A stretch of 63,209 nt of DNA, filler included, from Collodictyon triciliatum (lineage: Eukaryota): the NCBI GenBank assembly GCA_043381765.1. It is 7 parts of 7 records of this genome, joined end to end, with 100 filler letters (N's around TTAATTAATTAA, not from the genome) between each part and the next. Parts side by side here need not be neighbours in the genome. Positions count along the whole stretch, not along the records: positions 18,359 to 27,432 come from JBHJMP010003170.1; 6 more parts are not named here. The stretch is one strand, 5' to 3'. This document shows, piece after piece, positions 1-63,209 of the stretch. The notes beneath the pieces were generated by a model, which was not told where the DNA came from, searched no databases, and worked only from the letters and a program-made list of their open reading frames with translations. The translations under genes were made by a program, and so were the position numbers. Each line of letters starts with the position of its first letter. Positions within the stretch are counted from its first letter, which is position 1.

Positions 1-120
1 TTTTTCTTTTTCTTTTTCTTTTTCTTTTTCTTTTCTTTTTCTTTTTCTTTTTCTTTTTCTTTTTCTTTTTCTTTTTCTTTTTCTTTTTCTTTTTCTTTTC
101 TTTTTCTTTTCTTCTTTTCT
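1..120. repeat. (TTTTTC)n simple repeat (similar tracts 3955-4072, 27296-27432, 46058-46160)
   Basis: Seen directly. Confidence 0.95.
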
Positions 121-212
121 TCCATTCTTATGTACCGATAAAAGCTCGCATGCAAGGAAAACATTCATGTTGTTCATAACAGCGCTGTTTCACAGTGACC
201 TTGGTGCCCAAA

Positions 213-2156
213 ATGGTCGATATTGACGAATGCATCGAAAGGCTTTACCGCTGCGGAATGCTCACAGAGCAAGAGGTGAAGGAGGTTTGTGTCGAGTTAC
301 GTTTAGGGTTATGTTGTGTGGGTACATCAGTGTAGAAAAAAAATAGCTATTGTTATTACCACACACACAAAAAAAGTACACTTCGCAATTATTATCATAT
401 TAGATTTGCGAGAAGGTTAAAGAGCTACTTATTCAAGAAAGCAACGTGCAACAGCTCAGAGCCCCAGTCACAGTTGTCGGGGATGTACATGGGTACCTTA
501 CCATATCTCTTCTTATTTGCTCATCTTTTCACATATATCCTTAGTTAATGTTTCATGGTATTTGTTTTCGGGATTATATATCCAATAATTATCTGTACAA
601 ATCATTTGCTGTGGTATTTGGTGCTCATTTACTTGATGGAATAGGCAATTCTTTGATTTACTGGAGATCTTCAACGTTGCGGGGCGTTGCCCAGACACAA
701 ACTATCTTTTCCTCGGTGATTATGTTGATAGAGGGTAAGCGATCCCGCCTCTCCCTAATTTCATAATTTTCTTTTTATTACTTTGCATGACCCTATTTTA
801 TGCAAAGCTCGAAGCGCACAAATCTCAACATTTGACTGCTTGAAATGAATGCGCAGGCATCACAGTGTAGAAACAATTTCTTTGCTTGCATGTCTGCAAG
901 TCAAGTGGCCGAAGCGAATCACTCTATTGCGCGGGAATCATGAATCTCGACAAATCACTCAAGTGTATGGATTCTATGCGGAGTGTTTAAGAAAATATGG
1001 AAACGCAAATGTTTGGAAGTATTTTACTGGTGTGTGGCTAATCTATATTAGAATAGGAACAATCATTGTGTAAAACAAACAAATGAGTCATGAATTGATA
1101 GATTGAATATAGTGCAATACAATTATACGTTCTTTTTTTTAAAAAAAAAATTACTAAAAATACTTATTCCTAGATATGTTTGATTACCTCACCATTTCGG
1201 CCGTTGTTAGCAACGAGATTTTTGCTATACATGGGGGTATGTTTCGAACCACTCTAAAAGTACATTTTCTTGTATCTAATTTAATGTCATAGGATTATCT
1301 CCATCCATTCAGACATTAGACCAAATCAAAGTGCTGGATCGCTTTCAAGAGGTCCCACACGAGGGGCCGTTGGCTGATCTGATGTGGTCTGACCCTGATA
1401 GCGAAAAGACAGGCTATAATTCGTCACAGAGGTAGTCAAGATTTCTTCATTCTCGCCCCTGTGATGCTGTTATTTGTTCATTCATATCTCGTTCTAAAGA
1501 GAAACTATTTTTCTTTTAGAGGTGCCGGTTACATTTTTGGAAGAGACATGGTTGAAAAGTACCTCAAAACTAACAACCTGAAACACATCGTGCGTGCGCA
1601 TCAGTTATGTATGGAGGGGTATTCGGTGCGCGATGATAATTTTCCTTAATAATGTGATTTTTCATGCGATGGCTATGACTTTGTCTATCTATACATCTGT
1701 TTCTCTTGTTGGCTTGCAACTTAAATTTTGAATGTATATGTTTTATGCAATTACTTTCCAGGTTTTGTTTGACGACCAACTTTCGACTGTCTGGAGCGCA
1801 CCGAATTATTGTTATCGATGCGGTAATGTTGCGTCTGTGATGGAGGTATATAACTGTATTTTTTTCACCTTTTTGTATTGTATTTTTATGAACATGTTTT
1901 ATTATTTTTTAAAGAATTTTTTCTCTAAAGATTTTTTGTTTTACATGGGTTTCCTTACTTTTATCAATAAATATTCAGTTACCAACATCATTTCTCGGAA
2001 TTGTTATTTTATTTAATTTTGATGTGAGCAAATACATTATTTTAGATTTATGAGGGCTGCTCTCGAAGGTTCAATATATTCAGTGCAGCACCCGAGAGCG
2101 AACGCCAGAAACCCGCCATTGAAGGAGCGAAGGAAGTACCCGAATACTTTATGTAA
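213..2156 (+). CDS. PPG1: PP2A-family (PPP) Ser/Thr phosphatase catalytic subunit, most like Ppg1; multi-exon
   Basis: Spliced GT-AG exons give [12 protein letters not shown]...VVGDVHG...[11 protein letters not shown]...[18 protein letters not shown]...LMWSDPD...[12 protein letters not shown]...[22 protein letters not shown]...PEYFM*. ATG 213, TAA 2154-2156. PPP family is secure. The Ppg1 call over PP4/PP6 rests on RAHQLC and [16 protein letters not shown]. Confidence 0.85.
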
Positions 2157-2941
2157 CTTGAGTCTTGGATGAGCGACTTGCAGTCGGGGCGGGGTCGTCT
2201 CCTAATTAAACCACACGATTTCTTACATTTCTTTTAATGCATTTAAAATTTTAAATCGCTCTGAATACAAATATTCCAACAAAAAAATAATAAGAAAGAA
2301 AGAAATATAGTAGCACACCCCCGTCTTCTTTTTGTTGCAGGAACTTTTCCTTTCGCTCTTTTTTCTCTTGATTGAAAGGAGGAGTCCGACATTAGGAGAG
2401 GTTGAATAGCCGAGAGTCCCTATCACTTTGAAGGAGAGAAGAACCTGTGTAAAAAAAATGCCCATGCAACACTCCATCTTTCTAATTTTTTTTTTAGGGG
2501 GAGATAGGTTCAATCTTTTTTTAATTTTGGTGTTTATGTGGGTACATTTCCTGCTCTCCTTTTTTCATTAAATTATGTTGTGTTGTTTTGTTTTGTTTTG
2601 TTTTGTTATGTAAGTGGAGGCAGACCACCCACTATAAGAGTGAAGATTTTTGATTTCGTATCTTCATGAGCACAAAATAATGAAATACTCTCAAATTCCC
2701 TTCAACTTGTTGACCACTTATACCGTAGAAGCGAGTATCCTCCACTAAAGCTACATTTGTATCATCCTCCCTATTTACACATGTATTCACAGTGAATTCG
2801 AACCCAGCTTTCGCTCATAACTTTGAATTCTAACATCTTATCCAGAATAAATCGCTCATTAAGCTCATTAGTCTCTTTTAAATGACTCTTCACTGAATAA
2901 ACACAGGGTAAAAACATGTATAGGCAACCAAACCATACGGA

Positions 2942-3482
2942 ATGCAAGACCTTCGCGAGGAAGTTGCTCAAAGCGTGGACGAGTGCTCTCCATATGTGTC
3001 CTTTATTCGGGTTTCTGATGACAGCGTAACAAAAACACGGGAATCTACAATCAGAATCGAGTGCCGAACTTTGGAGGGCCTATCTGTGACAATTGAAGCC
3101 AACACGTCAGGATACACCGTAAAACCACATCATACAATAATTGATTTAATATCACCCTCCCGTTCTCTCTAAATTGCCCTACATCTGTGGTCGAGTTCGA
3201 TTCTTTTATTGATACACTGATGATAACAAGTAAACCAAAAAATTAATAATATATGGTCTCAAAACTGGAGTTTTGTTTGCTAAACGGTAGGTAAGGAACA
3301 TCCAATCAGCAAACACCGCAAGCGCGAGTATCCCAGGCCCTGCATATGAAACGTTGCCCGCTCTTTTCCAGACCATCAGTCCGATGTACAGAGACGCCAT
3401 GGCTCAACATCTGATTGCTCGCTTAAGTGAAGTCCAAAATGCTCCTCCAAGGAAATACTGGGTTGATGGTGGTGATGACTAG
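2942..3482 (+). CDS. GSKIP: GSK3-beta interaction protein-like (GSKIP/DUF727), 2 exons (2942-3118, 3291-3482)
   Basis: A phase-0 intron joins ...IECRTLEGLSVTIEANTSGYT to VRNIQ...YETLPALFQTISPMYRDAMAQHLIARLSEV...*. This matches the GSKIP pattern YET..LL..ISP.YR.AF...L..RL. Confidence 0.8.
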
Positions 3483-4089
3483 GGTGAATAAACGGTTCTT
3501 TCTCCTCAAGCACAACCAGCAAAAACACCAAAAGCAAAAGGAAGAAAAAAACTCAACTTGACATAACTGGAAAATACAATAAATATCCCTTGATGAAGGC
3601 ATTTATCCAAATGGAAGCCTTATTCAATGTTATATTGCAATAAAATATATTTCTACTGCATTAATAACGAGCATATATTTTTCTAGAAGCTTCCCCGAAT
3701 TCTCTCGACCTGCGAGCGACCACGAATGGGAAAAATCCGTTCATTACTCGAACTTCCTCAATCAACATCGAGCCTCCTCGTTCTATGTGAGATCAACACT
3801 CTTCGAAGCAACCTGTTCGATTCTGAAATCCCTCCTCGATCGGCCACGTCTGCTGCCCAAGCAGAAGTCCCACCCCAGGGAAACAAGAGCCAGCACAAGC
3901 ACAGCAAAGTTGTAAAAAAAGCTTTACTGTCTTCACGAAGCATGTCATAACTCTTTTCTCTTTTTTCTTTTTTCTTTTTTCTTTTTTCTTTTTTCTTTTT
4001 TCTTTTTTCTTTTTTCTTTTTTCTTTTTTCTTTTTTCTTTTTTCTTTTTTCTTTTTCTTTTTCTTTTTTCTTCTCGAAAGCAGCGAGTC

Positions 4090-5226
4090 ATGAAAGCGAC
4101 TCAGGTCGCACTTGTTTTGTGCGGGGCGATTTTGGCCCTCGCGCTCTTTCCCAGCCCGACCGAAGGCGCCCTTGCCGGCATAGACTTTGGAGGAGAATGG
4201 CTGAAGATCGCCATTCTAAAGCCGGGTCTGGGCTTTGCAATCGCAACCAATGAGCAAGCAAAGCGCAAGACGCCAAACTTTGTCGGTTTTTACCGAGGCG
4301 AGCGCCAGCTAGGCGACAGCGCTTATCAACTGGTACTTCCGCCCCACTTTGTCCATATTATTTCTCTAGACTCTGTGGGAAACTCTCATGGAGTTGTTAC
4401 GCTCTGTTTGGATTTTCACGTTTTCCTGTCTCACAAAAAAAGCCGCTCTATTTTCTTCAGTCGAGTTGTGCAACAGGATGTTATGGCTTCATTTTGCATT
4501 GTAGCTTATCAATCTTTGTTGAAATTATGTTCCGTTAGGTATCGAAGGTACCAAAGACCATGTTCTCCAACCTGCGCAGTTTCCTGGGCAAGTCTGCAGG
4601 TCAAGCCCCGACGGATTCCTTCGCCCCGTACGAGATCGATGAAACTCCCTCGGCTACTGGTGGCGTTGTCTTTAACGTCGACTCTGAGACAGGGTATACC
4701 GTGGAGGAACTGGTTGCCATGCAGCTTGACTATGCTCGTGATATTGCCTCAAAGTTTGCCCAAGTCCCCATCAAGGATGTTGTTGTCACTGTGGGTCCTT
4801 ATCTCTTCTTCTTCTTCTTCTTCTTCTTCTTCTTCTTCTTCTTCTTCTTCTTCTTCTTCTTCTTCTTCTTCTTCTTCTTCTTCTTCTTCTTCTTCTTCTT
4901 CTTCTTCTCTTCCTATCATATACATCTACTTTAGAACTGGCTCACATCTACCCTAACTTTATATTTGTGAGTCTTCAAAATGAGCATTACTCTTAAACGT
5001 AACCTATTACCCATATCAAAATTAATGCTACTCAATAGGTTCCGCCGTATTTTGGCCAGGCAGAGCGTCAGTCCCTGCTCGATGCTGCCCGAATCGCTGG
5101 GTTGAATGTGATGGCGATTGTCATCGATACGACTGCAGGTTTCTATATTTATTAGAAATTCACTATATTGGTCGATTCGTTGAGTAATCTTTCACACAAC
5201 TGGAGATATCCCCGTTCCATGGTCTT

Positions 5227-5312
<86 letters not shown>

Positions 5313-7217
5313 GGCACACGTTTTATCACTTCTCTACCACTTCATCTTCTTATCATCATATACAAAATCATCATTTAGCTGCAATCCACCATGGAGTTTA
5401 TCGTCCGGCTGATGCAGAGGATGAACATATTATCATCTATGACCTTGGTGCCACCAGCATTGGGGTGACACTCGTTCATCTTGAGAACAAGGTCTCGAGT
5501 AACAACAAGACTGTCGGTTCGTAAATTCATTTTTTTTTCAACACATTATAAAAGTTGCAGTCTGAATCGATCAATAGTAATTCTTCTTTGAGGCATTTAA
5601 CGCTGTTTAATTTCGATATATATATATGTATACTTAGTATTGTTCTGCCCTTCATTAATTTTTCATCGTCCCTGCATGTTGACATTGTTATTGTTATATT
5701 ACCCACTCTCATATTTCTTTCATGGCGCTCTTCTGTCTATTGGGACTGAAGTATAATTTCGTCGTAGGTCACTTGACCGTTAAGGCTCACGCATGGGACT
5801 CAACTCTTGGAGGAAATACATTCGACCAGCGTCTTGCCCTCCATTTTGCAAACAAGTTCAAGGAGCAGCATAAGTCAGATATTCACTCGTCCCCTCGAGC
5901 GATGAAGAAACTCCTCGGAGAAGCTCGTAAAATCAAGGAAGTGCTCAGTGCCAATCAAGCTGTACCCCTCTTTGTAAGCCCCAGTTAAACATGATGCATA
6001 TCAGTTAGCTCAATAGATACTGTTTAGTCATATTCACTCTTCTCTATAGACCACAGAAGAAAACCCCCGTAATGCTTTCTCTCCGATCTTTCCAATGATA
6101 TCTTATGTCACCCACCTTGCAGATGGAATCTGTGTTTGAAGACTATGACCTGAAATTGACTGTGACCCGCGAAGAGTTGGAATCTCTATGTGATGACCTC
6201 TTCGACCGTGCACTTGCTCCTGTTACCAAAGTTCTTGCCGATAGTGGCCTGGATGCAGTGAGTTATCATTCATGCACAGAATGTTAACTATCATTGGGAA
6301 CCAGCCATCCGCGGCGAATATCTGAATATCTATAGTTTTTTTTTTTTTTTGCCTTGTGACTTGTTTGAGTTGGCCTTACGTTCTGACAGAATAACTAATA
6401 TGTGGTATGTTTTATTTACACATAGTCGAACGTATCTGTGATTGAGCTGTTTGGAGGAGGTAGTCGTGTTCCCAAAATCCAGACGAAGCTCGAGTCTTTG
6501 GGAATGTGAGTATACATGTGTTTTTACTTTAAAAGTTTATAAGTGTACATCAAAGCGGATTATATTTGTATCAATTAGAGACGAAGTGAAGCCAGCCACC
6601 AAGATTTAATACAAACTAACATATCAAATGCAATTCCAACTCTCAACAGCCCTATTGGAAAACACCTGAATACTGATGAAGCAGCCGTCCTTGGTATGAT
6701 TTTTTTTCCTTAAAAAAACCATGTAAATTTTGCATCCTTTTTTTTTTTATCATGCGATGCTTTTATGTATTGATTGGAATACCACCATGCCAATCACAAG
6801 AAACATGTGTGCAGGTGCCACTTTTGTCGCCGGTTCGCTCAGCAGCTCCTTCCGTGTAAAGGATTATCAGTATCGCGATGGACTTCAGGACGGAATCTTG
6901 TTTACTTATCCCTCCGAGGAAGGTTAGTTATATATGTATATATCGCAGCAAAAGACCATTTTTGTGTAAAACCCCTACCACAATCCAACGAAATAAAACC
7001 AGGATAATAGTGGTTCGAATTAAGTATCACATTATCCATCTCTTTATGTCTCTTTTTCTACTTTACGAAAAGGCACGAGCGAAAAGAACCTGTTCCCGAA
7101 GGGCTCCAAGGCAGACTCGAAGAAGGTTATGGCCTTCCCTCTCAATCATGACTTTACCATTGATGTCTTTTTGAACAAGACTGAGGAAACCAGGTATGTT
7201 TGTGCAATTAACAAGAA

Positions 7218-7252
<35 letters not shown>

Positions 7253-8729
7253 TATCATTCGATAAATGGGATCAATTAAAATTAAGAAGACAAACAAACC
7301 GACACCTGACACAGAGAGCCGCTCCTCAAAATCGCAATCGAGGACGTGGACGCATTGACCCAGAAGCACCCACAAGCAAGCATCAAAGTGAACGTGGGAT
7401 TCCAGCTTCACCACGGCGTCCTCAACATCACCAAGGCAGAAGGCATCATCGAAGACACAGTCGAGGTGGAAGAGCCTGTAGCGCCGCCGTCACCACCGCC
7501 AAAGAAGCAGGACGAAAAGCAAGAGGACAGCGACAAAAAGAATGCCGATGAGGACAAGGACAAGGACAAGGAGAAAGACAAGGAGAAAGACGAGAGCGTC
7601 AAGGGAGAAGAGGAACCGGAGGCCGGGCCAAAGACCGTCAAGAAGCTCAAGAAGCGAACGCACAAGGCCGCGCTCGGATTCACGGTGACGCACACAGGGA
7701 CGAAGCCCGGGTCTGCAGCAGGCATCGGAGCGTCGCGCAAAGTGTAAGAGTCTTTCCCACACAAGCAACACAACATACGCACGCATGCACGCACACATAA
7801 CCACCCAGGCTGCATCTGACCGCACACTCACCCGATGGTTTGGTTGGGTTGGGGGCGATGACCTCCACGCCATTTCCTCTTACAGGCTCGCGTTGCTGGA
7901 CGAGAAGGACCAGGAGCGGGCGCAGGACGCAGAGGCGCGGGACACGCTGGAGCGGTTTGTGTATCTGATGCGGGAGAAGCTGGCGGACGAGAGGACGCAT
8001 GCGTTCCTGGGGGAGGAGGAGCGGGCGGCGCTCGGGGCGCAGTTTGAGGAGGCGGAGGCGTGGCTGTACGAGGACGGGGCGGCGGCCAAGGCGGCGGCGA
8101 CGCGCAAGCGGCTCGGGGAGCTGAAGGGCGGGACGCAGGCGTGGACGCTGCGCATGAGCGAGGCGCACGACCGGCCGCAGGCGATTGCAGAGGCGCGCGT
8201 CACCATCAACAGCACGCGCGAGCTGGTGCGGCAGCAGGTGCGGCTCGGGCGCAACATCACGCAGGAGGACCAGGACGCGTTTGCGGCGGATCTGCTCGCC
8301 TTCGAGACGTGGCTCAACGAGACAAGCGCGCAGCAGGACGCCCTCCGCCCCGACCAGCCCCTCCTCCTCCAGTCCTCGCACATCGCCCACCGCCGCGTCG
8401 AGATCGAGCGCACCGCCGCCGCCCTCCTCCGCAGGCCCATGAAGGCGAAGCCGCCCCAGCAGAAGCCTCCTCCCGCGTCGGCCAAGCAGCGCAAGGAGGG
8501 AGATGCGAAGGAGGAGCAAGATGCGAAGGAGGAGCAGGATGTGAAGGAGGAGCAAAATGTGAAGGAAGAGCAAGATGTGAAGGAGGAGCAAAATGTGAAG
8601 GAGGAGCAAAATGTGAAGGAGGAGCAAAATGTGAAGGAAGAGCAAGATGTGAAGGAAGAGCAAAATATGAAGGAGGAACAAAATGTGAAGGAAGAGGATA
8701 ATGTGAAGGAGGAACGTGATGAGCTGTAA
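4090..8729 (+). CDS. HYOU1: ER large Hsp70-family chaperone/nucleotide exchange factor (Grp170/HYOU1/Lhs1); multi-exon
   Basis: Signal peptide MKATQVALVLCGAILALALFP, then GIDFGGEWLKIA, NEQAKRKTP, IYDLGATS, LGGNTFDQRL, LFGGGSRVPKIQ and LNTDEAAVLG. Acidic insertion and a C-terminal ER-retention signal RDEL* (TAA 8727-8729). Confidence 0.95.
4805..4907. repeat. (CTT)n intronic microsatellite; (GTT)n at 5227-5313
   Basis: Seen directly, within HYOU1 introns. Confidence 0.95.
8502..8717 (+). repeat. Coding 18-nt tandem repeat, 12 units of (D/N)(A/V/M)KEE(Q/D/R), in the HYOU1 C-terminus
   Basis: gatgcgaaggaggagcaa / aatgtgaaggaggagcaa units read directly from the sequence, ending just before DEL*. 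Confidence 0.95.
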
Positions 8730-9080
8730 ACTGCTCGTAGAAAGTGCCCGTTCAGACGCGGTTTTTTGATGTGTATGATTCATTGCTGCTCTGCTTATCT
8801 CAATCCCTTTTCACCTCCTTTTTCTTGTTCTTTTTTCTCATTTTCTCATTTTTTTTCTCTCTTTTTCTACATCGTGGGGTACTTGGAAACCACATGCTCT
8901 TCGCGGAGTCCAACTCCGGAACACAACGCGGCAAACCCGACAAAAGCGCCCCCAAATAAACCACACCCGGCCCTGTTCGGCAGCCCTCCGCGTTCCTTTT
9001 CACCCCTCCGACTGGTATGCCCACCCGCCTGCTTTGGTCTCACCACGCCACGCCCACACCCTTTCCCTCCCAGGCGCAGA

Positions 9081-9180
9081 NNNNNNNNNNNNNNNNNNNN
9101 NNNNNNNNNNNNNNNNNNNNNNNNTTAATTAATTAANNNNNNNNNNNNNNNNNNNNNNNNNNNNNNNNNNNNNNNNNNNN
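9081..9180. other. Artificial contig-joining spacer N44-TTAATTAATTAA-N44 (also 18259-18358, 27433-27532, 36596-36695, 45768-45867, 54933-55032)
   Basis: Identical 100-nt structure six times. The core gives stops in all six frames, and genes are truncated at the spacers. Confidence 0.97.
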
Positions 9181-9293
<113 letters not shown>

Positions 9294-9392
9294 CGATGAA
9301 AAAAACCACAAGAAAAGCATCATCGAAAAGGTGGCCCTCTGCGAAGCATTTCATGGTCTTTAAAATCCTTTTCATGGCATTCATACACATAC

Positions 9393-11814
9393 CCGAAGTT
9401 TGGCGTAGTCTTCATGTGTCAGAGGCACAGATGGCACAGCACGAGCGACGAAGTTTACGTTTAGTGGAAGCGCAAAGAATGAATGACTTTGGGTAGAATT
9501 AACCTAGAAATCAAGCATTTATTTATTTAAAGTATGCGCTCAGCAAAACTTAGATGGAGTCCAGTGAGGAATGATACATCATGCATGGCTTCCGCTGAAA
9601 ATAAATAATAGACTACATAAGAGCAGTGCTTGAATATACAAGAAATATATCTTTTTTTCCCTGCTTCATTTGAATGCAGAAGAGAAAGTGTATTAAGAGT
9701 AAAGCTCAATCTGTCTATACTTTTCCATATCGAGGCTGGATGTCTTGCCACGAGCCGCTGGTTGATTTGAGATTGGACAAGAACTGGTTCAATTCATTGT
9801 GGGGTTGCTCGATGAATTCCTTTGTGGATGTGAGAGCGACACGGAGTTTCCCGTTCTTTTTGATATGGTTCAATATTGCCTAAAAGAATGCTTTCATTTA
9901 ATTTGGCGGCCGAGCAGAAAAACAACATGTCCTGCAATACCCAAACACGTAGGGAATGAAAACGTCATCTGTGCATCGTATGTTGTTTGCATATTTGTGT
10001 CTAATCCTGCGAATACCATGAAGCGCCCAACAAGTAATTCTATCGGCTCCGTTTCAAGCGATTGGATGTAGTTGACATGGGTCAAACCAGAGAGGATTTC
10101 GGAGCGCAGCTATGTAAAAATAATGCATTTCAGCCCACAAAAATATACTGGCCAGACGAAAATACACCATTATGTGGTCTTATTCAGACCCACATTTACA
10201 GGACCCAGGAATGAAGATGCGTAGGATGACGCATACGATGAACCGCTATGTGCAATAGAGTTGACAGCTCCTTGAATATTCTGTGGTTTATGTTATATAA
10301 TGTTGGAACATATTTGGCGCTTTAGTAGTTTACGCCCGTTTTTATCAGCACCATTTTTGTTTTTATAAATCATTTTCAAATATGTACAAAGTGACATTTG
10401 ATTGAATAGTTTGAGAAAACATATGGCAATCGATAGGACATTATTTACCTGCATCAACAGCGTTTTCAAATATGATGTATCTGCGAAAGATGTTCCCAAT
10501 AGTACATCCTGCATGATTTCCAACAGTTTTCCAAAGTTTCTATCTAAGGCGCTCCCGGACACTTGAATTCCTTCGTAGTATTTTGCTGGGTCTGCACATA
10601 AAAAAAAGAAGGAAGGAATAAAGAGATAGAAGGAATTAGGAATTTCATTTTATGTTTCCTTTGTAAAAAAATTATATTTCATTAGCTCAAAATAGTGAGT
10701 CTCTTTTTCTCGGCTCCTCTTTGAGAGATGCAATTCCCTTAGAATAGGGAAAAAAAAAGAGATGAAAATAGGAAAAAAGATGAAAAATCAAGAAAAAAAG
10801 AAAAAAAAGAAAAAAAGAAAAAAAGAGAAAAAAAGAGAAAAAAAGAGAAAAAAGAGAGAAAAAAGAAGGAAAATACCATCAAAATGAGTCACCAAGTAAG
10901 GCGCCACTGATATTCCGCCTATTTAAAGTGGCAGAAATAATCCACCAAGTATGGTTAAACACGAAGCAGATATAGAGATTAATAAGTTATTTGCAAGGCG
11001 TAGAATAGTCAGTAACCAGTATGCATCTTCACGTCTTTATTGAGTTGGATGTAGTCTCTTTTTTCGGTTCCGATTTTCGTTAGAGCCTTTATTAAATTTG
11101 CTTATTAATTGCTTCATTATTATTTTTGTACTGAATTCGTAAGAATTGAAAATGACTAAATTAAAAAATTGGACGACAGAGGGGATTTAATCACCACGAA
11201 CCGAACAGAAAAACGGTAAATCCAGAAGCATATCAGGGCTCATATCAGAGACATCAAATATCATCCGGAGGTATGAAACTCCGTTGGTGTTTGTTGCGCA
11301 ACTTTGAACAGGTATCCCAGAATGAATGGCATCGTGTGTTGCATACTGCAAATTTAAGTGTGTTCACTTCAAAAAAAAAACTCTGTATTCATAATATCCT
11401 CTTTAAAATCGTTTCATTTAATCAGAGAAGCACAAACATAATGAGGGAGCTCCCTTTGAATGTCGCTGACTGATATCGTCGGAAGGCATGAAACATCTAC
11501 AAAACCAGAGCTGAGCACTCAGTAATAGCGAATGAATACAGAACCAAATAACTTTTAAAAATGTACGTTAGGCACAATTCGTTTGTCGAGATAACATATT
11601 AAGGCACCTGGCTTAGTTTCCTGGGATTTCTTGAGGGCTACAGATTGTTCTACAATCTCCTTCTTGAGTGCGTTGCTGATGTATTTTCTTGTCTCCTCAA
11701 GTTTCAACTTCTCTTCGTTTTCAAGCTTTGCAGAGTATTCGGAATCTGAAAAGCAAAAAGCAAAAAGCAAAAAGCAAAAAGCAAAAAGCAAAAAGCAAAA
11801 AGCAAAAAGCAAAA

Positions 11815-11907
<93 letters not shown>

Positions 11908-14053
11908 CAAAGTTTTTGTGTGTTGCACGAAAATCTTCCACCATGACTGAAAAATACTACAAATTATATAGACATTAAATAAAGTCTAGGTGAAATAAAA
12001 ATAAGTGCATGGTTATGTCTCACAAAAACCTGCTTCCATCACAAGGACAACCTTGTGCGGGTTGTTGATAAAATACTTTTGGACCAAATTTTGGAAAAAT
12101 GGACCGGATTCAATCTCGCTCTTCATTCTGGCCAAATGCTGCGTGACGGATTCATAGGTCAGGTAAGTTTTATAATGTCAGAGGATTTTTATCAAATCAA
12201 CATAGATAGATGCGTCATTTTGTGGATAAGGAGAATAAAGAAAACCTGTTCAAGAAAGAGCGCATCAACAGGATTGTACCCATGGCACCACCTATTTGTT
12301 GCCATTATATTAGTTAATCTTTTCGATGTTGGGATGTAATAGCATGCATATTTTCAAGTGGACTGCATAAGAAAATTTCATGAAAAGCATCTTATATTTG
12401 CTTCAAGTTTTCTGTGTGTAATCAGACCTGGATACGATCGAGCCGAAGAGATTAATACCAAAATTTGAGGTCCTCTAGAAATACCATACATGTGTAAGCT
12501 TAATCTCAAATCGTTATATTTTGTACTCAAACAACAGTGACAAAAATAATATGGAAACCATGCTGAATCACGATAAGATACAATACAATACAATACAATA
12601 CAATACAATACAATACAATACAATACAATACAATACAATACAATACAATACAATACAATACAATACAATACAATACAATACAATACGATGATAGAACAGC
12701 ATCTTTTAACACAAGTTTGCAAAATTAAGAGGAAAAAGCGTGACCAATACCTCCTTTTGACCAAGTTCAATTTGGTGCATCACAGCATCAATTCTATCCT
12801 TCGGAAACCCCTCCTCTGCAACTTTTGAGAGAGTCTGGTAAATCACCTCCTCTACCTGGAGCAGGTTATAATTATCGTTATATTTTATGGAAATTATTTG
12901 AGTAATGGTAAAATATTATAAGCACACCAAAAGTATACATAGATAAGTAAAAAAAGATATAAAAATGAAAAGAAAAATATAACGAAAGATGGTTCATACA
13001 CTTGAAACGGAATCGCTCGATATTCCTTGCACTCCAATGCCAAAGGAAGCCTCTCTGATAAACAGCACATTGATGAAAAGTAATAATCTTATCAATAGCA
13101 CAAATGATTAAGTGAGGTTTTTTTTTTTAAAAAAAATTACATATTGCCTCAGCGCTGGTGACCAAACTAATTAGAATACATTTCATTACTTCGTCGATTT
13201 ATCGTATCCGGTTGATGGCGCAAACCCAGGGGCAAGTTTAGAGACAAGAAGGGCTTGGTTGAAAGGTGCAGCAGGTCCCGAGAACAGCAAGTCAGACAGA
13301 ATACTCAGGGATATTGTTTCATAAATGTCCTATTGATAAATTAAAAAAAATGAAAAAAAAATGAAACCACCTGAAAAAAAAAAAGCAAAAATGTTAAATC
13401 ACACGGACAGAGATGAAATTCATGTGATTTGGTTACCTTCGTGTCATTCACGAGCCAAGCAACAATCATCTTCGTCTGCTTAGAGATGTCTCCGCCAACT
13501 ACCATATGAGCATTTGATTATTTAAAACATACCCGAGCATACGAGCGAGAAAAAGAGTAAGAAGACGAAAAGTCATACGCGTGTCAACAGGCCCTGTGGT
13601 GCGAACACGTCGAGATGATAAGTATCGCTGCTCTGCGGGAATCGGAGGTGTTGTTGGTTGGCGTCTGAAAGGCTTCAGAACCTGTCAAGGGAAGAAAGAA
13701 AAAAGAATCAGAGAATCAAATGTAAAGTCTCCTGCCTGATTTTTCCCAGATAAGATATCATATGAACATGAATTGAATATTCTGAACAGATGAGATTGCA
13801 AGTGTTTAGCAAACATTATCGATAGCCTTAAGATGCTCCTCCACGTCCATATTTCCTTAATCATTCATCACGTAGGTAAAACAAACATATTAAGAAATTG
13901 ATGTTATATGAGAACGAATACGTGACTTGCCTTTTTCCAGAATAATTCACCAACACTTACACGAATAAAGCCAGTTATAAGAAAGATACTGGGAAAAGGT
14001 GAAACAAAAGAGAGATTGATGTCTAACAGACTTCAAAAAAAACAAAAAAACAT

Positions 14054-14085
<32 letters not shown>

Positions 14086-15834
14086 ACAAAAAACATAAAA
14101 CAAATAATAATAGTACCATAGGTAAAGAAATGCGCATTCGAAGGGTGATAGTGTGTGTGATGAAACTGGCGAAGGGCGTCGTAGGTGAGGCTGGTAATGT
14201 GTGGCGGATCGCCTCCAGAGACATGGTGGTACGTTGTGGTGGGGTAAAGGGCAGTTTGTAGGCGAGTAGAGAACAGTGACGCAGAATCAGCCTATTGCAG
14301 ACATAAGCTTTGAAATTACGAAATCATTCCCTATAATGGCTTTAATGATAATCGTAACAAACATAGCAAACATGATAATCAAGTTAAACTAGAAAATTCA
14401 ATAAACAGACCAATACACCCTTCATTTCATTCAGCACAACACCTTTGAAAGAAAGCTCGCTGCTGGTATCTGAGAACCAGTGTTAAGGTTATTGATAACA
14501 CAGTGATGGATAGTTTGCTTAGAAACGAAGATTTCATAGGAAACGAATTATATGCTATTTTACTAAAAAAAAATAAAAATAAAATAAGGTACATGTCATA
14601 TCTTATCATGAAATGATAATTATTTAAGAAGCATGCTGACCGTTGTCCTTGTACTCAAGTCGGTATCCTTCTTGTCGAAAGTCCAGCTCGTTAATCAGAG
14701 GATAAAAAACAGCGTCTGTGTAGATTGACATCAGATTGTAAAAGTCCACCTTGTTCTGGGTGGAAAAAGGATATGCAGTGAAGTCCGACCCTGCAATATT
14801 TAAGATTATGATGCAGAGCGAGTGGATAGATGCATGAGGTGAGTATATTCGCGCCGATTTTTTTGGGGGTTTCTTGAAAGAAGAAAATCGGGTTTAAGAT
14901 ATTGACAGCGTATTTGAGGTGCAAATGACATGAGGCGGTGATGGTCTCATAAGTGTTCAATCATTCATAGCAACCTGTCCATGCGTTCATGTACGTCTTC
15001 AGTGAACGTTTAAGCATATTGAAGAACGGATCTCGCACAGGATACTTGCGAGAGCCACAAAGAACAGTGTGTTCGAGAATGTGTGCCACTCCAGTAGAGT
15101 CAGTGGGATTGGTCGGAAAGGAGACGCTGTGGTTTGAAATATTAGTGTCATAAATACGACGAGCTCAACAGTAAAAAGCAATTAGTAAAAAAGAAAAATG
15201 TGAAAGTAAAAAGTAAAAAAAATAGAATAGAAAGTACAGAGTAAAAAGTAAAAAGTAAAAAGTAAAAAAGTAAAGAAGTAAAGTAAAAAGTAAAAAGTAA
15301 AAAGTAAAAAGTAAAAAGTAAAAAGTAAAAAGTAAAAAGTAAAAAGTAAAAAGTAAAAAGTAAAAAGTAAAAAGTAAAAAGTAAAAAGTAAAAGGTAAAA
15401 GGTAAAAAGTAAATAATAATAACAATAACAATAACAATAATAATCATAATCATAATCATAATCATACGGTCAAAAGATAAATAAAGTGGATGGCAAATAT
15501 AATCATTAGGACCTGAATACGTTGTCGGGATCATTACAGGCGAGATGGATGTACTTCGCGCCGGTCGCTTGATGAACATATGAGTTCGCGACAATATCTA
15601 GCTCCTTGACTGGTGTCACCTTGACGTAAAAATAATTAGAAAAAAGAAAAGTAATATATACAGATAAAAGAAAAATGAGAATGAAAAAGAAATAGGCAAC
15701 GATAAACATAATGATGGACGAGGTACATTCACGAGGCGGAAGTTGTGAAGAGGGGCATTTGAAGCTGCGTTTTCTGAGCCATAGAACCTGCGCCCCAGTA
15801 TGCCCCGCGAGGATAGCGAGAGACGAGCGAGCAT
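9393..15834 (-). CDS. PITRM1: Mitochondrial presequence protease (M16C metallopeptidase, PreP/Cym1); many exons; 3' end missing
   Basis: Presequence-like [20 protein letters not shown], then [35 protein letters not shown] (HXXEH), [24 protein letters not shown] and [13 protein letters not shown]. The last visible exon ([27 protein letters not shown]) ends at a GT donor at 9392; the intron runs into the spacer. Confidence 0.93.
11749..11904. repeat. (AAAAAGC)n followed by poly(A); (CAATA)n at 12578-12686; (AAAAAGT)n at ~15240-15412; (ATC)n at 16071-16138
   Basis: Seen directly, in or near PITRM1 introns. Confidence 0.93.
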
Positions 15835-16070
15835 CTGAATAAGTAATAAAAAAAAAAAAAAAAACTTCTTCAATTCCTAACTCAATGGGCGAGTTCATGT
15901 TTTCTGTGGCTTTGGAATATTCCTTTTTGTCGCGCTTTTGTTTTGTTTTTCGCACCGCAGAATGAATTCTCGGCGTGAGCGAGGTTATAAGCGAGAGATG
16001 AATCATTTCAGAAGGAAAGGAAAGGAAAGAAAAAATGATGCTATATTTGAAAGGATATATATGCGCACAT

Positions 16071-16137
<67 letters not shown>

Positions 16138-16998
16138 CCCTGTGCAACATTCACATGCCGCGCAGCTGCTTTTATGAAGGGTCAATCCCGTGGGAAGAGG
16201 GATTCAGGACGAAACTTGCAAAAACAACTTATATTCCTCATTGTTAAATGTGAGTTAACGTTGGTATGGGGAGTTTGGATATGAAGGAACGAGTATTACA
16301 ACCCTTCGATACGCTTTTTTTTCCTTCTAGCTTGCAGCGAGCCACATAATCATTACTTGAAATAAAGAACCCAAAAACTGGTGACTGAAAGAAGAAAGAA
16401 AAACACTCGGTACAAACGGAACAAAGCATCACATTTCTCTTTAAGGTGACATGATATCCAACAATGATGAATTCGTGTGCAATATTGTAAAAAGACGATG
16501 ATTGTTATTCACCAGTTTCCCGCATAAGTCCTCGATGCATCTGGTCAAAATAGCGCTCGGAATTATAGAAAAAAAAGTAGAGGACTGGGAGAATCAATAG
16601 ATGATTGGCCGGAGAGAAATCGGTTCATTCCCTTTAATCACGGATGAAAAAGTTGCAATCCACATGAAGCGCTTAAAAATAGGTAAATACTTCAGAGTAG
16701 TTTATAATTTATTTCAAATTCTGTCAGCACCAAAAACTCATCGTCATTCTTTGATTGCTTTTCTTTTTTTCTGTTGTACTGATAATCCATTCTGGCGTAT
16801 AGAGATTGTTTCTGATACAAATCAGTCATTACATGGTGATAGAACCATCGCGTCGGTCTGCGCTGTTATCACGTTGGAATCTCTATTGTCCTAAAATCAA
16901 AGCTAAAATGATTACATCGAGCGAAATGCGCCCTTTTTACCATTCATGACAATTATGTTTGCACGAAAATATTACTTACATTCATTTATTACGACATC

Positions 16999-18069
16999 TC
17001 AGTCATATAGCTGCAGGCTTCTGAGGGTGTCTGAAATACGAGAGCCATTCGAAAACTCGTTATTTCTCCAGCAAGGGAGTGCAGAAACTCCTCGTGGGAT
17101 TCTTTCTATGCTGATATTTTTCTCATAATCCTGAATGTGTAGTTGCTTGAGCTTTCTCATCATAGTGATGTGTGGAGGCAGCTCTATAATCTTTCCCATT
17201 TTCATCATTAGGTCTTGCAGTCATATATTATCCGCATTAATATATGGGGATTATCCAAAACATAATGAAAATGGAAAAGAAAAGAAGATGAGAATTCAGG
17301 GAAAGAAATTAATAATAAAAAAAAATCTCACTGGGTTACTAGTGACATCAAAGTGTTTCAGTTTTCTCATCCCAGATATTGTGGGAGGCAAGCTCGCTAT
17401 TTTATTTTCTGACAGATTCAGATGAGTAACGCGCGACAAAGAACATAGACATACTGGAAAGGCGTTGATTTGGTTACTGCAAAGAGATATGAACTTCAAG
17501 GTTGTCAACACCGACATCTCGTCGGGTAAAAAAGAGAGATGGTTGCAGGACAGGTTCATGTATGTGATAGTGGTCAATCCCGATGCCTTGGTCGAGAGGG
17601 TGGCAATCATGTTATTTGATGCATCTAAGTACTTGAGGCTAGGCAAGCCTAAGACTCCAGTTTGCAACATCGAGAGTTTGTTATTCGACACAGAAAAGCC
17701 CGTCAGTCTGCACAAACGGGACATCTCGTCGGGGAGCTCAGAGAGATTATTGAAAAAAAGGCCTAGCCACTCGAGTCCGTCCAACGCTAAAACCTCGTTT
17801 GGAAACAAAGAGAACTTGTTGTCGAATAGGTTCAAGAGAGTGAGACTAGTCAGAATAGAAATCTCAGTCGGCAACGAGTCCAGTTCGCCCGAACCAGCCG
17901 AAAGACTCATGAGCCTAGTCAACACAAGGACACTGCGCGGGATGAAGGAAAGGTTTTTGTTTGATATGTCAAGCTCTGTGCAGTTTTCCAGAGCACTGAA
18001 AAACCAGTCGGGCTTGTAAGTCGGCTGCAACTCACTTAACTCTGCAAAACTTGTGGCGCGGTCGGACAT
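16999..18069 (-). CDS. Leucine-rich repeat protein, family member LRR-1
   Basis: Exon 1 holds about nine 23-aa LRRs (LxxLxxLxLxxNxLxxLP) ending FDVTSNP|gt. Exon 2 is IIELPPHITMMRKLKQL...IERIPRGVSALPCW...LQLYD*. Degenerate family-like sequence (YTPEW) lies near 16790, so the 3' end is uncertain. Confidence 0.85.
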
Positions 18070-18174
18070 AGTCTTCCTCTGTCTCTGCAAAGAGTGGAGG
18101 AAAGAGAATATGGAACAGTCTGTTAACCTTCGACGAGTTCGCAAGACAGTTTTTGCTTTCTGGTTTTTGCCATT

Positions 18175-18239
<65 letters not shown>

Positions 18240-18736
18240 TTTTTTTTTTTTTTTTTTTNNNNNNNNNNNNNNNNNNNNNNNNNNNNNNNNNNNNNNNNNN
18301 NNTTAATTAATTAANNNNNNNNNNNNNNNNNNNNNNNNNNNNNNNNNNNNNNNNNNNNCCTCTTCTTTTAATCTTTCATATTTAAGTTTTTTTTATTTTT
18401 TGAACCATGCAGAAATATAGTTTCCAATCGTTAAAAATTGTAGAAAAAATGTCGTGAGAGGTACGATATTGCCAAGAAGCTCTACGAAAGAGCGAAGGCC
18501 CCGTTTCCGTTCCATGGTTGAAATTTGATTTATCTTTATCTCTTTTTGTGATATTTTTATTTGATACTATTTTAATATATCAACTTAACTAAATTTAAAT
18601 ATTGAAGCAGGTCTTGGTCTGGAAGAAAAAGGCTCTGTTGTGCTCATGCGTACTTGCATTCTTCTTGATAGGGTGATTAATAATAAATGAAATAATCATT
18701 AAAAAGGTATAAAATATATTCCGTTTGTGAAATATA

Positions 18737-21700
18737 ATGTCCTTTTCAAACCAGATGAAGCTTGCTCGTGAAGACCTGAAGGAGAGGCAATACAAGAAGT
18801 GGAATCCAGCTCCACAAAGATACGTGACACCAACACCGTTGCCACTCATTGTCTTTGACGAGCGTGTCATCCGTCTTTTCCTTTCCTCGACTTTCCGTGA
18901 CATGCAGCAAGAAAGAGACGAGTTCTTCAAGAACGGAGCCCCTGAGTAAGTTCAATCCATTTTTATAAATAAATTTCTGATGAGGAATGATAATTTGATG
19001 CTTTTATTTTACTAGAAGTGATATCTTTATGTCAGGTTGAAAAGGCTTGCGAAATCAAAGGGACTGGACCTTGTCTTTATCGACTTGCGCTGGGGACTGA
19101 CTTCTGTGGACAGTAGCGAGGGATGGGTAATCACACAATATTATTAACATTATTTTTGGAATTTTTTTAGAATATTAAGCATTTTATAAAATAATAAACT
19201 TCAATTTGCTCTTGTTGCTTTCAAAGGTTGTAATTCGCTGTCTGGACTCTATTGGAAAATGCCCATACTTTGTGTGCTCTCTCGGTGCGCGCTACGGTTG
19301 GATTCCTGACCAGAACAAAACGGAGCTGAACAAACAAGCCCTCCTTGAGGAGCTGCTGAAAACCAAGCCTGATGCCACCATGAAGGATGTCTCGGTGGAA
19401 TGGCGCAGTGAAACGAATAGTCGCTTCCCATTCATTGACGGAATGCCTGGGTTGAGTGTGACTGAGTACGAGGTGAAGCCAATCTTTACGTTATATTCTT
19501 TATCTTTTTATGAGTGATAATTGAAAAATAAATAAATTATTCTCTAAAATATATATATTCATGTTCAGATTCAGTACGCCTGTCTGATTGACAAACCAGC
19601 ATGCAGCCGCGCCTTCTTTTACCTCCGTGATGAGCATTATGCTGTCCAACATGCCAAGAATGAGGAAGAATGGTATCTCTTCCAAGCCGAAAGCAAAGAG
19701 GCGGTAAAAATTGATTTTAAGTATGATATTTTCGTTTTCAAGTTATTATGTTATGATTATTTAATGATTCGATTTTTTGACATATATTTCAATTTTATTT
19801 TTTTAGCGTAAGAGGCAGGAGGAGCTCAAAGGGAAAGTCAAGGCCAAGTTCGGGCATGTTGTTTACAAAGGAGCGAAGGAGTATTCGGACTTTGTGACCT
19901 ACCATCTCTCCTACGCCATTGAGCGCGACTTTGGGAATCAAAATGTATTTTTAATTTTTCTGGATTTATGGATATCAGTATTTATTGGTGAGGTATATAT
20001 TTCATTTATATTATGCTGACATAACCATAACCTAGGTGAGAGACCCTGAAGACCAAGCGCAGCATCAGTTCAAGATGCATCGACTGGCTGGGTTTGGTGG
20101 AAGAAAGGAGCTTCTCAAGGCAATCACGGAGCACGTAAGATGAAGATAAAGAGCAACTAATTAAAATGTCAACAATGTCCTTTGATTTTTTTCTTTTCTC
20201 ATCAATAAATCATTTCTATCAGGCCATGAATCAGCTGAACACCGATAAATCCAAAATCATCATTCTCGCTGCCGAGTCTGGGATTGGAAAGTCGTCGCTG
20301 ATGGCTGCTACAGCGAGATACCTCGAAGGGCTGAAGCATCCTGGGCTGCATGTCTTTTTCCATTTTGTCGGATGCACCAATCTCAGCAATTACGTGGAAA
20401 GGTTATTTCTATTCCTTTTTGTTTTTATAGATATAATAACATTGTTTTGGTTTTTTTAACATTTGTTTATTTTAGTGTTTCGATTCGTTTCTGGACTTTG
20501 GTCGCAAACTCTGCCAACTTTGCCGACCGAAAGAAGCAAGAAGCTGGTATTACAGTATTACATTGTATTTTTTTATCTTTTTAATTCAAATTTTGCATAA
20601 TTATTCATGTATTTTATCTTATTTTGCCACCAGAATACGAAAAAGAGGGACTCCAAGGGTTGCTGAAGATGATTCAGGAGAAAAACAAGTAATACTTCAA
20701 TTTTTTTGTTTATTTTAATGATTGTATCAGAATTGAAATACTTTGAATCGAATAAAAAATTGATATTAAATTATGTATATTTATAGGGACGAGAAGTTTG
20801 TCTTCCTCATCGATGCCATCAACCAAATCCACCCGTCGCAAGGAACGCCAGCTCCGCATCTGCTGACCTGGTTGCCAAAGGAAACACCAGCTAATGTTGC
20901 CATGGTTGTTTCGACCATTCATACCCATGAATCTTGCACGGTATTCAATATTTATTTATATTATGGGATATTCTTGTATTCTGCATAAAAATGATTTGAG
21001 TGGAACTTTACTTAATGTATCTGTCATAAGTCTGCCAAGCAAAGTGGACTGGAGCCAATTCCTGTCACAAAGTTAAACGAGGGCGAAATTAAGAATGGTG
21101 TTGAATCCTTCCTCATTCGCTATGACAAGACCCTGAACGAAAAGCAAATTGGAATGATTCTGGCTGACTTAAAAGATACCGGTGAGACATTGATTATAGG
21201 ATTATATATTTGATTAATGTTTTTTTAAGGAATGGTTAATTTATTCTTATCTGAATTTTTTTTATTCTAGGCCACCCGCTCTATCTCCGCATAATTCTTG
21301 ATGAGGTCAGGGTCTTTGGTGTCTATGAGAAGCTCGATGATGAACTGAATACGCTGCTTTCGACCAAAGGTGTCATTGAGCTTTACACTCTCATTATTCA
21401 GCGCTGGCAACTGAAGTTCGACAGGAAAGGTGAGTATTGGTTTCATATTTCACAAAAAAAAGTAAAGAATTATAATTGCCACTTTTGTTGATTACTTATC
21501 TTAACTGTACAGTCTCCTCCTCTGATGGAAAAGAGACAATAAAGGTCGAGTATGTCTCCCTCTCGATGAAGGTTCTCTTTGTTTCCCGCATTGGCCTGAG
21601 TGAAGTTGACCTGGACAAGTACATGAAAGATGCGATTGGCACAGGATTCGAGCTTGCTGAGTGGTTTGCTTACTCCTAAATTTTAATAGAATTAATAGGT

Positions 21701-24700
21701 TTACCTTTTTTCTTTTATTCTTTTATTTATCTAATCTTTTTGTTCATTCAAATAGGAAGTCCTTCTTCTTTACCCTCATCGAGTCGCTTTTCGTCCGCAA
21801 TGGAAGGTTAGTCTTATTTTTAAATCCTTTCGTTCGTTAATCGGTGCTTTTTGGGTATAATTTTATTTTGGTATAAAAACTAATATTGTTTATCATAGAT
21901 ACATGTACTTCCACCAGCTGCTGTTGGAGACCTCCGAAAAGGTCTACTTCTCCGAAGAGGAAGAGATGGAAAAAACGCACGAAAAATACGGAAAATGGCT
22001 GTTTGGCCAGTATTATGAGGCCGCTGACGCGGATGAGGAGCTTGCTGCTGAGATATGCTACCAGCTTCTGAAGGGCAGTTCGTTTGACTTGCTTGTTGAA
22101 TACATGAAGCAAAAACATGTAATTTTTTATTATATGATATGTTCAATTATTTTAGGTATAATAAAAAGATTTTCACTGTAAATTTTTAATATTTCATAGG
22201 TTATCAGTATCATGCTCGGTGGTCGCTATCGCTACGAGTTCTTTACATGCTGGAGAGCAATCAACGCAAGCGGAGCGGCAAACTACAAAGATGTTTATGG
22301 AAGCTTGGCTAAGGTTATTTTACTATTTATCTTTATTTTTTGAAGGTTACTACTTACACAATTTTAATATCAATCATGATTTATCTATTAATTATTTTTC
22401 AGTCTTTGGATAATGTGGGAGACCTGCTGGTTGGATTTTTCTTGGAGTCTTTTGAGAACTCGTTTTTGTTGTCTGTTCTGAATGTGCGTCTTGGAAAGCA
22501 TCAGACAGAAGGTATACAATTTAATATTATTTGATGATTAATGTATGTCATGAAGACGAATTTATATGTGGATACGTTCAATAATCTATCAATTTATAGA
22601 TGCAAAGTCTGCTGATTACCTGAATCTTGGTCGTGTCTACAAGAACCTTCAAAAGTATAAAAAATTATAAAAAAATCAATGATTATAAATAGGACATGAC
22701 ATGATGTTTATAATGCAAACTTTTCTAAAATAAAAATAAATTATACAGCTGGGCTGAGTCCATGGTCTACTACAAGAGATGCCTCGATTCAGTTGAGAAA
22801 AACGAAGATGATTCCCTGCGTATCGCCACCATTCACGAAGAAATGGGAATCATCTACCAGCAACAGGATAAGTAAGGCTCGCTTTCAACTGTAATATATT
22901 ATGAATAATGTTTCAAAAAGGAAGCATTCTAATTTGCTTATGAAACAGAATTGATGAAGCTCTTGATGAATACAAGAAATCACTGGACTTGAGAGTCAAA
23001 CAGCTGGGCGAGAACGACTTGCAAGTGGCCCTATCACATGACCGCTTCGGAGACATCCATGTGAAGCAGTCAAAGTAATGTTTGAATCACTTATATTCGC
23101 TAATATTCTGCTTTTATTTTTTCGTAAATATGTAAGTATGCTTTTAATTTTTTATGATAGGAATGAGCAAGCTCTAGCTGAATACAAAAAGGCCATGGAA
23201 ATTCGCCAAAAGAAAGTCGGAAACGAGCATCCTCTGGTCGCAACATCGTACCAGAACTATGGCCATGTCTCTCTGGCTGGGAAAAAGTAGCATATTCATT
23301 CATTTAAGACAGTTCTAAATTTTCTTATGATATTTTGGGATATTTTAATATGATTGAATCATCAAGGTATGAAGAGTCTGTTGAAAACTTCGAAAAGGCA
23401 AAATCAATCCTTGAAAAATCGCTGGGAGCCAAGCATGCATCTGTTGCCTCGACAATCCAGTATATTGCAAACGTTCATCTTGCCAGTGGAAAGTTCGGTT
23501 CTATAGATTTTAGATTATTTTCATAAAACAATAATTTTTCTTAAAATTGAATTTTTTCAAGATGAGTGTGGTTTTATATCTCACATTTGTATACTCTATT
23601 TATGGTTAAAATTTTACATCATATTATAATTCTAACTTATAAATATCAAATAAATATTGTCCTATATAGGAAAACTGAGGCCTTATCCTCATTAAAGCAA
23701 TCGCTGGATATTTTCATGCCTGCCCTGGGTGAAAATCATCCGAATGTTGTGGCCTGCTATGAAATGATTGGAGACATCAGCCATGATTTGAAGAAGTATC
23801 ATTTTATCAATTATGAATTACATTTATAATTGTGCCGAATAATATTTACTATATCTCAGATATAAGAATGCTTTGGAGGCTTATGCAAAGACACTGGATA
23901 TTCGCGTGAGAACATTGGGCGAAAAGCATGCGGATTGTGCTACCTCTCTGGAGAATGTTGGCCGAACAAACTTTGAGCTTAAAAGGTAACTTCTCTATTA
24001 TATTAGAAAATCGAATATTTTGATTAACACTTGTAAAAAAATATACATCGATAAATATTAACTGATATACATGTATCTAGTTCTGCTCAGTGTGTTGATT
24101 GCTTTCAGAAGGCAGCTGCTATCAGAAAGGAGACAAAGACTGCCATATCACTGAAAGACGGTTCACAATGTACAAGAATTGCGCAAATTATGGGAGACAA
24201 CAAAGAGCATGAAGCCGCCATTCAGCTTTACAAAACAGCTGCTTTTAGACATGGCGAAAAGTCATCCTATGAAAATTGGGACTGCTGGGTGGCTTGCGAG
24301 AATGTACACCAATACTGCAAACAGAATAAGCTACATGAAAGTGGCGCGGCATTCTCGGTTGAGATGAGAGACAAATTCGCTGATAAACTCGGATGGATTC
24401 ACCCCAGAACATTAAACTCATGCGAATACTTATCCGTCCATTCAAAAGAAATCGGAATCAAAAAAGAGCCTGTCGAGTTTACAAGAGTCAAGGAATTCAT
24501 CAGCGAAACTCTTGATGATGCAAAACTAGATGGGGAATGGAATCGTGAGCAAATCATTGCATCATTATTCAGAATTGTCTACATGTCAAAGACTGATGAG
24601 AGCAAATCAAAGGTTGCATCTGATGCCATCACAGTTTTGAATTTCATGAATATTTCGTTAGATGCTATGGATTTATCAAACATCAAAATTCCACATGCAG

Positions 24701-27093
24701 ATCTCAGTAACTCAATCCTTGATGGTGCAAACTTAACTAGTGCCAACTTGGATGGTGTGGACTTCACGAATTCGATGCTTGGTGATTGTGTTTTTGATCA
24801 TGCGAATATGAATAATGTGAAATTCGGAATTTCCCATCATAAATTGGAAGGTCATAGAAATGCTGTCATGAGTATTTGCAGTATTCAAGGACCAAATGGT
24901 GAAAACTGGTTGGCTTCTAGAAGTCGTGAAAAAACAATACGAATTTGGGATGTGGCCACAGGAAACCATATCAAAACATTAAAAGGTCACACAAGAGATG
25001 TCACTAGTGTTTGCAGTATTCAAGGACCGAATGGTGAAAATTGGCTGGCCTCTGGAAGTCGTGATAAAACAATACGTATTTGGGATATAGCCTCAGGAAA
25101 CCATATCAAAACACTAGAAGGTCATACAAGTTATGTCATGTGTGTTTGCAGCATTCCAGGACCGAATGGTGAACGCTGGTTAGCTTCTGGAAGTAATGAT
25201 AATACAATACGTATTTGGAATGTAGCCACAGGAAATCAAATCAAAACATTAGAAGGTCATACTGAGAGTGTCACTAGTGTTTGCAGCATTCAAGGTCCGA
25301 ATGGCGAAAAGTGGCTGGCTTCTGGAAGTGTTGATAATACAATACGTATTTGGGATGTAATCACAGGAAATCAAATCAAAACATTAGAAGGTCATACAAG
25401 GTGTGTCACTAGTGTTTGCAGTATTCAAGGACCGAATGGTGAAAAGTGGCTGGCTTCTGGAAGTTATGATAATACAATACGTATTTGGAATGTAGCCACA
25501 GGAAATCAAATCAAAACATTAGAAGGTCATGTAGAACGTGTCACCAGTGTTTGCAGTATTCAAGGACCGAATGGTGAAATATGGTTGGCTTCTGGAAGTA
25601 GCGATTATACAATACGTATTTGGGATGTAGCGACAGGAAATCAAATAAAAACATTAAAAGGTCATGCAGAAGCTGTCAATAGTGTTTGCAGTATTCAAGG
25701 ACCGAATGGTGAAAATTGGCTGGCTTCAGGGAGTGGTGATAATACAATACGTATTTGGGATATATTCACAGGAAACCATATCAAAATATTAGAAGGTCAT
25801 AAACGTTCTGTCACTAGTGTTTGCAGTTTTCAAGGACCGAATGGTGAAAAGTGGTTGGCTTCTGGAAGTCGTGATAAAACAATACGTGTTTGGGATGTAG
25901 TCAAAGGAAATCGTATCAAAATATTAAAAGGACATACAGAAGCTGTCACTAGTGTTTGCAGTATTCAAGGACCGAATGGTGAAAAGTGGCTGGCTTCTGG
26001 AAGTAGTGATTATACAATACGTATTTGGGATGCAGCCACAGCAAACCAAATCAAAACATTAGAAGGTCATACAAAATGGGTCACTAGTGTTTGTAGTATT
26101 CAAGGACCGAATGGTGAAAATTGGCTGGCTTCGGGAAGTGGTGATAAAACAATACGTATTTGGGATGTAGCAACAGGAAACCAAATTAAAATATTAAATG
26201 GTCATACAGATGAAGTAACTAGTGTTTGTAGTATTCAAGGACCGAATGGTGAAATATGGCTGGCTTTTGGAAGTGGTGATAAAACAATACGTATTTGGGA
26301 TGTAGCAACAGTAAGTCAAATCAAAACATTAGAAGGTCACACAAAATGGGTCACTAGTGTTTATACTATTCAAGGACCGAATGGTGAAATATGGCTGGCT
26401 TCTGGAAGTGGTGATAAAACAATACGTATTTGGGATTTGGCCACTGGAAACCAAAGACATGGCCTGCAAAAATCAGAAGTGACCTACACCCAAGGAAAAT
26501 ATCTAGTCAAGAAAGAAAAGCCAGACGAAGTCATCGCAGTATTCAACAGAACAAGTGATGCGATGGACATGATTGATACCAACAGAATCCAAGATGCAAA
26601 GACAGTCCAGATTATCGGCCTAAGAAAGCTGCAAGGTGGAAACATCCAAATCAGAAACGTCACGGGATTGAGTCGATTCAACAAATCTCTCCTTCTTTCA
26701 ATCGGAGCTGCTTCCTTTGATGCGGACTTTGCTGTCTATGGTGAACAGAGTAAGTTGACCAACTTCCAGGCTCAAATGATGGCTGAGTGCTATGAGAATG
26801 GATGGGGTGTTGGAAAGGACACCGAGAAAGCAGCTGAGTGGAGAATTATCGCTCCCATGATATCATCATTAGACTTTGATGGATTGAAACATCTTGCACA
26901 ACAAGGCTCAAAGGGTGCATTCAATTTTTTGAAAGAAATGGCTGAAATTAAGGAAGACATTCTGACCCGATTGGGAGACAAAATTGGTGAAAAACACAAA
27001 CATCCACAAGCTGTTTCTATTGTGGCTGAGTGCTATGAGAATGGGTGGGGTGTTGAGAAGGACACCGAGGAGGCTGCTGAGTGGAGACAGTAA
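18737..27093 (+). CDS. NLR-like STAND NTPase: DUF4062 - NACHT - TPR array - pentapeptide repeats - 12 WD40 repeats - 2 Sel1-like motifs
   Basis: DUF4062 motifs RLFLSSTFRDMQQERDEF, IDLRWG, LGARYGWIP, SVTEYE. Walker A AESGIGKSS (~20271), Walker B FVFLIDAINQI (~20800), HPLYLRII. 42-aa TPRs (LGENHPNVVACY type). The terminal exon 24081-27093 is in frame with the preceding phase-2 intron. Confidence 0.88.
24841..26451 (+). repeat. Tandem array of twelve 135-nt (45-aa) highly similar WD40 repeats
   Basis: Unit ~ QIKTLEGHxxxVTSVCSIQGPNGExWLASGSxDxTIRIWDVATGN. caaggaccgaatggtgaa-type anchors recur every 135 nt (e.g. 25021, 25156). Confidence 0.97.
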
Positions 27094-27824
27094 GACTCAG
27101 CTTAACAAGGTAAGTAGTGTTATGAATGAATATTAATATATGTTCGTTAACTCTATTAATCATTTTAGATGGAGAGATTCTCTGAGTTTTTTTCAAGCAG
27201 ACCTCCACTTTTTTCCCACAAGGACGCTCCATGAAAATAGAATAAGCCATAAAAAAATGAAAGCATAGCTGACCGACTCGTTGAATTCTTCTTTCCTTTT
27301 TCTTTTTTCTTTTTTCTTTTTTCTTTTTTCTTTTTTCTTTTTTCTTTTTTCTTTTCTTTTTTCTTTTTTCTTTTTTCTTTTTTCTTTTTTCTTTTTTCTT
27401 TTTTCTTTTTTCTTTTTTCTTTTTTCTTTTTTNNNNNNNNNNNNNNNNNNNNNNNNNNNNNNNNNNNNNNNNNNNNTTAATTAATTAANNNNNNNNNNNN
27501 NNNNNNNNNNNNNNNNNNNNNNNNNNNNNNNNGTGTCTGTGTCTGTGTCTGTGTCTGTGTCTGTGTCTGTGTCTGTGTCTGTGTCTGTGTCTGTGTCTGT
27601 GTCTGTGTCTTTCTCTTCCCATCTCCATTTTTCTTCTTCTTCTTTTTAATATCCCTTCTCTACGCAACTTCTACTGCAAAAAAAAAAAAAAACAATCTTT
27701 TTTATCTTTCTCTCCGATCCATTTCTATTAATCCATAATTGGTTTGTGCAGCTTGTTGGGTATGTCTCTTACTAAACTTATCTTCCGCCTTCCGCCTTCC
27801 CCGTCCCCTTCCTCTCTTGTATAG

Positions 27825-28043
27825 ATTAAATCATTTACGATATGGAGTGTTCAAGGCAAGGGTACATACTTTGTCTTTGGGACAAATAATGGGACAATAT
27901 TTTTTGTTCAATCGGACGACCCCACCAACAAATTTCTCCTAGACAATGACCCGTATCCAGTCACATACCTCGCAGCGAAGGAGTCTCAATTGATTATTGT
28001 CCGCGAAAACGGCACTATGGAATTTCTCCATTTCCCCCAATGA
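27825..28043 (+). CDS. 3'-terminal two exons of an unidentified gene cut by the spacer
   Basis: Exons 27825-27861 and 27943-28043 splice in phase to IKSFTIWSVQGKDNDPYPVTYLAAKESQLIIVRENGTMEFLHFPQ*, which resembles a final beta-propeller blade. Confidence 0.45.
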   Translation: MKSFTIWSVQGKGTYFVFGTNNGTIFFVQSDDPTNKFLLDNDPYPVTYLAAKESQLIIVRENGTMEFLHFPQ

Positions 28044-28606
28044 CCGATGACATCACAAACCCAAAACCCAAAACCCAAAATCCAAAAAAAAAAAAAAAAA
28101 AGTTACCCTTTACCTGACGCTCGGACTCTTCCTCTTTCGATATCCCAATCTATCCAATATTTTTCTTTCCTCTCTTTCAAGAAGAAAAGAAAAAGGAAAT
28201 AACAATCTAACCCAAGCAAAACAAAAAACGTGATGGGCCATCGTCCAAACTCTTCGCCTTTGGAGATAGTATATAAAATTCAGGGAGAAGATTCCATCTG
28301 GATTGAGGCTTACACAGCCCTTGAAAAAACAAAAACAAAGTAAATATCATACAAAACCAAACATAATTACTCCCAAGGTAAAGAGAGCTTGGAAGAAACT
28401 CTCACAGCGGATATGTACACTAAAGGCAGCCAAGAGTGAATTTATTTTTTAATCAGAAAAAATGAGAAAAAGAGAGAGAGAGGTAAAGCGACTGTGTTGT
28501 AGAATTTGGGATAGACTGAAGGCAATCAGCGATAAGAAAAAGGAGGTGTAATATGTATAAAAAGGCATATATCTCCCACCTTTCTTGGCATTCGTGAGGG
28601 TAATCC

Positions 28607-31326
28607 TTATTGTCTCATCTTTTTGTCATGCACCCCAAGTAACCTTTTTCTAATCAGACGCTTCATTTCATTCTTGAATTGAAGCAAGCGATTTTGATCT
28701 GGAGGCAGACTTTTGCGAGATGCATGTGATACCGCTTCATTCCATTCTGACAATAGCTCATCGTCACTCAGGGATAGCAAGGTGGTCTCTTTTCGACGTT
28801 CTGAGTACTCAGCAAAGGAACGATACGGATAATGGTAGATGTCCAGGACACCCGCGGTTTGGACCACTTCAGTGGGAGGAATACCATGTGGCTGTGATAT
28901 CAAATGCGCTTGATACTGTGACTTGCGGCGCAGGTCTGGTGGTGGGAAATTCATGACAGCCACCAACAACGGATTTGATAGGCCATCCTCTTGGAGTCCC
29001 ACCACAAAAAGGGGACGGAATACAGACCTGGCTTGTGATGGGATGAAAGAGGGAAGTGTCTTGGGTTGTGTGACATTCTGGCACCTCTCAAACGATAAAC
29101 CAATTCTTTGCAAGGCTTGGTCAACATTCTTGCTCTCAAGCCCTTTTTCAGAATCGGATAGTGCGTCTGGTTTTCCCTTTGAATCCTGAATGATGGCTTT
29201 TGCCTCTGCTGTTGCATCAACTAGGGACTGTAAATCACGGTCGCTAATATCCTGTTTGGAAGAGGGCCCAAAAGAAATACGTGGAACCATGAGGACTGGA
29301 ATCAAGTCGGAAACTTCATTCTTGTTCAAATGATCTTTTGCGTCGGCAAAATTGTCCTGCATATCGAGATTTGGTGCAGCATTAGGATTGCCTTCTCCTT
29401 GACGAGGCTTTTTGAGAAGTGTTTTACTATGGGCGAATCTGATTTGTAGTGCCCTCTTGACCGTATCAAAAGGCTTCCTTGGGACTATGAACTCGTCTAC
29501 TTGAAGATACGTCATCCATTGTGTAAGCGGACCGAACTTTCGCATAGCATCCGTCAGGGCTAATGCAGCAGCATGAGGGTAATGTTTGCTCCACCTGACC
29601 CTGGTCAATCCAGAAGGAAACTCCTTAAAAAGGGTGTCTAAAATGTGATCAGATGACGGAGCTGCGTCGTAGATAATGATGCGGTCGTATCCTTGGAGCA
29701 GATGATATTCTAACCATTCCCTCAGATGGAATATTAAGCGAGAGCGTGCACGAAGGCCTTTGGGTGATAAAGGGGCAATATACGTGACAAGAGTCATAAT
29801 AACAGGCTCGATGGACGGAACTTCCAATGTCCTCAACTGGGTCGGGGTAGTAAAGAACTTCAAGTCGTAAGAGAGTCTCAGGCGTAAATCTACATGAGAG
29901 TGTGATGACGGACGAACAGACTTGGGAACTTTACAGTAAGTGAAAGTAGGCCCTCCTGAGCGCGCCAGAGCAGCATCGATGGTCCCATCGGGATGCTCCC
30001 AGAAACAATACATCGAATCACATGACGAGGAAAGCGAAGAGTTTCGAAGGGGTAGGTAGGGCGCTATGACAAAGACCTCTGACGAGGGTTCCAGCTTGTT
30101 GGAGTCGGTCGCATATAGTGCTTGAATCTCAAATGGTCGCTTGGAATTGACTGAAAGATGAATTTGGGTGGCCATGTCTTCATGGTCATGAATAAAGAGC
30201 TGCACAGTCCATTGGATTCGATCGAGGGGTATGGTAGAATGGGGAGTGGGAGGCATACAAGCAGGGATTCCTACAGGGGGGCACACGGCGTGTTCAATGT
30301 CCTTACAAAATACATTAGATTTGTGCTTCTCGCCAGTGTTAGAACGATAGATGCACACAGCATTTGAATTGCATTTCATATCTTTGGGCAACTTGAATTC
30401 TGTTGAGCCCCATTCCGAGCATAAGCGTACACAGGTTTGGGACATATCTTCCAAGTATCCTTGGTGATGATTTTGCATGTCTGCATCGACCGTGCTTGAA
30501 TTCTGTACTTCCTGGTCCTCGAGATCGATGCGGTTGAACATAAATCGGCGCACACGAACCTCAAAAGGCAGGTGAAATGATGGGTTCCATCCACGATTGA
30601 CAACACCTCCTTCTTGGACTCCTGATAAAGGCAAAACAGAGTCGCCTGTGGGAGGGGGTAATCTACATGGCTGGCCCTGCGCGTTCTTGGGTGTTGTATC
30701 ATCAGCCCTTGTGTTCCTTCCCGCTTGGCCAAAGTTGAAGGTACTTCGGAGTACATAGATGAGATTCAGGCAGAGGATGACAACAAGACTTACACGGAGC
30801 AGATGACCAACCTTTAGGTATTTGTGAAAGGAAAATAAAATTAATATGTACAAATACAAACAAAGGAAATATAATATGTGTAAAAAAATAAAAAAAGTAA
30901 AAGAAAAAGTAAAAGAAATAGAAAAAGAAATAGAAAAAGAAATAGAAAAAGAAATAGAAAAAGAAATAGAAAAAGAAATAGAAAAAGAAATAGAAAAAGA
31001 AATAGAAAAAGAAATAGAAAAAGAAATAGAAAAAGAAAAAGAAATAGAAAAAGATAAAGAAAAAGATAAAGAAAATGGAGAAAAAGAAAATGGAGAAAAA
31101 GAAATAGAAAAAGAAATAGAAAAAGAAATAGAAAAAGAAATAGAAAAAGAAATAGAAAAAGAAATAGAAAAAGAAATAGAAAAAGAAATAGAAAAAGAAA
31201 TAGAAAAAGAAATATAAAAAGAAAAATATAAAAAGAGATATAAAAAGAAATAGAAAAACCTAGGTTTAGGGTGGAATGTGAAGAAAATAATGAGCTTCGA
31301 GGCTGATCTTTGCAGCCAGCCCCTCG

Positions 31327-31368
<42 letters not shown>

Positions 31369-31440
31369 TAAGTTTGAACTATATATGCGCGTCAATAACA
31401 ATACCGATAACCCTCGCGGAGACCGTGGCTGACTCTGCAT
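28607..31440 (-). CDS. Type II membrane glycosyltransferase, GT92/DUF23-like GT-A fold; 2 exons (31440-31405, 30811-28607)
   Basis: MQSQPRSPRGLS|VGHLLRVSLVVILCLNLIYVL gives a short cytosolic tail plus TM helix. Catalytic-domain motifs LREWLEYHLLQGYDRIIIYD, WMTYLQVDEFIVP and IYHYPYRSFAEY. Confidence 0.8.
30914..31215. repeat. (GAAATAGAAAAA)n 12-mer minisatellite in the glycosyltransferase intron
   Basis: Seen directly. The EKEI-repeat ORF is a by-product. Confidence 0.93.
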
Positions 31441-31817
31441 GCGTGTTGTCTTGGAAAATAAAAAAAAAACAGGTGCTGCCTGCAAACAAGAGTTATTGAG
31501 TGAAGTAAAGCTTGTAGACTCCCTTCGAGCACGCCTCGGGCATACTCATAAAATAAAGACGTGACTGAATCTTCTTCTTATTGTAAACTAAGTCATAAAA
31601 TAAATAAGTGACTGGGTTTGGCCCCATTGATCTAAAGACCGAGTTGTTTTGTTTTTTTCGGGTGTATTTGGTAAATGAAGTCGTTTTGTTATTTTTTTCC
31701 GTTAGTGGTGTGAGTGAATGTTTGTTTATGGGACAAAATCTGCTGGGCGAGGAGAGAAAGCATTCAACAGCAACCCTTTTCGAATGCGATTGCGTTGGGA
31801 GATAGAGAGCAGGTTGG

Positions 31818-34335
31818 TCACATGTCATCAAAGCTTGCATCTAGACCCAATTTCTTGGACTTCCTCCCATGCGTTGGTCGTGCATGCTTGTCCCGAAGGC
31901 GATGTTGAATCAGTGAGTTTGAGGCAACACCGATGCGCAGATCGAGTGACTTGACTTCACCCTAGAAATTAGATGTCTGTCAGGGCCGGAGAGGAATGAA
32001 GGTGTGAGATAGAGTCACAAGACCTTAATGCTTGATAGAGCCGCTTTAATCTTTGTGACAGGTGTAGCATCGGAGATGTTTGTGCTTAGTTCTTCCATAT
32101 GGCGCTACGAAAAGAAGGGGATTATACGATGCGATTCGATGCAAGAACTCTTCATAAACTTAACTATTGTAAACCCACTTTCACAGTTTCAAGTTCGTCT
32201 GTAACGCGGGTGAGTTCACTGGAAAAAGCTGTAATTTGGTGGCTACTATTTTTGTACTGCTCGCTCGTCTGAGTGAGTTTTGCCTGGGACTGTTTGAAAT
32301 CGCGTACCTGGAGAGGTGAGATTGTTATATAATAGGTTGCTACACAGATTTCTTTCGATACATTATATTTGAATTCAAGGACTTTTAATTTATGAGAAAA
32401 TTTTCAACTTAATTATTCATCACACATCACGCATCACACGCCACACATCACACATCATACATCACACATCACACATCACACATCACACATCACACATCAC
32501 ACATCACACATCACACATCACACATCACACATCACACATCACACGATACAAAACTAACCAAGGAATCAAACTGGGTGTTGAGGGTGTTTTCTCGAGCTTG
32601 AATCTTCTCCATCACTTTACCAACATCGGAGCCAAATTTATCAAGAGACGAATTCGTTTCACTCATGATATTTGATATCGCCTATATCACAATAACATGA
32701 TTGCAAATTTAGGCGAATTTTTACTCACATCCTTTGCATACGGTAGTATTTCTTTTTTGGAACGATGATTGTGGTTATATATATCCTCTTTGATTTGAAG
32801 AAATTGAATCTGTTCTTCAAAACATAGAATTAATTTATTGATATTTACGTCCTGATTCGAAACGATAGACTCCAAGTGCGTTCTCCACTCACGAGAGTCA
32901 GCTTGGATTGTCAGTTTAAGAAGTGGCCGAACTCTTTCAAGCTCAATCTTCCAGGCATTTGGGTCCACTTTGGACATTAATAAGTCATCATCCCTGTGGA
33001 TATCAATAGTTGGTCTCGATTATTTATAGGGTCGTTGATTATCAATTACTAATATATTAATAATATATAGTATGCATATAGATGTATAAATAGAAACCCA
33101 CAAGATCACATTTGTTTTCTTTTCTGGTTCTTCTCTGAATAGCTCATCATCTGCACCGTATAAATCTCCTACTTCATCAGCAATCTCGGCATTGTTTTCA
33201 CTTTCTGCAGCATCCCCACTTATGTCATCAGCGTAGCTAGAAAATAGGGAAACCCTCAATAAAAATAAGAGAAACCAAACATTATCGACCTTCATGTCAA
33301 TTCCTGACTAATTCTGATATTTTGGGCCAATAAAATGTTTCCAAAGACCATTCAACAAACCCATCAGGACGATGCGATATAGAGGCAAAACGAATCACGT
33401 TCCTCATACAGAGATCAGCCAGAGACTTCAGGACGGCGATTACACCCTCCCCAAAACCCACCTTAATTTTCGAAGCCACTGCTTCTACAACGATTCCCAT
33501 TTTCCTCAACTCTAGCACTGAAATACATGAGCCAAACAATAGAAAATATGTTAAAAATAGAATGGGATATTCACGTTACATCTGCCGTTTAGATTATCTT
33601 TTAAGGGCTGATATGTCTCACATATTGAGGCAGATGTTGTGTTGGGATCGTCGAATTGGGCCGGTGGTGGGAAGTAATGGTTATTTAAGCCCATCAGCCA
33701 GGAGACAATATTAGTGAAGTAGTGGAACTGCTGCTGGGGCTTGGAGTGAGGTTTGCAGAAATAGGAGCGATCAATTCTGGGGAAGTTTCTGCACGGGTCA
33801 TGGCAACACGCATTACAAAGGAAATAATTAAATTAACAATACTATTTGCTAAGGCAGAAAAATTATAAAAGGCATCCAAAGTTAGGATTGACAAACTTTG
33901 GGCGGCAAAACTTGATTTCATAGTCCAGTAACTTCAGGGCCTCCATCACTTCGTCTGCAAGAAGAAAGAGCGAAACATCTACCTTTTTTAATAGTGGGAA
34001 CGGAGCAATAAGCATGGGCATTAACATAATTATAAGCATTTTAAGGGTCTTTTAAAAGTTAAAAAAGAAAGAGGAGAGGCAAGGGAAGAGATGGCAACTC
34101 AAATACGCAACAATTTGAAGTAAATAAAAGCTGCTGCGTGAGCCTTAGGCTGCTGTCTTTACAAACAATTTTATGGGGTCTCAAAACAGCCGCAGCACAT
34201 TACAGCTTATTGGGAATCTTTGCTCATCAACAATCTTGCAGTACAAGAAAATAAAAGATCAAAAAAAAAAATAAAGGTTACCTCAGAAATCGACTTTCGT
34301 CCATCGGTGGGCATATACTTTTCCTCTTCGCTCAT
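31818..34335 (-). CDS. IFT57: Intraflagellar transport protein 57 (HIPPI); multi-exon
   Basis: DEVMEALKLLDYE, QQFHYFTNIVSWL, AQFDDPNTTSASI, KIKVGFGEGVIAVLKSLAD, VDPNAWKIELERVRPLLKLTIQADSREWRTHL, ISDATPVTKIK and LDLRIGV all follow the IFT57 pattern. Confidence 0.93.
32420..32543. repeat. (CACACAT)n intronic repeat in IFT57; (GTGTCT)n at 27533-27610
   Basis: Seen directly. Confidence 0.92.
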
Positions 34336-34750
34336 GTTGGATACCTATGGCTGCCAAAAGTAAGTGTACCCTCATGCGGCTGCCATCTTTGCCACTCACG
34401 TTTATCCAACACCACCGACTTGCGAACTGTTTTCGCGTTCAGCAAAGCGTGTTTGAAGTTTGATTGTTGTAGAGTTTTTTTGTCTCGTTTAAAAAAAATA
34501 GAAAAAAAAGCGAATAATGTACGGTATAAATAACGGAATCTTATTTTGGCATGATTAAAAGGGTCTTGTTCCACACCCAAAGTGCATCAACCGCGAAGGC
34601 GCGTTTTCGTGGGACTACGGGCATCCAAAAAGAGCAAAAGTTGACAGGAATCGAGACAACGTAGAAAGTTTCTTTATTGAAGATACGAGCCAACTAGCAT
34701 AATTTGATTTCATTTGTCGAAAGGACGTAGCGAGAGGCATTGTCAGGTTG

Positions 34751-36398
34751 CTAGTCTGCCGCACTGTCGATCTTTAATATTGATATTTTTTTTTGTTTTC
34801 CCCCAAAAAGATGGTTAAAAATTAAGAAATATAGTTTAAGAATAAATATCTCTATATCTACAAATATAAAATAATTGATTTTGAGAACCTTATTGAGGGA
34901 TATATCCAATTTTTCAATAGATGGAAGCAAAAATAGACATTCAGGAATCCTTTTAAACTGAAATAAAAATGATTTAAGGAGGCGGGGGATTCCCGTTTAT
35001 ATTTTACTATCGCGGCAATAAAACAGATTATAAATCACTTTGGGCTCGAAAGAAGCCATTTTTTCACTACAATCTAAACCTGGTTCATTCTCAAGTGAAC
35101 AGCCTTTAATTTCTTCATAGAGACAAACGAAGCTGGCAAATCTGAGAGCTATAAATGAATGGTTTATTAGCTTTGATTAATTTATGTAAAATGAAAAAAA
35201 AAGCTTAATTCATTTTTGGTGATAAAGAGACCTCATTGTAAGATAAATCTACAAGTTATTTCTCCAAAATCCATTTCGATGTTAGGGACCGAGCACAGCT
35301 GTTCATTTACGCGAATAATGTCATACAAGACTACTTTCTGGAGTTTTCTTGAATAAGAGCTCATCAAAGAAAGCGCTTGCATCTCGATATGAGACCAGCA
35401 TGGGATTATTGTGATGCTGCGATGTGCTCGATTAATTGTTAAGCTGCCCTTGTTTTCAATCATCAGTTCTTTCAAATTCGACAGACAACTTATTCCTTGC
35501 GGAAGTGTTTCGATCTGCATTCATGTTTCATAAATTGATGGAGAATGAGTATGATTGTGGCGCTTATTATGTCGCAGCAAAGAGGCGATTAAGAAATAAA
35601 GGTACCGGATTGTCGCAAATATTAAAGCGAATGATCGATTTTAGGCCCGATACTTCAATAGGTAAAACACTTAGTTGATTTTCTTGAATGTACAAGGAAG
35701 TCAAATTAGACAAAAGTGATATCGCAGGCGGCAGAGAGGTAAGCAAGTTCTTGGCTATTACAAGAGACTTCACCCACAAAAAATAGCAAAACCATGATGG
35801 AATCTCCCTAATCTAAAGTAGAGTACTTTTCTTATGAAAGATATATTAAATTTTAAAATCGGGAAATATTTGCATATAAAATATATAGTTACCTTGTTAT
35901 CTGTGAATATATAATTTTCGAATTTTTTTGGTATCAAGCAGAGCTCATGAGGTATGGTTTGTGTATGATTGCTCGTATACAGCAATTGATCCTTATGCAA
36001 TTCTAAAGAGCCCAAAAAAGATTGACCTTTATCTTGAAACATGTTCCGCCTCAAATTCATATCACATAATCTGGTAAGGTTTCGAAAATCGACCAGACTT
36101 GATATCTACAAATCAATTTTTATATGAGAGGAGAAATGCTTAAGTCCAGAAATTTTGTGATGTTTCATATCATACAGTTCACTGATAAATATATTTACGT
36201 GGTTCCCTGATAGATCTAGGGACTCAATGGAGGTCATTTTAGCAAAGAATGGCGGTATTTCGGGTAACTATAGAGGCTAAATGAATTAATGAATAAGATG
36301 AATATTCTAAAAATAATCGAAATGCCTACCAGCAAATCGTTGGCTTTCAAAATTTGAAGCCTGGTAAGACATGACATGGATTCAGGAATAGTTGATAG
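34751..36398 (-). CDS. Leucine-rich repeat protein LRR-3 (5' end lost at spacer; possible frameshift near 35250)
   Basis: LRR exons LSTIPESMSCLTRLQILKANDLL, LPEIPPFFAKMTSIESLDLSGNH, ...FNICDNP|, IETLPQG...INRAHRSITIIPCW, LSDLPASFVSMKKLKAVHLRMNQ and FKRIPECLFLLPSIEKLDISLNK. Confidence 0.8.
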
Positions 36399-36489
36399 CT
36401 ATTGAACAGGGAAGTATTGATATAACAAGTTGCATCGTTATGTTATTTGGACGCAGATTCAATGACGAAAAAGCTGCTCAGATGGCATC

Positions 36490-36490
<1 letters not shown>

Positions 36491-36520
<30 letters not shown>

Positions 36521-37000
36521 TGTATGTATGTATGTATGTATGTATGTATGTATGTATGTATGTATGTATGTATGTATGTATGTATGTATGTATGTNNNNN
36601 NNNNNNNNNNNNNNNNNNNNNNNNNNNNNNNNNNNNNNNTTAATTAATTAANNNNNNNNNNNNNNNNNNNNNNNNNNNNNNNNNNNNNNNNNNNNAAGAA
36701 AAAAGGAAAAAGGAAAAAAAGGAAAAAGGAAAAAAAGGAAAAAGGAAAAAAAGGAAAAAGGAAAAAAAGGAAAAAGGAAAAAAGGAAAAAGGAAAAAGGA
36801 AAAAGGAAAAAAGAAAAAGGAAAAAAGGAAAAAAGGAAAAAAGGAAAAAAGGAAAAAAGGAAAAAAGGAAAAAAGGAAAAAAGGAAAAAAGGAAAAAAGG
36901 AAAAAAGAAAAAGGAAAGACGAAAAGAGGAAAAAGGAAAGACGAAAAGAGGAAAAAGGAAAGACGAAAAGAGGAAAAAGATGAAAAAGAGGAAAAAGGAA
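36491..37000. repeat. (TATG)n to 36595 and (GGAAAAAA)n-type polypurine tract 36696-37000, on either side of a spacer; (CATA)n at 56949-57048
   Basis: Seen directly. Confidence 0.92.
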
Positions 37001-38695
37001 GGAATGGTAGGTAAGCTTCACTAATAAACTGCAAACTATTGCTGGCTGATTTCTCATGAGGCTCATCTCCACACAGTTCTATGATGATTTTTTGATTTCA
37101 TTTCAACAGTTTATTGAGAGAAAAACAGACAGCTCTACAATGAAAATGCGATCCCTTCACGCACATGATAGTAGTTCATTTCTTAAGCCCTTTTCCAACA
37201 GGAGAATTATATAGGGTGAAGTGGCCGAAGCTACGACATGATTAAGCAGCAGCCGCGACCAAAGAGTAGGATAGAGGGATGTGGTGGTCTCTGCACACGG
37301 ACGACAGAGTGATCTGCCGGTCATACGTTGAGCATTGGCCGGGGTACTCGCACAGGAAAAGAAAGGCGTACAGCCTGTTCTGTGCTTCGAAGTCAGACCC
37401 AAACCATTTACAACCCTTTTTGAACACGTCACTTGATCTGTGCGTCAAAGTCAGACCCGAAAGTCCTTCACCCTTCTTGAGTCGCGGGCAAGTTTGTTCC
37501 GAGCTTATGAACTTTGCTGTTTTCCATGAAAAGCAAGTGTCATGTATGCATAATATTTATACTATTCACCATAATTGATGTCATAGAAGTATATCATGGA
37601 CAGATTAAGTGTATTTAAAAGATAATATTTATTTCCCACATTAAACATATGTATTTGGAAATTATAGTATAGAATTATTGAAATCAGTAAATATAGGATC
37701 TATACCATATATATTTCATATTAATATATAATTATTGCGCATAATATAAATATTTTGATTGACTAGAAAGATAGGAATAAGCTACAGCAAAACACTTCAT
37801 AGTCAAATATAGCTGGTGTCTAAATTGGTGCACGATATATACCATATATTAAGTACGCCATACATATTCAAGCGTTCGAATCCAATTCAAAAACAGGCGC
37901 TCATCCGGTTATGCAAGTTCGACATCCGCTATTTTTGGCACAAAAGGGCTGCACTAATTGCGGAAATCCACACAGAAAGTCCCAAATAGCGTTCTTTCTT
38001 TTGGAAAGGCCTTTGACAGAAACAAAGAGCAACAGACGGAGCGGAAGTCGCGACACATCGCGCAGAGGTCAGTGGAGCCGTTCTTTCTCTTTGGGCGTGA
38101 GGCAAGCGAACAATTTGAGTTGCAAAGGAGGGTTTGGCGAAACGAGGGTGTTAAATGCGATGGGGGCGGACAGACATGAAATCCATGGTTGCCAAGCAAA
38201 GAAGCCGTGGAAAAGACTTGACGTTTTTTTTTTTTCTGTCTTTGTCTTTCAAAAAGCTCTTTTTTTTTCCCAACATCCCAGCTATATCCTCACAAAACAT
38301 GACGCTGGTGAAAAAAAAAAAGGAAATAAAAAAGTGAAAAATTCCTCAAACTGCAACGAATCAAAAGTGATCGCAAAGAACTGATATATATATATTTCCA
38401 GAACTTCATTTATCGCGTTAGAGAACACATCAATTATTTTTTTTTCTTATTTCTTCTCGAAATGAAAGTCTAATGACTCCGAAAAAAAAAGAAGAAAAGA
38501 ACAAACCCCTAATATCATTATTGGGCTTTTTCCTTTCAATACTCTTTCCTTGGTGGTCAATCCAACATCATCAGAGCTCTTTTGTTTTTAAAATCAGTCC
38601 AGAAAATCCCAACAAACGCCTACCACAATCGCCCTTTCTGCCACACACAACCCCTCCCTGAAACCCTGCGTCTTATTGTAAAACGCAGCTCAGCA

Positions 38696-41357
38696 ATGGA
38701 GGCCACAGAACACATTGGCGATTATCTGATGGGACGAACCATAGGAAAAGGCAGTTTCGGACGGGTCAAGATTGGGTGCCACCTGAGGACCGGCGAAAAG
38801 GTTCGTTGTCCATGATTTTGTTCCTTATCACCCACGGGTGTGGTTCATTTTCTCTTCTTTCCTCCTTTTATACATATATACATCTAAAAGTTGTAATTCG
38901 TACTTGTCTTGGATACAAGAAACAACCATCCTTCTTTTCTTCCCATTATATCATGATTTCACATAAGCTGTATTTCATTTTAATGTGCGTTTTAATCTTG
39001 ATTCATTTGTGGCTGCTCTTTTTTCTTCCCTTTCGCATCGTTATTCCAGGTGGCCATCAAAATAATCGAAAAGACCAGAATTGGTTCGTAGAAATAGACC
39101 TGAATAATTGCAAAATACTACAAAAAAAAATGACACCCTTTTAGACATCTGCCTCCTGAAACCTTTGTTAATTGTCTCTTCAGCATTCGTTTGAACATAT
39201 TGAAATCGTCGCTGGCAACGTTTCCTTAATAATTACCGACTCTATATCTATGATAGCGGAGCAAAAATCCATGCTTCGATTGCGCCGCGAGATTGCCATA
39301 ATGCGGATTCTCCATCACCCTAATCTCATTCGCCTGATTGATGTAAATCTTCCTGCAGTGAAAGCCATACAAGAACGAAAATGATGACCATCAACAATCA
39401 CAAATGGATATTTGATATTGAAACTGAATCCACAATATGAATCCAACATGACTGGCGTCACATCTACCCGATCTTAATAGATTTTGATTGTATAAAACAT
39501 GCCTTGCTCTTTTGAAAGTTGCAATTGGATAAACACACACTCGAATATAGGTGAAAGAAACAACCGACAAGATTTACATAATAACCGAATATGTGGCTGG
39601 AGGAGAACTGTATGAATACATTCTATATCATCGGCGAATCCCAGAGCAACGGGCAAGAAAAATCTTTCGTGATATAGTCGATACCATCTCTTTCGTTCAT
39701 GGAATGGGAATAACTCATCGGTGGGCATTCTCGAAACGAAAATTCATAGATTTGAGTCGAAATAAGTTTAAAAATTTCAGACGATTTTTTTATTCAGTAG
39801 CCGAATGAGAGTCAAACTTAAACCAATTTACATATGTTGTTGTATCGTTAACTTCATAATTTATAGTCAACAATACAACATGTGTCTTTTTTTTTTAATC
39901 GATCTAATGAAAGTACAATTTTTTTGATGTTCTTCTTTTCCTCTAATGCTGAAAACATCCTGCATTTTGGATTTCATACAGAGATCTGAAGCCTGAAAAT
40001 ATCCTGATGGACCGCAGACGCGGAATCAAGATTATTGACTTTGGACTTTCAAATGTTATCCAGTCTGAAGAAATGCTTAGTTCACGGTTCGTTATTCATA
40101 ATATTTTATCTTTTTTTTTTATGCAAAACAGCCGATCATGAATTATTGTTTTTTTTTTAATTGTCTCCACACAGAGAATAAGAGATTGTTTTACTGACAG
40201 GTGTGGATCACCTTACTACGTGGCTCCAGAGATTGCACAAGGCAAAAAGTATACCGAATCTGCAGATATCTGGTCGCTAGGAATCATCTTATTCACTATG
40301 TTGACAGGAGACACACCGTTTGCTGACGAAAACGTTGGACGTCTCTTGGGGAAAATCATTCTAGGGAAATTCCAGATGCCGACATACCTTAGCGCAGGCA
40401 TGCAAACACATAAATGATACCCATCCACATAAGAAAGAAAGAAAGAAAGAAAGAAGAAAAAGCTCACGCCAGTATCATCACGATAAAACACCATCACCAC
40501 AACATAATCCACCCCTTCCACATTTTTTTCATTTTCACACAGACGCACAAGACCTCCTTGGCCGCATCCTGCAGACAGAGCCCTCAGCCCGAATCACGCT
40601 GGATCAACTCCGCCGCCACCCGTGGATGCTGCCGTCGCAGTACTCAAACATCTTCGACCACGTCACTCCAACGGTTCGCCCGCTGGACGCAGACGTGATT
40701 GATCTGATGCACGCACTGGGATGGACCCACCAGCGCATCACCGATGCCGTTCTTTCCGAGCCTCATAGCGGCATGGCACGGATGTACCGCATGCTGCACT
40801 TCCGCAAGCGCACGCGCGACTGTCCGTCGTCCGGCCTGGCCATCGACCCGGTGCTGCACGACTCGGCCAATGCCCTGCGCAGATGCTCCGTGGAGAAGCC
40901 GCCAACCTCGTCGCTGGCAAAGACCATCAGTGCATCCAGGGCCACGGCCGAGACAGATACGTCCCCGACAAGCCTGTCGCCACTGCTTCGGCCGCTGTCG
41001 TCTCGCTCGGCCCTGGACCGCTCTCCAGCCTCGTCTGTCTCGCCCTCTTCGCGTCCGCACTCCCGCTCCACACACGACCGCTCGGCAGAACTCACCACCC
41101 CCGACCGCCCGGCTCTTCCGCATCCGCCCCGTCTCCAGCCGATATCTACGCCTTCGCGCAGGCGCGACTCGGAACAGGCGTCTCCGACAAGGACGGCAAC
41201 CACAGACGATGACAACGACGATGATGCGGAGCTGAGTCTCGAGATAGTCATCCACGACCACAGTGCGCAGAGGCAAAAGCCGATGCCCATGCACGGTCTT
41301 GTGTATCGTCCCCCAAAGGGCCCTGCGTCTGCATCTGCGTCTGCATCTGCGTCTTAG
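38696..41357 (+). CDS. AMPK-related (CAMKL; MARK/SNF1/BRSK-like) Ser/Thr kinase with UBA domain and low-complexity tail
   Basis: IGKGSFGRVK, VAIK, REIAIMRILHHPN, HRDLKPEN, DFGLS, CGSPYYVAPE and DIWSLGIIL. UBA-like LDADVIDLMHALGW...MYRML. No KA1 domain visible. Confidence 0.92.
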
Positions 41358-41627
41358 GCGCTTCTGTGAGGCGGCTTGCTCTCGTTGGCCTGTACGTTGT
41401 GCTTGCTCTGATGAACATCATTTTTTTTCTTTCGATGCTTTTGTTTTTGCTTTTGTTTTCTTCCTGGGGGTTCTTGCGTTTTCCATCCTTTGCACGAAAT
41501 CACATAACTGTGGGCTGCGAAGATAGTAGATAAATAAATCATTCACGAAACCGAATGTGGTATTGGATGGTGAAGAGAGGGAATGAAGAAGTCGTAAGTT
41601 TATATATACAACTATTCCAACTACCAG

Positions 41628-43049
41628 CAAAACAGTCCATCAAGCTCTTTTGACGCACACTTCACGAGTTGCAGCCAGTTCTTCTGCTTCCAACACTGGT
41701 GCGGAAAAACCCCGAGTTGCACGCAAGCCAGGAAAATCCGTGCAAGGAAGCCGCCTGCGAGTTTGTCTGAGCGGACAGTATTTTTGCACGGAGTCGAGCA
41801 AGTATTTTACAACAGGAACAAGACTTGCAGGCTCACTGATGCGCTCGCCTCCTTCTTGAAAGCGAACAAACCTTGGGAAGAGTCCATCCAATTGCGATTA
41901 CCAGAAAGCGAAGGCCTTTGCCTGATCGCCTTCCCCACTGCAGAAAACGCCCGAAAGCTTCTGGAGCCGAAGCAGGTAAGTTTGAGTAATGTTACGAGCA
42001 GCTTCAGCAGAAGTAAACCAACAGAGACCTCGGTGATGCTCTAACAACTACCGCTGGACGTGCGGCCGCAACTCCTTCGTGAGGAGCTGAAGCCGTTCAG
42101 ACCGACCCACGTGGAGATCAAAAAGGACAAATGCTTCTTCACAGACACGGCCGTGGTGAAGCTTCTTTGCCATAAGAACCAGCTCCCTGCAAAGTTTACG
42201 GTCATGGGTAAGAAGTGTCCAAAGCGCATCCTCAAAGAGCGTCCGCCAGCCGCGAACAACGAGAGACAAGTAAAAGCCCTGCAAAAGAATACACCTGCCA
42301 AGCAGACAAGCAGCAACGGGGTCAAGGAAGCCAAGGCCAGGCAACAACAGAGTCCGCAAGACTCACAGCAGATACGCACATGCAGCGACAGCGACGATGA
42401 CATGGAAGGAAATCTCGGTTCCTCTTCAAAAATCTTCTCACTTGAGCCTCCATCGCCAACACCGGACAAGCCCGCACACCGCAAGACCCAAGAGCAGCGC
42501 ATCTCCAAACCCCGAAAGAAACCCCCCTTAAACTACCCATTCAGACTGACGTGAATATGGTTAACACAGGAGGCATCAAGGCAGTCTTCGTTACTTATCC
42601 GAAAAGATACTCCAAAGTGAAGGCAACACAAGAACCAGCGCCCACCAAAGATAGTCCGTTTATGCTGCCCCAGCCCATCGCACCGAGAACCAAGGAGCAA
42701 GAGCAAACAGCGCAAGTCGAATCCAAGCTTGGAACTTCACACACCAAAGACAGTCCGAGCAAGCAGGAGCGTATGTTTCTAAAACCACAAACGCGTATCC
42801 ATACTCCTGTTAAACAAAGTCCACGGCCGGCTACGCATGGTTCCCGAAACCAGGGGACGGTCAAGCTCCACTTCCGATAATACCAGACAAACAACGATGC
42901 ATCGCTTTTTGTCTGAGTCACCCAGCAAGAAACGTAAGGAAAGTGACTTGTTTTCCCCCAAAAGACTCATCCAGTGGAATGAAATAGTATGTAAATCTTG
43001 TCTGAGATGGACGGTTGAAAGGACTCGTCGGAATCGATTTGAGAAGTAA
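41628..43049 (+). pseudogene. Interrupted reading frame with two RRM-like segments, a low-complexity region, and PIP-box-like and NLS-like motifs
   Basis: ERTVFLHGVE...LCLIAFPTAENARKLL and SVML*QLPLDVRPQLLREELKPF lie in one frame with TAA at 42042-42044. Coding-like sequence continues in shifted frames (42551, 42837; QTTMHRFL, SPSKKRKE). Confidence 0.4.
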
Positions 43050-43519
43050 CTTCCATGTGGGTACTTTCATCGACCCCAACAACTTTATCCGCTCTCCTGT
43101 CAATCTCGAACACAGCCAGAAATCGCATTGGAGCTCAACCACTTCGGGTAGAATAGTCTGCATGAGAAAATACTTTCTCTCCTTTCTATCCTTTTTTCTT
43201 TTATTTTTCCAAAACACAAAAACTAACACACAATCCGGGGGTTTCACGGATTTGTCCACAGCTCATTTCTTGTCCTAGAGGCGAAGGCGGTTTCCTTGGT
43301 TCTGTTTTCTCTCAATAAACTGATGAAAAGAAATAAAAAAAAAAGTGTTCCATGATTCTCTCTTTTAAACCGTTTTATACTCTGGTATTATTGATTTTTA
43401 TTGTCATAAGGACCAAAAATCGGAGCAAGAGCGTGTGAGGCCAATAGAAAAGGAATAAGGATGTTACAGGCACCGAGAGCACCTCATCAGATTCTTCAAT
43501 TGAATCTACCAATCAGAAA

Positions 43520-45296
43520 TTAACCGTCGTCAACATAATATACATCCCTCTGAATCTCGCACTTCCTCGTGTCCAGTTGTTTCAAGTTGACTTTTACAGT
43601 CATCCTCACTTCCAGCACCCTCCGTCACCCCATAAAATGCTGGTAGCTGAATAATCTACAACATGAAATACAAATGACTTGGAGTAAAATGTGGATGTGG
43701 AACGCAAAAGGAATTGATGAATCAAGTGTAGTTGAGAAATGATGCAAACAATCTATCCAATCGATCGATTTTATTCGGCCCGTCAATAGCTATCTCACCT
43801 GGTTATTTGTCACATCTAGCTGTTGGAGATAGCAAAGTCGGTTGATTGAATCGGGTATATTTGTGAGCTGGGGCATATGAAGAAGGGCGTTCAGCGATTT
43901 TCGTAAATAATATATACTGTCTTGTGTATATTAATAAGTCTCATCCTCCATGTAAAGTATGCTACCTTGTTATTTGCGATGTCCAACCTAACAATCGAAG
44001 AAATATGACAAATTGACTCTGGCAGCTCTACAAACTATCACGTATCGAATCTGTTAGTGATTTTGCCCAACTGAATGATTCTGCATTTAACTCATTCATT
44101 ACGTGGTTTCTTCTGAGACATAAATACGTCAGGTTTTGCAAAAGGGAGATGCTCTCTGGGAGTTTTTTTAAGTTCATGCCGTACAGACTTAGCGTAATAA
44201 ATCTTATATGCAACTCAGTTGGTGTCCATTCTGGCGTTGTTATCAATTCAATCTGTTTTTATTCTTTTGATGAGTTGCTTCCTTTTCTTTAAAAAAAAAT
44301 ATATGCTAGATTACAGTTACCAACCGTATCACACAACTCGACAGCGCGTATTATTATCTTCTTATTCAGCCCTTTCTTCCAGCAGGGGAGATTCGAGATT
44401 CCGCGAGGTACTCTTTTGATAGTTTTATCCAAATAGCCTTCTATTAAGAGCTCCTGCAAACTCTTCAGCGTTGTGATTTGTGATGGAAGCTCTTCCATCT
44501 ACATGAAATTCATTAGTCTCATACTGTTTTAACATGCCTGATGAAAGAGAAAACTCACCGGATTATTGCCCACGTTGAGATGTGTGAGACAAGTTAAGCG
44601 TGATATTTCCGGAGGCAGATATGTCAGCAAATTTTTGTAAATACTAAGGTATTTTAGACAAACCAAACAGGATATCACTGAAGGAATTGAGGTCAAATTA
44701 TTGGAGCCAACATCCATCGATACAAGAGCCTTCAAGGTTGATATCTCTGTGGGAATGGAGGACAGCTTGTTGTCATACATATGAAGATATGCAAGGCTTT
44801 CTAATTTTGATATGTCTGGTGAAAGCGCTGATAATTGATTGAAACTGATATCAAGATAGGTGACTGCCTTCATGTATGACGTTTCTGGCGGGAGATATGT
44901 GAGCTTATTATCGAAAATACTTAGATACTTGAGCCTAACCAACCCGGGTATCTTTGGTAGGATTGAGGATAGACAGTTTGAACTAACGTCCAAATAAGTG
45001 AGACTTGTCAAGCATGATAACTCCAGCGGAAGGGATGTTATTCGGTTAATACTTACATCAAAATATATGAGACTTGTCAAGCATGATACCTCTGGTGGTA
45101 GGGATGATAGCTGGTTTTCCGAAAGATCCAACTCGACCAAACGATGGAGCAGGAAGATCCCCCGTGGAACAGAAACCACACGGCTTGACTGGAGCCTAAG
45201 CTTTGTGCAGTTTTCGAGTCTTCCAAACAGCCCACCAGGCGAATACTCTGCTTTGAGCGTTTTCAGCTCTCCGAGAAGCGCAAGTCCACCACTCAT
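43520..45296 (-). CDS. Leucine-rich repeat protein LRR-2, paralog of LRR-1
   Basis: The N-terminus LGELKTLKAEYSPGGLFGRLENCTKL aligns with LRR-1 FAELSELQPTYKPDWFFSALENCTEL. About ten LRRs end VGNNP|gt, followed by IKRVPRGISNLPCW, further LRR exons and an acidic tail. Confidence 0.85.
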
Positions 45297-45549
45297 TTAA
45301 GCCGAAGCAGAACGGAGGCGGTTGGCAGGGTTCTGCTTTGTTGTGCCGATTGTGACTTGGTTCGCGTAATTGGGCTCAATGTTCAGATGTAGGTGCGTTA
45401 TGGAAAAGCTGGAGGCGGTAGCCGTGCCTTATCGTGAGGAAGCAGTGATTGGGCAAGGCGAGTAAAATAACCCCCAAGACACTCCAGCTCTTCGATCTCG
45501 TCTGGTTTCATTCAAGCATCGATCCCTTCGATCTCGTCGGGAACAACTC

Positions 45550-45724
45550 ATGGAGCCCGACTCGAGTGTGGAGGTCGAAAGCGCAAGCTTGGGAACAACA
45601 CACTCGAACGCACGAGAATCGAGTACACAACTCGACCAAAGCCCCTCGGCCACACCGATCTGCCGATCAAAGAGAGCCCAGGAGCAGAACCTGTACGGAG
45701 CCGGCTGCTACGTCCGCCTTCGAG
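45550..45724 (+). CDS. Possible first exon of an unidentified gene, divergent from LRR-2 and cut by the spacer
   Basis: ATG-initiated GC-richer ORF MEPDSSVEVES...CYVRLR followed by a strong donor GAG|GTAAGC. No recognisable homology. Confidence 0.35.
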
Positions 45725-46210
45725 GTAAGCACAAACTGCCCCAGAACCACGAAGCCCACAACCAAGCNNNNNNNNNNNNNNNNNNNNNNNNNNNNNNNNN
45801 NNNNNNNNNNNTTAATTAATTAANNNNNNNNNNNNNNNNNNNNNNNNNNNNNNNNNNNNNNNNNNNNCACTCCCCTTTCTCTTTCTCTTCGCTCTGTGTT
45901 TGGCAAGACGGAGTCGCTCGCGCAGTTCCTGGTTGCTCTGATCCTTGTGGGTTTCCTTTGTGCTGCGGCTGCGGATATGGTAAAGCGGAAAGGTCGCAGA
46001 GGGAAAAAAAGCGTCACGAAGAGAGTAACCCTGTCTCCTTTTCTTTTTATCCTTTTTCCTTTTCTTTTTCTTTTTCTTTTTCTTTTTCTTTTTCTTTTTC
46101 TTTTTCTTTTTCTTTTTCTTTTTCTTTTTCTTTTTCTTTTTCTTTTTCTTTTTCTTTTTCTCTGTTTTCCTCTTCGCTTGCTCACTAAAACATAACTCCA
46201 GACGAAGAAG

Positions 46211-47897
46211 ATGCAAGCTGAAGAAGTCGTCAAACATGCAAAGGTAAGGTCTTGTGTTAGACGTTGGAGATGGCATATGCCTTACATATTCTAATCATTT
46301 AGGCGTCTCTTACCCCTGCATATGGAGCCCTAGAGTCTGTCAGCTTCGATGGGTAAGGATTATGGTTGCTTCTTTTCTATCTTCTTTATCACCTTCCCAA
46401 GAATATCTTAAAACATGTATCACTTAATTGTGCCACTTGAAAATGAATTTAATCTTCATTATTTATGAATTTATTATCATGGCCAATCTAACAGTATGCG
46501 CCCTTTTGACTATAGTAATATTTCCTTGCGTAATTCTGATTGTCATATATCTCAGACCAACTATTTTCCCCTTCGTTGAGTATTATGAGTTTCACTAAGT
46601 TTGTCTTTAAACAGAACACAGGCACATATTCGGTATGTAAATATTGCAGACATGACTGCAGAGCAGAAGGATTTTTGCTTGAGTCTTCTAAGGGAGAATC
46701 TGAAAGACATGTGAGCTTTACTTTTGGGTTTTTCAATTACTTTAACGTCGAAACACGTGATATGTATATCGTATCTCTTTTCGCATGCTTTATTATCTAT
46801 ACTGCTCATTTTTTATAACTACATAAATGAAATGAGAACAAAAGATCGATGAACTATTCATTTATTTATTTATTTTAAAAAATAAGGTATGAAGACGCGT
46901 GGGGGTGGGATGAAGAACATAAGAAGGAGGAGCTTTTCGACTCGAATAGCCGTTTTCTATTTGTCGAAGATGATACAAGTCCACAGCCCCTTGGATATGT
47001 GATGTTTCAGTTCTTGGTGGATGACGATTTTCCTGTCTGCTACTGGTAGTGAAGCAATGGCGTGATATCTCCACTCTTTTCTTTTGATTTTGTTCATGGG
47101 AATGCATCGTATCTGAGTTTTAGCTACATATGAAGGATTACATAGCTAAATCGTATGTGTGTGTTTTTATTATACAATCCATGGCATCTAATTTATCCCC
47201 ATCGAATCCAACCATTATCTCTCATACCCACAGTTTTGAGTTGCAAATATCACCACACGCACAGGGAAAGGGTATTGGCAAGAAACTCATGGAGGTGTCT
47301 TTCTTATTCCATGTCTAGTAAGGAAAAAAGCCAGAGTTGTAATCCTCTTCGACTAGTATTGCACCTAACAGATGATAATTATGTCGCATAGATACTATGC
47401 GATATTGCCAAGGTGAATAAAATGGTTTTTGTGGTGTTGACGTGCTTTAAAGGTGACTATAATTATTCTTAGAGTGCCAATTAACAAAATATCCCTTAAA
47501 GTTCCTGTAGCTCAATATCGTAGGATACCTTGTCTCCTTCTCCTTTTATTTCTTAATTTAACAAAAATTCACGATATCTTCTTTTTTAAAAATAATCATT
47601 TCTGCATCGCAGCTAATACGAAGGCAATATCATTTTATGAGAAAATCGGGTAAGTATTTGATAATCTTATTTTGGGCTTCAATAGATTATTTTTTTATGT
47701 TTATTATGTACTTTAATTTTTCAATCAAATGAAAGTGAGGAAACTATTTAATATTTTATTTTATGTTTATTCACGTTTGAATACCACGCCAAAAAAGATT
47801 TGATGAACACTATGAAACGGATCCAAATGACCCTGAAGAGGCTGCTCTCCCGCATGTCATTATGAGTAAATGCATACCAGAGTTTTATCGGAGATAA
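46211..47897 (+). CDS. NAA40: N-alpha-acetyltransferase 40 (NatD, histone H4/H2A N-terminal acetyltransferase); multi-exon, one or more micro-exons unresolved
   Basis: LLRENLKDMYEDAWGWDEEHKKEELFD, GYVMFQF, VCYCFELQISPHAQGKGIGKKLME, VVLTCFKANTKAISFYEKIGF. TAA 47895-47897. Confidence 0.88.
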
Positions 47898-48899
47898 AGT
47901 GTTTTGTTCAAACATATTAAAAAGTAGACAAAATCGGCATTATTGTGGAATGCAACCAATTTTGAACTTTTGATGAATACAATTTCTGGTGTGCATACAA
48001 AAAAAAAAACGAGTAAATCTTAATTGACAGAAAAAATACATTAATATTACACAACTTGGTAATCTTTCACTTAGAAGAGCTGTTAGTATTAATATTATTA
48101 TTATTGTTGTTATTGTTATTGTTTTGTTTTGTTTTGTTTTGGATTTTTCTGTCGAGGTATCGCCCATTCTTGTCAACCAATCCGCGAGTCTATTAATCCC
48201 CTCTTTTTTTATACAAAAACAAAAACAAAAACCATCAAGTATAATAGCACAATTAAAACCATAATGACCACCATTGGTTGATGAGTACAAAGCAACCGTC
48301 ATAAATGGACTTTGTTGGCACCCCAAGCGATCCGATATTCGCCGAATTCTAAATCACATCACGAGAATCCCTGTTCACAAAAACATATTTTTTTTTTTTA
48401 TGCTTTGTATGTATCACCGTTGTCTGGATGCATGTTCACAATCATCTTGTGCCACAATATCTATTTACTGATACAGTTGCAGCTGAAGAGTAATGCGTTA
48501 TGATATTAACTAATTGTGCAGAAGGAAACCTTTGCATAATGTATCCTGCGTTGTGTATACCATTATCTATAATTGTGAAAAGAAAATCCTCAAATGCCTC
48601 ATATTTTCTGAAACAAAGTCTTTCTTTTACTCTGTGGCGTAGTATTCACCAAAGGGTAAATAGTAAATGAGAATCGTGTGGTTCCAAACACTTTCGATGA
48701 GTATACCCAAGCGACGGGCGGCATTTATCGGTTGACGAACTGAAGTAGGGGTGTGGGTGTGGAATAAAACGAAAGAAACAAGAAATGAAATAAGAAGATA
48801 ACAGGTTGACGAACCAGGAATAAAGAATAAGAGAACTTTTTGAAGAGAACGACAAGAGCATAAGAACGGCGTAGGCTTGTCCCTGGGGAGAGCGACCGC

Positions 48900-50180
48900 T
48901 TAGTGGTTGCTTGAGTGTGTGCTTTGCCGTTCGGAGGCCATCGAAATGGTGGCTGCGCGTTCGAGAATCTGCTGGTTTAGTTTCCGCTCTGCGTCGCTCA
49001 TCGTGGCAAATTCCATCTTTCGTCGCAGGAAATCCACTCTACGGGCATTATTTGGTTAACCATATCAATCAACACACTTCAGAAGACGAAGAGAAGAAAG
49101 GATAGGATACGCGTGCGCATCTTCTTCAGAAAGATATGAGAAAATACACTATTATAGTAATTAAATATGTGTGCGAGATAACTCGCTTTCTTCTGTTCTT
49201 TCTTTTTGGGCTAATACACAATTATTTACTTCATCTGCTCCTGGAGCTGTTTGGCAAGCTCTTGGTTGTACTGTGCCTGCTCAGAGAGGCGCACCCTGTC
49301 TGAATGATACGCTTCCTGCGCCTCTTTCTTCCATCGGTCAGCCAGCTGCATGTTTTCGGCTAGTTCTTTCTTTCTCATACTCTAATGAAATAGGATTAAC
49401 ATTAAAAAAAAAAAAAGTTTCGAAACTGAAGAAATTTATCTGCAAGTATGTATACATTTGGAGACATGTTTGGAATGACGGGTTTAAGTTTTTTTAAAAA
49501 AAGAAACAAAGAAGATTTATTGATAATTGATGATATATACTTCTTTATGCATCTGAATATCTCGTATAGATTTCTCTAAGGCCTCTCGGTCTTTCATTAT
49601 TTTTCGGAGTTTTTCCTCTTCTTCTTCTCTGAGCCTCTCTTCGTATGCTTCTTTTTCTCTGGTTGCTCGTATTTCATCCTGTAAACCCGTTATACCCGTA
49701 GCATTTGATATTAGTCAACAGCTTCATAAATATTATGATAAAAATTAACAAGTGCGGTGTCTCCGAAAAAAAATTATCAAGCTGCATATTATAACTCAAC
49801 AACTTAGGCGAACAAGATATTTGTTGATTAAATTGTAACCTCAAAGGCTTTCTCGTTGAATGATTTATCAACAGGAACTTTCACTGCGGTCGCTCGTGCC
49901 ATGCGTTCTGCTTTCTTGCGATTCATTTGCTCTTGGACCATATGTTGCTGTAGTTCAATATGACAGAAATATTTAGTTACATTAATTTCACTAAAAAGAA
50001 AATTCTATTCTAATAGAAGATTGAGAAACACAAACAGGGGGGACATTCTTACATCTCATCCCAAATGCTCACCTTATAATCGAACGTTTGTAGGGAATTT
50101 TCCAAGTCAGTTTTATCATTCACTATGCCTTGGACAAGCATTTGTTTCTTCTGTTGCCTTTTTTGTTCGATTTCTCTGAC
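48900..50180 (-). CDS. Coiled-coil protein, 3' exons; possibly flagellar
   Basis: Spliced E/K/R/Q-rich exons (DEIRATREKEAYEERLREEEEK; QYNQELAKQLQEQMK) ending MSDAERKLNQQILER...SNH*. The 5' part is interrupted by the N gap. Confidence 0.65.
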
Positions 50181-50211
50181 TGCTTGTGATACATTCTCAT
50201 GTTTCTATGTT

Positions 50212-51049
50212 NNNNNNNNNNNNNNNNNNNNNNNNNNNNNNNNNNNNNNNNNNNNNNNNNNNNNNNNNNNNNNNNNNNNNNNNNNNNNNNNNNNNNNNNN
50301 NNNNNNNNNNNNNNNNNNNNNNNNNNNNNNNNNNNNNNNNNNNNNNNNNNNNNNNNNNNNNNNNNNNNNNNNNNNNNNNNNNNNNNNNNNNNNNNNNNNN
50401 NNNNNNNNNNNNNNNNNNNNNNNNNNNNNNNNNNNNNNNNNNNNNNNNNNNNNNNNNNNNNNNNNNNNNNNNNNNNNNNNNNNNNNNNNNNNNNNNNNNN
50501 NNNNNNNNNNNNNNNNNNNNNNNNNNNNNNNNNNNNNNNNNNNNNNNNNNNNNNNNNNNNNNNNNNNNNNNNNNNNNNNNNNNNNNNNNNNNNNNNNNNN
50601 NNNNNNNNNNNNNNNNNNNNNNNNNNNNNNNNNNNNNNNNNNNNNNNNNNNNNNNNNNNNNNNNNNNNNNNNNNNNNNNNNNNNNNNNNNNNNNNNNNNN
50701 NNNNNNNNNNNNNNNNNNNNNNNNNNNNNNNNNNNNNNNNNNNNNNNNNNNNNNNNNNNNNNNNNNNNNNNNNNNNNNNNNNNNNNNNNNNNNNNNNNNN
50801 NNNNNNNNNNNNNNNNNNNNNNNNNNNNNNNNNNNNNNNNNNNNNNNNNNNNNNNNNNNNNNNNNNNNNNNNNNNNNNNNNNNNNNNNNNNNNNNNNNNN
50901 NNNNNNNNNNNNNNNNNNNNNNNNNNNNNNNNNNNNNNNNNNNNNNNNNNNNNNNNNNNNNNNNNNNNNNNNNNNNNNNNNNNNNNNNNNNNNNNNNNNN
51001 NNNNNNNNNNNNNNNNNNNNNNNNNNNNNNNNNNNNNNNNNNNNNNNNG
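50212..51049. other. Intra-scaffold N gap (second one at 58223-58959)
   Basis: Long N runs without the spacer core. Confidence 0.97.
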
Positions 51050-51146
51050 AACAAGATGCCCAGTCGGATTGTGTTTGTAGGAACACAGGAAAAACAAATG
51101 CTGGTATCCCAGGTGTTCCTTATGGAGTGTGACTAGATGAGCTAAA

Positions 51147-51458
51147 CCCGTTCCATCTTTTCTGAAATGGGGCGCTAGTTTGCCTCTCCTAGCTTTCAAG
51201 TCCCACCTCAAAGAGCCTTCAAAAGTTACAGGGGGATTTTTAGATAACACCCCACCCATGCCTTCTTGTGCGGAAACGAGTTTATTCTGCTTTATCAGGG
51301 AGGTGTAAAGAATCAAGTGTGAGATAGAATATTAAAGCCTGACATGACATAATACAATAGTTCTTGTTTGATTCACATAAAACCAAACCCAAACACTACA
51401 TACATTCGCCCAATTTTCATCAGCCTGGAACAGTGTAATTTCAACAAAGTGGCCAATC
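51147..51458 (-). CDS. Exons upstream of the N gap, probably the 5' part of the coiled-coil gene
   Basis: In-phase exons IGHFVEITLFQADENWAN | QNKLVSAQEGMGGVLSKNPPVTFEGSLRWDLKARRGKLAPHFRKDGT with GT-AG boundaries. Start codon not resolved. Confidence 0.4.
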
Positions 51459-52229
51459 TACAGGTAGCATAACAAATAGACCAACAACATGTTCGAAGAT
51501 GCAGGCATTAGATTTATTACATGTTTTCCACGTCAAATCCCTCATTGCAGACATTGCCTACATGCATCCACACGAGTGCGTGATTGTGTGATTTGGATTT
51601 TATGACTTTTGAATTACCAAAAAATAAAATAAAAATTAGAGGGACGAATCAACTTCATGGTCAGATATGTTAGACGAACATGCGCGCATCTTCCTATATT
51701 TTCCTTTTCTGTAACACACCCAGAGATGTTCATCTCGTTATGATGTGCCACCGTCATTTAACCTATCTAAATAATCCGATCATTGTGGATGTTCTGTTCT
51801 TCTATTTTATTTTTAAAATATTTCCCCCCTTTATAAATATTTACTCTGACAATCTATTAGTAATACTCAACCGCCACCCACGGGCTTGTAATTCCCAAAT
51901 ATTTTTGTCATATCTATCTATATCAAGGAGATTAGTTAATGATAATTAAAAGTAACCTAGCAAAAGAAAAAAAAGTAAAAAAAAATTGGACAGGACGATA
52001 TGCCCCGTCTGGATTATAAATTTAAAGCATGGATTTGGCATAGTGTATTTCAGTTGCTGCTGACATCGAATACTTCTAGATTGCTGAGCCCACTAACACA
52101 ACCAGGGGTTTTTGATAACTAAGTGCATTATTCATAACGACAGTCGTATTTTCTTTCAAATGGCACGCATTTATCAGCAAATGTCTGGTTAGTTTCATTT
52201 TTCCATATTCTGTTGTGTAAAATAAACTA

Positions 52230-53220
52230 ACTTGTTGTGCAAGATATCCAAGAAAGGAATTGAAGCTATTCAACGAACAGATTCAGGAAGCTAAGAGAAC
52301 TATAATATTGAAGAGTTTGATTTTATGTGTATATTTAATTATTTTTTTTTATTGTATCGATATGTTTTCCTGGATGGAAAATATTACGGAATTTCTTCCG
52401 CGATATATACATGTCTATCTCTGCATGGGTGTTAAGCTGGCAGGTAATCTGGTGTGGTTCATCTGGTAAAAATTGAGATAAAAAAAGCCGATGCGAGACT
52501 CATTTGGAATCCATTCTGCATATACAATGGAGTCAACCTATTAGAGGATTTTTTTTGTTGTTTGAATATATATGTATCCTCTCGACAAATTTAAAATCCA
52601 AAAGGGATGGTTTTTGAGTTATTTAAAACGCATTTATTTATCAAAGTATCGTAGACCTTCAGCTTCTTGTATTGATGGTATTCGAGATTTTCATTATCTC
52701 AGCCCGGAAGACTGGTGATTTTACGAGGTGCTCTTTTAATGGTCATGCAACCTTCATAGTCAGATGTAAAACAAATACTCAATTTTGCAAGCGCTGTCAT
52801 CTGTCATGAGACTCCTGCATATACACAGAGTAGGATAGTTATTTCCTCACGATTTAGTAGATCTTTATTTGTTTCATATATAAAAATACAAAAAAAATAC
52901 AAACCAACATTAACCGGATTATCAGCTACACAAAGAAGAGTGACGTCGGCCAAATGCAATATCTGTGAGGGCTGGGATGAAAGCCTTTTGCTGCAAACTC
53001 CGAGAGATGTGAGCCCACCCAAGGACCAGGCCCCTGCATTGGCTCTGAGGCAATATTCGAGGCGCAGAGATTCATCAGATAAGCCAACAGTGATATCTCC
53101 GCTGGTAGTTGCGTCTCCCCATGATTAAGCACAAGCTCTTAGCGGTTAAGTAGAGTAGCAAAGTCGGAATATCCCGTCACATAGAGCAGCTCGTTGGAGG
53201 CTTTCGGAGCGCTGAGACAT
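52230..53220 (-). pseudogene. Decayed copy of the LRR-1/LRR-2 family
   Basis: Frameshifted LRRs (TQLPAEISLLAYL; VTLLCVADNP|gt). IKRAPRKITSLPG* has TGA at 52699-52701 where paralogs have W; LTPMQR*TCIY has TAG at 52415-52417; LPESVR*IAS has TGA at 52270-52272. Confidence 0.8.
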
Positions 53221-55233
53221 TGCGTAAGGAGTTTGAGCAGCAAGGTTGGCGTTTTTGAGGGTCTGTAGGAATACGAGTTCGGCACCTCTTTCTAACGCCC
53301 TACGGAATAGGAGGCAGCCCCACTCGCCCAACCGTCTCTGCCTCTGTCTCTCTATACATCTTTCTCTATCCATTATCTATGTTTTTTTTTTCGCTCTAAA
53401 GAATTGTGGCGCATATGGCGCTTGAAATACTCTGGTGTTTAATGTGAATGAAGAACCAAGTTAAAACAGCAGGGGAAGTTTGCCTGTCGCACAGCACGAA
53501 AAAATCACGAAACAAAACCTTTTTTATATTGCGTGTCTGGTTAGTATATAATTACGTGAGTTATTTTGTCTAATTTTTATTCTCGAGCTGTTTCACTCCC
53601 GTCTCATAACGTCAAAGTTACAGTGCTGATTTACAGTTTATTGATGTCGCGTTTTCATCGGACACAATCTAAGCCAAGGCGGGACGTAGGCTCCCTATGC
53701 CAATACCTTCAATAGGCACATATTATTTAAGATTTCCTTTTCAGTACCTCAGATTTAAAGGAAATGTTCAGCCAACATGAAAAGTACCTCGTTCAATCAT
53801 TAAAATGAATAATATATATGCCTCTCACAAATATTCGGAAATAACTCCATCAAGTGAGGCAAGAAAGGTGAGTTCATCATTTATTTAGATAATCAAGACT
53901 GAGACGAACAGATAACCAGTTAAAGGGTTCCAGAATATGGGATTTCAGTTGTTTTATGTAACAAGTGCGTAATTCATGAAGCATCATATCAACCAATCAG
54001 ATGGTAAGAGAGCTACAAGTAATGCTTTTACCTGACGTCGAAGATATTTATAAATAAATCTTTTCCATTCACGAAGATAATTCAGTCTTCAAATCCATTT
54101 AAAAGAAAGGAAAACATATGCCACTAGAGTACCTTTTAGTGAATTTGAATAGCTCGGTCCAATTAGTTTTTTTTAAAACATAATGCAACCAAAAGTGATG
54201 ACCTGTTTCCAGGAAAATAGCTCGGTGACATAGAAGACTGGTGATGCATGTATCACACAATCTCAGTACCGCACGGTGAATGCAAATTCGATTTGTGACA
54301 CAAAAAAGATTAGCCTTTATGAAGACCTGCATTCATGAAATGATACTGAGAAATTATGGGACAGAATGATATTACGGCAGTGAGAATAATTGAATGAACC
54401 TTTGTTTAAGCGGTGGGCTGTGTACGTGACATTTAAGTTATGGAAAAAAAGTGGAACGAATCTGGCATGTGTGTCCCTAATAGGATAAGGCTATATATGG
54501 AATTTATTGACAAAATAATATTGCAGGATGTATATATTGTATTTTGTTTACTTGAATATGTAATTTAGTGTGAAGTAATACATTTTAATCAAATAAGAAA
54601 AACATGTGCCGAACTTACGAGGTGTTTGTTTCTTTTTCCAATTTTTGCGGGATAATCAGGAACAGCAAACAAGACTAAGCACTTTGGCCACACGACGGCC
54701 GATCGAGAGTGATATTCAACTCGATGCGTTGATCAAGATCTTTGTGCTTTCCGATCACTTACCCGTTCGTACTGACAAGAAGCTCCGCTTGAACACTGCC
54801 CTCTCACAAATGACCACGGTAAGGATCGACTTTGCTCCTTCATACCTTCCAGTTTTCCTTGCTGATCGAATTTTACTTTCGCACAATAAAAGAGGAAAAA
54901 GAGGAATAACAAAACCAAAAAAAAAACCAAAANNNNNNNNNNNNNNNNNNNNNNNNNNNNNNNNNNNNNNNNNNNNTTAATTAATTAANNNNNNNNNNNN
55001 NNNNNNNNNNNNNNNNNNNNNNNNNNNNNNNNCCACAAGTCAGAATCAAGAATATGATGAAAAGAAAGAAAACATTCAAAGACAATATACTGGATATGGC
55101 CAAGACAAAGAACTGGTAGGGGAATCGCAAGAACCAAGGCATTGTGTAAACCAAAAGGATAGAAAAAATTTCATTTTATTTTTAGTTTGAATTATCCAGC
55201 CAATAGTAGGAACCAAATTCAAAGTCAAGAATA

Positions 55234-57932
55234 TTAAGCAATCCAAGTGCTCTTGTATTTTAAGTATATCTCCATAACACTCCACGCATCTTCGATGGGT
55301 GAATGTGTGCCGTTTTGAATTGCTTTCCCCAAGATTTCTCTGGTAAGGTTTTTTAGGGAGCGAGATGAAAACTGCCTTAGCAGTGGCTGATGTCGCGATG
55401 TGTCACGGATTAGGTTGGGTGGGTGGAAAAGCTGCAAAACCTGTAAATTCAAATTACATCAAAGGCTGCTGTTAGACAAATCCCAAGCACAGATATAAAT
55501 GCGGTGTATGTTATTCCTTGTTCAACTTAAATCCTAATGATAGTCGATTTTCATACTAGAGAAAGTGTAAGAAACTACTCTACATGGAATGAGTAAAAGG
55601 CAATATAGATGTAATGAATAATTATGATATGCATCCAAAATAAATAAATAAATAAATTCAACAAAATGACCCTTCACTCATTTGTGTATCACTATTTCTT
55701 TATAATCGCAAGTAATAAAACCCAACTTACCTCTAAATCATTATCGATAGCGTGTCCAACGAGCACTTTGTTATATATCAAAGCTCCAACCTCATTTTTC
55801 ACCACGTGAAACAGCTCTCCTAAAACAATCATGATATTATGATGCGTGTGCAAATGTCAGACCAGAGCTATAATTGGAGGCGTGTAATTGCGACCACAAC
55901 TAGATCAAACTGTGTGCAGAATAAAGAAACCGTTTTGAATATCGCTGTGCTTAATCCCAGTAATCCATTGGCGATAATCAGTCACATATTCAGTAGGTTT
56001 TACGTATTTGTGATAGACAATATCACCCAGGTTGTTAACTATGGCAACTCTAGCAAGAATGCTTTTAGAGCCTCTAGGTCCGACTCCAACCATTTCGCAA
56101 TCAACTGCCATTTCCTCTGTCACTCTAAAAGTACATTGAAAAATTAACAAGAAGCCTATGAGTGATCGATTAGGATCAAATCGAGATGGTATTAGAAGGT
56201 GATGAAAGGAGGTATATGGAAAAATAAAAGGAAAGATAAAGATAAAATACAAACTTGATAAGGGCCGATATTTGCAAGATTAATTTGAAATGAAAAAAAA
56301 AAATTGCTACCATGAATTGAAATATAGTGCATATGACAAAAGATAACCAGATACTTTTCTCTTTGGCAATAAAATAAAATAAAATCAGACTGAAAGCAAA
56401 AGATATCAAGGATTGTATTGGTATAATATGAAAATATACTTGGATGGGTCGTAAATGGGACTTGTTGTATGGGCATTTGGACCTGTGGACGTATTTTCTG
56501 ACTCGTACAAAATTATTGGTTCGTCTGTATCATTTAAAACGCCAGAGGCTGGACCTGGGTCTGGTCGAAGGAATCTATATCGCTCACTTAATGAAATCTA
56601 TTATTCATCATTATTGTTACTATAACGTGTTTACAATGTCCAATCACTATATTATTAATTATTTTTCTTTAGAATGGAGAAGTAATCGGGGCTGTCTCGA
56701 CTCTACTTAAAGAGAGACTAATATATCGTATTCCGAAAGGAGAGTCTGTGTGACCATTTTCATAATCTATCCGAATCCTAAGCTCTTCAACTTACTGCTT
56801 CGTTGCTCCGTCGCACAGATTCTGTATATTGTGAAATTTGTCATAAATTGATATTTCAAAGGAAAAGAAAAGGGGAATAGTATATCCAAGAAACCTACGA
56901 CATAAATCCAGAAAAAAAAAACGCTAATACAAAAGCACTTTTTAGAAGCATACATACATACATACATACATACATACATACATACATACATACATACATA
57001 CATACATACATACATACATACATACATACATACATACATACATACATACTCTTCTCTCTCGCATCCCAAAGAACATTTAGAGCCTCCACCAACCTGGCCC
57101 TTTGTCATCCAGAATCTCGGGCTTTGCCGTCTCGGCCTTTGCACTGTCCTCCAGGCCAACATTAAAGTATCGTGACCGTCCGGTCGGCCTGCGCGGATGA
57201 CTGGGCCATCTGCCTTCGCCAGTGCTTTCGCGCCTCCGCCGCCCCGACGAAGCGCCGGCGGCTCTGACGGTCCGAGTGCGACGTGCCCGCACCGCCTTTC
57301 TTGCCGGTCGGCCCCTTTGGGCACCCTCGCCGAGCTCAGAGGGATCCGCCTCTGTTTGCTCTTGCTCGCGGGTCGGCCTCCTCGTGCGGCGCGGTCGGCC
57401 TCGCTCTTTCCTGATGCCGCTGCGGGGTGCTTTGCGCACGTGTCGCCTGAACTTGGGCCCTTCGTCGCGCGAGACGTGTGACAGCGAGATGTATTCTCGG
57501 CTACCCTCCTGGGTCCGCAGCTTCGGCTCCAAATGTTCAGACTTCAGCTCTGGATGCAAGGGTGTTATGTGGGCATACGGGTTTGTGGAAGGATTGGAGA
57601 CGTCGAGTGCGAGTATTTATGCATGTTTACATAAGGTCATGATTAATGTCATGGGGTCGAGGTAAACATAAAATAATAAAATAATAAAATAATAAAATAA
57701 TAAAATAATAAAATAATAAAATAATAAAATAATAAAATAATAGATAGATAAACAAATAGTACATACATGGATACACGGATGGATAAAGAATAAACGGATG
57801 AAGAGTTTTCATCGAAATGGTAAGAAGGAATGAAAGTGAAACAGAGGAATGAAGGAGAGTGTTTTTGGAGTTGGGAAAGGTCAAGACTCGCGTGAATTGG
57901 CTGGGCAAACCTTGTTTAGTCTCCCGCGACAT
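55234..57932 (-). CDS. REXO4: DEDDh 3'-5' RNA exonuclease, REX4/ISG20L2-like; 5' exons uncertain
   Basis: AVDCEMVGVG, LARVAIVN, YVKPTEYVTDYR, LVGHAIDNDL, IRDTS, SLKNLTREILGKAIQNGTHSPIEDA. The catalytic part (55234-56125) is secure. The GC-rich exon near 57095-57545 and the ATG at 57932 are tentative. Confidence 0.85.
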
Positions 57933-59351
57933 GACAGGCTCGTGATTTATCTGTCAATATCGAATCGTTCTTTGAAGCATGGTGGTGGAGTGGGTGTGAG
58001 ACTCGGTTTTTGTTATAGTTGCACTCAAAAGGGTTTCAACAAACCTCGCATGAGTCAACACTATTTTCTCTATTTTTCATATGTACTTACTTTTTTTTGT
58101 CTTCTGTCTTTTCTTTTTCTTTTTGTTTTTTGTTTTTTGTTTTTTGTTTTTGTTTTTGTTTTTGTTTTTGTTTTTGTTTTTGTTTTTGTTTTTGTTTTTG
58201 TTTTTGTTTTTGTTTTTGTTTTNNNNNNNNNNNNNNNNNNNNNNNNNNNNNNNNNNNNNNNNNNNNNNNNNNNNNNNNNNNNNNNNNNNNNNNNNNNNNN
58301 NNNNNNNNNNNNNNNNNNNNNNNNNNNNNNNNNNNNNNNNNNNNNNNNNNNNNNNNNNNNNNNNNNNNNNNNNNNNNNNNNNNNNNNNNNNNNNNNNNNN
58401 NNNNNNNNNNNNNNNNNNNNNNNNNNNNNNNNNNNNNNNNNNNNNNNNNNNNNNNNNNNNNNNNNNNNNNNNNNNNNNNNNNNNNNNNNNNNNNNNNNNN
58501 NNNNNNNNNNNNNNNNNNNNNNNNNNNNNNNNNNNNNNNNNNNNNNNNNNNNNNNNNNNNNNNNNNNNNNNNNNNNNNNNNNNNNNNNNNNNNNNNNNNN
58601 NNNNNNNNNNNNNNNNNNNNNNNNNNNNNNNNNNNNNNNNNNNNNNNNNNNNNNNNNNNNNNNNNNNNNNNNNNNNNNNNNNNNNNNNNNNNNNNNNNNN
58701 NNNNNNNNNNNNNNNNNNNNNNNNNNNNNNNNNNNNNNNNNNNNNNNNNNNNNNNNNNNNNNNNNNNNNNNNNNNNNNNNNNNNNNNNNNNNNNNNNNNN
58801 NNNNNNNNNNNNNNNNNNNNNNNNNNNNNNNNNNNNNNNNNNNNNNNNNNNNNNNNNNNNNNNNNNNNNNNNNNNNNNNNNNNNNNNNNNNNNNNNNNNN
58901 NNNNNNNNNNNNNNNNNNNNNNNNNNNNNNNNNNNNNNNNNNNNNNNNNNNNNNNNNNNTTTTTTTTTTTTTGCCTGGTATTAGCGAAACCAAAATTAAA
59001 TCACCCGTGATATGAGAACACCGCACGCGTGATGACATCGGTACGCCCACCAACACGAAGAAATTATGGCCCGTTTGTTTCGTCCTTTATCTCATAGTTA
59101 TGAGATTGGCATCCTCCAATAAAGAAAAAAAAAACAAGAAAAAAATTGGGGGAGGGGGCAAAGAAAGTGAATGTGTACAGTAACCGTGTTATCTTACATC
59201 TCATTATCTTTCTCATTTGGCGCTGTTCTCACGACGAAAAGAAAAACTCGTAGTTCTGCTTTTATTGAAATCATAGCAGATGTTGTATTGATAGCGTCAT
59301 CTTGTGGAGTTGGAAAGAAAGAGAAGGATATATATTTATATATAGATAGGT

Positions 59352-62471
<3,120 letters not shown>

Positions 62472-62867
62472 CGGCTCGGGCAAATGGCGACTGGGCTGCG
62501 GCTGTGGAGATTCCAGTCAGGTACCTCGGGTCTTTTGTCGAGTTTCATTTTGAGTGTGTGTTTTGTGTGTGTCCTTTTTTTTATGTCTTTTTTGTGTCTT
62601 TTTTTATGTCTTTTTTTTATGTCTTTTTTTTATGTCTTTTTTATGTGATCTGATCGTCTGAAGTCTTCGCGGAAGGAAATGCGGAATAGGTCTCAAAAAA
62701 CCGTATGTGACAAAATTTGAAAAATGAATAATGTTTATATTATAATGCTGATGCAGTACTAATGCAAATATAATGATAATTTATTGTAATATGAGTCTAA
62801 AAGGTCGTTATAATATAATATCCACATATGTATGTTTAAGCCAAAATTGGAATGGAAAAGCTGTCCG

Positions 62868-63086
62868 TTACTTTCTCTTCGTTATCTTTTTGGTGATACC
62901 AGATTGTGTTGGTTGGTGGGAGGATAGTGACTTGTGGCACATGTCAGCTGACGCGATTAATTCGTTGGAGGCAACACTTGCAGGGGTGTGGAAAAAGAAA
63001 AAGTGAACTGAATAGTGGCACAACGACGCTGCCCGAATCCACAATGTGAATAATGCCATGCGCCCTACTTTTCCAAAGAATCCCTA
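62868..63086 (-). CDS. Possible terminal exon of a gene extending beyond the window
   Basis: Acceptor-like ttctatag| downstream of the microsatellite opens a frame GFFGKVGRMALFTLW...KKITKRK*. No homology recognised. Confidence 0.25.
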
Positions 63087-63113
63087 TAGAAGAACATAAA
63101 CATAAACATTAAC

Positions 63114-63209
63114 AAAGCAAAGCAAAGCAAAGCAAAGCAAAGCAAAGCAAAGCAAAGCAAAGCAAAGCAAAGCAAAGCAAAGCAAAGCAAAGCAAAGCAA
63201 AGCAAAGCA
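63114..63209. repeat. (AAAGC)n microsatellite at window end; (AAAATAAT)n at 57669-57741; (TTTTTG)n at ~58120-58222
   Basis: Seen directly. Confidence 0.93.

Follow-up and report, generated by a model that had tools for sequence, protein, structure and literature searches.

The window analysed here (63,209 nucleotides with its filler) is a chain of contigs of about 9 kb placed in series with spacers between them, so that the neighbours of any gene in it are artificial. The contig that starts at 18359, just past a spacer, carries, on its + strand, a single genuine gene with introns. Its product is a very large, NLR-like switch protein in which, unusually, TPR and WD40 repeats occur together. 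A model of 25 exons at 18737-27093 yields one open frame of 2050 amino acids, closed by TAA at 27091-27093, and all 24 introns are GT..AG, with lengths of 64-177 nt. The domain order is DUF4062 – NACHT – TPR units – pentapeptide – 12 WD40 – two Sel1 motifs, which upholds the original prediction of one spliceable frame with this architecture.

RNA-derived contigs from close relatives match 12 of the 24 introns among the joints listed; these 15 joints (60 more exist) comprise the 12 introns of the model and two that belong to added 5' exons. The contigs are 90–99% like the window and not identical to it (at least 99% alike for 80 of 546 contigs in run X2 and 71 of 446 in run X3), and the splicing they document is that of close relatives or paralogs, not strictly of this copy.

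The start at 18737 given originally is wrong, as two coding exons lie further 5' on the + strand, at 18444..18516 (acceptor TTGTAG, donor GTTGAA) and 18611..18672 (acceptor GAAGCAG, donor GTGATT). They are linked by joint 18515->18610 (runs X2, X5 and X9), and the second continues through joint 18668->18753, which has two diverged letters and is present in all four runs. Their translation aligns without gaps with residues 302-433 of P0013, a transcript-derived protein of Diphylleia rotans (2619 aa), and 384-515 of P0012; exon 18444..18516 is the end of the N-terminal region that bears a calponin-homology (CH) domain in Diphylleia relatives. These joints and the homology place ATG 18737 inside intron 18673..18754 (+; GTGATT...AACCAG), where it is spliced out. 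With coding exons upstream of 18737 and the contig start at 18359, the gene is 5'-truncated, and a loose end before 18443 indicates that transcripts extend further upstream. At the other end, a 3'-UTR intron lies at 27110..27167 (+; GTAAGT...TTTTAG), the sequence at the loose ends 27167 and 26844 is ...GCTTAACA(AG)ATGGA, and the relatives' transcripts are polyadenylated near 27262, with a poly(A) loose end after 27245.

Domain organisation of the encoded protein

The TIR-like domain known as DUF4062, TeTIR or NIR occupies 18755..19944 (+; exons 18755-18945, 19036-19126, 19227-19472, 19569-19703 and 19807-19944) and is recognised from Pfam pieces, motifs, a structure match to TEP1 and RNA joints. 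Pfam scores refer to scans of single exons, which fall under curated cut-offs, and not to the spliced protein; the DUF4062 pieces of exon 1 (profile positions 1-18, 18.0 bits) and exon 3 (46-72, 24.1 bits) are collinear, each under the 24.7-bit cut-off alone. In the available text of three preprints (bioRxiv 10.64898/2026.05.01.722283, 10.64898/2026.09.21.753143, 10.64898/2026.09.04.749371), NACHT proteins carry this domain as a TIR-like head of the NADase kind, whose catalytic Glu (E1008 in TEP1) is required for activity and missing from NPHP3. The head of the window protein contains FLSSTFRD, a DLRWG loop (19082-19096, residue 86 of the model) and SVTEYEI (residue 177), the two Glu codons of S-V-T-E-Y-E lying at 19464-19466 and 19470-19472; the second Glu of this S-x-T-E-x-E motif is invariant in alignment A1 of 27 relatives. 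Searched as a profile, these 27 hit 11gz_A, the structure of the TEP1 TeTIR, at E 2.2e-56; SVTEMEV of TEP1 there lies opposite SVTElEI of the family, and chain numbering suggests which of the two Glu corresponds to E1008. From its motifs the head appears competent and is predicted to be of the NADase type. In vitro, as far as the text of the same preprints goes, only TEP1 is clearly active, with NWD1, NWD2 and NPHP3 inactive and the isolated NWD2 head low, so that an intact Glu is no guarantee of activity.

The NACHT P-loop NTPase core follows at 20036..21181 (+; exons 20036-20134, 20223-20401, 20476-20546, 20634-20688, 20787-20940 and 21031-21181), with Walker A (AAESGIGKS) at 20268-20294 and Walker B (FVFLID) at 20797-20814, both on the + strand. 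The assignment draws on RNA joints at five introns, on sub-threshold Pfam matches, namely NPHP3_N, AAA_16 and NACHT on exon 7 (20.1 and 15.7 bits for NACHT/NPHP3_N) and, with 12.4 bits, NACHT on exon 10, each a single-exon score under cut-off, and on the alignment with P0012, a carrier of PF13271, PF05729 and PF20703, at 56% identity over 841 columns. A helical / winged-helix region at 21271..22511 (+; exons 21271-21429, 21513-21663, 21756-21806, 21899-22118, 22200-22313 and 22403-22511) is collinear with P0012 and P0013, contains a GHPLYLR motif and is supported by joints 22118->22200, 22311->22401 and 22509->22598 and by two pieces of record 25.

The TPR array (22600..23985, +) consists of a half unit at 22600-22654 and six exons of one unit each, at 22749-22871, 22949-23074, 23161-23286, 23367-23492, 23670-23795 and 23860-23985 (+). 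All six match Pfam TPR_12 and are phase 2 on entry and exit, and five are exactly 126 nt long. The units are only 25% alike at the amino acid level and 46% at the nucleotide level, and no exon-skipping joint occurs among the 15 listed (60 more exist), which gives no support to the suggestion that modular exons serve as a diversification route. For the diverged solenoid, the likelier part is that of a conserved arm with regulatory or adaptor function. The last exon opens with about nine more helices (24081..24669, +), modelled by AlphaFold2 as a degenerate TPR-like solenoid (mean pLDDT 78.9, helices H2-188); the best folds are kinesin-light-chain TPR domains, matched weakly (E 1.3e-3, TM 0.32-0.36), and Pfam gives nothing over cut-off on this segment. 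Next comes a pentapeptide-repeat β-helix at 24670..24840 (+; Pfam Pentapeptide, 48.7 bits against a cut-off of 20.2), with a strand every five residues in the AlphaFold2 model and kept in P0013. A TPR-like solenoid of about 450 residues and this pentapeptide helix stand ahead of the WD40 array. Behind that array, the C-terminal tail (26461..27093, +) has two Sel1-like motifs (Sel1 42.2 bits, two stretches), ends at the TAA stop and aligns with the P0013 C-terminus.

Twelve tandem WD40 units of 135 nt (45 aa) each lie at 24841..26460 (+), as found by TRF (24836-26455, 12.0 copies of 135 nt, 85% matches, 0% indels) and Pfam (12 stretches). They are 84% identical in nucleotides and 76% in amino acids, against 49% amino acid identity inside P0013 and 47% inside P0023, and for this array the homogenised tandem repeats of the original prediction are real. 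In the available text of studies on HIC repeats, internal similarity of 0.70 or more (PMC13449251) or identity over 85% (PMC4986451) is asked for; the window's units, free of indels, lie above the first value and below the second. Variable positions are 6-8, 22, 29, 38 and 39, with three residues at position 31, and variation is concentrated at 6-8, 29 and 31. The variable codons form two pairs, each around one conserved codon, and Podospora HNWD repeats likewise have two variable pairs flanking a conserved position in the text available (PMC1805685, PMC4986451, PMC13449251). At positions 8, 10, 29 and 31, pN is 0.453 and pS 0.251, against 0.104 and 0.233 at the remaining positions, in a comparison of repeats inside one gene that mixes conversion with selection. 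Random sets of four positions reach that pN in 17 of 20000 cases, a figure that overstates significance because the four were picked after the variability table had been viewed. Judged from the sequence, the variation appears to sit at the sites on which selection acts in the WD40 repeats of fungal NLRs, and homogenised, surface-variable propellers of this kind would be expected to form a fast-evolving recognition surface.

Relatives and family placement

Diphylleia is a freshwater flagellate, and the diphylleid flagellates form a deep eukaryotic branch. All 17 best matches whose origin was looked up are D. rotans transcripts, and a flagellated-protist host, as originally proposed, is plausible. 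In a tree whose rows are without any named TEP1 or NWD sequence, the gene falls in a four-row clade with P0013 and P0023 (SH-aLRT 99), nested in a 14-row clade (support 100) in which the 13 further rows all represent D. rotans; it thus sits inside a Diphylleia clade and not as a single-copy NPHP3 or TEP1 ortholog.

In D. rotans the family comprises 16 or more Trinity genes. Among 27 long relatives, DUF4062 is present in all 27, TPR_12 in 26 and NACHT in 24, and the families shared by at least three of them do not include WD40; with a repeat profile of our own, WD40 was found across 160 proteins only in P0013/P0163, P0023 and P0119. In the alignment with P0013, one HSP (52% identity, 1823 columns) covers residues 20-1838 of the model, from DUF4062 through most of the WD40 array, and the partial P0023 also has TPR_12 followed by WD40. 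The collinearity with P0013 at this identity indicates a conserved subfamily and not the one-off chimera that had been suggested, and by sequence the dual-array subfamily appears to be small, conserved and otherwise seen only in Diphylleia. Nor is the system undescribed, since DUF4062-NACHT proteins are the TIR-like NADase STAND proteins of the three preprints, where, in the text available, they carry "either WD40 or TPR". The window protein has the DUF4062-type TIR-like domain directly upstream of NACHT, the catalytic Glu and the RWG loop, but departs from the single repeat type of that family with TPR and WD40 in series; what is new is the presence of both arrays on a known chassis.

The N-termini of the relatives contain CH domains (PF00307) that match the actin-binding domains of plectin and α-actinin, and TROVE/VWA was not found there. 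The nearest relatives outside Diphylleia are TPR-only, two being named 'nephrocystin-3' and 'TPR repeat protein' at source, and matches to NPHP3_N and TPR_NPHP3 are present. The NPHP3-specific domain PF25022 occurs in D. rotans P0024, a long-branched row whose position in the tree is uncertain for that reason, and not in P0013; the window gene is without its N-terminus, where such a domain could lie. As a separate observation, the 52% identity between two organisms extends over the whole architecture, linker included, which is unlike a fast-turnover receptor outside the repeats. With CH domains in its relatives and NPHP3-like TPR proteins as its nearest named relatives, the protein could equally well be a ciliary or cytoskeletal scaffold or an immune receptor.

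Proposed working and comparison with known systems

The locus, one 5'-incomplete gene, probably encodes a switch protein of STAND/NLR-like type from the TeTIR (DUF4062, NIR)-NACHT family. Its parts are, in order, an N-terminal region absent here (CH in Diphylleia relatives), a TIR-like NADase-type head, the NACHT ATPase, a helical / winged-helix region, a TPR solenoid of six clear and about four degenerate units, a pentapeptide β-helix, twelve WD40 blades and a tail with two Sel1 motifs. On the model of APAF-1, TEP1 and the bacterial NIR-Avs proteins, the C-terminal repeats would keep NACHT off at rest; a ligand on the repeats would free NACHT for nucleotide binding and oligomerisation, and the heads thus brought together would switch on NAD+ hydrolysis. 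Ligand-released oligomerisation is proposed for the TeTIR family, likewise by analogy, in the available text of the three preprints, and an immune or cell-death role may be envisaged.

The protein might instead be a non-immune scaffold of the NPHP3 type, a CH-anchored STAND protein associated with the cilium or cytoskeleton, in which the head is an interaction module and not an enzyme, and the two repeat arrays have constant binding partners in the cell. The actin-binding-type CH domains, the TPR-only and NPHP3-like matches, the architecture kept between two organisms, a host that is likely a flagellate and the inactivity of human NPHP3, NWD1 and NWD2 in vitro (as given in the preprint text available) all suit such a role, which is possible though not favoured. 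It is opposed by the retained invariant Glu and RWG loop (NPHP3 being reported, in the same text, to be without the Glu), by PF25022 in a separate D. rotans protein, by the expansion of the family and by homogenised WD40 units that vary at sites under selection in fungal NLRs. The switch protein may more specifically be a two-tier diphylleid immune receptor, in which a CH actin-anchored TeTIR NADase-NACHT switch has its ATPase gated by a conserved TPR solenoid, and a homogenised, conversion-prone pair of WD40 propellers behind the pentapeptide spacer provides the fast-diversifying recognition surface. This reading is possible but not likely; if true, the 'high internal conservation' strategy by which fungi diversify their receptors would have been invented a second time, independently, and tied to NAD+ depletion.

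It is highly improbable that the window holds a decaying or non-functional paralog of this large family, intact-looking but unexpressed. The RNA contigs compared are not identical to the window, and few reach 99%, as such a copy would have it, but the 2050-codon frame stays open over 24 introns, all with canonical sites, neither the catalytic nor the P-loop motifs are damaged, and pN is below pS apart from the variable WD40 positions.

Least probable, and already disfavoured, is a division into two genes, a DUF4062-NACHT-TPR gene ending near 23985 and a pentapeptide-WD40-Sel1 gene from 24190, where the long open frame 24055-27093 has its first ATG, with the seeming fusion an artefact of a chimeric contig or of a frame open by chance. 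The contigs compared are indeed all 90–99% alike, and those across the junction do not come from the exact source organism, but contigs of two runs (X2 and X3) contain joint 23985->24094 with 13 diverged letters, the exact length of 24081-24093, and the predicted 23985-to-24081 splice is therewith present in relatives. Its phases agree (2 nt remain at the donor and the acceptor adds 1), and by reading of the sequence the next AG, 24107-24108, would require phase 0; the TPR-like pattern and helices run on past 24081, no stop lies between the parts, and P0013 and P0023 are single ORFs with identical part order. Model, RNA joints and the P0013 alignment thus agree with the original prediction of a single gene that has TPR and WD40 arrays on a DUF4062-NACHT chassis.

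The single switch protein most resembles the TeTIR/NIR-NACHT proteins (TEP1, NWD1, NWD2, TTC41 and NPHP3), with which it shares the TIR-like head with its RWG loop and S-x-T-E-x-E glutamates, NACHT, the helical domain and C-terminal repeats. Its 42-residue TPR_12 units are as in the NPHP3/TTC41 branch and its WD40 as in the TEP1/NWD branch, but it has in series what the available preprint text describes as alternatives, and adds the pentapeptide β-helix between the arrays and Sel1 motifs at the end. In contrast to the TEP1/NWD1 type, its WD40 array comes after a TPR-like solenoid and pentapeptide helix and not directly after the helical domain, and its relatives carry an N-terminal CH and not the TROVE/VWA of TEP1; NPHP3, as reported in that text, is TPR-only and without the Glu, whereas the window protein keeps the Glu and has WD40.

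The closest counterparts are P0013 and the partial P0023 (EukProt EP00002), unnamed and unstudied transcriptome ORFs with the same order of CH, DUF4062, NACHT, TPR, linker, pentapeptide, WD40 and Sel1. By our repeat profile P0013 has 19 WD40 stretches, 16 of them full-length, and they are only 49% alike, against 12 units that are 76% alike in the window, and one Sel1-like motif against two. Fungal HIC NLRs (Podospora HET-E/HET-D/NWD) share NACHT and a homogenised WD40 array and apparently also, as described in the text available, variation in two pairs around a conserved residue on the interaction face of the propeller. Their effectors differ (HET and others there, TeTIR here), and each has one repeat type in the available text (PMC1805685, PMC4986451, PMC13449251) against two in the window. 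The APAF-1 apoptosome, with NB-ARC and a CARD head, and bacterial NIR-Avs2 (PsAvs2), a STAND protein with TPR only, are alike in the general logic of effector, STAND ATPase and repeat sensor.

Domain architecture and repeat arrays

The spliced plus-strand gene encodes, in the present 25-exon model, a DUF4062 domain (a TIR-like domain also named TeTIR or NIR) followed by NACHT, TPR, pentapeptide, WD40 and Sel1 elements. Matches of single exons are fragmentary: exon 1 covers DUF4062 profile positions 1–18 and exon 3 positions 46–72, collinear and each below the cut-off, and the matches to NPHP3_N and NACHT on exon 7 and to NACHT on exon 10 are also fragments below the cut-off. Family membership is assigned because of the identity to P0012 and P0013 (PF13271, PF05729), two Diphylleia rotans transcriptome proteins (P0013 from EukProt EP00002), and the profile match to the head of TEP1, a profile of 27 relatives matching the solved structure (11gz_A) with an E-value of 2.2e-56. 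The head motifs FLSSTFRD, DLRWG and SVTEYEI are present, as are the Walker A (AAESGIGKS) and Walker B (FVFLID) motifs of the NACHT.

TPR_12 is matched in 6/6 one-unit exons, which are mutually 25% identical in amino acids and 46% in nucleotides and which, judged from these identities, are old and diverged, in contrast to the WD40 units. The last exon opens with a linker, whose 196 residues after 24081 match no Pfam family and whose AlphaFold2 model (pLDDT 78.9) adds nine helices, after which a strand recurs at five-residue intervals; a Foldseek search with this model gave no match at E ≤ 0.001, kinesin light chain TPR domains being the best, weak hits. We take the linker to be a predicted extension of the solenoid in degenerate form, with the pentapeptide β-helix (Pfam 48.7 bits) as its cap. 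Word-based protein searches with the linker returned only pentapeptide proteins at ‘longer’ lengths, missing P0013, and nothing for residues 1–200 at ‘near’ lengths, neither result being evidence of absence, and the ESM Atlas search with the partial relative P0023 was uninformative, its hits being confined to cyanobacterial clusters (WD40 and pentapeptide) with low scores (0.79 and 0.75).

The WD40 array consists of 12 units of exactly 135 nt each, with no indels, that are 84% identical in nucleotides and 76% in amino acids, and the internal identity of the corresponding repeats is 49% in P0013 and 47% in P0023. Such a homogenised array (76%) set against a diverged one in a relative (49%) makes it possible to ask whether homogenisation tracks receptor diversification outside fungi. 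The variable positions are 6–8 (after the G-H), 22, 29, 38, 39 and, less so, 31, with positions 29 and 31 flanking the conserved Asp of the unit. At positions 8, 10, 29 and 31, pN is 0.453 and pS 0.251, compared with 0.104 and 0.233 at the remaining positions; that pN was reached by only 17 of 20000 random four-position sets, a test that is illustrative and not blind, since the positions were picked after the variability table, by analogy with Podospora HNWD. According to the available text of the HNWD study (PMC1805685), two pairs of selected codons lie on the interaction face of those repeats, with a conserved codon between the members of each pair.

A candidate switch and its main rival

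On balance, and by analogy with known proteins, we favour a reading in which the gene encodes an APAF-1/TEP1-like switch whose WD40 propellers form a variable recognition face. The repeats would keep the NACHT off until a ligand frees it from this imposed state, and oligomerisation of the NACHT would then turn on the putative NADase head. The main rival, an NPHP3-like ciliary or cytoskeletal scaffold, is the less probable reading but a serious one; it is favoured by the calponin-homology (CH) domain of the relatives, by neighbours that resemble NPHP3 and by the finding that most human family members are inactive.

Gene model and gene ends

Before 24055 the gene region contains no long open frame and instead shows a regular run of short open segments. 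Joining 25 plus-strand segments gives a frame of 6153 nt, encoding 2050 residues and ending at a TAA stop (27091–27093); all 24 introns (24/24) are GT..AG, most of them 74–103 nt long (range 64–177). A single HSP of 841 columns aligns P0012 with model residues 3–837 at 56% identity, so no exon is missing or out of frame there, as either would break such an alignment. Frame 1 for the exon 20476–20546 was discarded, since with it the phase fails at the junctions on either side and the translation conflicts with P0012.

The introns were checked against contigs of four public runs placed on 18400–27400, two of them metatranscriptomes and two only guessed to be RNA, yet containing spliced sequence. 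Among the 15 joints listed (60 more exist), 12 match plus-strand model introns (after 18945, 19472, 19944, 20134, 20546, 20688, 20940, 22118, 22313, 22511, 22654 and 22871) and two give further exons upstream. The remaining one, 21656→21774 (CT..AC, skipping 117 nt, in runs X2 and X3), disagrees with the model intron 21664–21755, probably owing to a paralog that has diverged or to a shift of the alignment where exons 13 and 14 meet. Being 90–99% alike to the gene, the contigs derive from close relatives or paralogs, and an origin in this copy is not provable; none of the 10 sequencing runs listed has even half of the sampled words, the best share being 0.10.

That 24081 onwards belongs to a separate gene is very improbable, and the disputed splice 23985→24081 holds on several grounds. 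Upstream of 23985, each of the six exons is one 42-residue TPR unit with phase 2 at both ends, which is also the phase of the 24081 acceptor; the next AG (24107–24108) would require phase 0 and was dropped as an acceptor. X2 and X3 each have a contig in which 13 differing letters connect 23985 with 24094, the exact length of 24081–24093. P0013, a single ORF of 2619 residues, matches model residues 20–1838 in one HSP (1823 columns, 52% identity) that spans DUF4062, NACHT, TPRs, linker and pentapeptide and enters the WD40 array; another HSP reaches the Sel1 tail, and the partial P0023 likewise has TPR_12 followed by WD40. The original prediction of one frame with TPRs and WD40 on a DUF4062-NACHT chassis is thus borne out by the splice joints and the P0012 and P0013 alignments.

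Its start codon, an ATG at 18737, is not: the joints 18515→18610 and 18668→18753 give two canonically spliced exons, 18444–18516 and 18611–18672, and an intron 18673–18754, and the translation of the two exons aligns gap-free with P0013 302–433 and P0012 384–515, which places this ATG inside the intron. The gene is truncated at the 5' end on its contig. Transcripts extend further upstream, as seen from the loose end of contigs before 18443, and a 30-nt consensus of that loose end has 0 matches across the window; the upstream exon is therefore absent from the gene's contig. In relatives, the N-terminal part missing here carries a CH domain (PF00307, with matches to plectin and α-actinin), and a tblastn search of the window with P0012 found no N-terminal CH exons.

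At the other end, a 3'-UTR intron occupies 27110–27167 and the relatives' transcripts are polyadenylated near 27262. These transcripts jump from ~26844 to sequence just past the stop (loose ends CAAAAAGCCGCAGCTTAACAAGATGGA; window 26844–27109). Sel1 is matched in two stretches of the model's tail, while P0013 has a single Sel1-like motif, and from the sequence a segment containing Sel1 seems to be duplicated in the window copy and not in the relatives. A (CTTTTTT)n microsatellite (27289–27432) fills the contig end downstream of the poly(A) site and is the likely reason that the assembly ends at this point.

Six identical 100-nt spacers (N44-TTAATTAATTAA-N44; 9081–9180, 18259–18358, 27433–27532, 36596–36695, 45768–45867 and 54933–55032) separate contigs of ~9.07 kb each, the gene's own being 18359–27432. 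Because the window strings separate contigs together, it carries no meaning which genes adjoin across a spacer, and the long open frames elsewhere (17299–18090, 44532–45296, 59355–60554, 61689–62516 and 28610–31378, all on the minus strand), which encode LRR_8 repeats (on two contigs), NHL repeats, a RING finger and a GT92-like glycosyltransferase region, therefore provide no genomic context. A tblastn search with the model over the remainder of the window found 0 paralogs, a result that says little, as these contigs are unrelated. Two long N runs inside contigs, 50212–51048 (837 nt) and 58223–58959 (737 nt), are scaffold gaps, unlike the 100-nt spacers.

Relatives and comparison with known systems

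When 814 residues of P0012 served as the query of a full HMMER search, 9629 proteins matched at E ≤ 0.001, and 1525 of these passed E ≤ 1e-30. Origins were checked for 28 of the best-scoring representatives, plus P0012 and P0011; D. rotans transcripts account for 16 of the 28, the 14 top-scoring ones included, and with P0012 they make 17 D. rotans proteins from 16 different Trinity genes. The remaining representatives are from Cyanophora, Parvularia, a crinoid and metagenome records. An IQ-TREE ‘quick’ tree of 41 rows groups the gene with P0012, P0013 and the related protein P0014 (SH-aLRT 99), nested in a 14-row clade (support 100) whose other 13 rows are D. rotans, and a FastTree of 149 rows gives the same placement. 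Judged from the best hits, the gene probably stems from a diphylleid relative.

In the alignment of 27 long relatives, DUF4062 is present in 27/27, TPR_12 in 26/27 and NACHT in 24/27, and the families shared by at least three of them do not include WD40. A custom repeat profile run on 160 proteins found WD40 only in P0013/P0163, P0023 and P0119, the last being without TPR by the same profile. With WD40 so rare among relatives, the combination of TPR and WD40 is thus confined, among the matches listed, to a diphylleid subclade. Other C-terminal regions also occur: an F-box-associated domain (FBA, PF04300) is an add-on in 4/27 of these DUF4062-NACHT-TPR relatives, and the D. rotans paralog P0015 (2314 residues; DUF4062, NPHP3_N, TPR_12) has no Pfam family at E ≤ 1e-4 across residues ~1100–2314 (~1200 residues, C-terminal of TPR_12), an unexplored module on the same chassis.

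We know of no trigger for the eukaryotic members that join a TIR-like NADase to NACHT. A literature search did not find the serial order of TPR, pentapeptide, WD40 and Sel1, nor any mention of NLR-like proteins of Diphylleia or Collodictyon, and supplementary tables may hold both; in the accessible text of a Sordariales NLR paper (PMC12258605) no statement on mixed repeat types was found.

The recognition of TIR-like NADase heads on NACHT proteins dates from 2026 only, in three preprints (10.64898/2026.05.01.722283, 10.64898/2026.09.21.753143, 10.64898/2026.09.04.749371). As far as their available text goes, DUF4062, renamed TeTIR/NIR, is a TIR-like NADase that precedes NACHT in TEP1, NWD1, NWD2, TTC41 and NPHP3, the catalytic Glu E1008 is required for TEP1 activity and is lacking in NPHP3, and an EukProt survey in one of them, which probably included the D. 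rotans proteins, finds such NLR-like proteins across eukaryotes. Because these preprints describe the DUF4062-NACHT chassis, the gene is not an undescribed system, for which the original prediction had put it forward as a candidate, and is instead a variant of a recently described kind. Its subfamily, in which one chassis bears both a TPR solenoid and WD40 propellers, represents a natural experiment on STAND sensor construction and could reveal which of the two arrays gates the ATPase and which one senses the signal.

Follow-up and report, generated by a model that had tools for sequence, protein, structure and literature searches.

Receptors of the NLR-like type that carry highly similar repeats are regarded as recognition devices that evolve fast, and the best documented examples are fungal and bacterial. 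A gene of Collodictyon triciliatum whose last exon encodes twelve similar WD40 units raises the question of whether a poorly studied freshwater eukaryote carries such a receptor. The window analysed here is the whole stretch of 63,209 nt (filler included) taken from assembly GCA_043381765.1, and the gene lies in the part that derives from record JBHJMP010003170.1. The reading we favour, with a probability of about 55%, is that of a ligand-sensing NLR-like STAND array, amplified from one blade, partly homogenised by exchange between units and under probable diversifying selection at its surface.

Twelve in-frame WD40 units

Tandem Repeats Finder, applied to the window, reported a period of 135 nt with 12.0 copies at 24836–26455 (85% matches, 0% indels). 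Twelve GH motifs are spaced by exactly 135 nt in a single open frame, which continues without indels across the array's 1,620 nt, and Pfam WD40 matched the array in 12 stretches (E = 5.9e-116). Twelve units of 135 nt, as described in an earlier note on this DNA, were thus recovered, and the register 24832 + 135(i − 1), ending at 26451, was used throughout:

24832..26451, + strand: WD40 array, 12 units of 135 nt (45 aa), from Tandem Repeats Finder, GH spacing and Pfam WD40

The residue triplets listed earlier for the positions after GH and in S-x-D-x match the translation letter for letter (24/24), and the 45-aa unit does have the longer loop ascribed to it, the extra three residues sitting in the QGPNGE a-b loop. 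This length is not special to the array, because every relative found has a 45-aa blade.

Gene architecture

The gene has at least 25 exons, and the array is carried by the last of them, which has no introns. The protein comprises, in this order, DUF4062/NIR (TIR-like NADase), NACHT, TPR, pentapeptide, 12 WD40 blades and Sel1. Its closest relatives are four proteins in the transcriptome of Diphylleia rotans (a full HMMER scan gave 8 family proteins at E up to 0.001), and one of them, P0143, is 52% identical to the window protein over 1823 aa. The parts of the gene are as follows:

18468..18672, + strand: further 5' coding exons, probable (~18468–18524, ~18611–18672), from weak collinear tblastn matches
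18755..19703, + strand: DUF4062/NIR (TIR-like NADase) domain in four exons, from Pfam, P0143 and contig joints
20036..21181, + strand: NACHT-type NTPase exons, from Pfam on the P-loop exon, motifs and P0143
22600..23985, + strand: TPR_12-type repeats, from the gene model, Pfam and contig joints
22949–23074, 23161–23286, 23367–23492, 23670–23795, 23860–23985, + strand: 126-nt TPR exons, from the gene model
24081..27093, + strand: intronless last exon, 3,013 nt, from the open frame 24055–27093 and Pfam; stop codon at 27091–27093
24640..24825, + strand: pentapeptide repeats directly 5' of the first blade, from Pfam PF00805
26776..27090, + strand: two Sel1-like repeats (~26776–26841, ~27020–27090), from Pfam Sel1

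Contigs from sequencing runs X1, X2, X3 and X5, none of them listed as RNA, were aligned to the gene; 11 sequencing runs contained matching words, each amounting to at most 0.11 of sampled words. Among the joints listed for X1 and X5, 13 of 15 coincide with 13 of the 24 predicted introns, and two (21656>21774 and 21841>21981) are not of the GT..AG type and fall outside the gene model.

The model is 5'-incomplete and runs toward a gap at 18260–18358. The probable upstream exons correspond by tblastn to residues 303–321 and 319–340 of P0143, in collinear and individually weak matches, and the loose end of an X5 contig before 18753 resembles 18640–18670. The DUF4062/NIR exons contain SSTFRDMQQERD and the motif SVTEYE, which lines up with the stretch around the catalytic Glu in human TEP1. 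Pfam DUF4062 scored 18.1 bits on exon 1 and 24.1 bits on exon 3 (each alone below the 24.7 cut-off), and three of the four introns of this region were seen as contig joints. The same model scored 43.8 bits on P0143, in which NACHT (26.8 bits against a cut-off of 26.7), nSTAND1 and NPHP3_N were also detected; the DUF4062 domain of P0143 matched PDB entry 11gz_A (TEP1; E = 4.6e-15), and SVTEYEI paired with SVTEMEV in the alignment. Assuming that the 11gz_A chain starts near residue 896, we infer that the conserved Glu of SVTEYE corresponds to E1008 of TEP1, given in the accessible literature as the catalytic Glu of DUF4062, a reported NADase.

For the NACHT part, translation gave a Walker A motif (AAESGIGKSS) in exon 20223–20401 and a Walker B-like FVFLIDA in 20787–20940, while Pfam matches on the P-loop exon (NPHP3_N, 20.1 bits; AAA_16, 18.4 bits) were both below cut-off. 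The last five TPR repeats occupy one 126-nt exon each, in the same phase; TPR_12 scored 20–30 bits on five exons, and the joints 22654>22749, 22871>22949 and 23492>23670 are present in contigs of X1 and X5. A further joint in these two runs, 23985>24094 with 13 replaced letters, fits an acceptor at 24080. The last exon then encodes a helical linker, the pentapeptide repeats (41.4 bits against a cut-off of 20.2, residues 187–248 of the exon translation), the WD40 array, a poorly predicted spacer and the two Sel1 repeats (41.7 bits against 30.7, in two stretches). Related contigs skip from 26844 to sequence resembling 27085 onward. Word-based homologue searches with the linker that precedes the WD40 array returned only pentapeptide proteins in one case and nothing in another.

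Divergence of the units

Pairwise nucleotide identity between units was 74–93% (mean 84%) and pairwise dS 0.07–0.59 (median 0.30), with a synonymous diversity pS of 0.23 when six hypervariable codons were left out, so that the near-identity at synonymous sites claimed in the earlier note was overstated. Amino-acid identity averaged 0.76 (range 0.62–0.91), a simple pairwise count rather than the pipeline of Hu 2017 or Pereira and Lupas 2022, which is below the 85% cut-off for 'high internal conservation' of WD40 repeats (Dyrka 2014) and, going by the accessible text of the other two papers, above the cut-offs of 0.7 for 'highly repetitive' WD40 (Hu 2017) and of 60% median blade identity for amplified propellers (Pereira and Lupas 2022). 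Mean blade identity in the relatives was much lower (0.45 in P0143, 0.40 in P0144 and 0.42 in P0051), and the blades of the array are young relative to theirs. For all 12 units the nearest unit was another one of the same array; in a FastTree of 42 units the array's 12 did not form one group, the largest pure group comprising 4 units (support 0.77).

Invariant residues occupy 17 of the 45 unit positions. Five to eight residue types were found at positions 9, 10, 11 and 32, and four at positions 1, 25, 41 and 42, with variation maxima at 9–11 and 32, which lie in top-face loops, and at 25. With strands and loops assigned by DSSP of the AlphaFold2 model, the d-a loop had a pN of 0.34 and the b-c turn one of 0.29, compared with 0.00 in the a-b loop and 0.03–0.09 in strands a–c. 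The most variable residues are those of the d-a loop after GH and the x before Asp of the b-c turn; they correspond to HET-E codons 7 and 25, which are among the positively selected sites of that protein (Paoletti 2007). WD40 blades commonly contact their partners at such sites, and most differences between the units fall there, as they do in fungal and bacterial examples. The concentration of variation proposed for the residues after GH and in S-x-D-x was therefore confirmed at 9–11 and 32, and an equal hotspot had been missed at position 25. This residue, the x of NGE-x-W, opens strand b next to the a-b loop. It is probably off the propeller's top face ('top face' being assigned from WD40 topology rather than from measured positions), and because of it the clustering of variable residues on one face is only partial.

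A diversity-generating retroelement and RIP-like hypermutation were both rejected as sources of the variation, since the units depart from their consensus at 163 places, with changes from all four bases (83 transitions and 80 transversions); kappa for the array units was ~2. A search for a second copy of the array within the window found none.

Predicted structure of the array

AlphaFold2 model 1 of the array (mean pLDDT 86.6) has four strands per unit, and its units 1–7 align structurally with 7-bladed WD40 propellers over 285 of 286 residues (Z 42.4, rmsd 1.7). The predicted blade split differs between models, with 7+5 (units 1–7 closed) in one and 4+8 (units 5–12 in an 8-blade ring) in the other, and no cryptic blades were predicted 3' of unit 12 in model 2, where pLDDT was ~25. 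Foldseek on the array model placed 2ymu first (E = 7.8e-41) and Apaf-1 at ranks 2–3.

Selection, exchange and drift

By NG86, dN/dS was 1.94 at the six hypervariable codons versus 0.32 elsewhere. The sites under selection in HET-E map to unit positions 11, 13, 32 and 34, and under the best-fitting codon model, MG94xF3x4 (lnL −783.0), omega was 1.83 at these four (p = 0.011; parametric bootstrap under the same model, p = 0.007) and 2.13 at positions 9, 10, 11, 32 and 34 (p = 0.0003; 0/300 in the bootstrap). GY94xF3x4 (lnL −792.2) gave an omega of only 1.14–1.33 for the same site sets (p = 0.16–0.55), with 1.14 and p = 0.55 at the HET-E-mapped sites. Omega was ~2 at the loop sites in three of four codon models, the best-fitting one included; the nonsynonymous excess over neutrality is model-dependent. 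Site-wise MG94 tests gave p < 0.05 only at 10, 11 and 25, and none of the 45 positions reached the Bonferroni level of 0.0011 (45 tests; smallest p = 0.0014). Among the HET-E-mapped sites taken singly, 11 was significant and 32 was not (p = 0.11), while 13 and 34 had no nonsynonymous excess in the codon-model tests on 12 units. These tests were run on 12 short sequences with a single fixed tree, and their results can be inflated by recombination; diversifying selection on the array is plausible but not proven.

Signs of exchange between units were looked for in the same alignment, in which the longest exact repeat joins the unit 3/4 junction with the unit 5/6 junction:

25196..25260, + strand: 65-nt stretch identical to 25466–25530, the longest exact repeat in the array

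This tract comprises 28 identical polymorphic sites in a row (permutation p = 0.003, register shifted by 68 nt) and looks like a conversion or duplication with breakpoints inside units. The tract test in unit register gave p = 0.19, and PHI gave p = 0.04, 0.11 and 0.50 at three window sizes, so that the evidence for exchange, as read from the alignment, is thin.

These results have to be weighed against a simpler history, in which twelve copies of one blade arose fairly recently and neutral changes then accumulated where the fold tolerates them, with neither diversifying selection nor ongoing homogenisation. Propellers are documented to be amplified continually from single blades (Pereira and Lupas 2022; Hu 2017, both in their accessible text), the tree of the array units is star-like (internal branches make up 15% of its length), the median dS of 0.30 implies that the copies are not very young, and omega under GY94xF3x4 is not significantly above 1. 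Variability per position also agrees between the array and its relatives (Spearman 0.69), as relaxed constraint alone would predict. However, of the eight positions with an entropy of at least 3.0 bits in the relatives (3, 6, 10, 11, 19, 25, 32 and 45), only 10, 11, 25 and 32 diverged in the array (1.9–2.9 bits), whereas 3, 6, 19 and 45, equally free in the relatives, barely changed (0.4–1.2 bits). Neutral change also sits poorly with the invariant a-b loop next to variable top loops, with the significant tract common to non-adjacent units and with the loop-site omega under most codon models. Amplification followed by drift is on balance a possible but somewhat unlikely account.

Under the favoured reading, the array would be the part of an NLR-like STAND protein that senses its ligand, with blades that may have arisen by tandem amplification of one 45-aa blade in a family that already had this length. 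The blades would have been kept similar partly by exchange between units and would have diverged mainly at the top-face loop residues (9–11, 32) and at position 25, probably under diversifying selection that alters the surface used for binding. Apaf-1, HET-E and NIR-NACHT proteins suggest by analogy that a bound ligand would free the NACHT module, which would then oligomerise and switch on the predicted N-terminal NADase.

A probable diversified gene family

Contig pieces aligned to the gene numbered 530 in X1 and 432 in X5, hundreds of them only 90–99% like it, which points to a diversified multigene family. A scan of metagenome contigs with the array gave 19 pattern matches, 0 of which were confirmed by tblastn.

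Such a family would be difficult to reconcile with a propeller that serves as a scaffold for one conserved cellular partner, each blade contacting another part of it and the blade differences now being conserved between individuals, a role that has been suggested for housekeeping WD40 proteins and perhaps for NWD1 or TEP1. Top-face differences between blades are normal in WD40 proteins (Hu 2017, accessible text), and the accessible literature describes NWD1, NWD2 and NPHP3 without a demonstrated immune role or NADase activity. Against this, the relatives differ from one another in blade number (7, 8 and 15 units were extracted) and in sequence (blades 40–45% identical), and we regard a fixed partner as improbable.

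A wider proposal is that the gene belongs to a large family of NAD-degrading NLR-like receptors in a non-fungal protist lineage, in which HNWD-like blade amplification and exchange would act within and between loci, selection would act on contact residues, and the exon-per-repeat TPR cassette would perhaps be shuffled too. We consider this speculative and rather doubtful; if true, it would represent an independent origin, outside fungi and bacteria, of a repeat-shuffling immune or allorecognition repertoire coupled to a NADase. The protist host and the tie to the recently characterised DUF4062/NIR NADase domain make the gene a natural test of repeat amplification plus surface diversification as a general route to receptor repertoires, and it couples what may be a variable sensor to an effector that is simple to assay. 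Its structure is clear, an intron-rich N-terminal part being followed by an intronless repeat exon.

Soundness of the assembly

Misassembly of the array is unlikely. That unit number or order arose from collapsed or mis-joined repeats in a gapped draft is very improbable: the window does contain several N gaps with linker sequence, and short-read assembly is known to get such arrays wrong (Ament-Velasquez 2025, accessible text), but the frame is open and indel-free, there are no 71-mer repeats and no exact repeat longer than 65 nt, unique 31-mers cover 85% of array positions, and an independent DNA contig of the freshwater-metagenome run X2 matches 25074–25256 (183 nt) without difference, spanning two unit junctions.

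Comparison with known systems

The HNWD proteins of Podospora anserina (HET-E, HET-D, HET-R) likewise have a NACHT NTPase followed by many similar WD40 repeats, with variation in the d-a loop after GH and near the Asp of the b-c turn, and similar repeat numbers (12 here, 11 conserved plus 3 cryptic in reactive HET-E alleles). Their unit is 42 aa long rather than 45 aa, and their amino-acid identity between repeats is ~85% (Dyrka 2014) or >80% to 100% (Ament-Velasquez 2025, accessible text), compared with 76% here. An N-terminal HET domain is replaced by DUF4062/NIR in the window gene (Pfam scans of its N-terminal exons and of P0143 found DUF4062 and no HET domain), and only the window gene has TPR and pentapeptide repeats between NACHT and WD40 and Sel1 repeats after them. 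In the array, only two of the four sites selected in HET-E are conspicuous, and position 25 is an extra hotspot. HNWD genes are fungal, whereas the window gene is non-fungal and has the only copy of the array in the window; having no HET domain, a 45-aa unit and a host that is not a fungus, it is not an HNWD member. The mechanism of HET-D/E/R, which the earlier note had supposed to operate here, is thus matched in the position C-terminal to NACHT, in the hotspots and in one conversion-like tract, but not in membership or in selection at sites 13 and 34, and elsewhere selection depends on the model. We regard the array as a highly repetitive sensor made of WD40 blades within an NLR-like protein, analogous to the fungal HNWD proteins, and on present evidence the gene adds to a pattern already known instead of establishing a new one.

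Human NWD1, NWD2, TEP1, TTC41 and NPHP3, as described in the accessible literature, share with the window gene an N-terminal DUF4062 that carries the conserved Glu motif, NACHT next to it, and C-terminal repeats of the TPR and/or WD40 type; the accessible reports on human DUF4062-NACHT members give NADase activity for TEP1 only. The window gene differs from them in combining TPR and WD40 and in its highly repetitive blades, and its pentapeptide and Sel1 modules are not mentioned for NIR/DUF4062-NACHT proteins in the accessible literature.

Recently amplified blades on a STAND ATPase also characterise the Nostoc punctiforme WRAP protein Npun_R6612 (PDB 2ymu) and the highly repetitive 'HR WD40' class, for which variability at predicted interaction hotspots within conserved repeats is known (Hu 2017, accessible text). 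That protein has 14 near-identical blades (7+7), compared with 12 blades at 76% identity in a eukaryotic gene with introns. In Apaf-1, also a STAND NTPase, the activating ligand is bound by a double WD40 propeller at the C-terminus, but, unlike the window gene, Apaf-1 carries CARD as its effector and NB-ARC in place of NACHT, and its blades (7+8) are old and dissimilar.

Extent and assembly of the WD40 array

Tandem Repeats Finder recovered a single array at 24836-26455 (period 135, 12.0 copies, 85% matches, indels 0), lying within an open frame that runs from stop to stop at 24055-27093. The 12 GH dipeptides of the array are spaced by exactly 135 nt, and units were cut at 24832+135(i-1). Seventeen of the 45 unit positions are invariant, while positions 9, 10, 11 and 32 carry 5-8 residue types each and positions 1, 25, 41 and 42 four each. 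The residue triplets given in the earlier note, both those after GH and those at S-x-D-x, proved exact in 12/12 units, but its description of the units as ‘nearly identical even at synonymous sites’ was too strong: nucleotide identity between units was 74-93% (mean 84%), pairwise dS ranged from 0.07 to 0.59 (median 0.30), and synonymous diversity (pS) outside six hypervariable codons was 0.23. Amino-acid identity averaged 0.76, with unit 1 the most divergent.

Although the array lies in a gapped draft window, it is probably not an assembly artefact, with contig support covering part of it. The longest exact repeat inside the array is 65 nt, there are no repeated 71-mers, and unique 31-mers cover 85% of positions. 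A contig from sequencing run X2 (freshwater-metagenome DNA) corresponds to 25074-25256 with zero differences and crosses the unit 2/3 and 3/4 junctions; another, from run X3, matches 26594-26846 exactly. A linker of sequence TTAATTAATTAA sits inside the assembly gaps (18260-18358, 27434-27513 and other N runs), which are flanked by long microsatellites: poly-T at 18180-18259, (TTCTTTT)n at 27286-27432, (GTGTCT)n at 27533-27610, (GTAAAA)n at about 15240-15400 and (CAT)n at 16078-16138.

Gene model and domain architecture

The window is eukaryotic; its introns are AT-rich, measure 64-177 nt and follow the GT-AG rule. A model of 25 exons (18755-27093, 2,044 aa) was built from GT/AG sites by dynamic programming, with three borders set by hand. 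Thirteen of the 15 joints listed for contigs from runs X1 and X5 agreed with it (13/24 model introns) and two disagreed; these contigs are only 90-99% like the window, so some may derive from paralogues or close relatives. Upstream, the N-terminal extension of a relative is collinear with two more probable exons, at about 18468-18524 and 18611-18672; the model is 5'-incomplete and the gene continues towards the gap. An SVTEYE motif is present in the window translation.

Pfam domains of the gene model
DUF4062: exons 1 and 3, 18.1 and 24.1 bits, each alone below cut-off
NPHP3_N: P-loop exon, 20.1 bits, below cut-off
TPR_12: five single exons
Pentapeptide: last exon, 41.4 bits
WD40, 12 repeats: last exon
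Sel1: last exon, 41.7 bits

All 24 introns lie within the initial 5.3 kb of the gene (18755-24080); the last exon, at 3,013 nt (24081-27093), is free of introns. The last-exon linker (LFRIVYMSK...AITVLNF), together with the pentapeptide and WD40 parts, resembles the junction of Reticulomyxa NACHT-pentapeptide-WD40 proteins (LFRII...AITILN), and the exon also has a weak YfjL_C match (E = 0.024). The gene may have gained its sensor module by fusion, as one block.

Five consecutive TPR repeats (22949-23985) occupy one 126-nt exon each in identical phase, so that skipping or duplicating any of them would keep the reading frame intact. They recall the exon-per-TPR NB-ARC genes of Ectocarpus (PMC3341825); DNA identity between the exons is only 38-52%, and they are thus not recent copies. 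At the C-terminus, the Sel1 motif AECYENGWGV..AAEWR is present twice (26776-27168 region). Related X1/X5 contigs pass from 26844 straight to sequence like 27085 onward, implying a single motif copy there, and run on as ...GCTTAACAAG/ATGGAGAG, implying a 59-nt 3'-UTR intron at 27110-27168.

Relatives of the gene

A search with the last exon returned 5,506 proteins with E<=0.001 among 8,000 scored candidates. Identity was at most 48% in all of the best 120 matches, which include fungal HET-E-like, cyanobacterial, Reticulomyxa and endosymbiont NACHT/WD40 proteins, and in only one of these 120 (P0051) was GH spacing mostly 45. When the family-specific linker (206 aa) was the query of a full HMMER scan, eight proteins reached E<=0.001, four of them from the EukProt transcriptome of Diphylleia rotans (P0143, P0144, P0051 and P0148). 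P0143 is 52% identical to the spliced model protein across 1,823 aa, and its N-terminal part scored 43.8 bits for DUF4062 (cut-off 24.7) and 26.8 bits for NACHT (cut-off 26.7). The same part matched the solved TIR-like domain of human TEP1 (11gz_A, E = 4.6e-15), SVTEYEI facing SVTEMEV. According to the accessible portions of two 2026 preprints, DUF4062, renamed NIR, is a TIR-like NADase with a catalytic Glu (E1008 in TEP1), N-terminal in many eukaryotic NLR-like proteins (NWD1, NWD2, TEP1, TTC41, NPHP3).

Over the gene (18700-27100), X1 and X5 yielded 530 and 432 contig pieces of 90-99% likeness, with summed depth several-fold greater on the WD40 array than on the NACHT and TPR exons. This pattern is compatible with a multigene family whose members have similar blades, which contigs cannot prove.

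Age of the blades and exchange between them

The 45-aa unit with its G-P-N-G-E-x-W loop occurred in all three relatives that yielded units. Mean unit identity in these was 0.45, 0.40 and 0.42 (15, 8 and 7 pattern-extracted units), against 0.76 in the array. The long unit is therefore ancestral to the family and the array a younger amplification. For 12/12 array units the nearest neighbour was another array unit (0.73-0.91; foreign units 0.56-0.67); a FastTree phylogeny of 42 short unit sequences did not recover the array units as one group. At 0.76, the array passes the cut-offs for ‘highly repetitive’ WD40 proteins (above 0.7, Hu 2017) and propellers (above 60%, Pereira and Lupas 2022), and misses the level above 85% that Dyrka 2014 sets for ‘high internal conservation’.

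PHI tests for three window sizes gave p = 0.04, 0.11 and 0.50, weakly significant in one, and 210 of 406 informative-site pairs were incompatible. A GENECONV-like run test found no significant tract in unit register (p = 0.19) and one tract with the register shifted by 68 nt (p = 0.003), in which 25196-25260 and 25466-25530 are identical over 65 nt. This tract points to one or more events, either exchange or duplication of two units, whose breakpoints fall within units.

Highly repetitive WD40 sensors on STAND/NLR-like proteins, with diverse predicted interaction hotspots, have been described in fungi and bacteria. Internal identity is >0.4 in about 2% of protist WD40 proteins, and Hu 2017 counts protists among the hosts of young arrays. 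The general pattern is thus already known, and the gene is noteworthy for its lineage, predicted NADase effector and structure. The family was not found in literature on Diphylleia NACHT, DUF4062, WD40/NLR concerted evolution or WD40 amplification, though supplements may list it.

Location of variation within the blade

An AlphaFold2 model of the array (mean pLDDT 86.6) has four strands per unit.

Strands (unit positions) and nonsynonymous diversity (pN) by blade element
Strand d: positions 1-6, pN 0.19
Strand a: positions 12-19
Strand b: positions 25-31
Strand c: positions 35-40
Strands a-c: pN 0.03-0.09
d-a loop: pN 0.34
b-c turn: pN 0.29
c-d loop: pN 0.20
a-b loop (QGPNGE): pN 0.00

The selected codons of HET-E all lie on the top face: one pair, 7 and 9, flanks a conserved residue in the d-a loop, and the other, 25 and 27, flanks the Asp of the b-c turn (Paoletti 2007). 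They correspond to array positions 11, 13, 32 and 34. Variation at HET-E-type sites, as claimed in the earlier note, held for positions 11 and 32, which are among the most variable; 13 and 34 are not. Its expectation of variable sites on one face held only in part: 11 and 32 map to top-face sites of HET-E, but position 25, starting strand b beside the a-b loop, would lie on the opposite face by standard WD40 topology. The enlarged a-b loop GPNGE (positions 20-24) is invariant in 12/12 units. Strand c (TIRIWD, positions 35-40) has near-zero synonymous variation (pS 0.045 versus 0.23-0.34 in other strands), which hints at DNA-level constraint or frequent conversion.

Selection tests

NG86 dN/dS was 1.94 at the six hypervariable codons, chosen post hoc, compared with 0.32 at the remaining 39. 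Likelihood tests (fixed synonymous rate, own implementation, IQ-TREE codon tree) covered 12 sequences x 45 codons and ignored recombination.

Likelihood tests at two site sets
GY94xF3x4: lnL -792.2; omega 1.14 (p=0.55) at sites 11, 13, 32, 34; 1.33 (p=0.16) at sites 9, 10, 11, 32, 34
MG94xF3x4: lnL -783.0; omega 1.83 (p=0.011) at sites 11, 13, 32, 34; 2.13 (p=0.0003) at sites 9, 10, 11, 32, 34

The outcome at HET-E-type sites varied with the codon-frequency model, so that the expected excess of nonsynonymous change was borne out under MG94xF3x4 and not under GY94xF3x4; omega for both sets was 2.1-2.8 with MG94xF1x4 and with equal frequencies. A parametric bootstrap (MG94) gave p = 0.007 and 0/300. 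Site-wise MG94 tests returned omega >1 at p<0.05 for positions 10, 11 and 25, and purifying selection at 23/45. The relatives provided an independent control: eight positions were equally unconstrained in their units (3, 6, 10, 11, 19, 25, 32 and 45; entropy at least 3.0 bits); in the array 10, 11, 25 and 32 have strongly diverged (1.9-2.9 bits) and 3, 6, 19 and 45 have changed little (0.4-1.2 bits). Together these results lend moderate, not decisive, support to accelerated change at the loop sites.

Predicted closure of the propeller

Two predicted models disagreed on how the 12 blades close (7+5 versus 4+8). In the first, units 1-7 formed a closed 7-bladed propeller with five blades left over (Z 42.4, rmsd 1.7, 285/286 aligned against 7big_A; Z 39.9 against WDR5). 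In the second, longer model (mean pLDDT 71.8, about 25 for residues beyond unit 12), units 5-12 formed a closed 8-bladed ring with four left over (Z 38.4, rmsd 1.9, 320/320 aligned against Tako8). The best Foldseek matches were the repetitive Nostoc propeller 2ymu and Apaf-1. HET-E has been modelled as 7+7, with 11 conserved and 3 cryptic blades.

Neighbouring open frames

17299-18099, minus strand: LRR-only protein
28610-30859, minus strand: glycosyltransferase family 92 domain
44532-45296, minus strand: LRR-only protein
59355-60554, minus strand: NHL-repeat propeller
61689-62516, minus strand: RING finger

The NHL-repeat and RING finger frames share a strand and are separated by 1.1 kb, in a TRIM-NHL-like arrangement.
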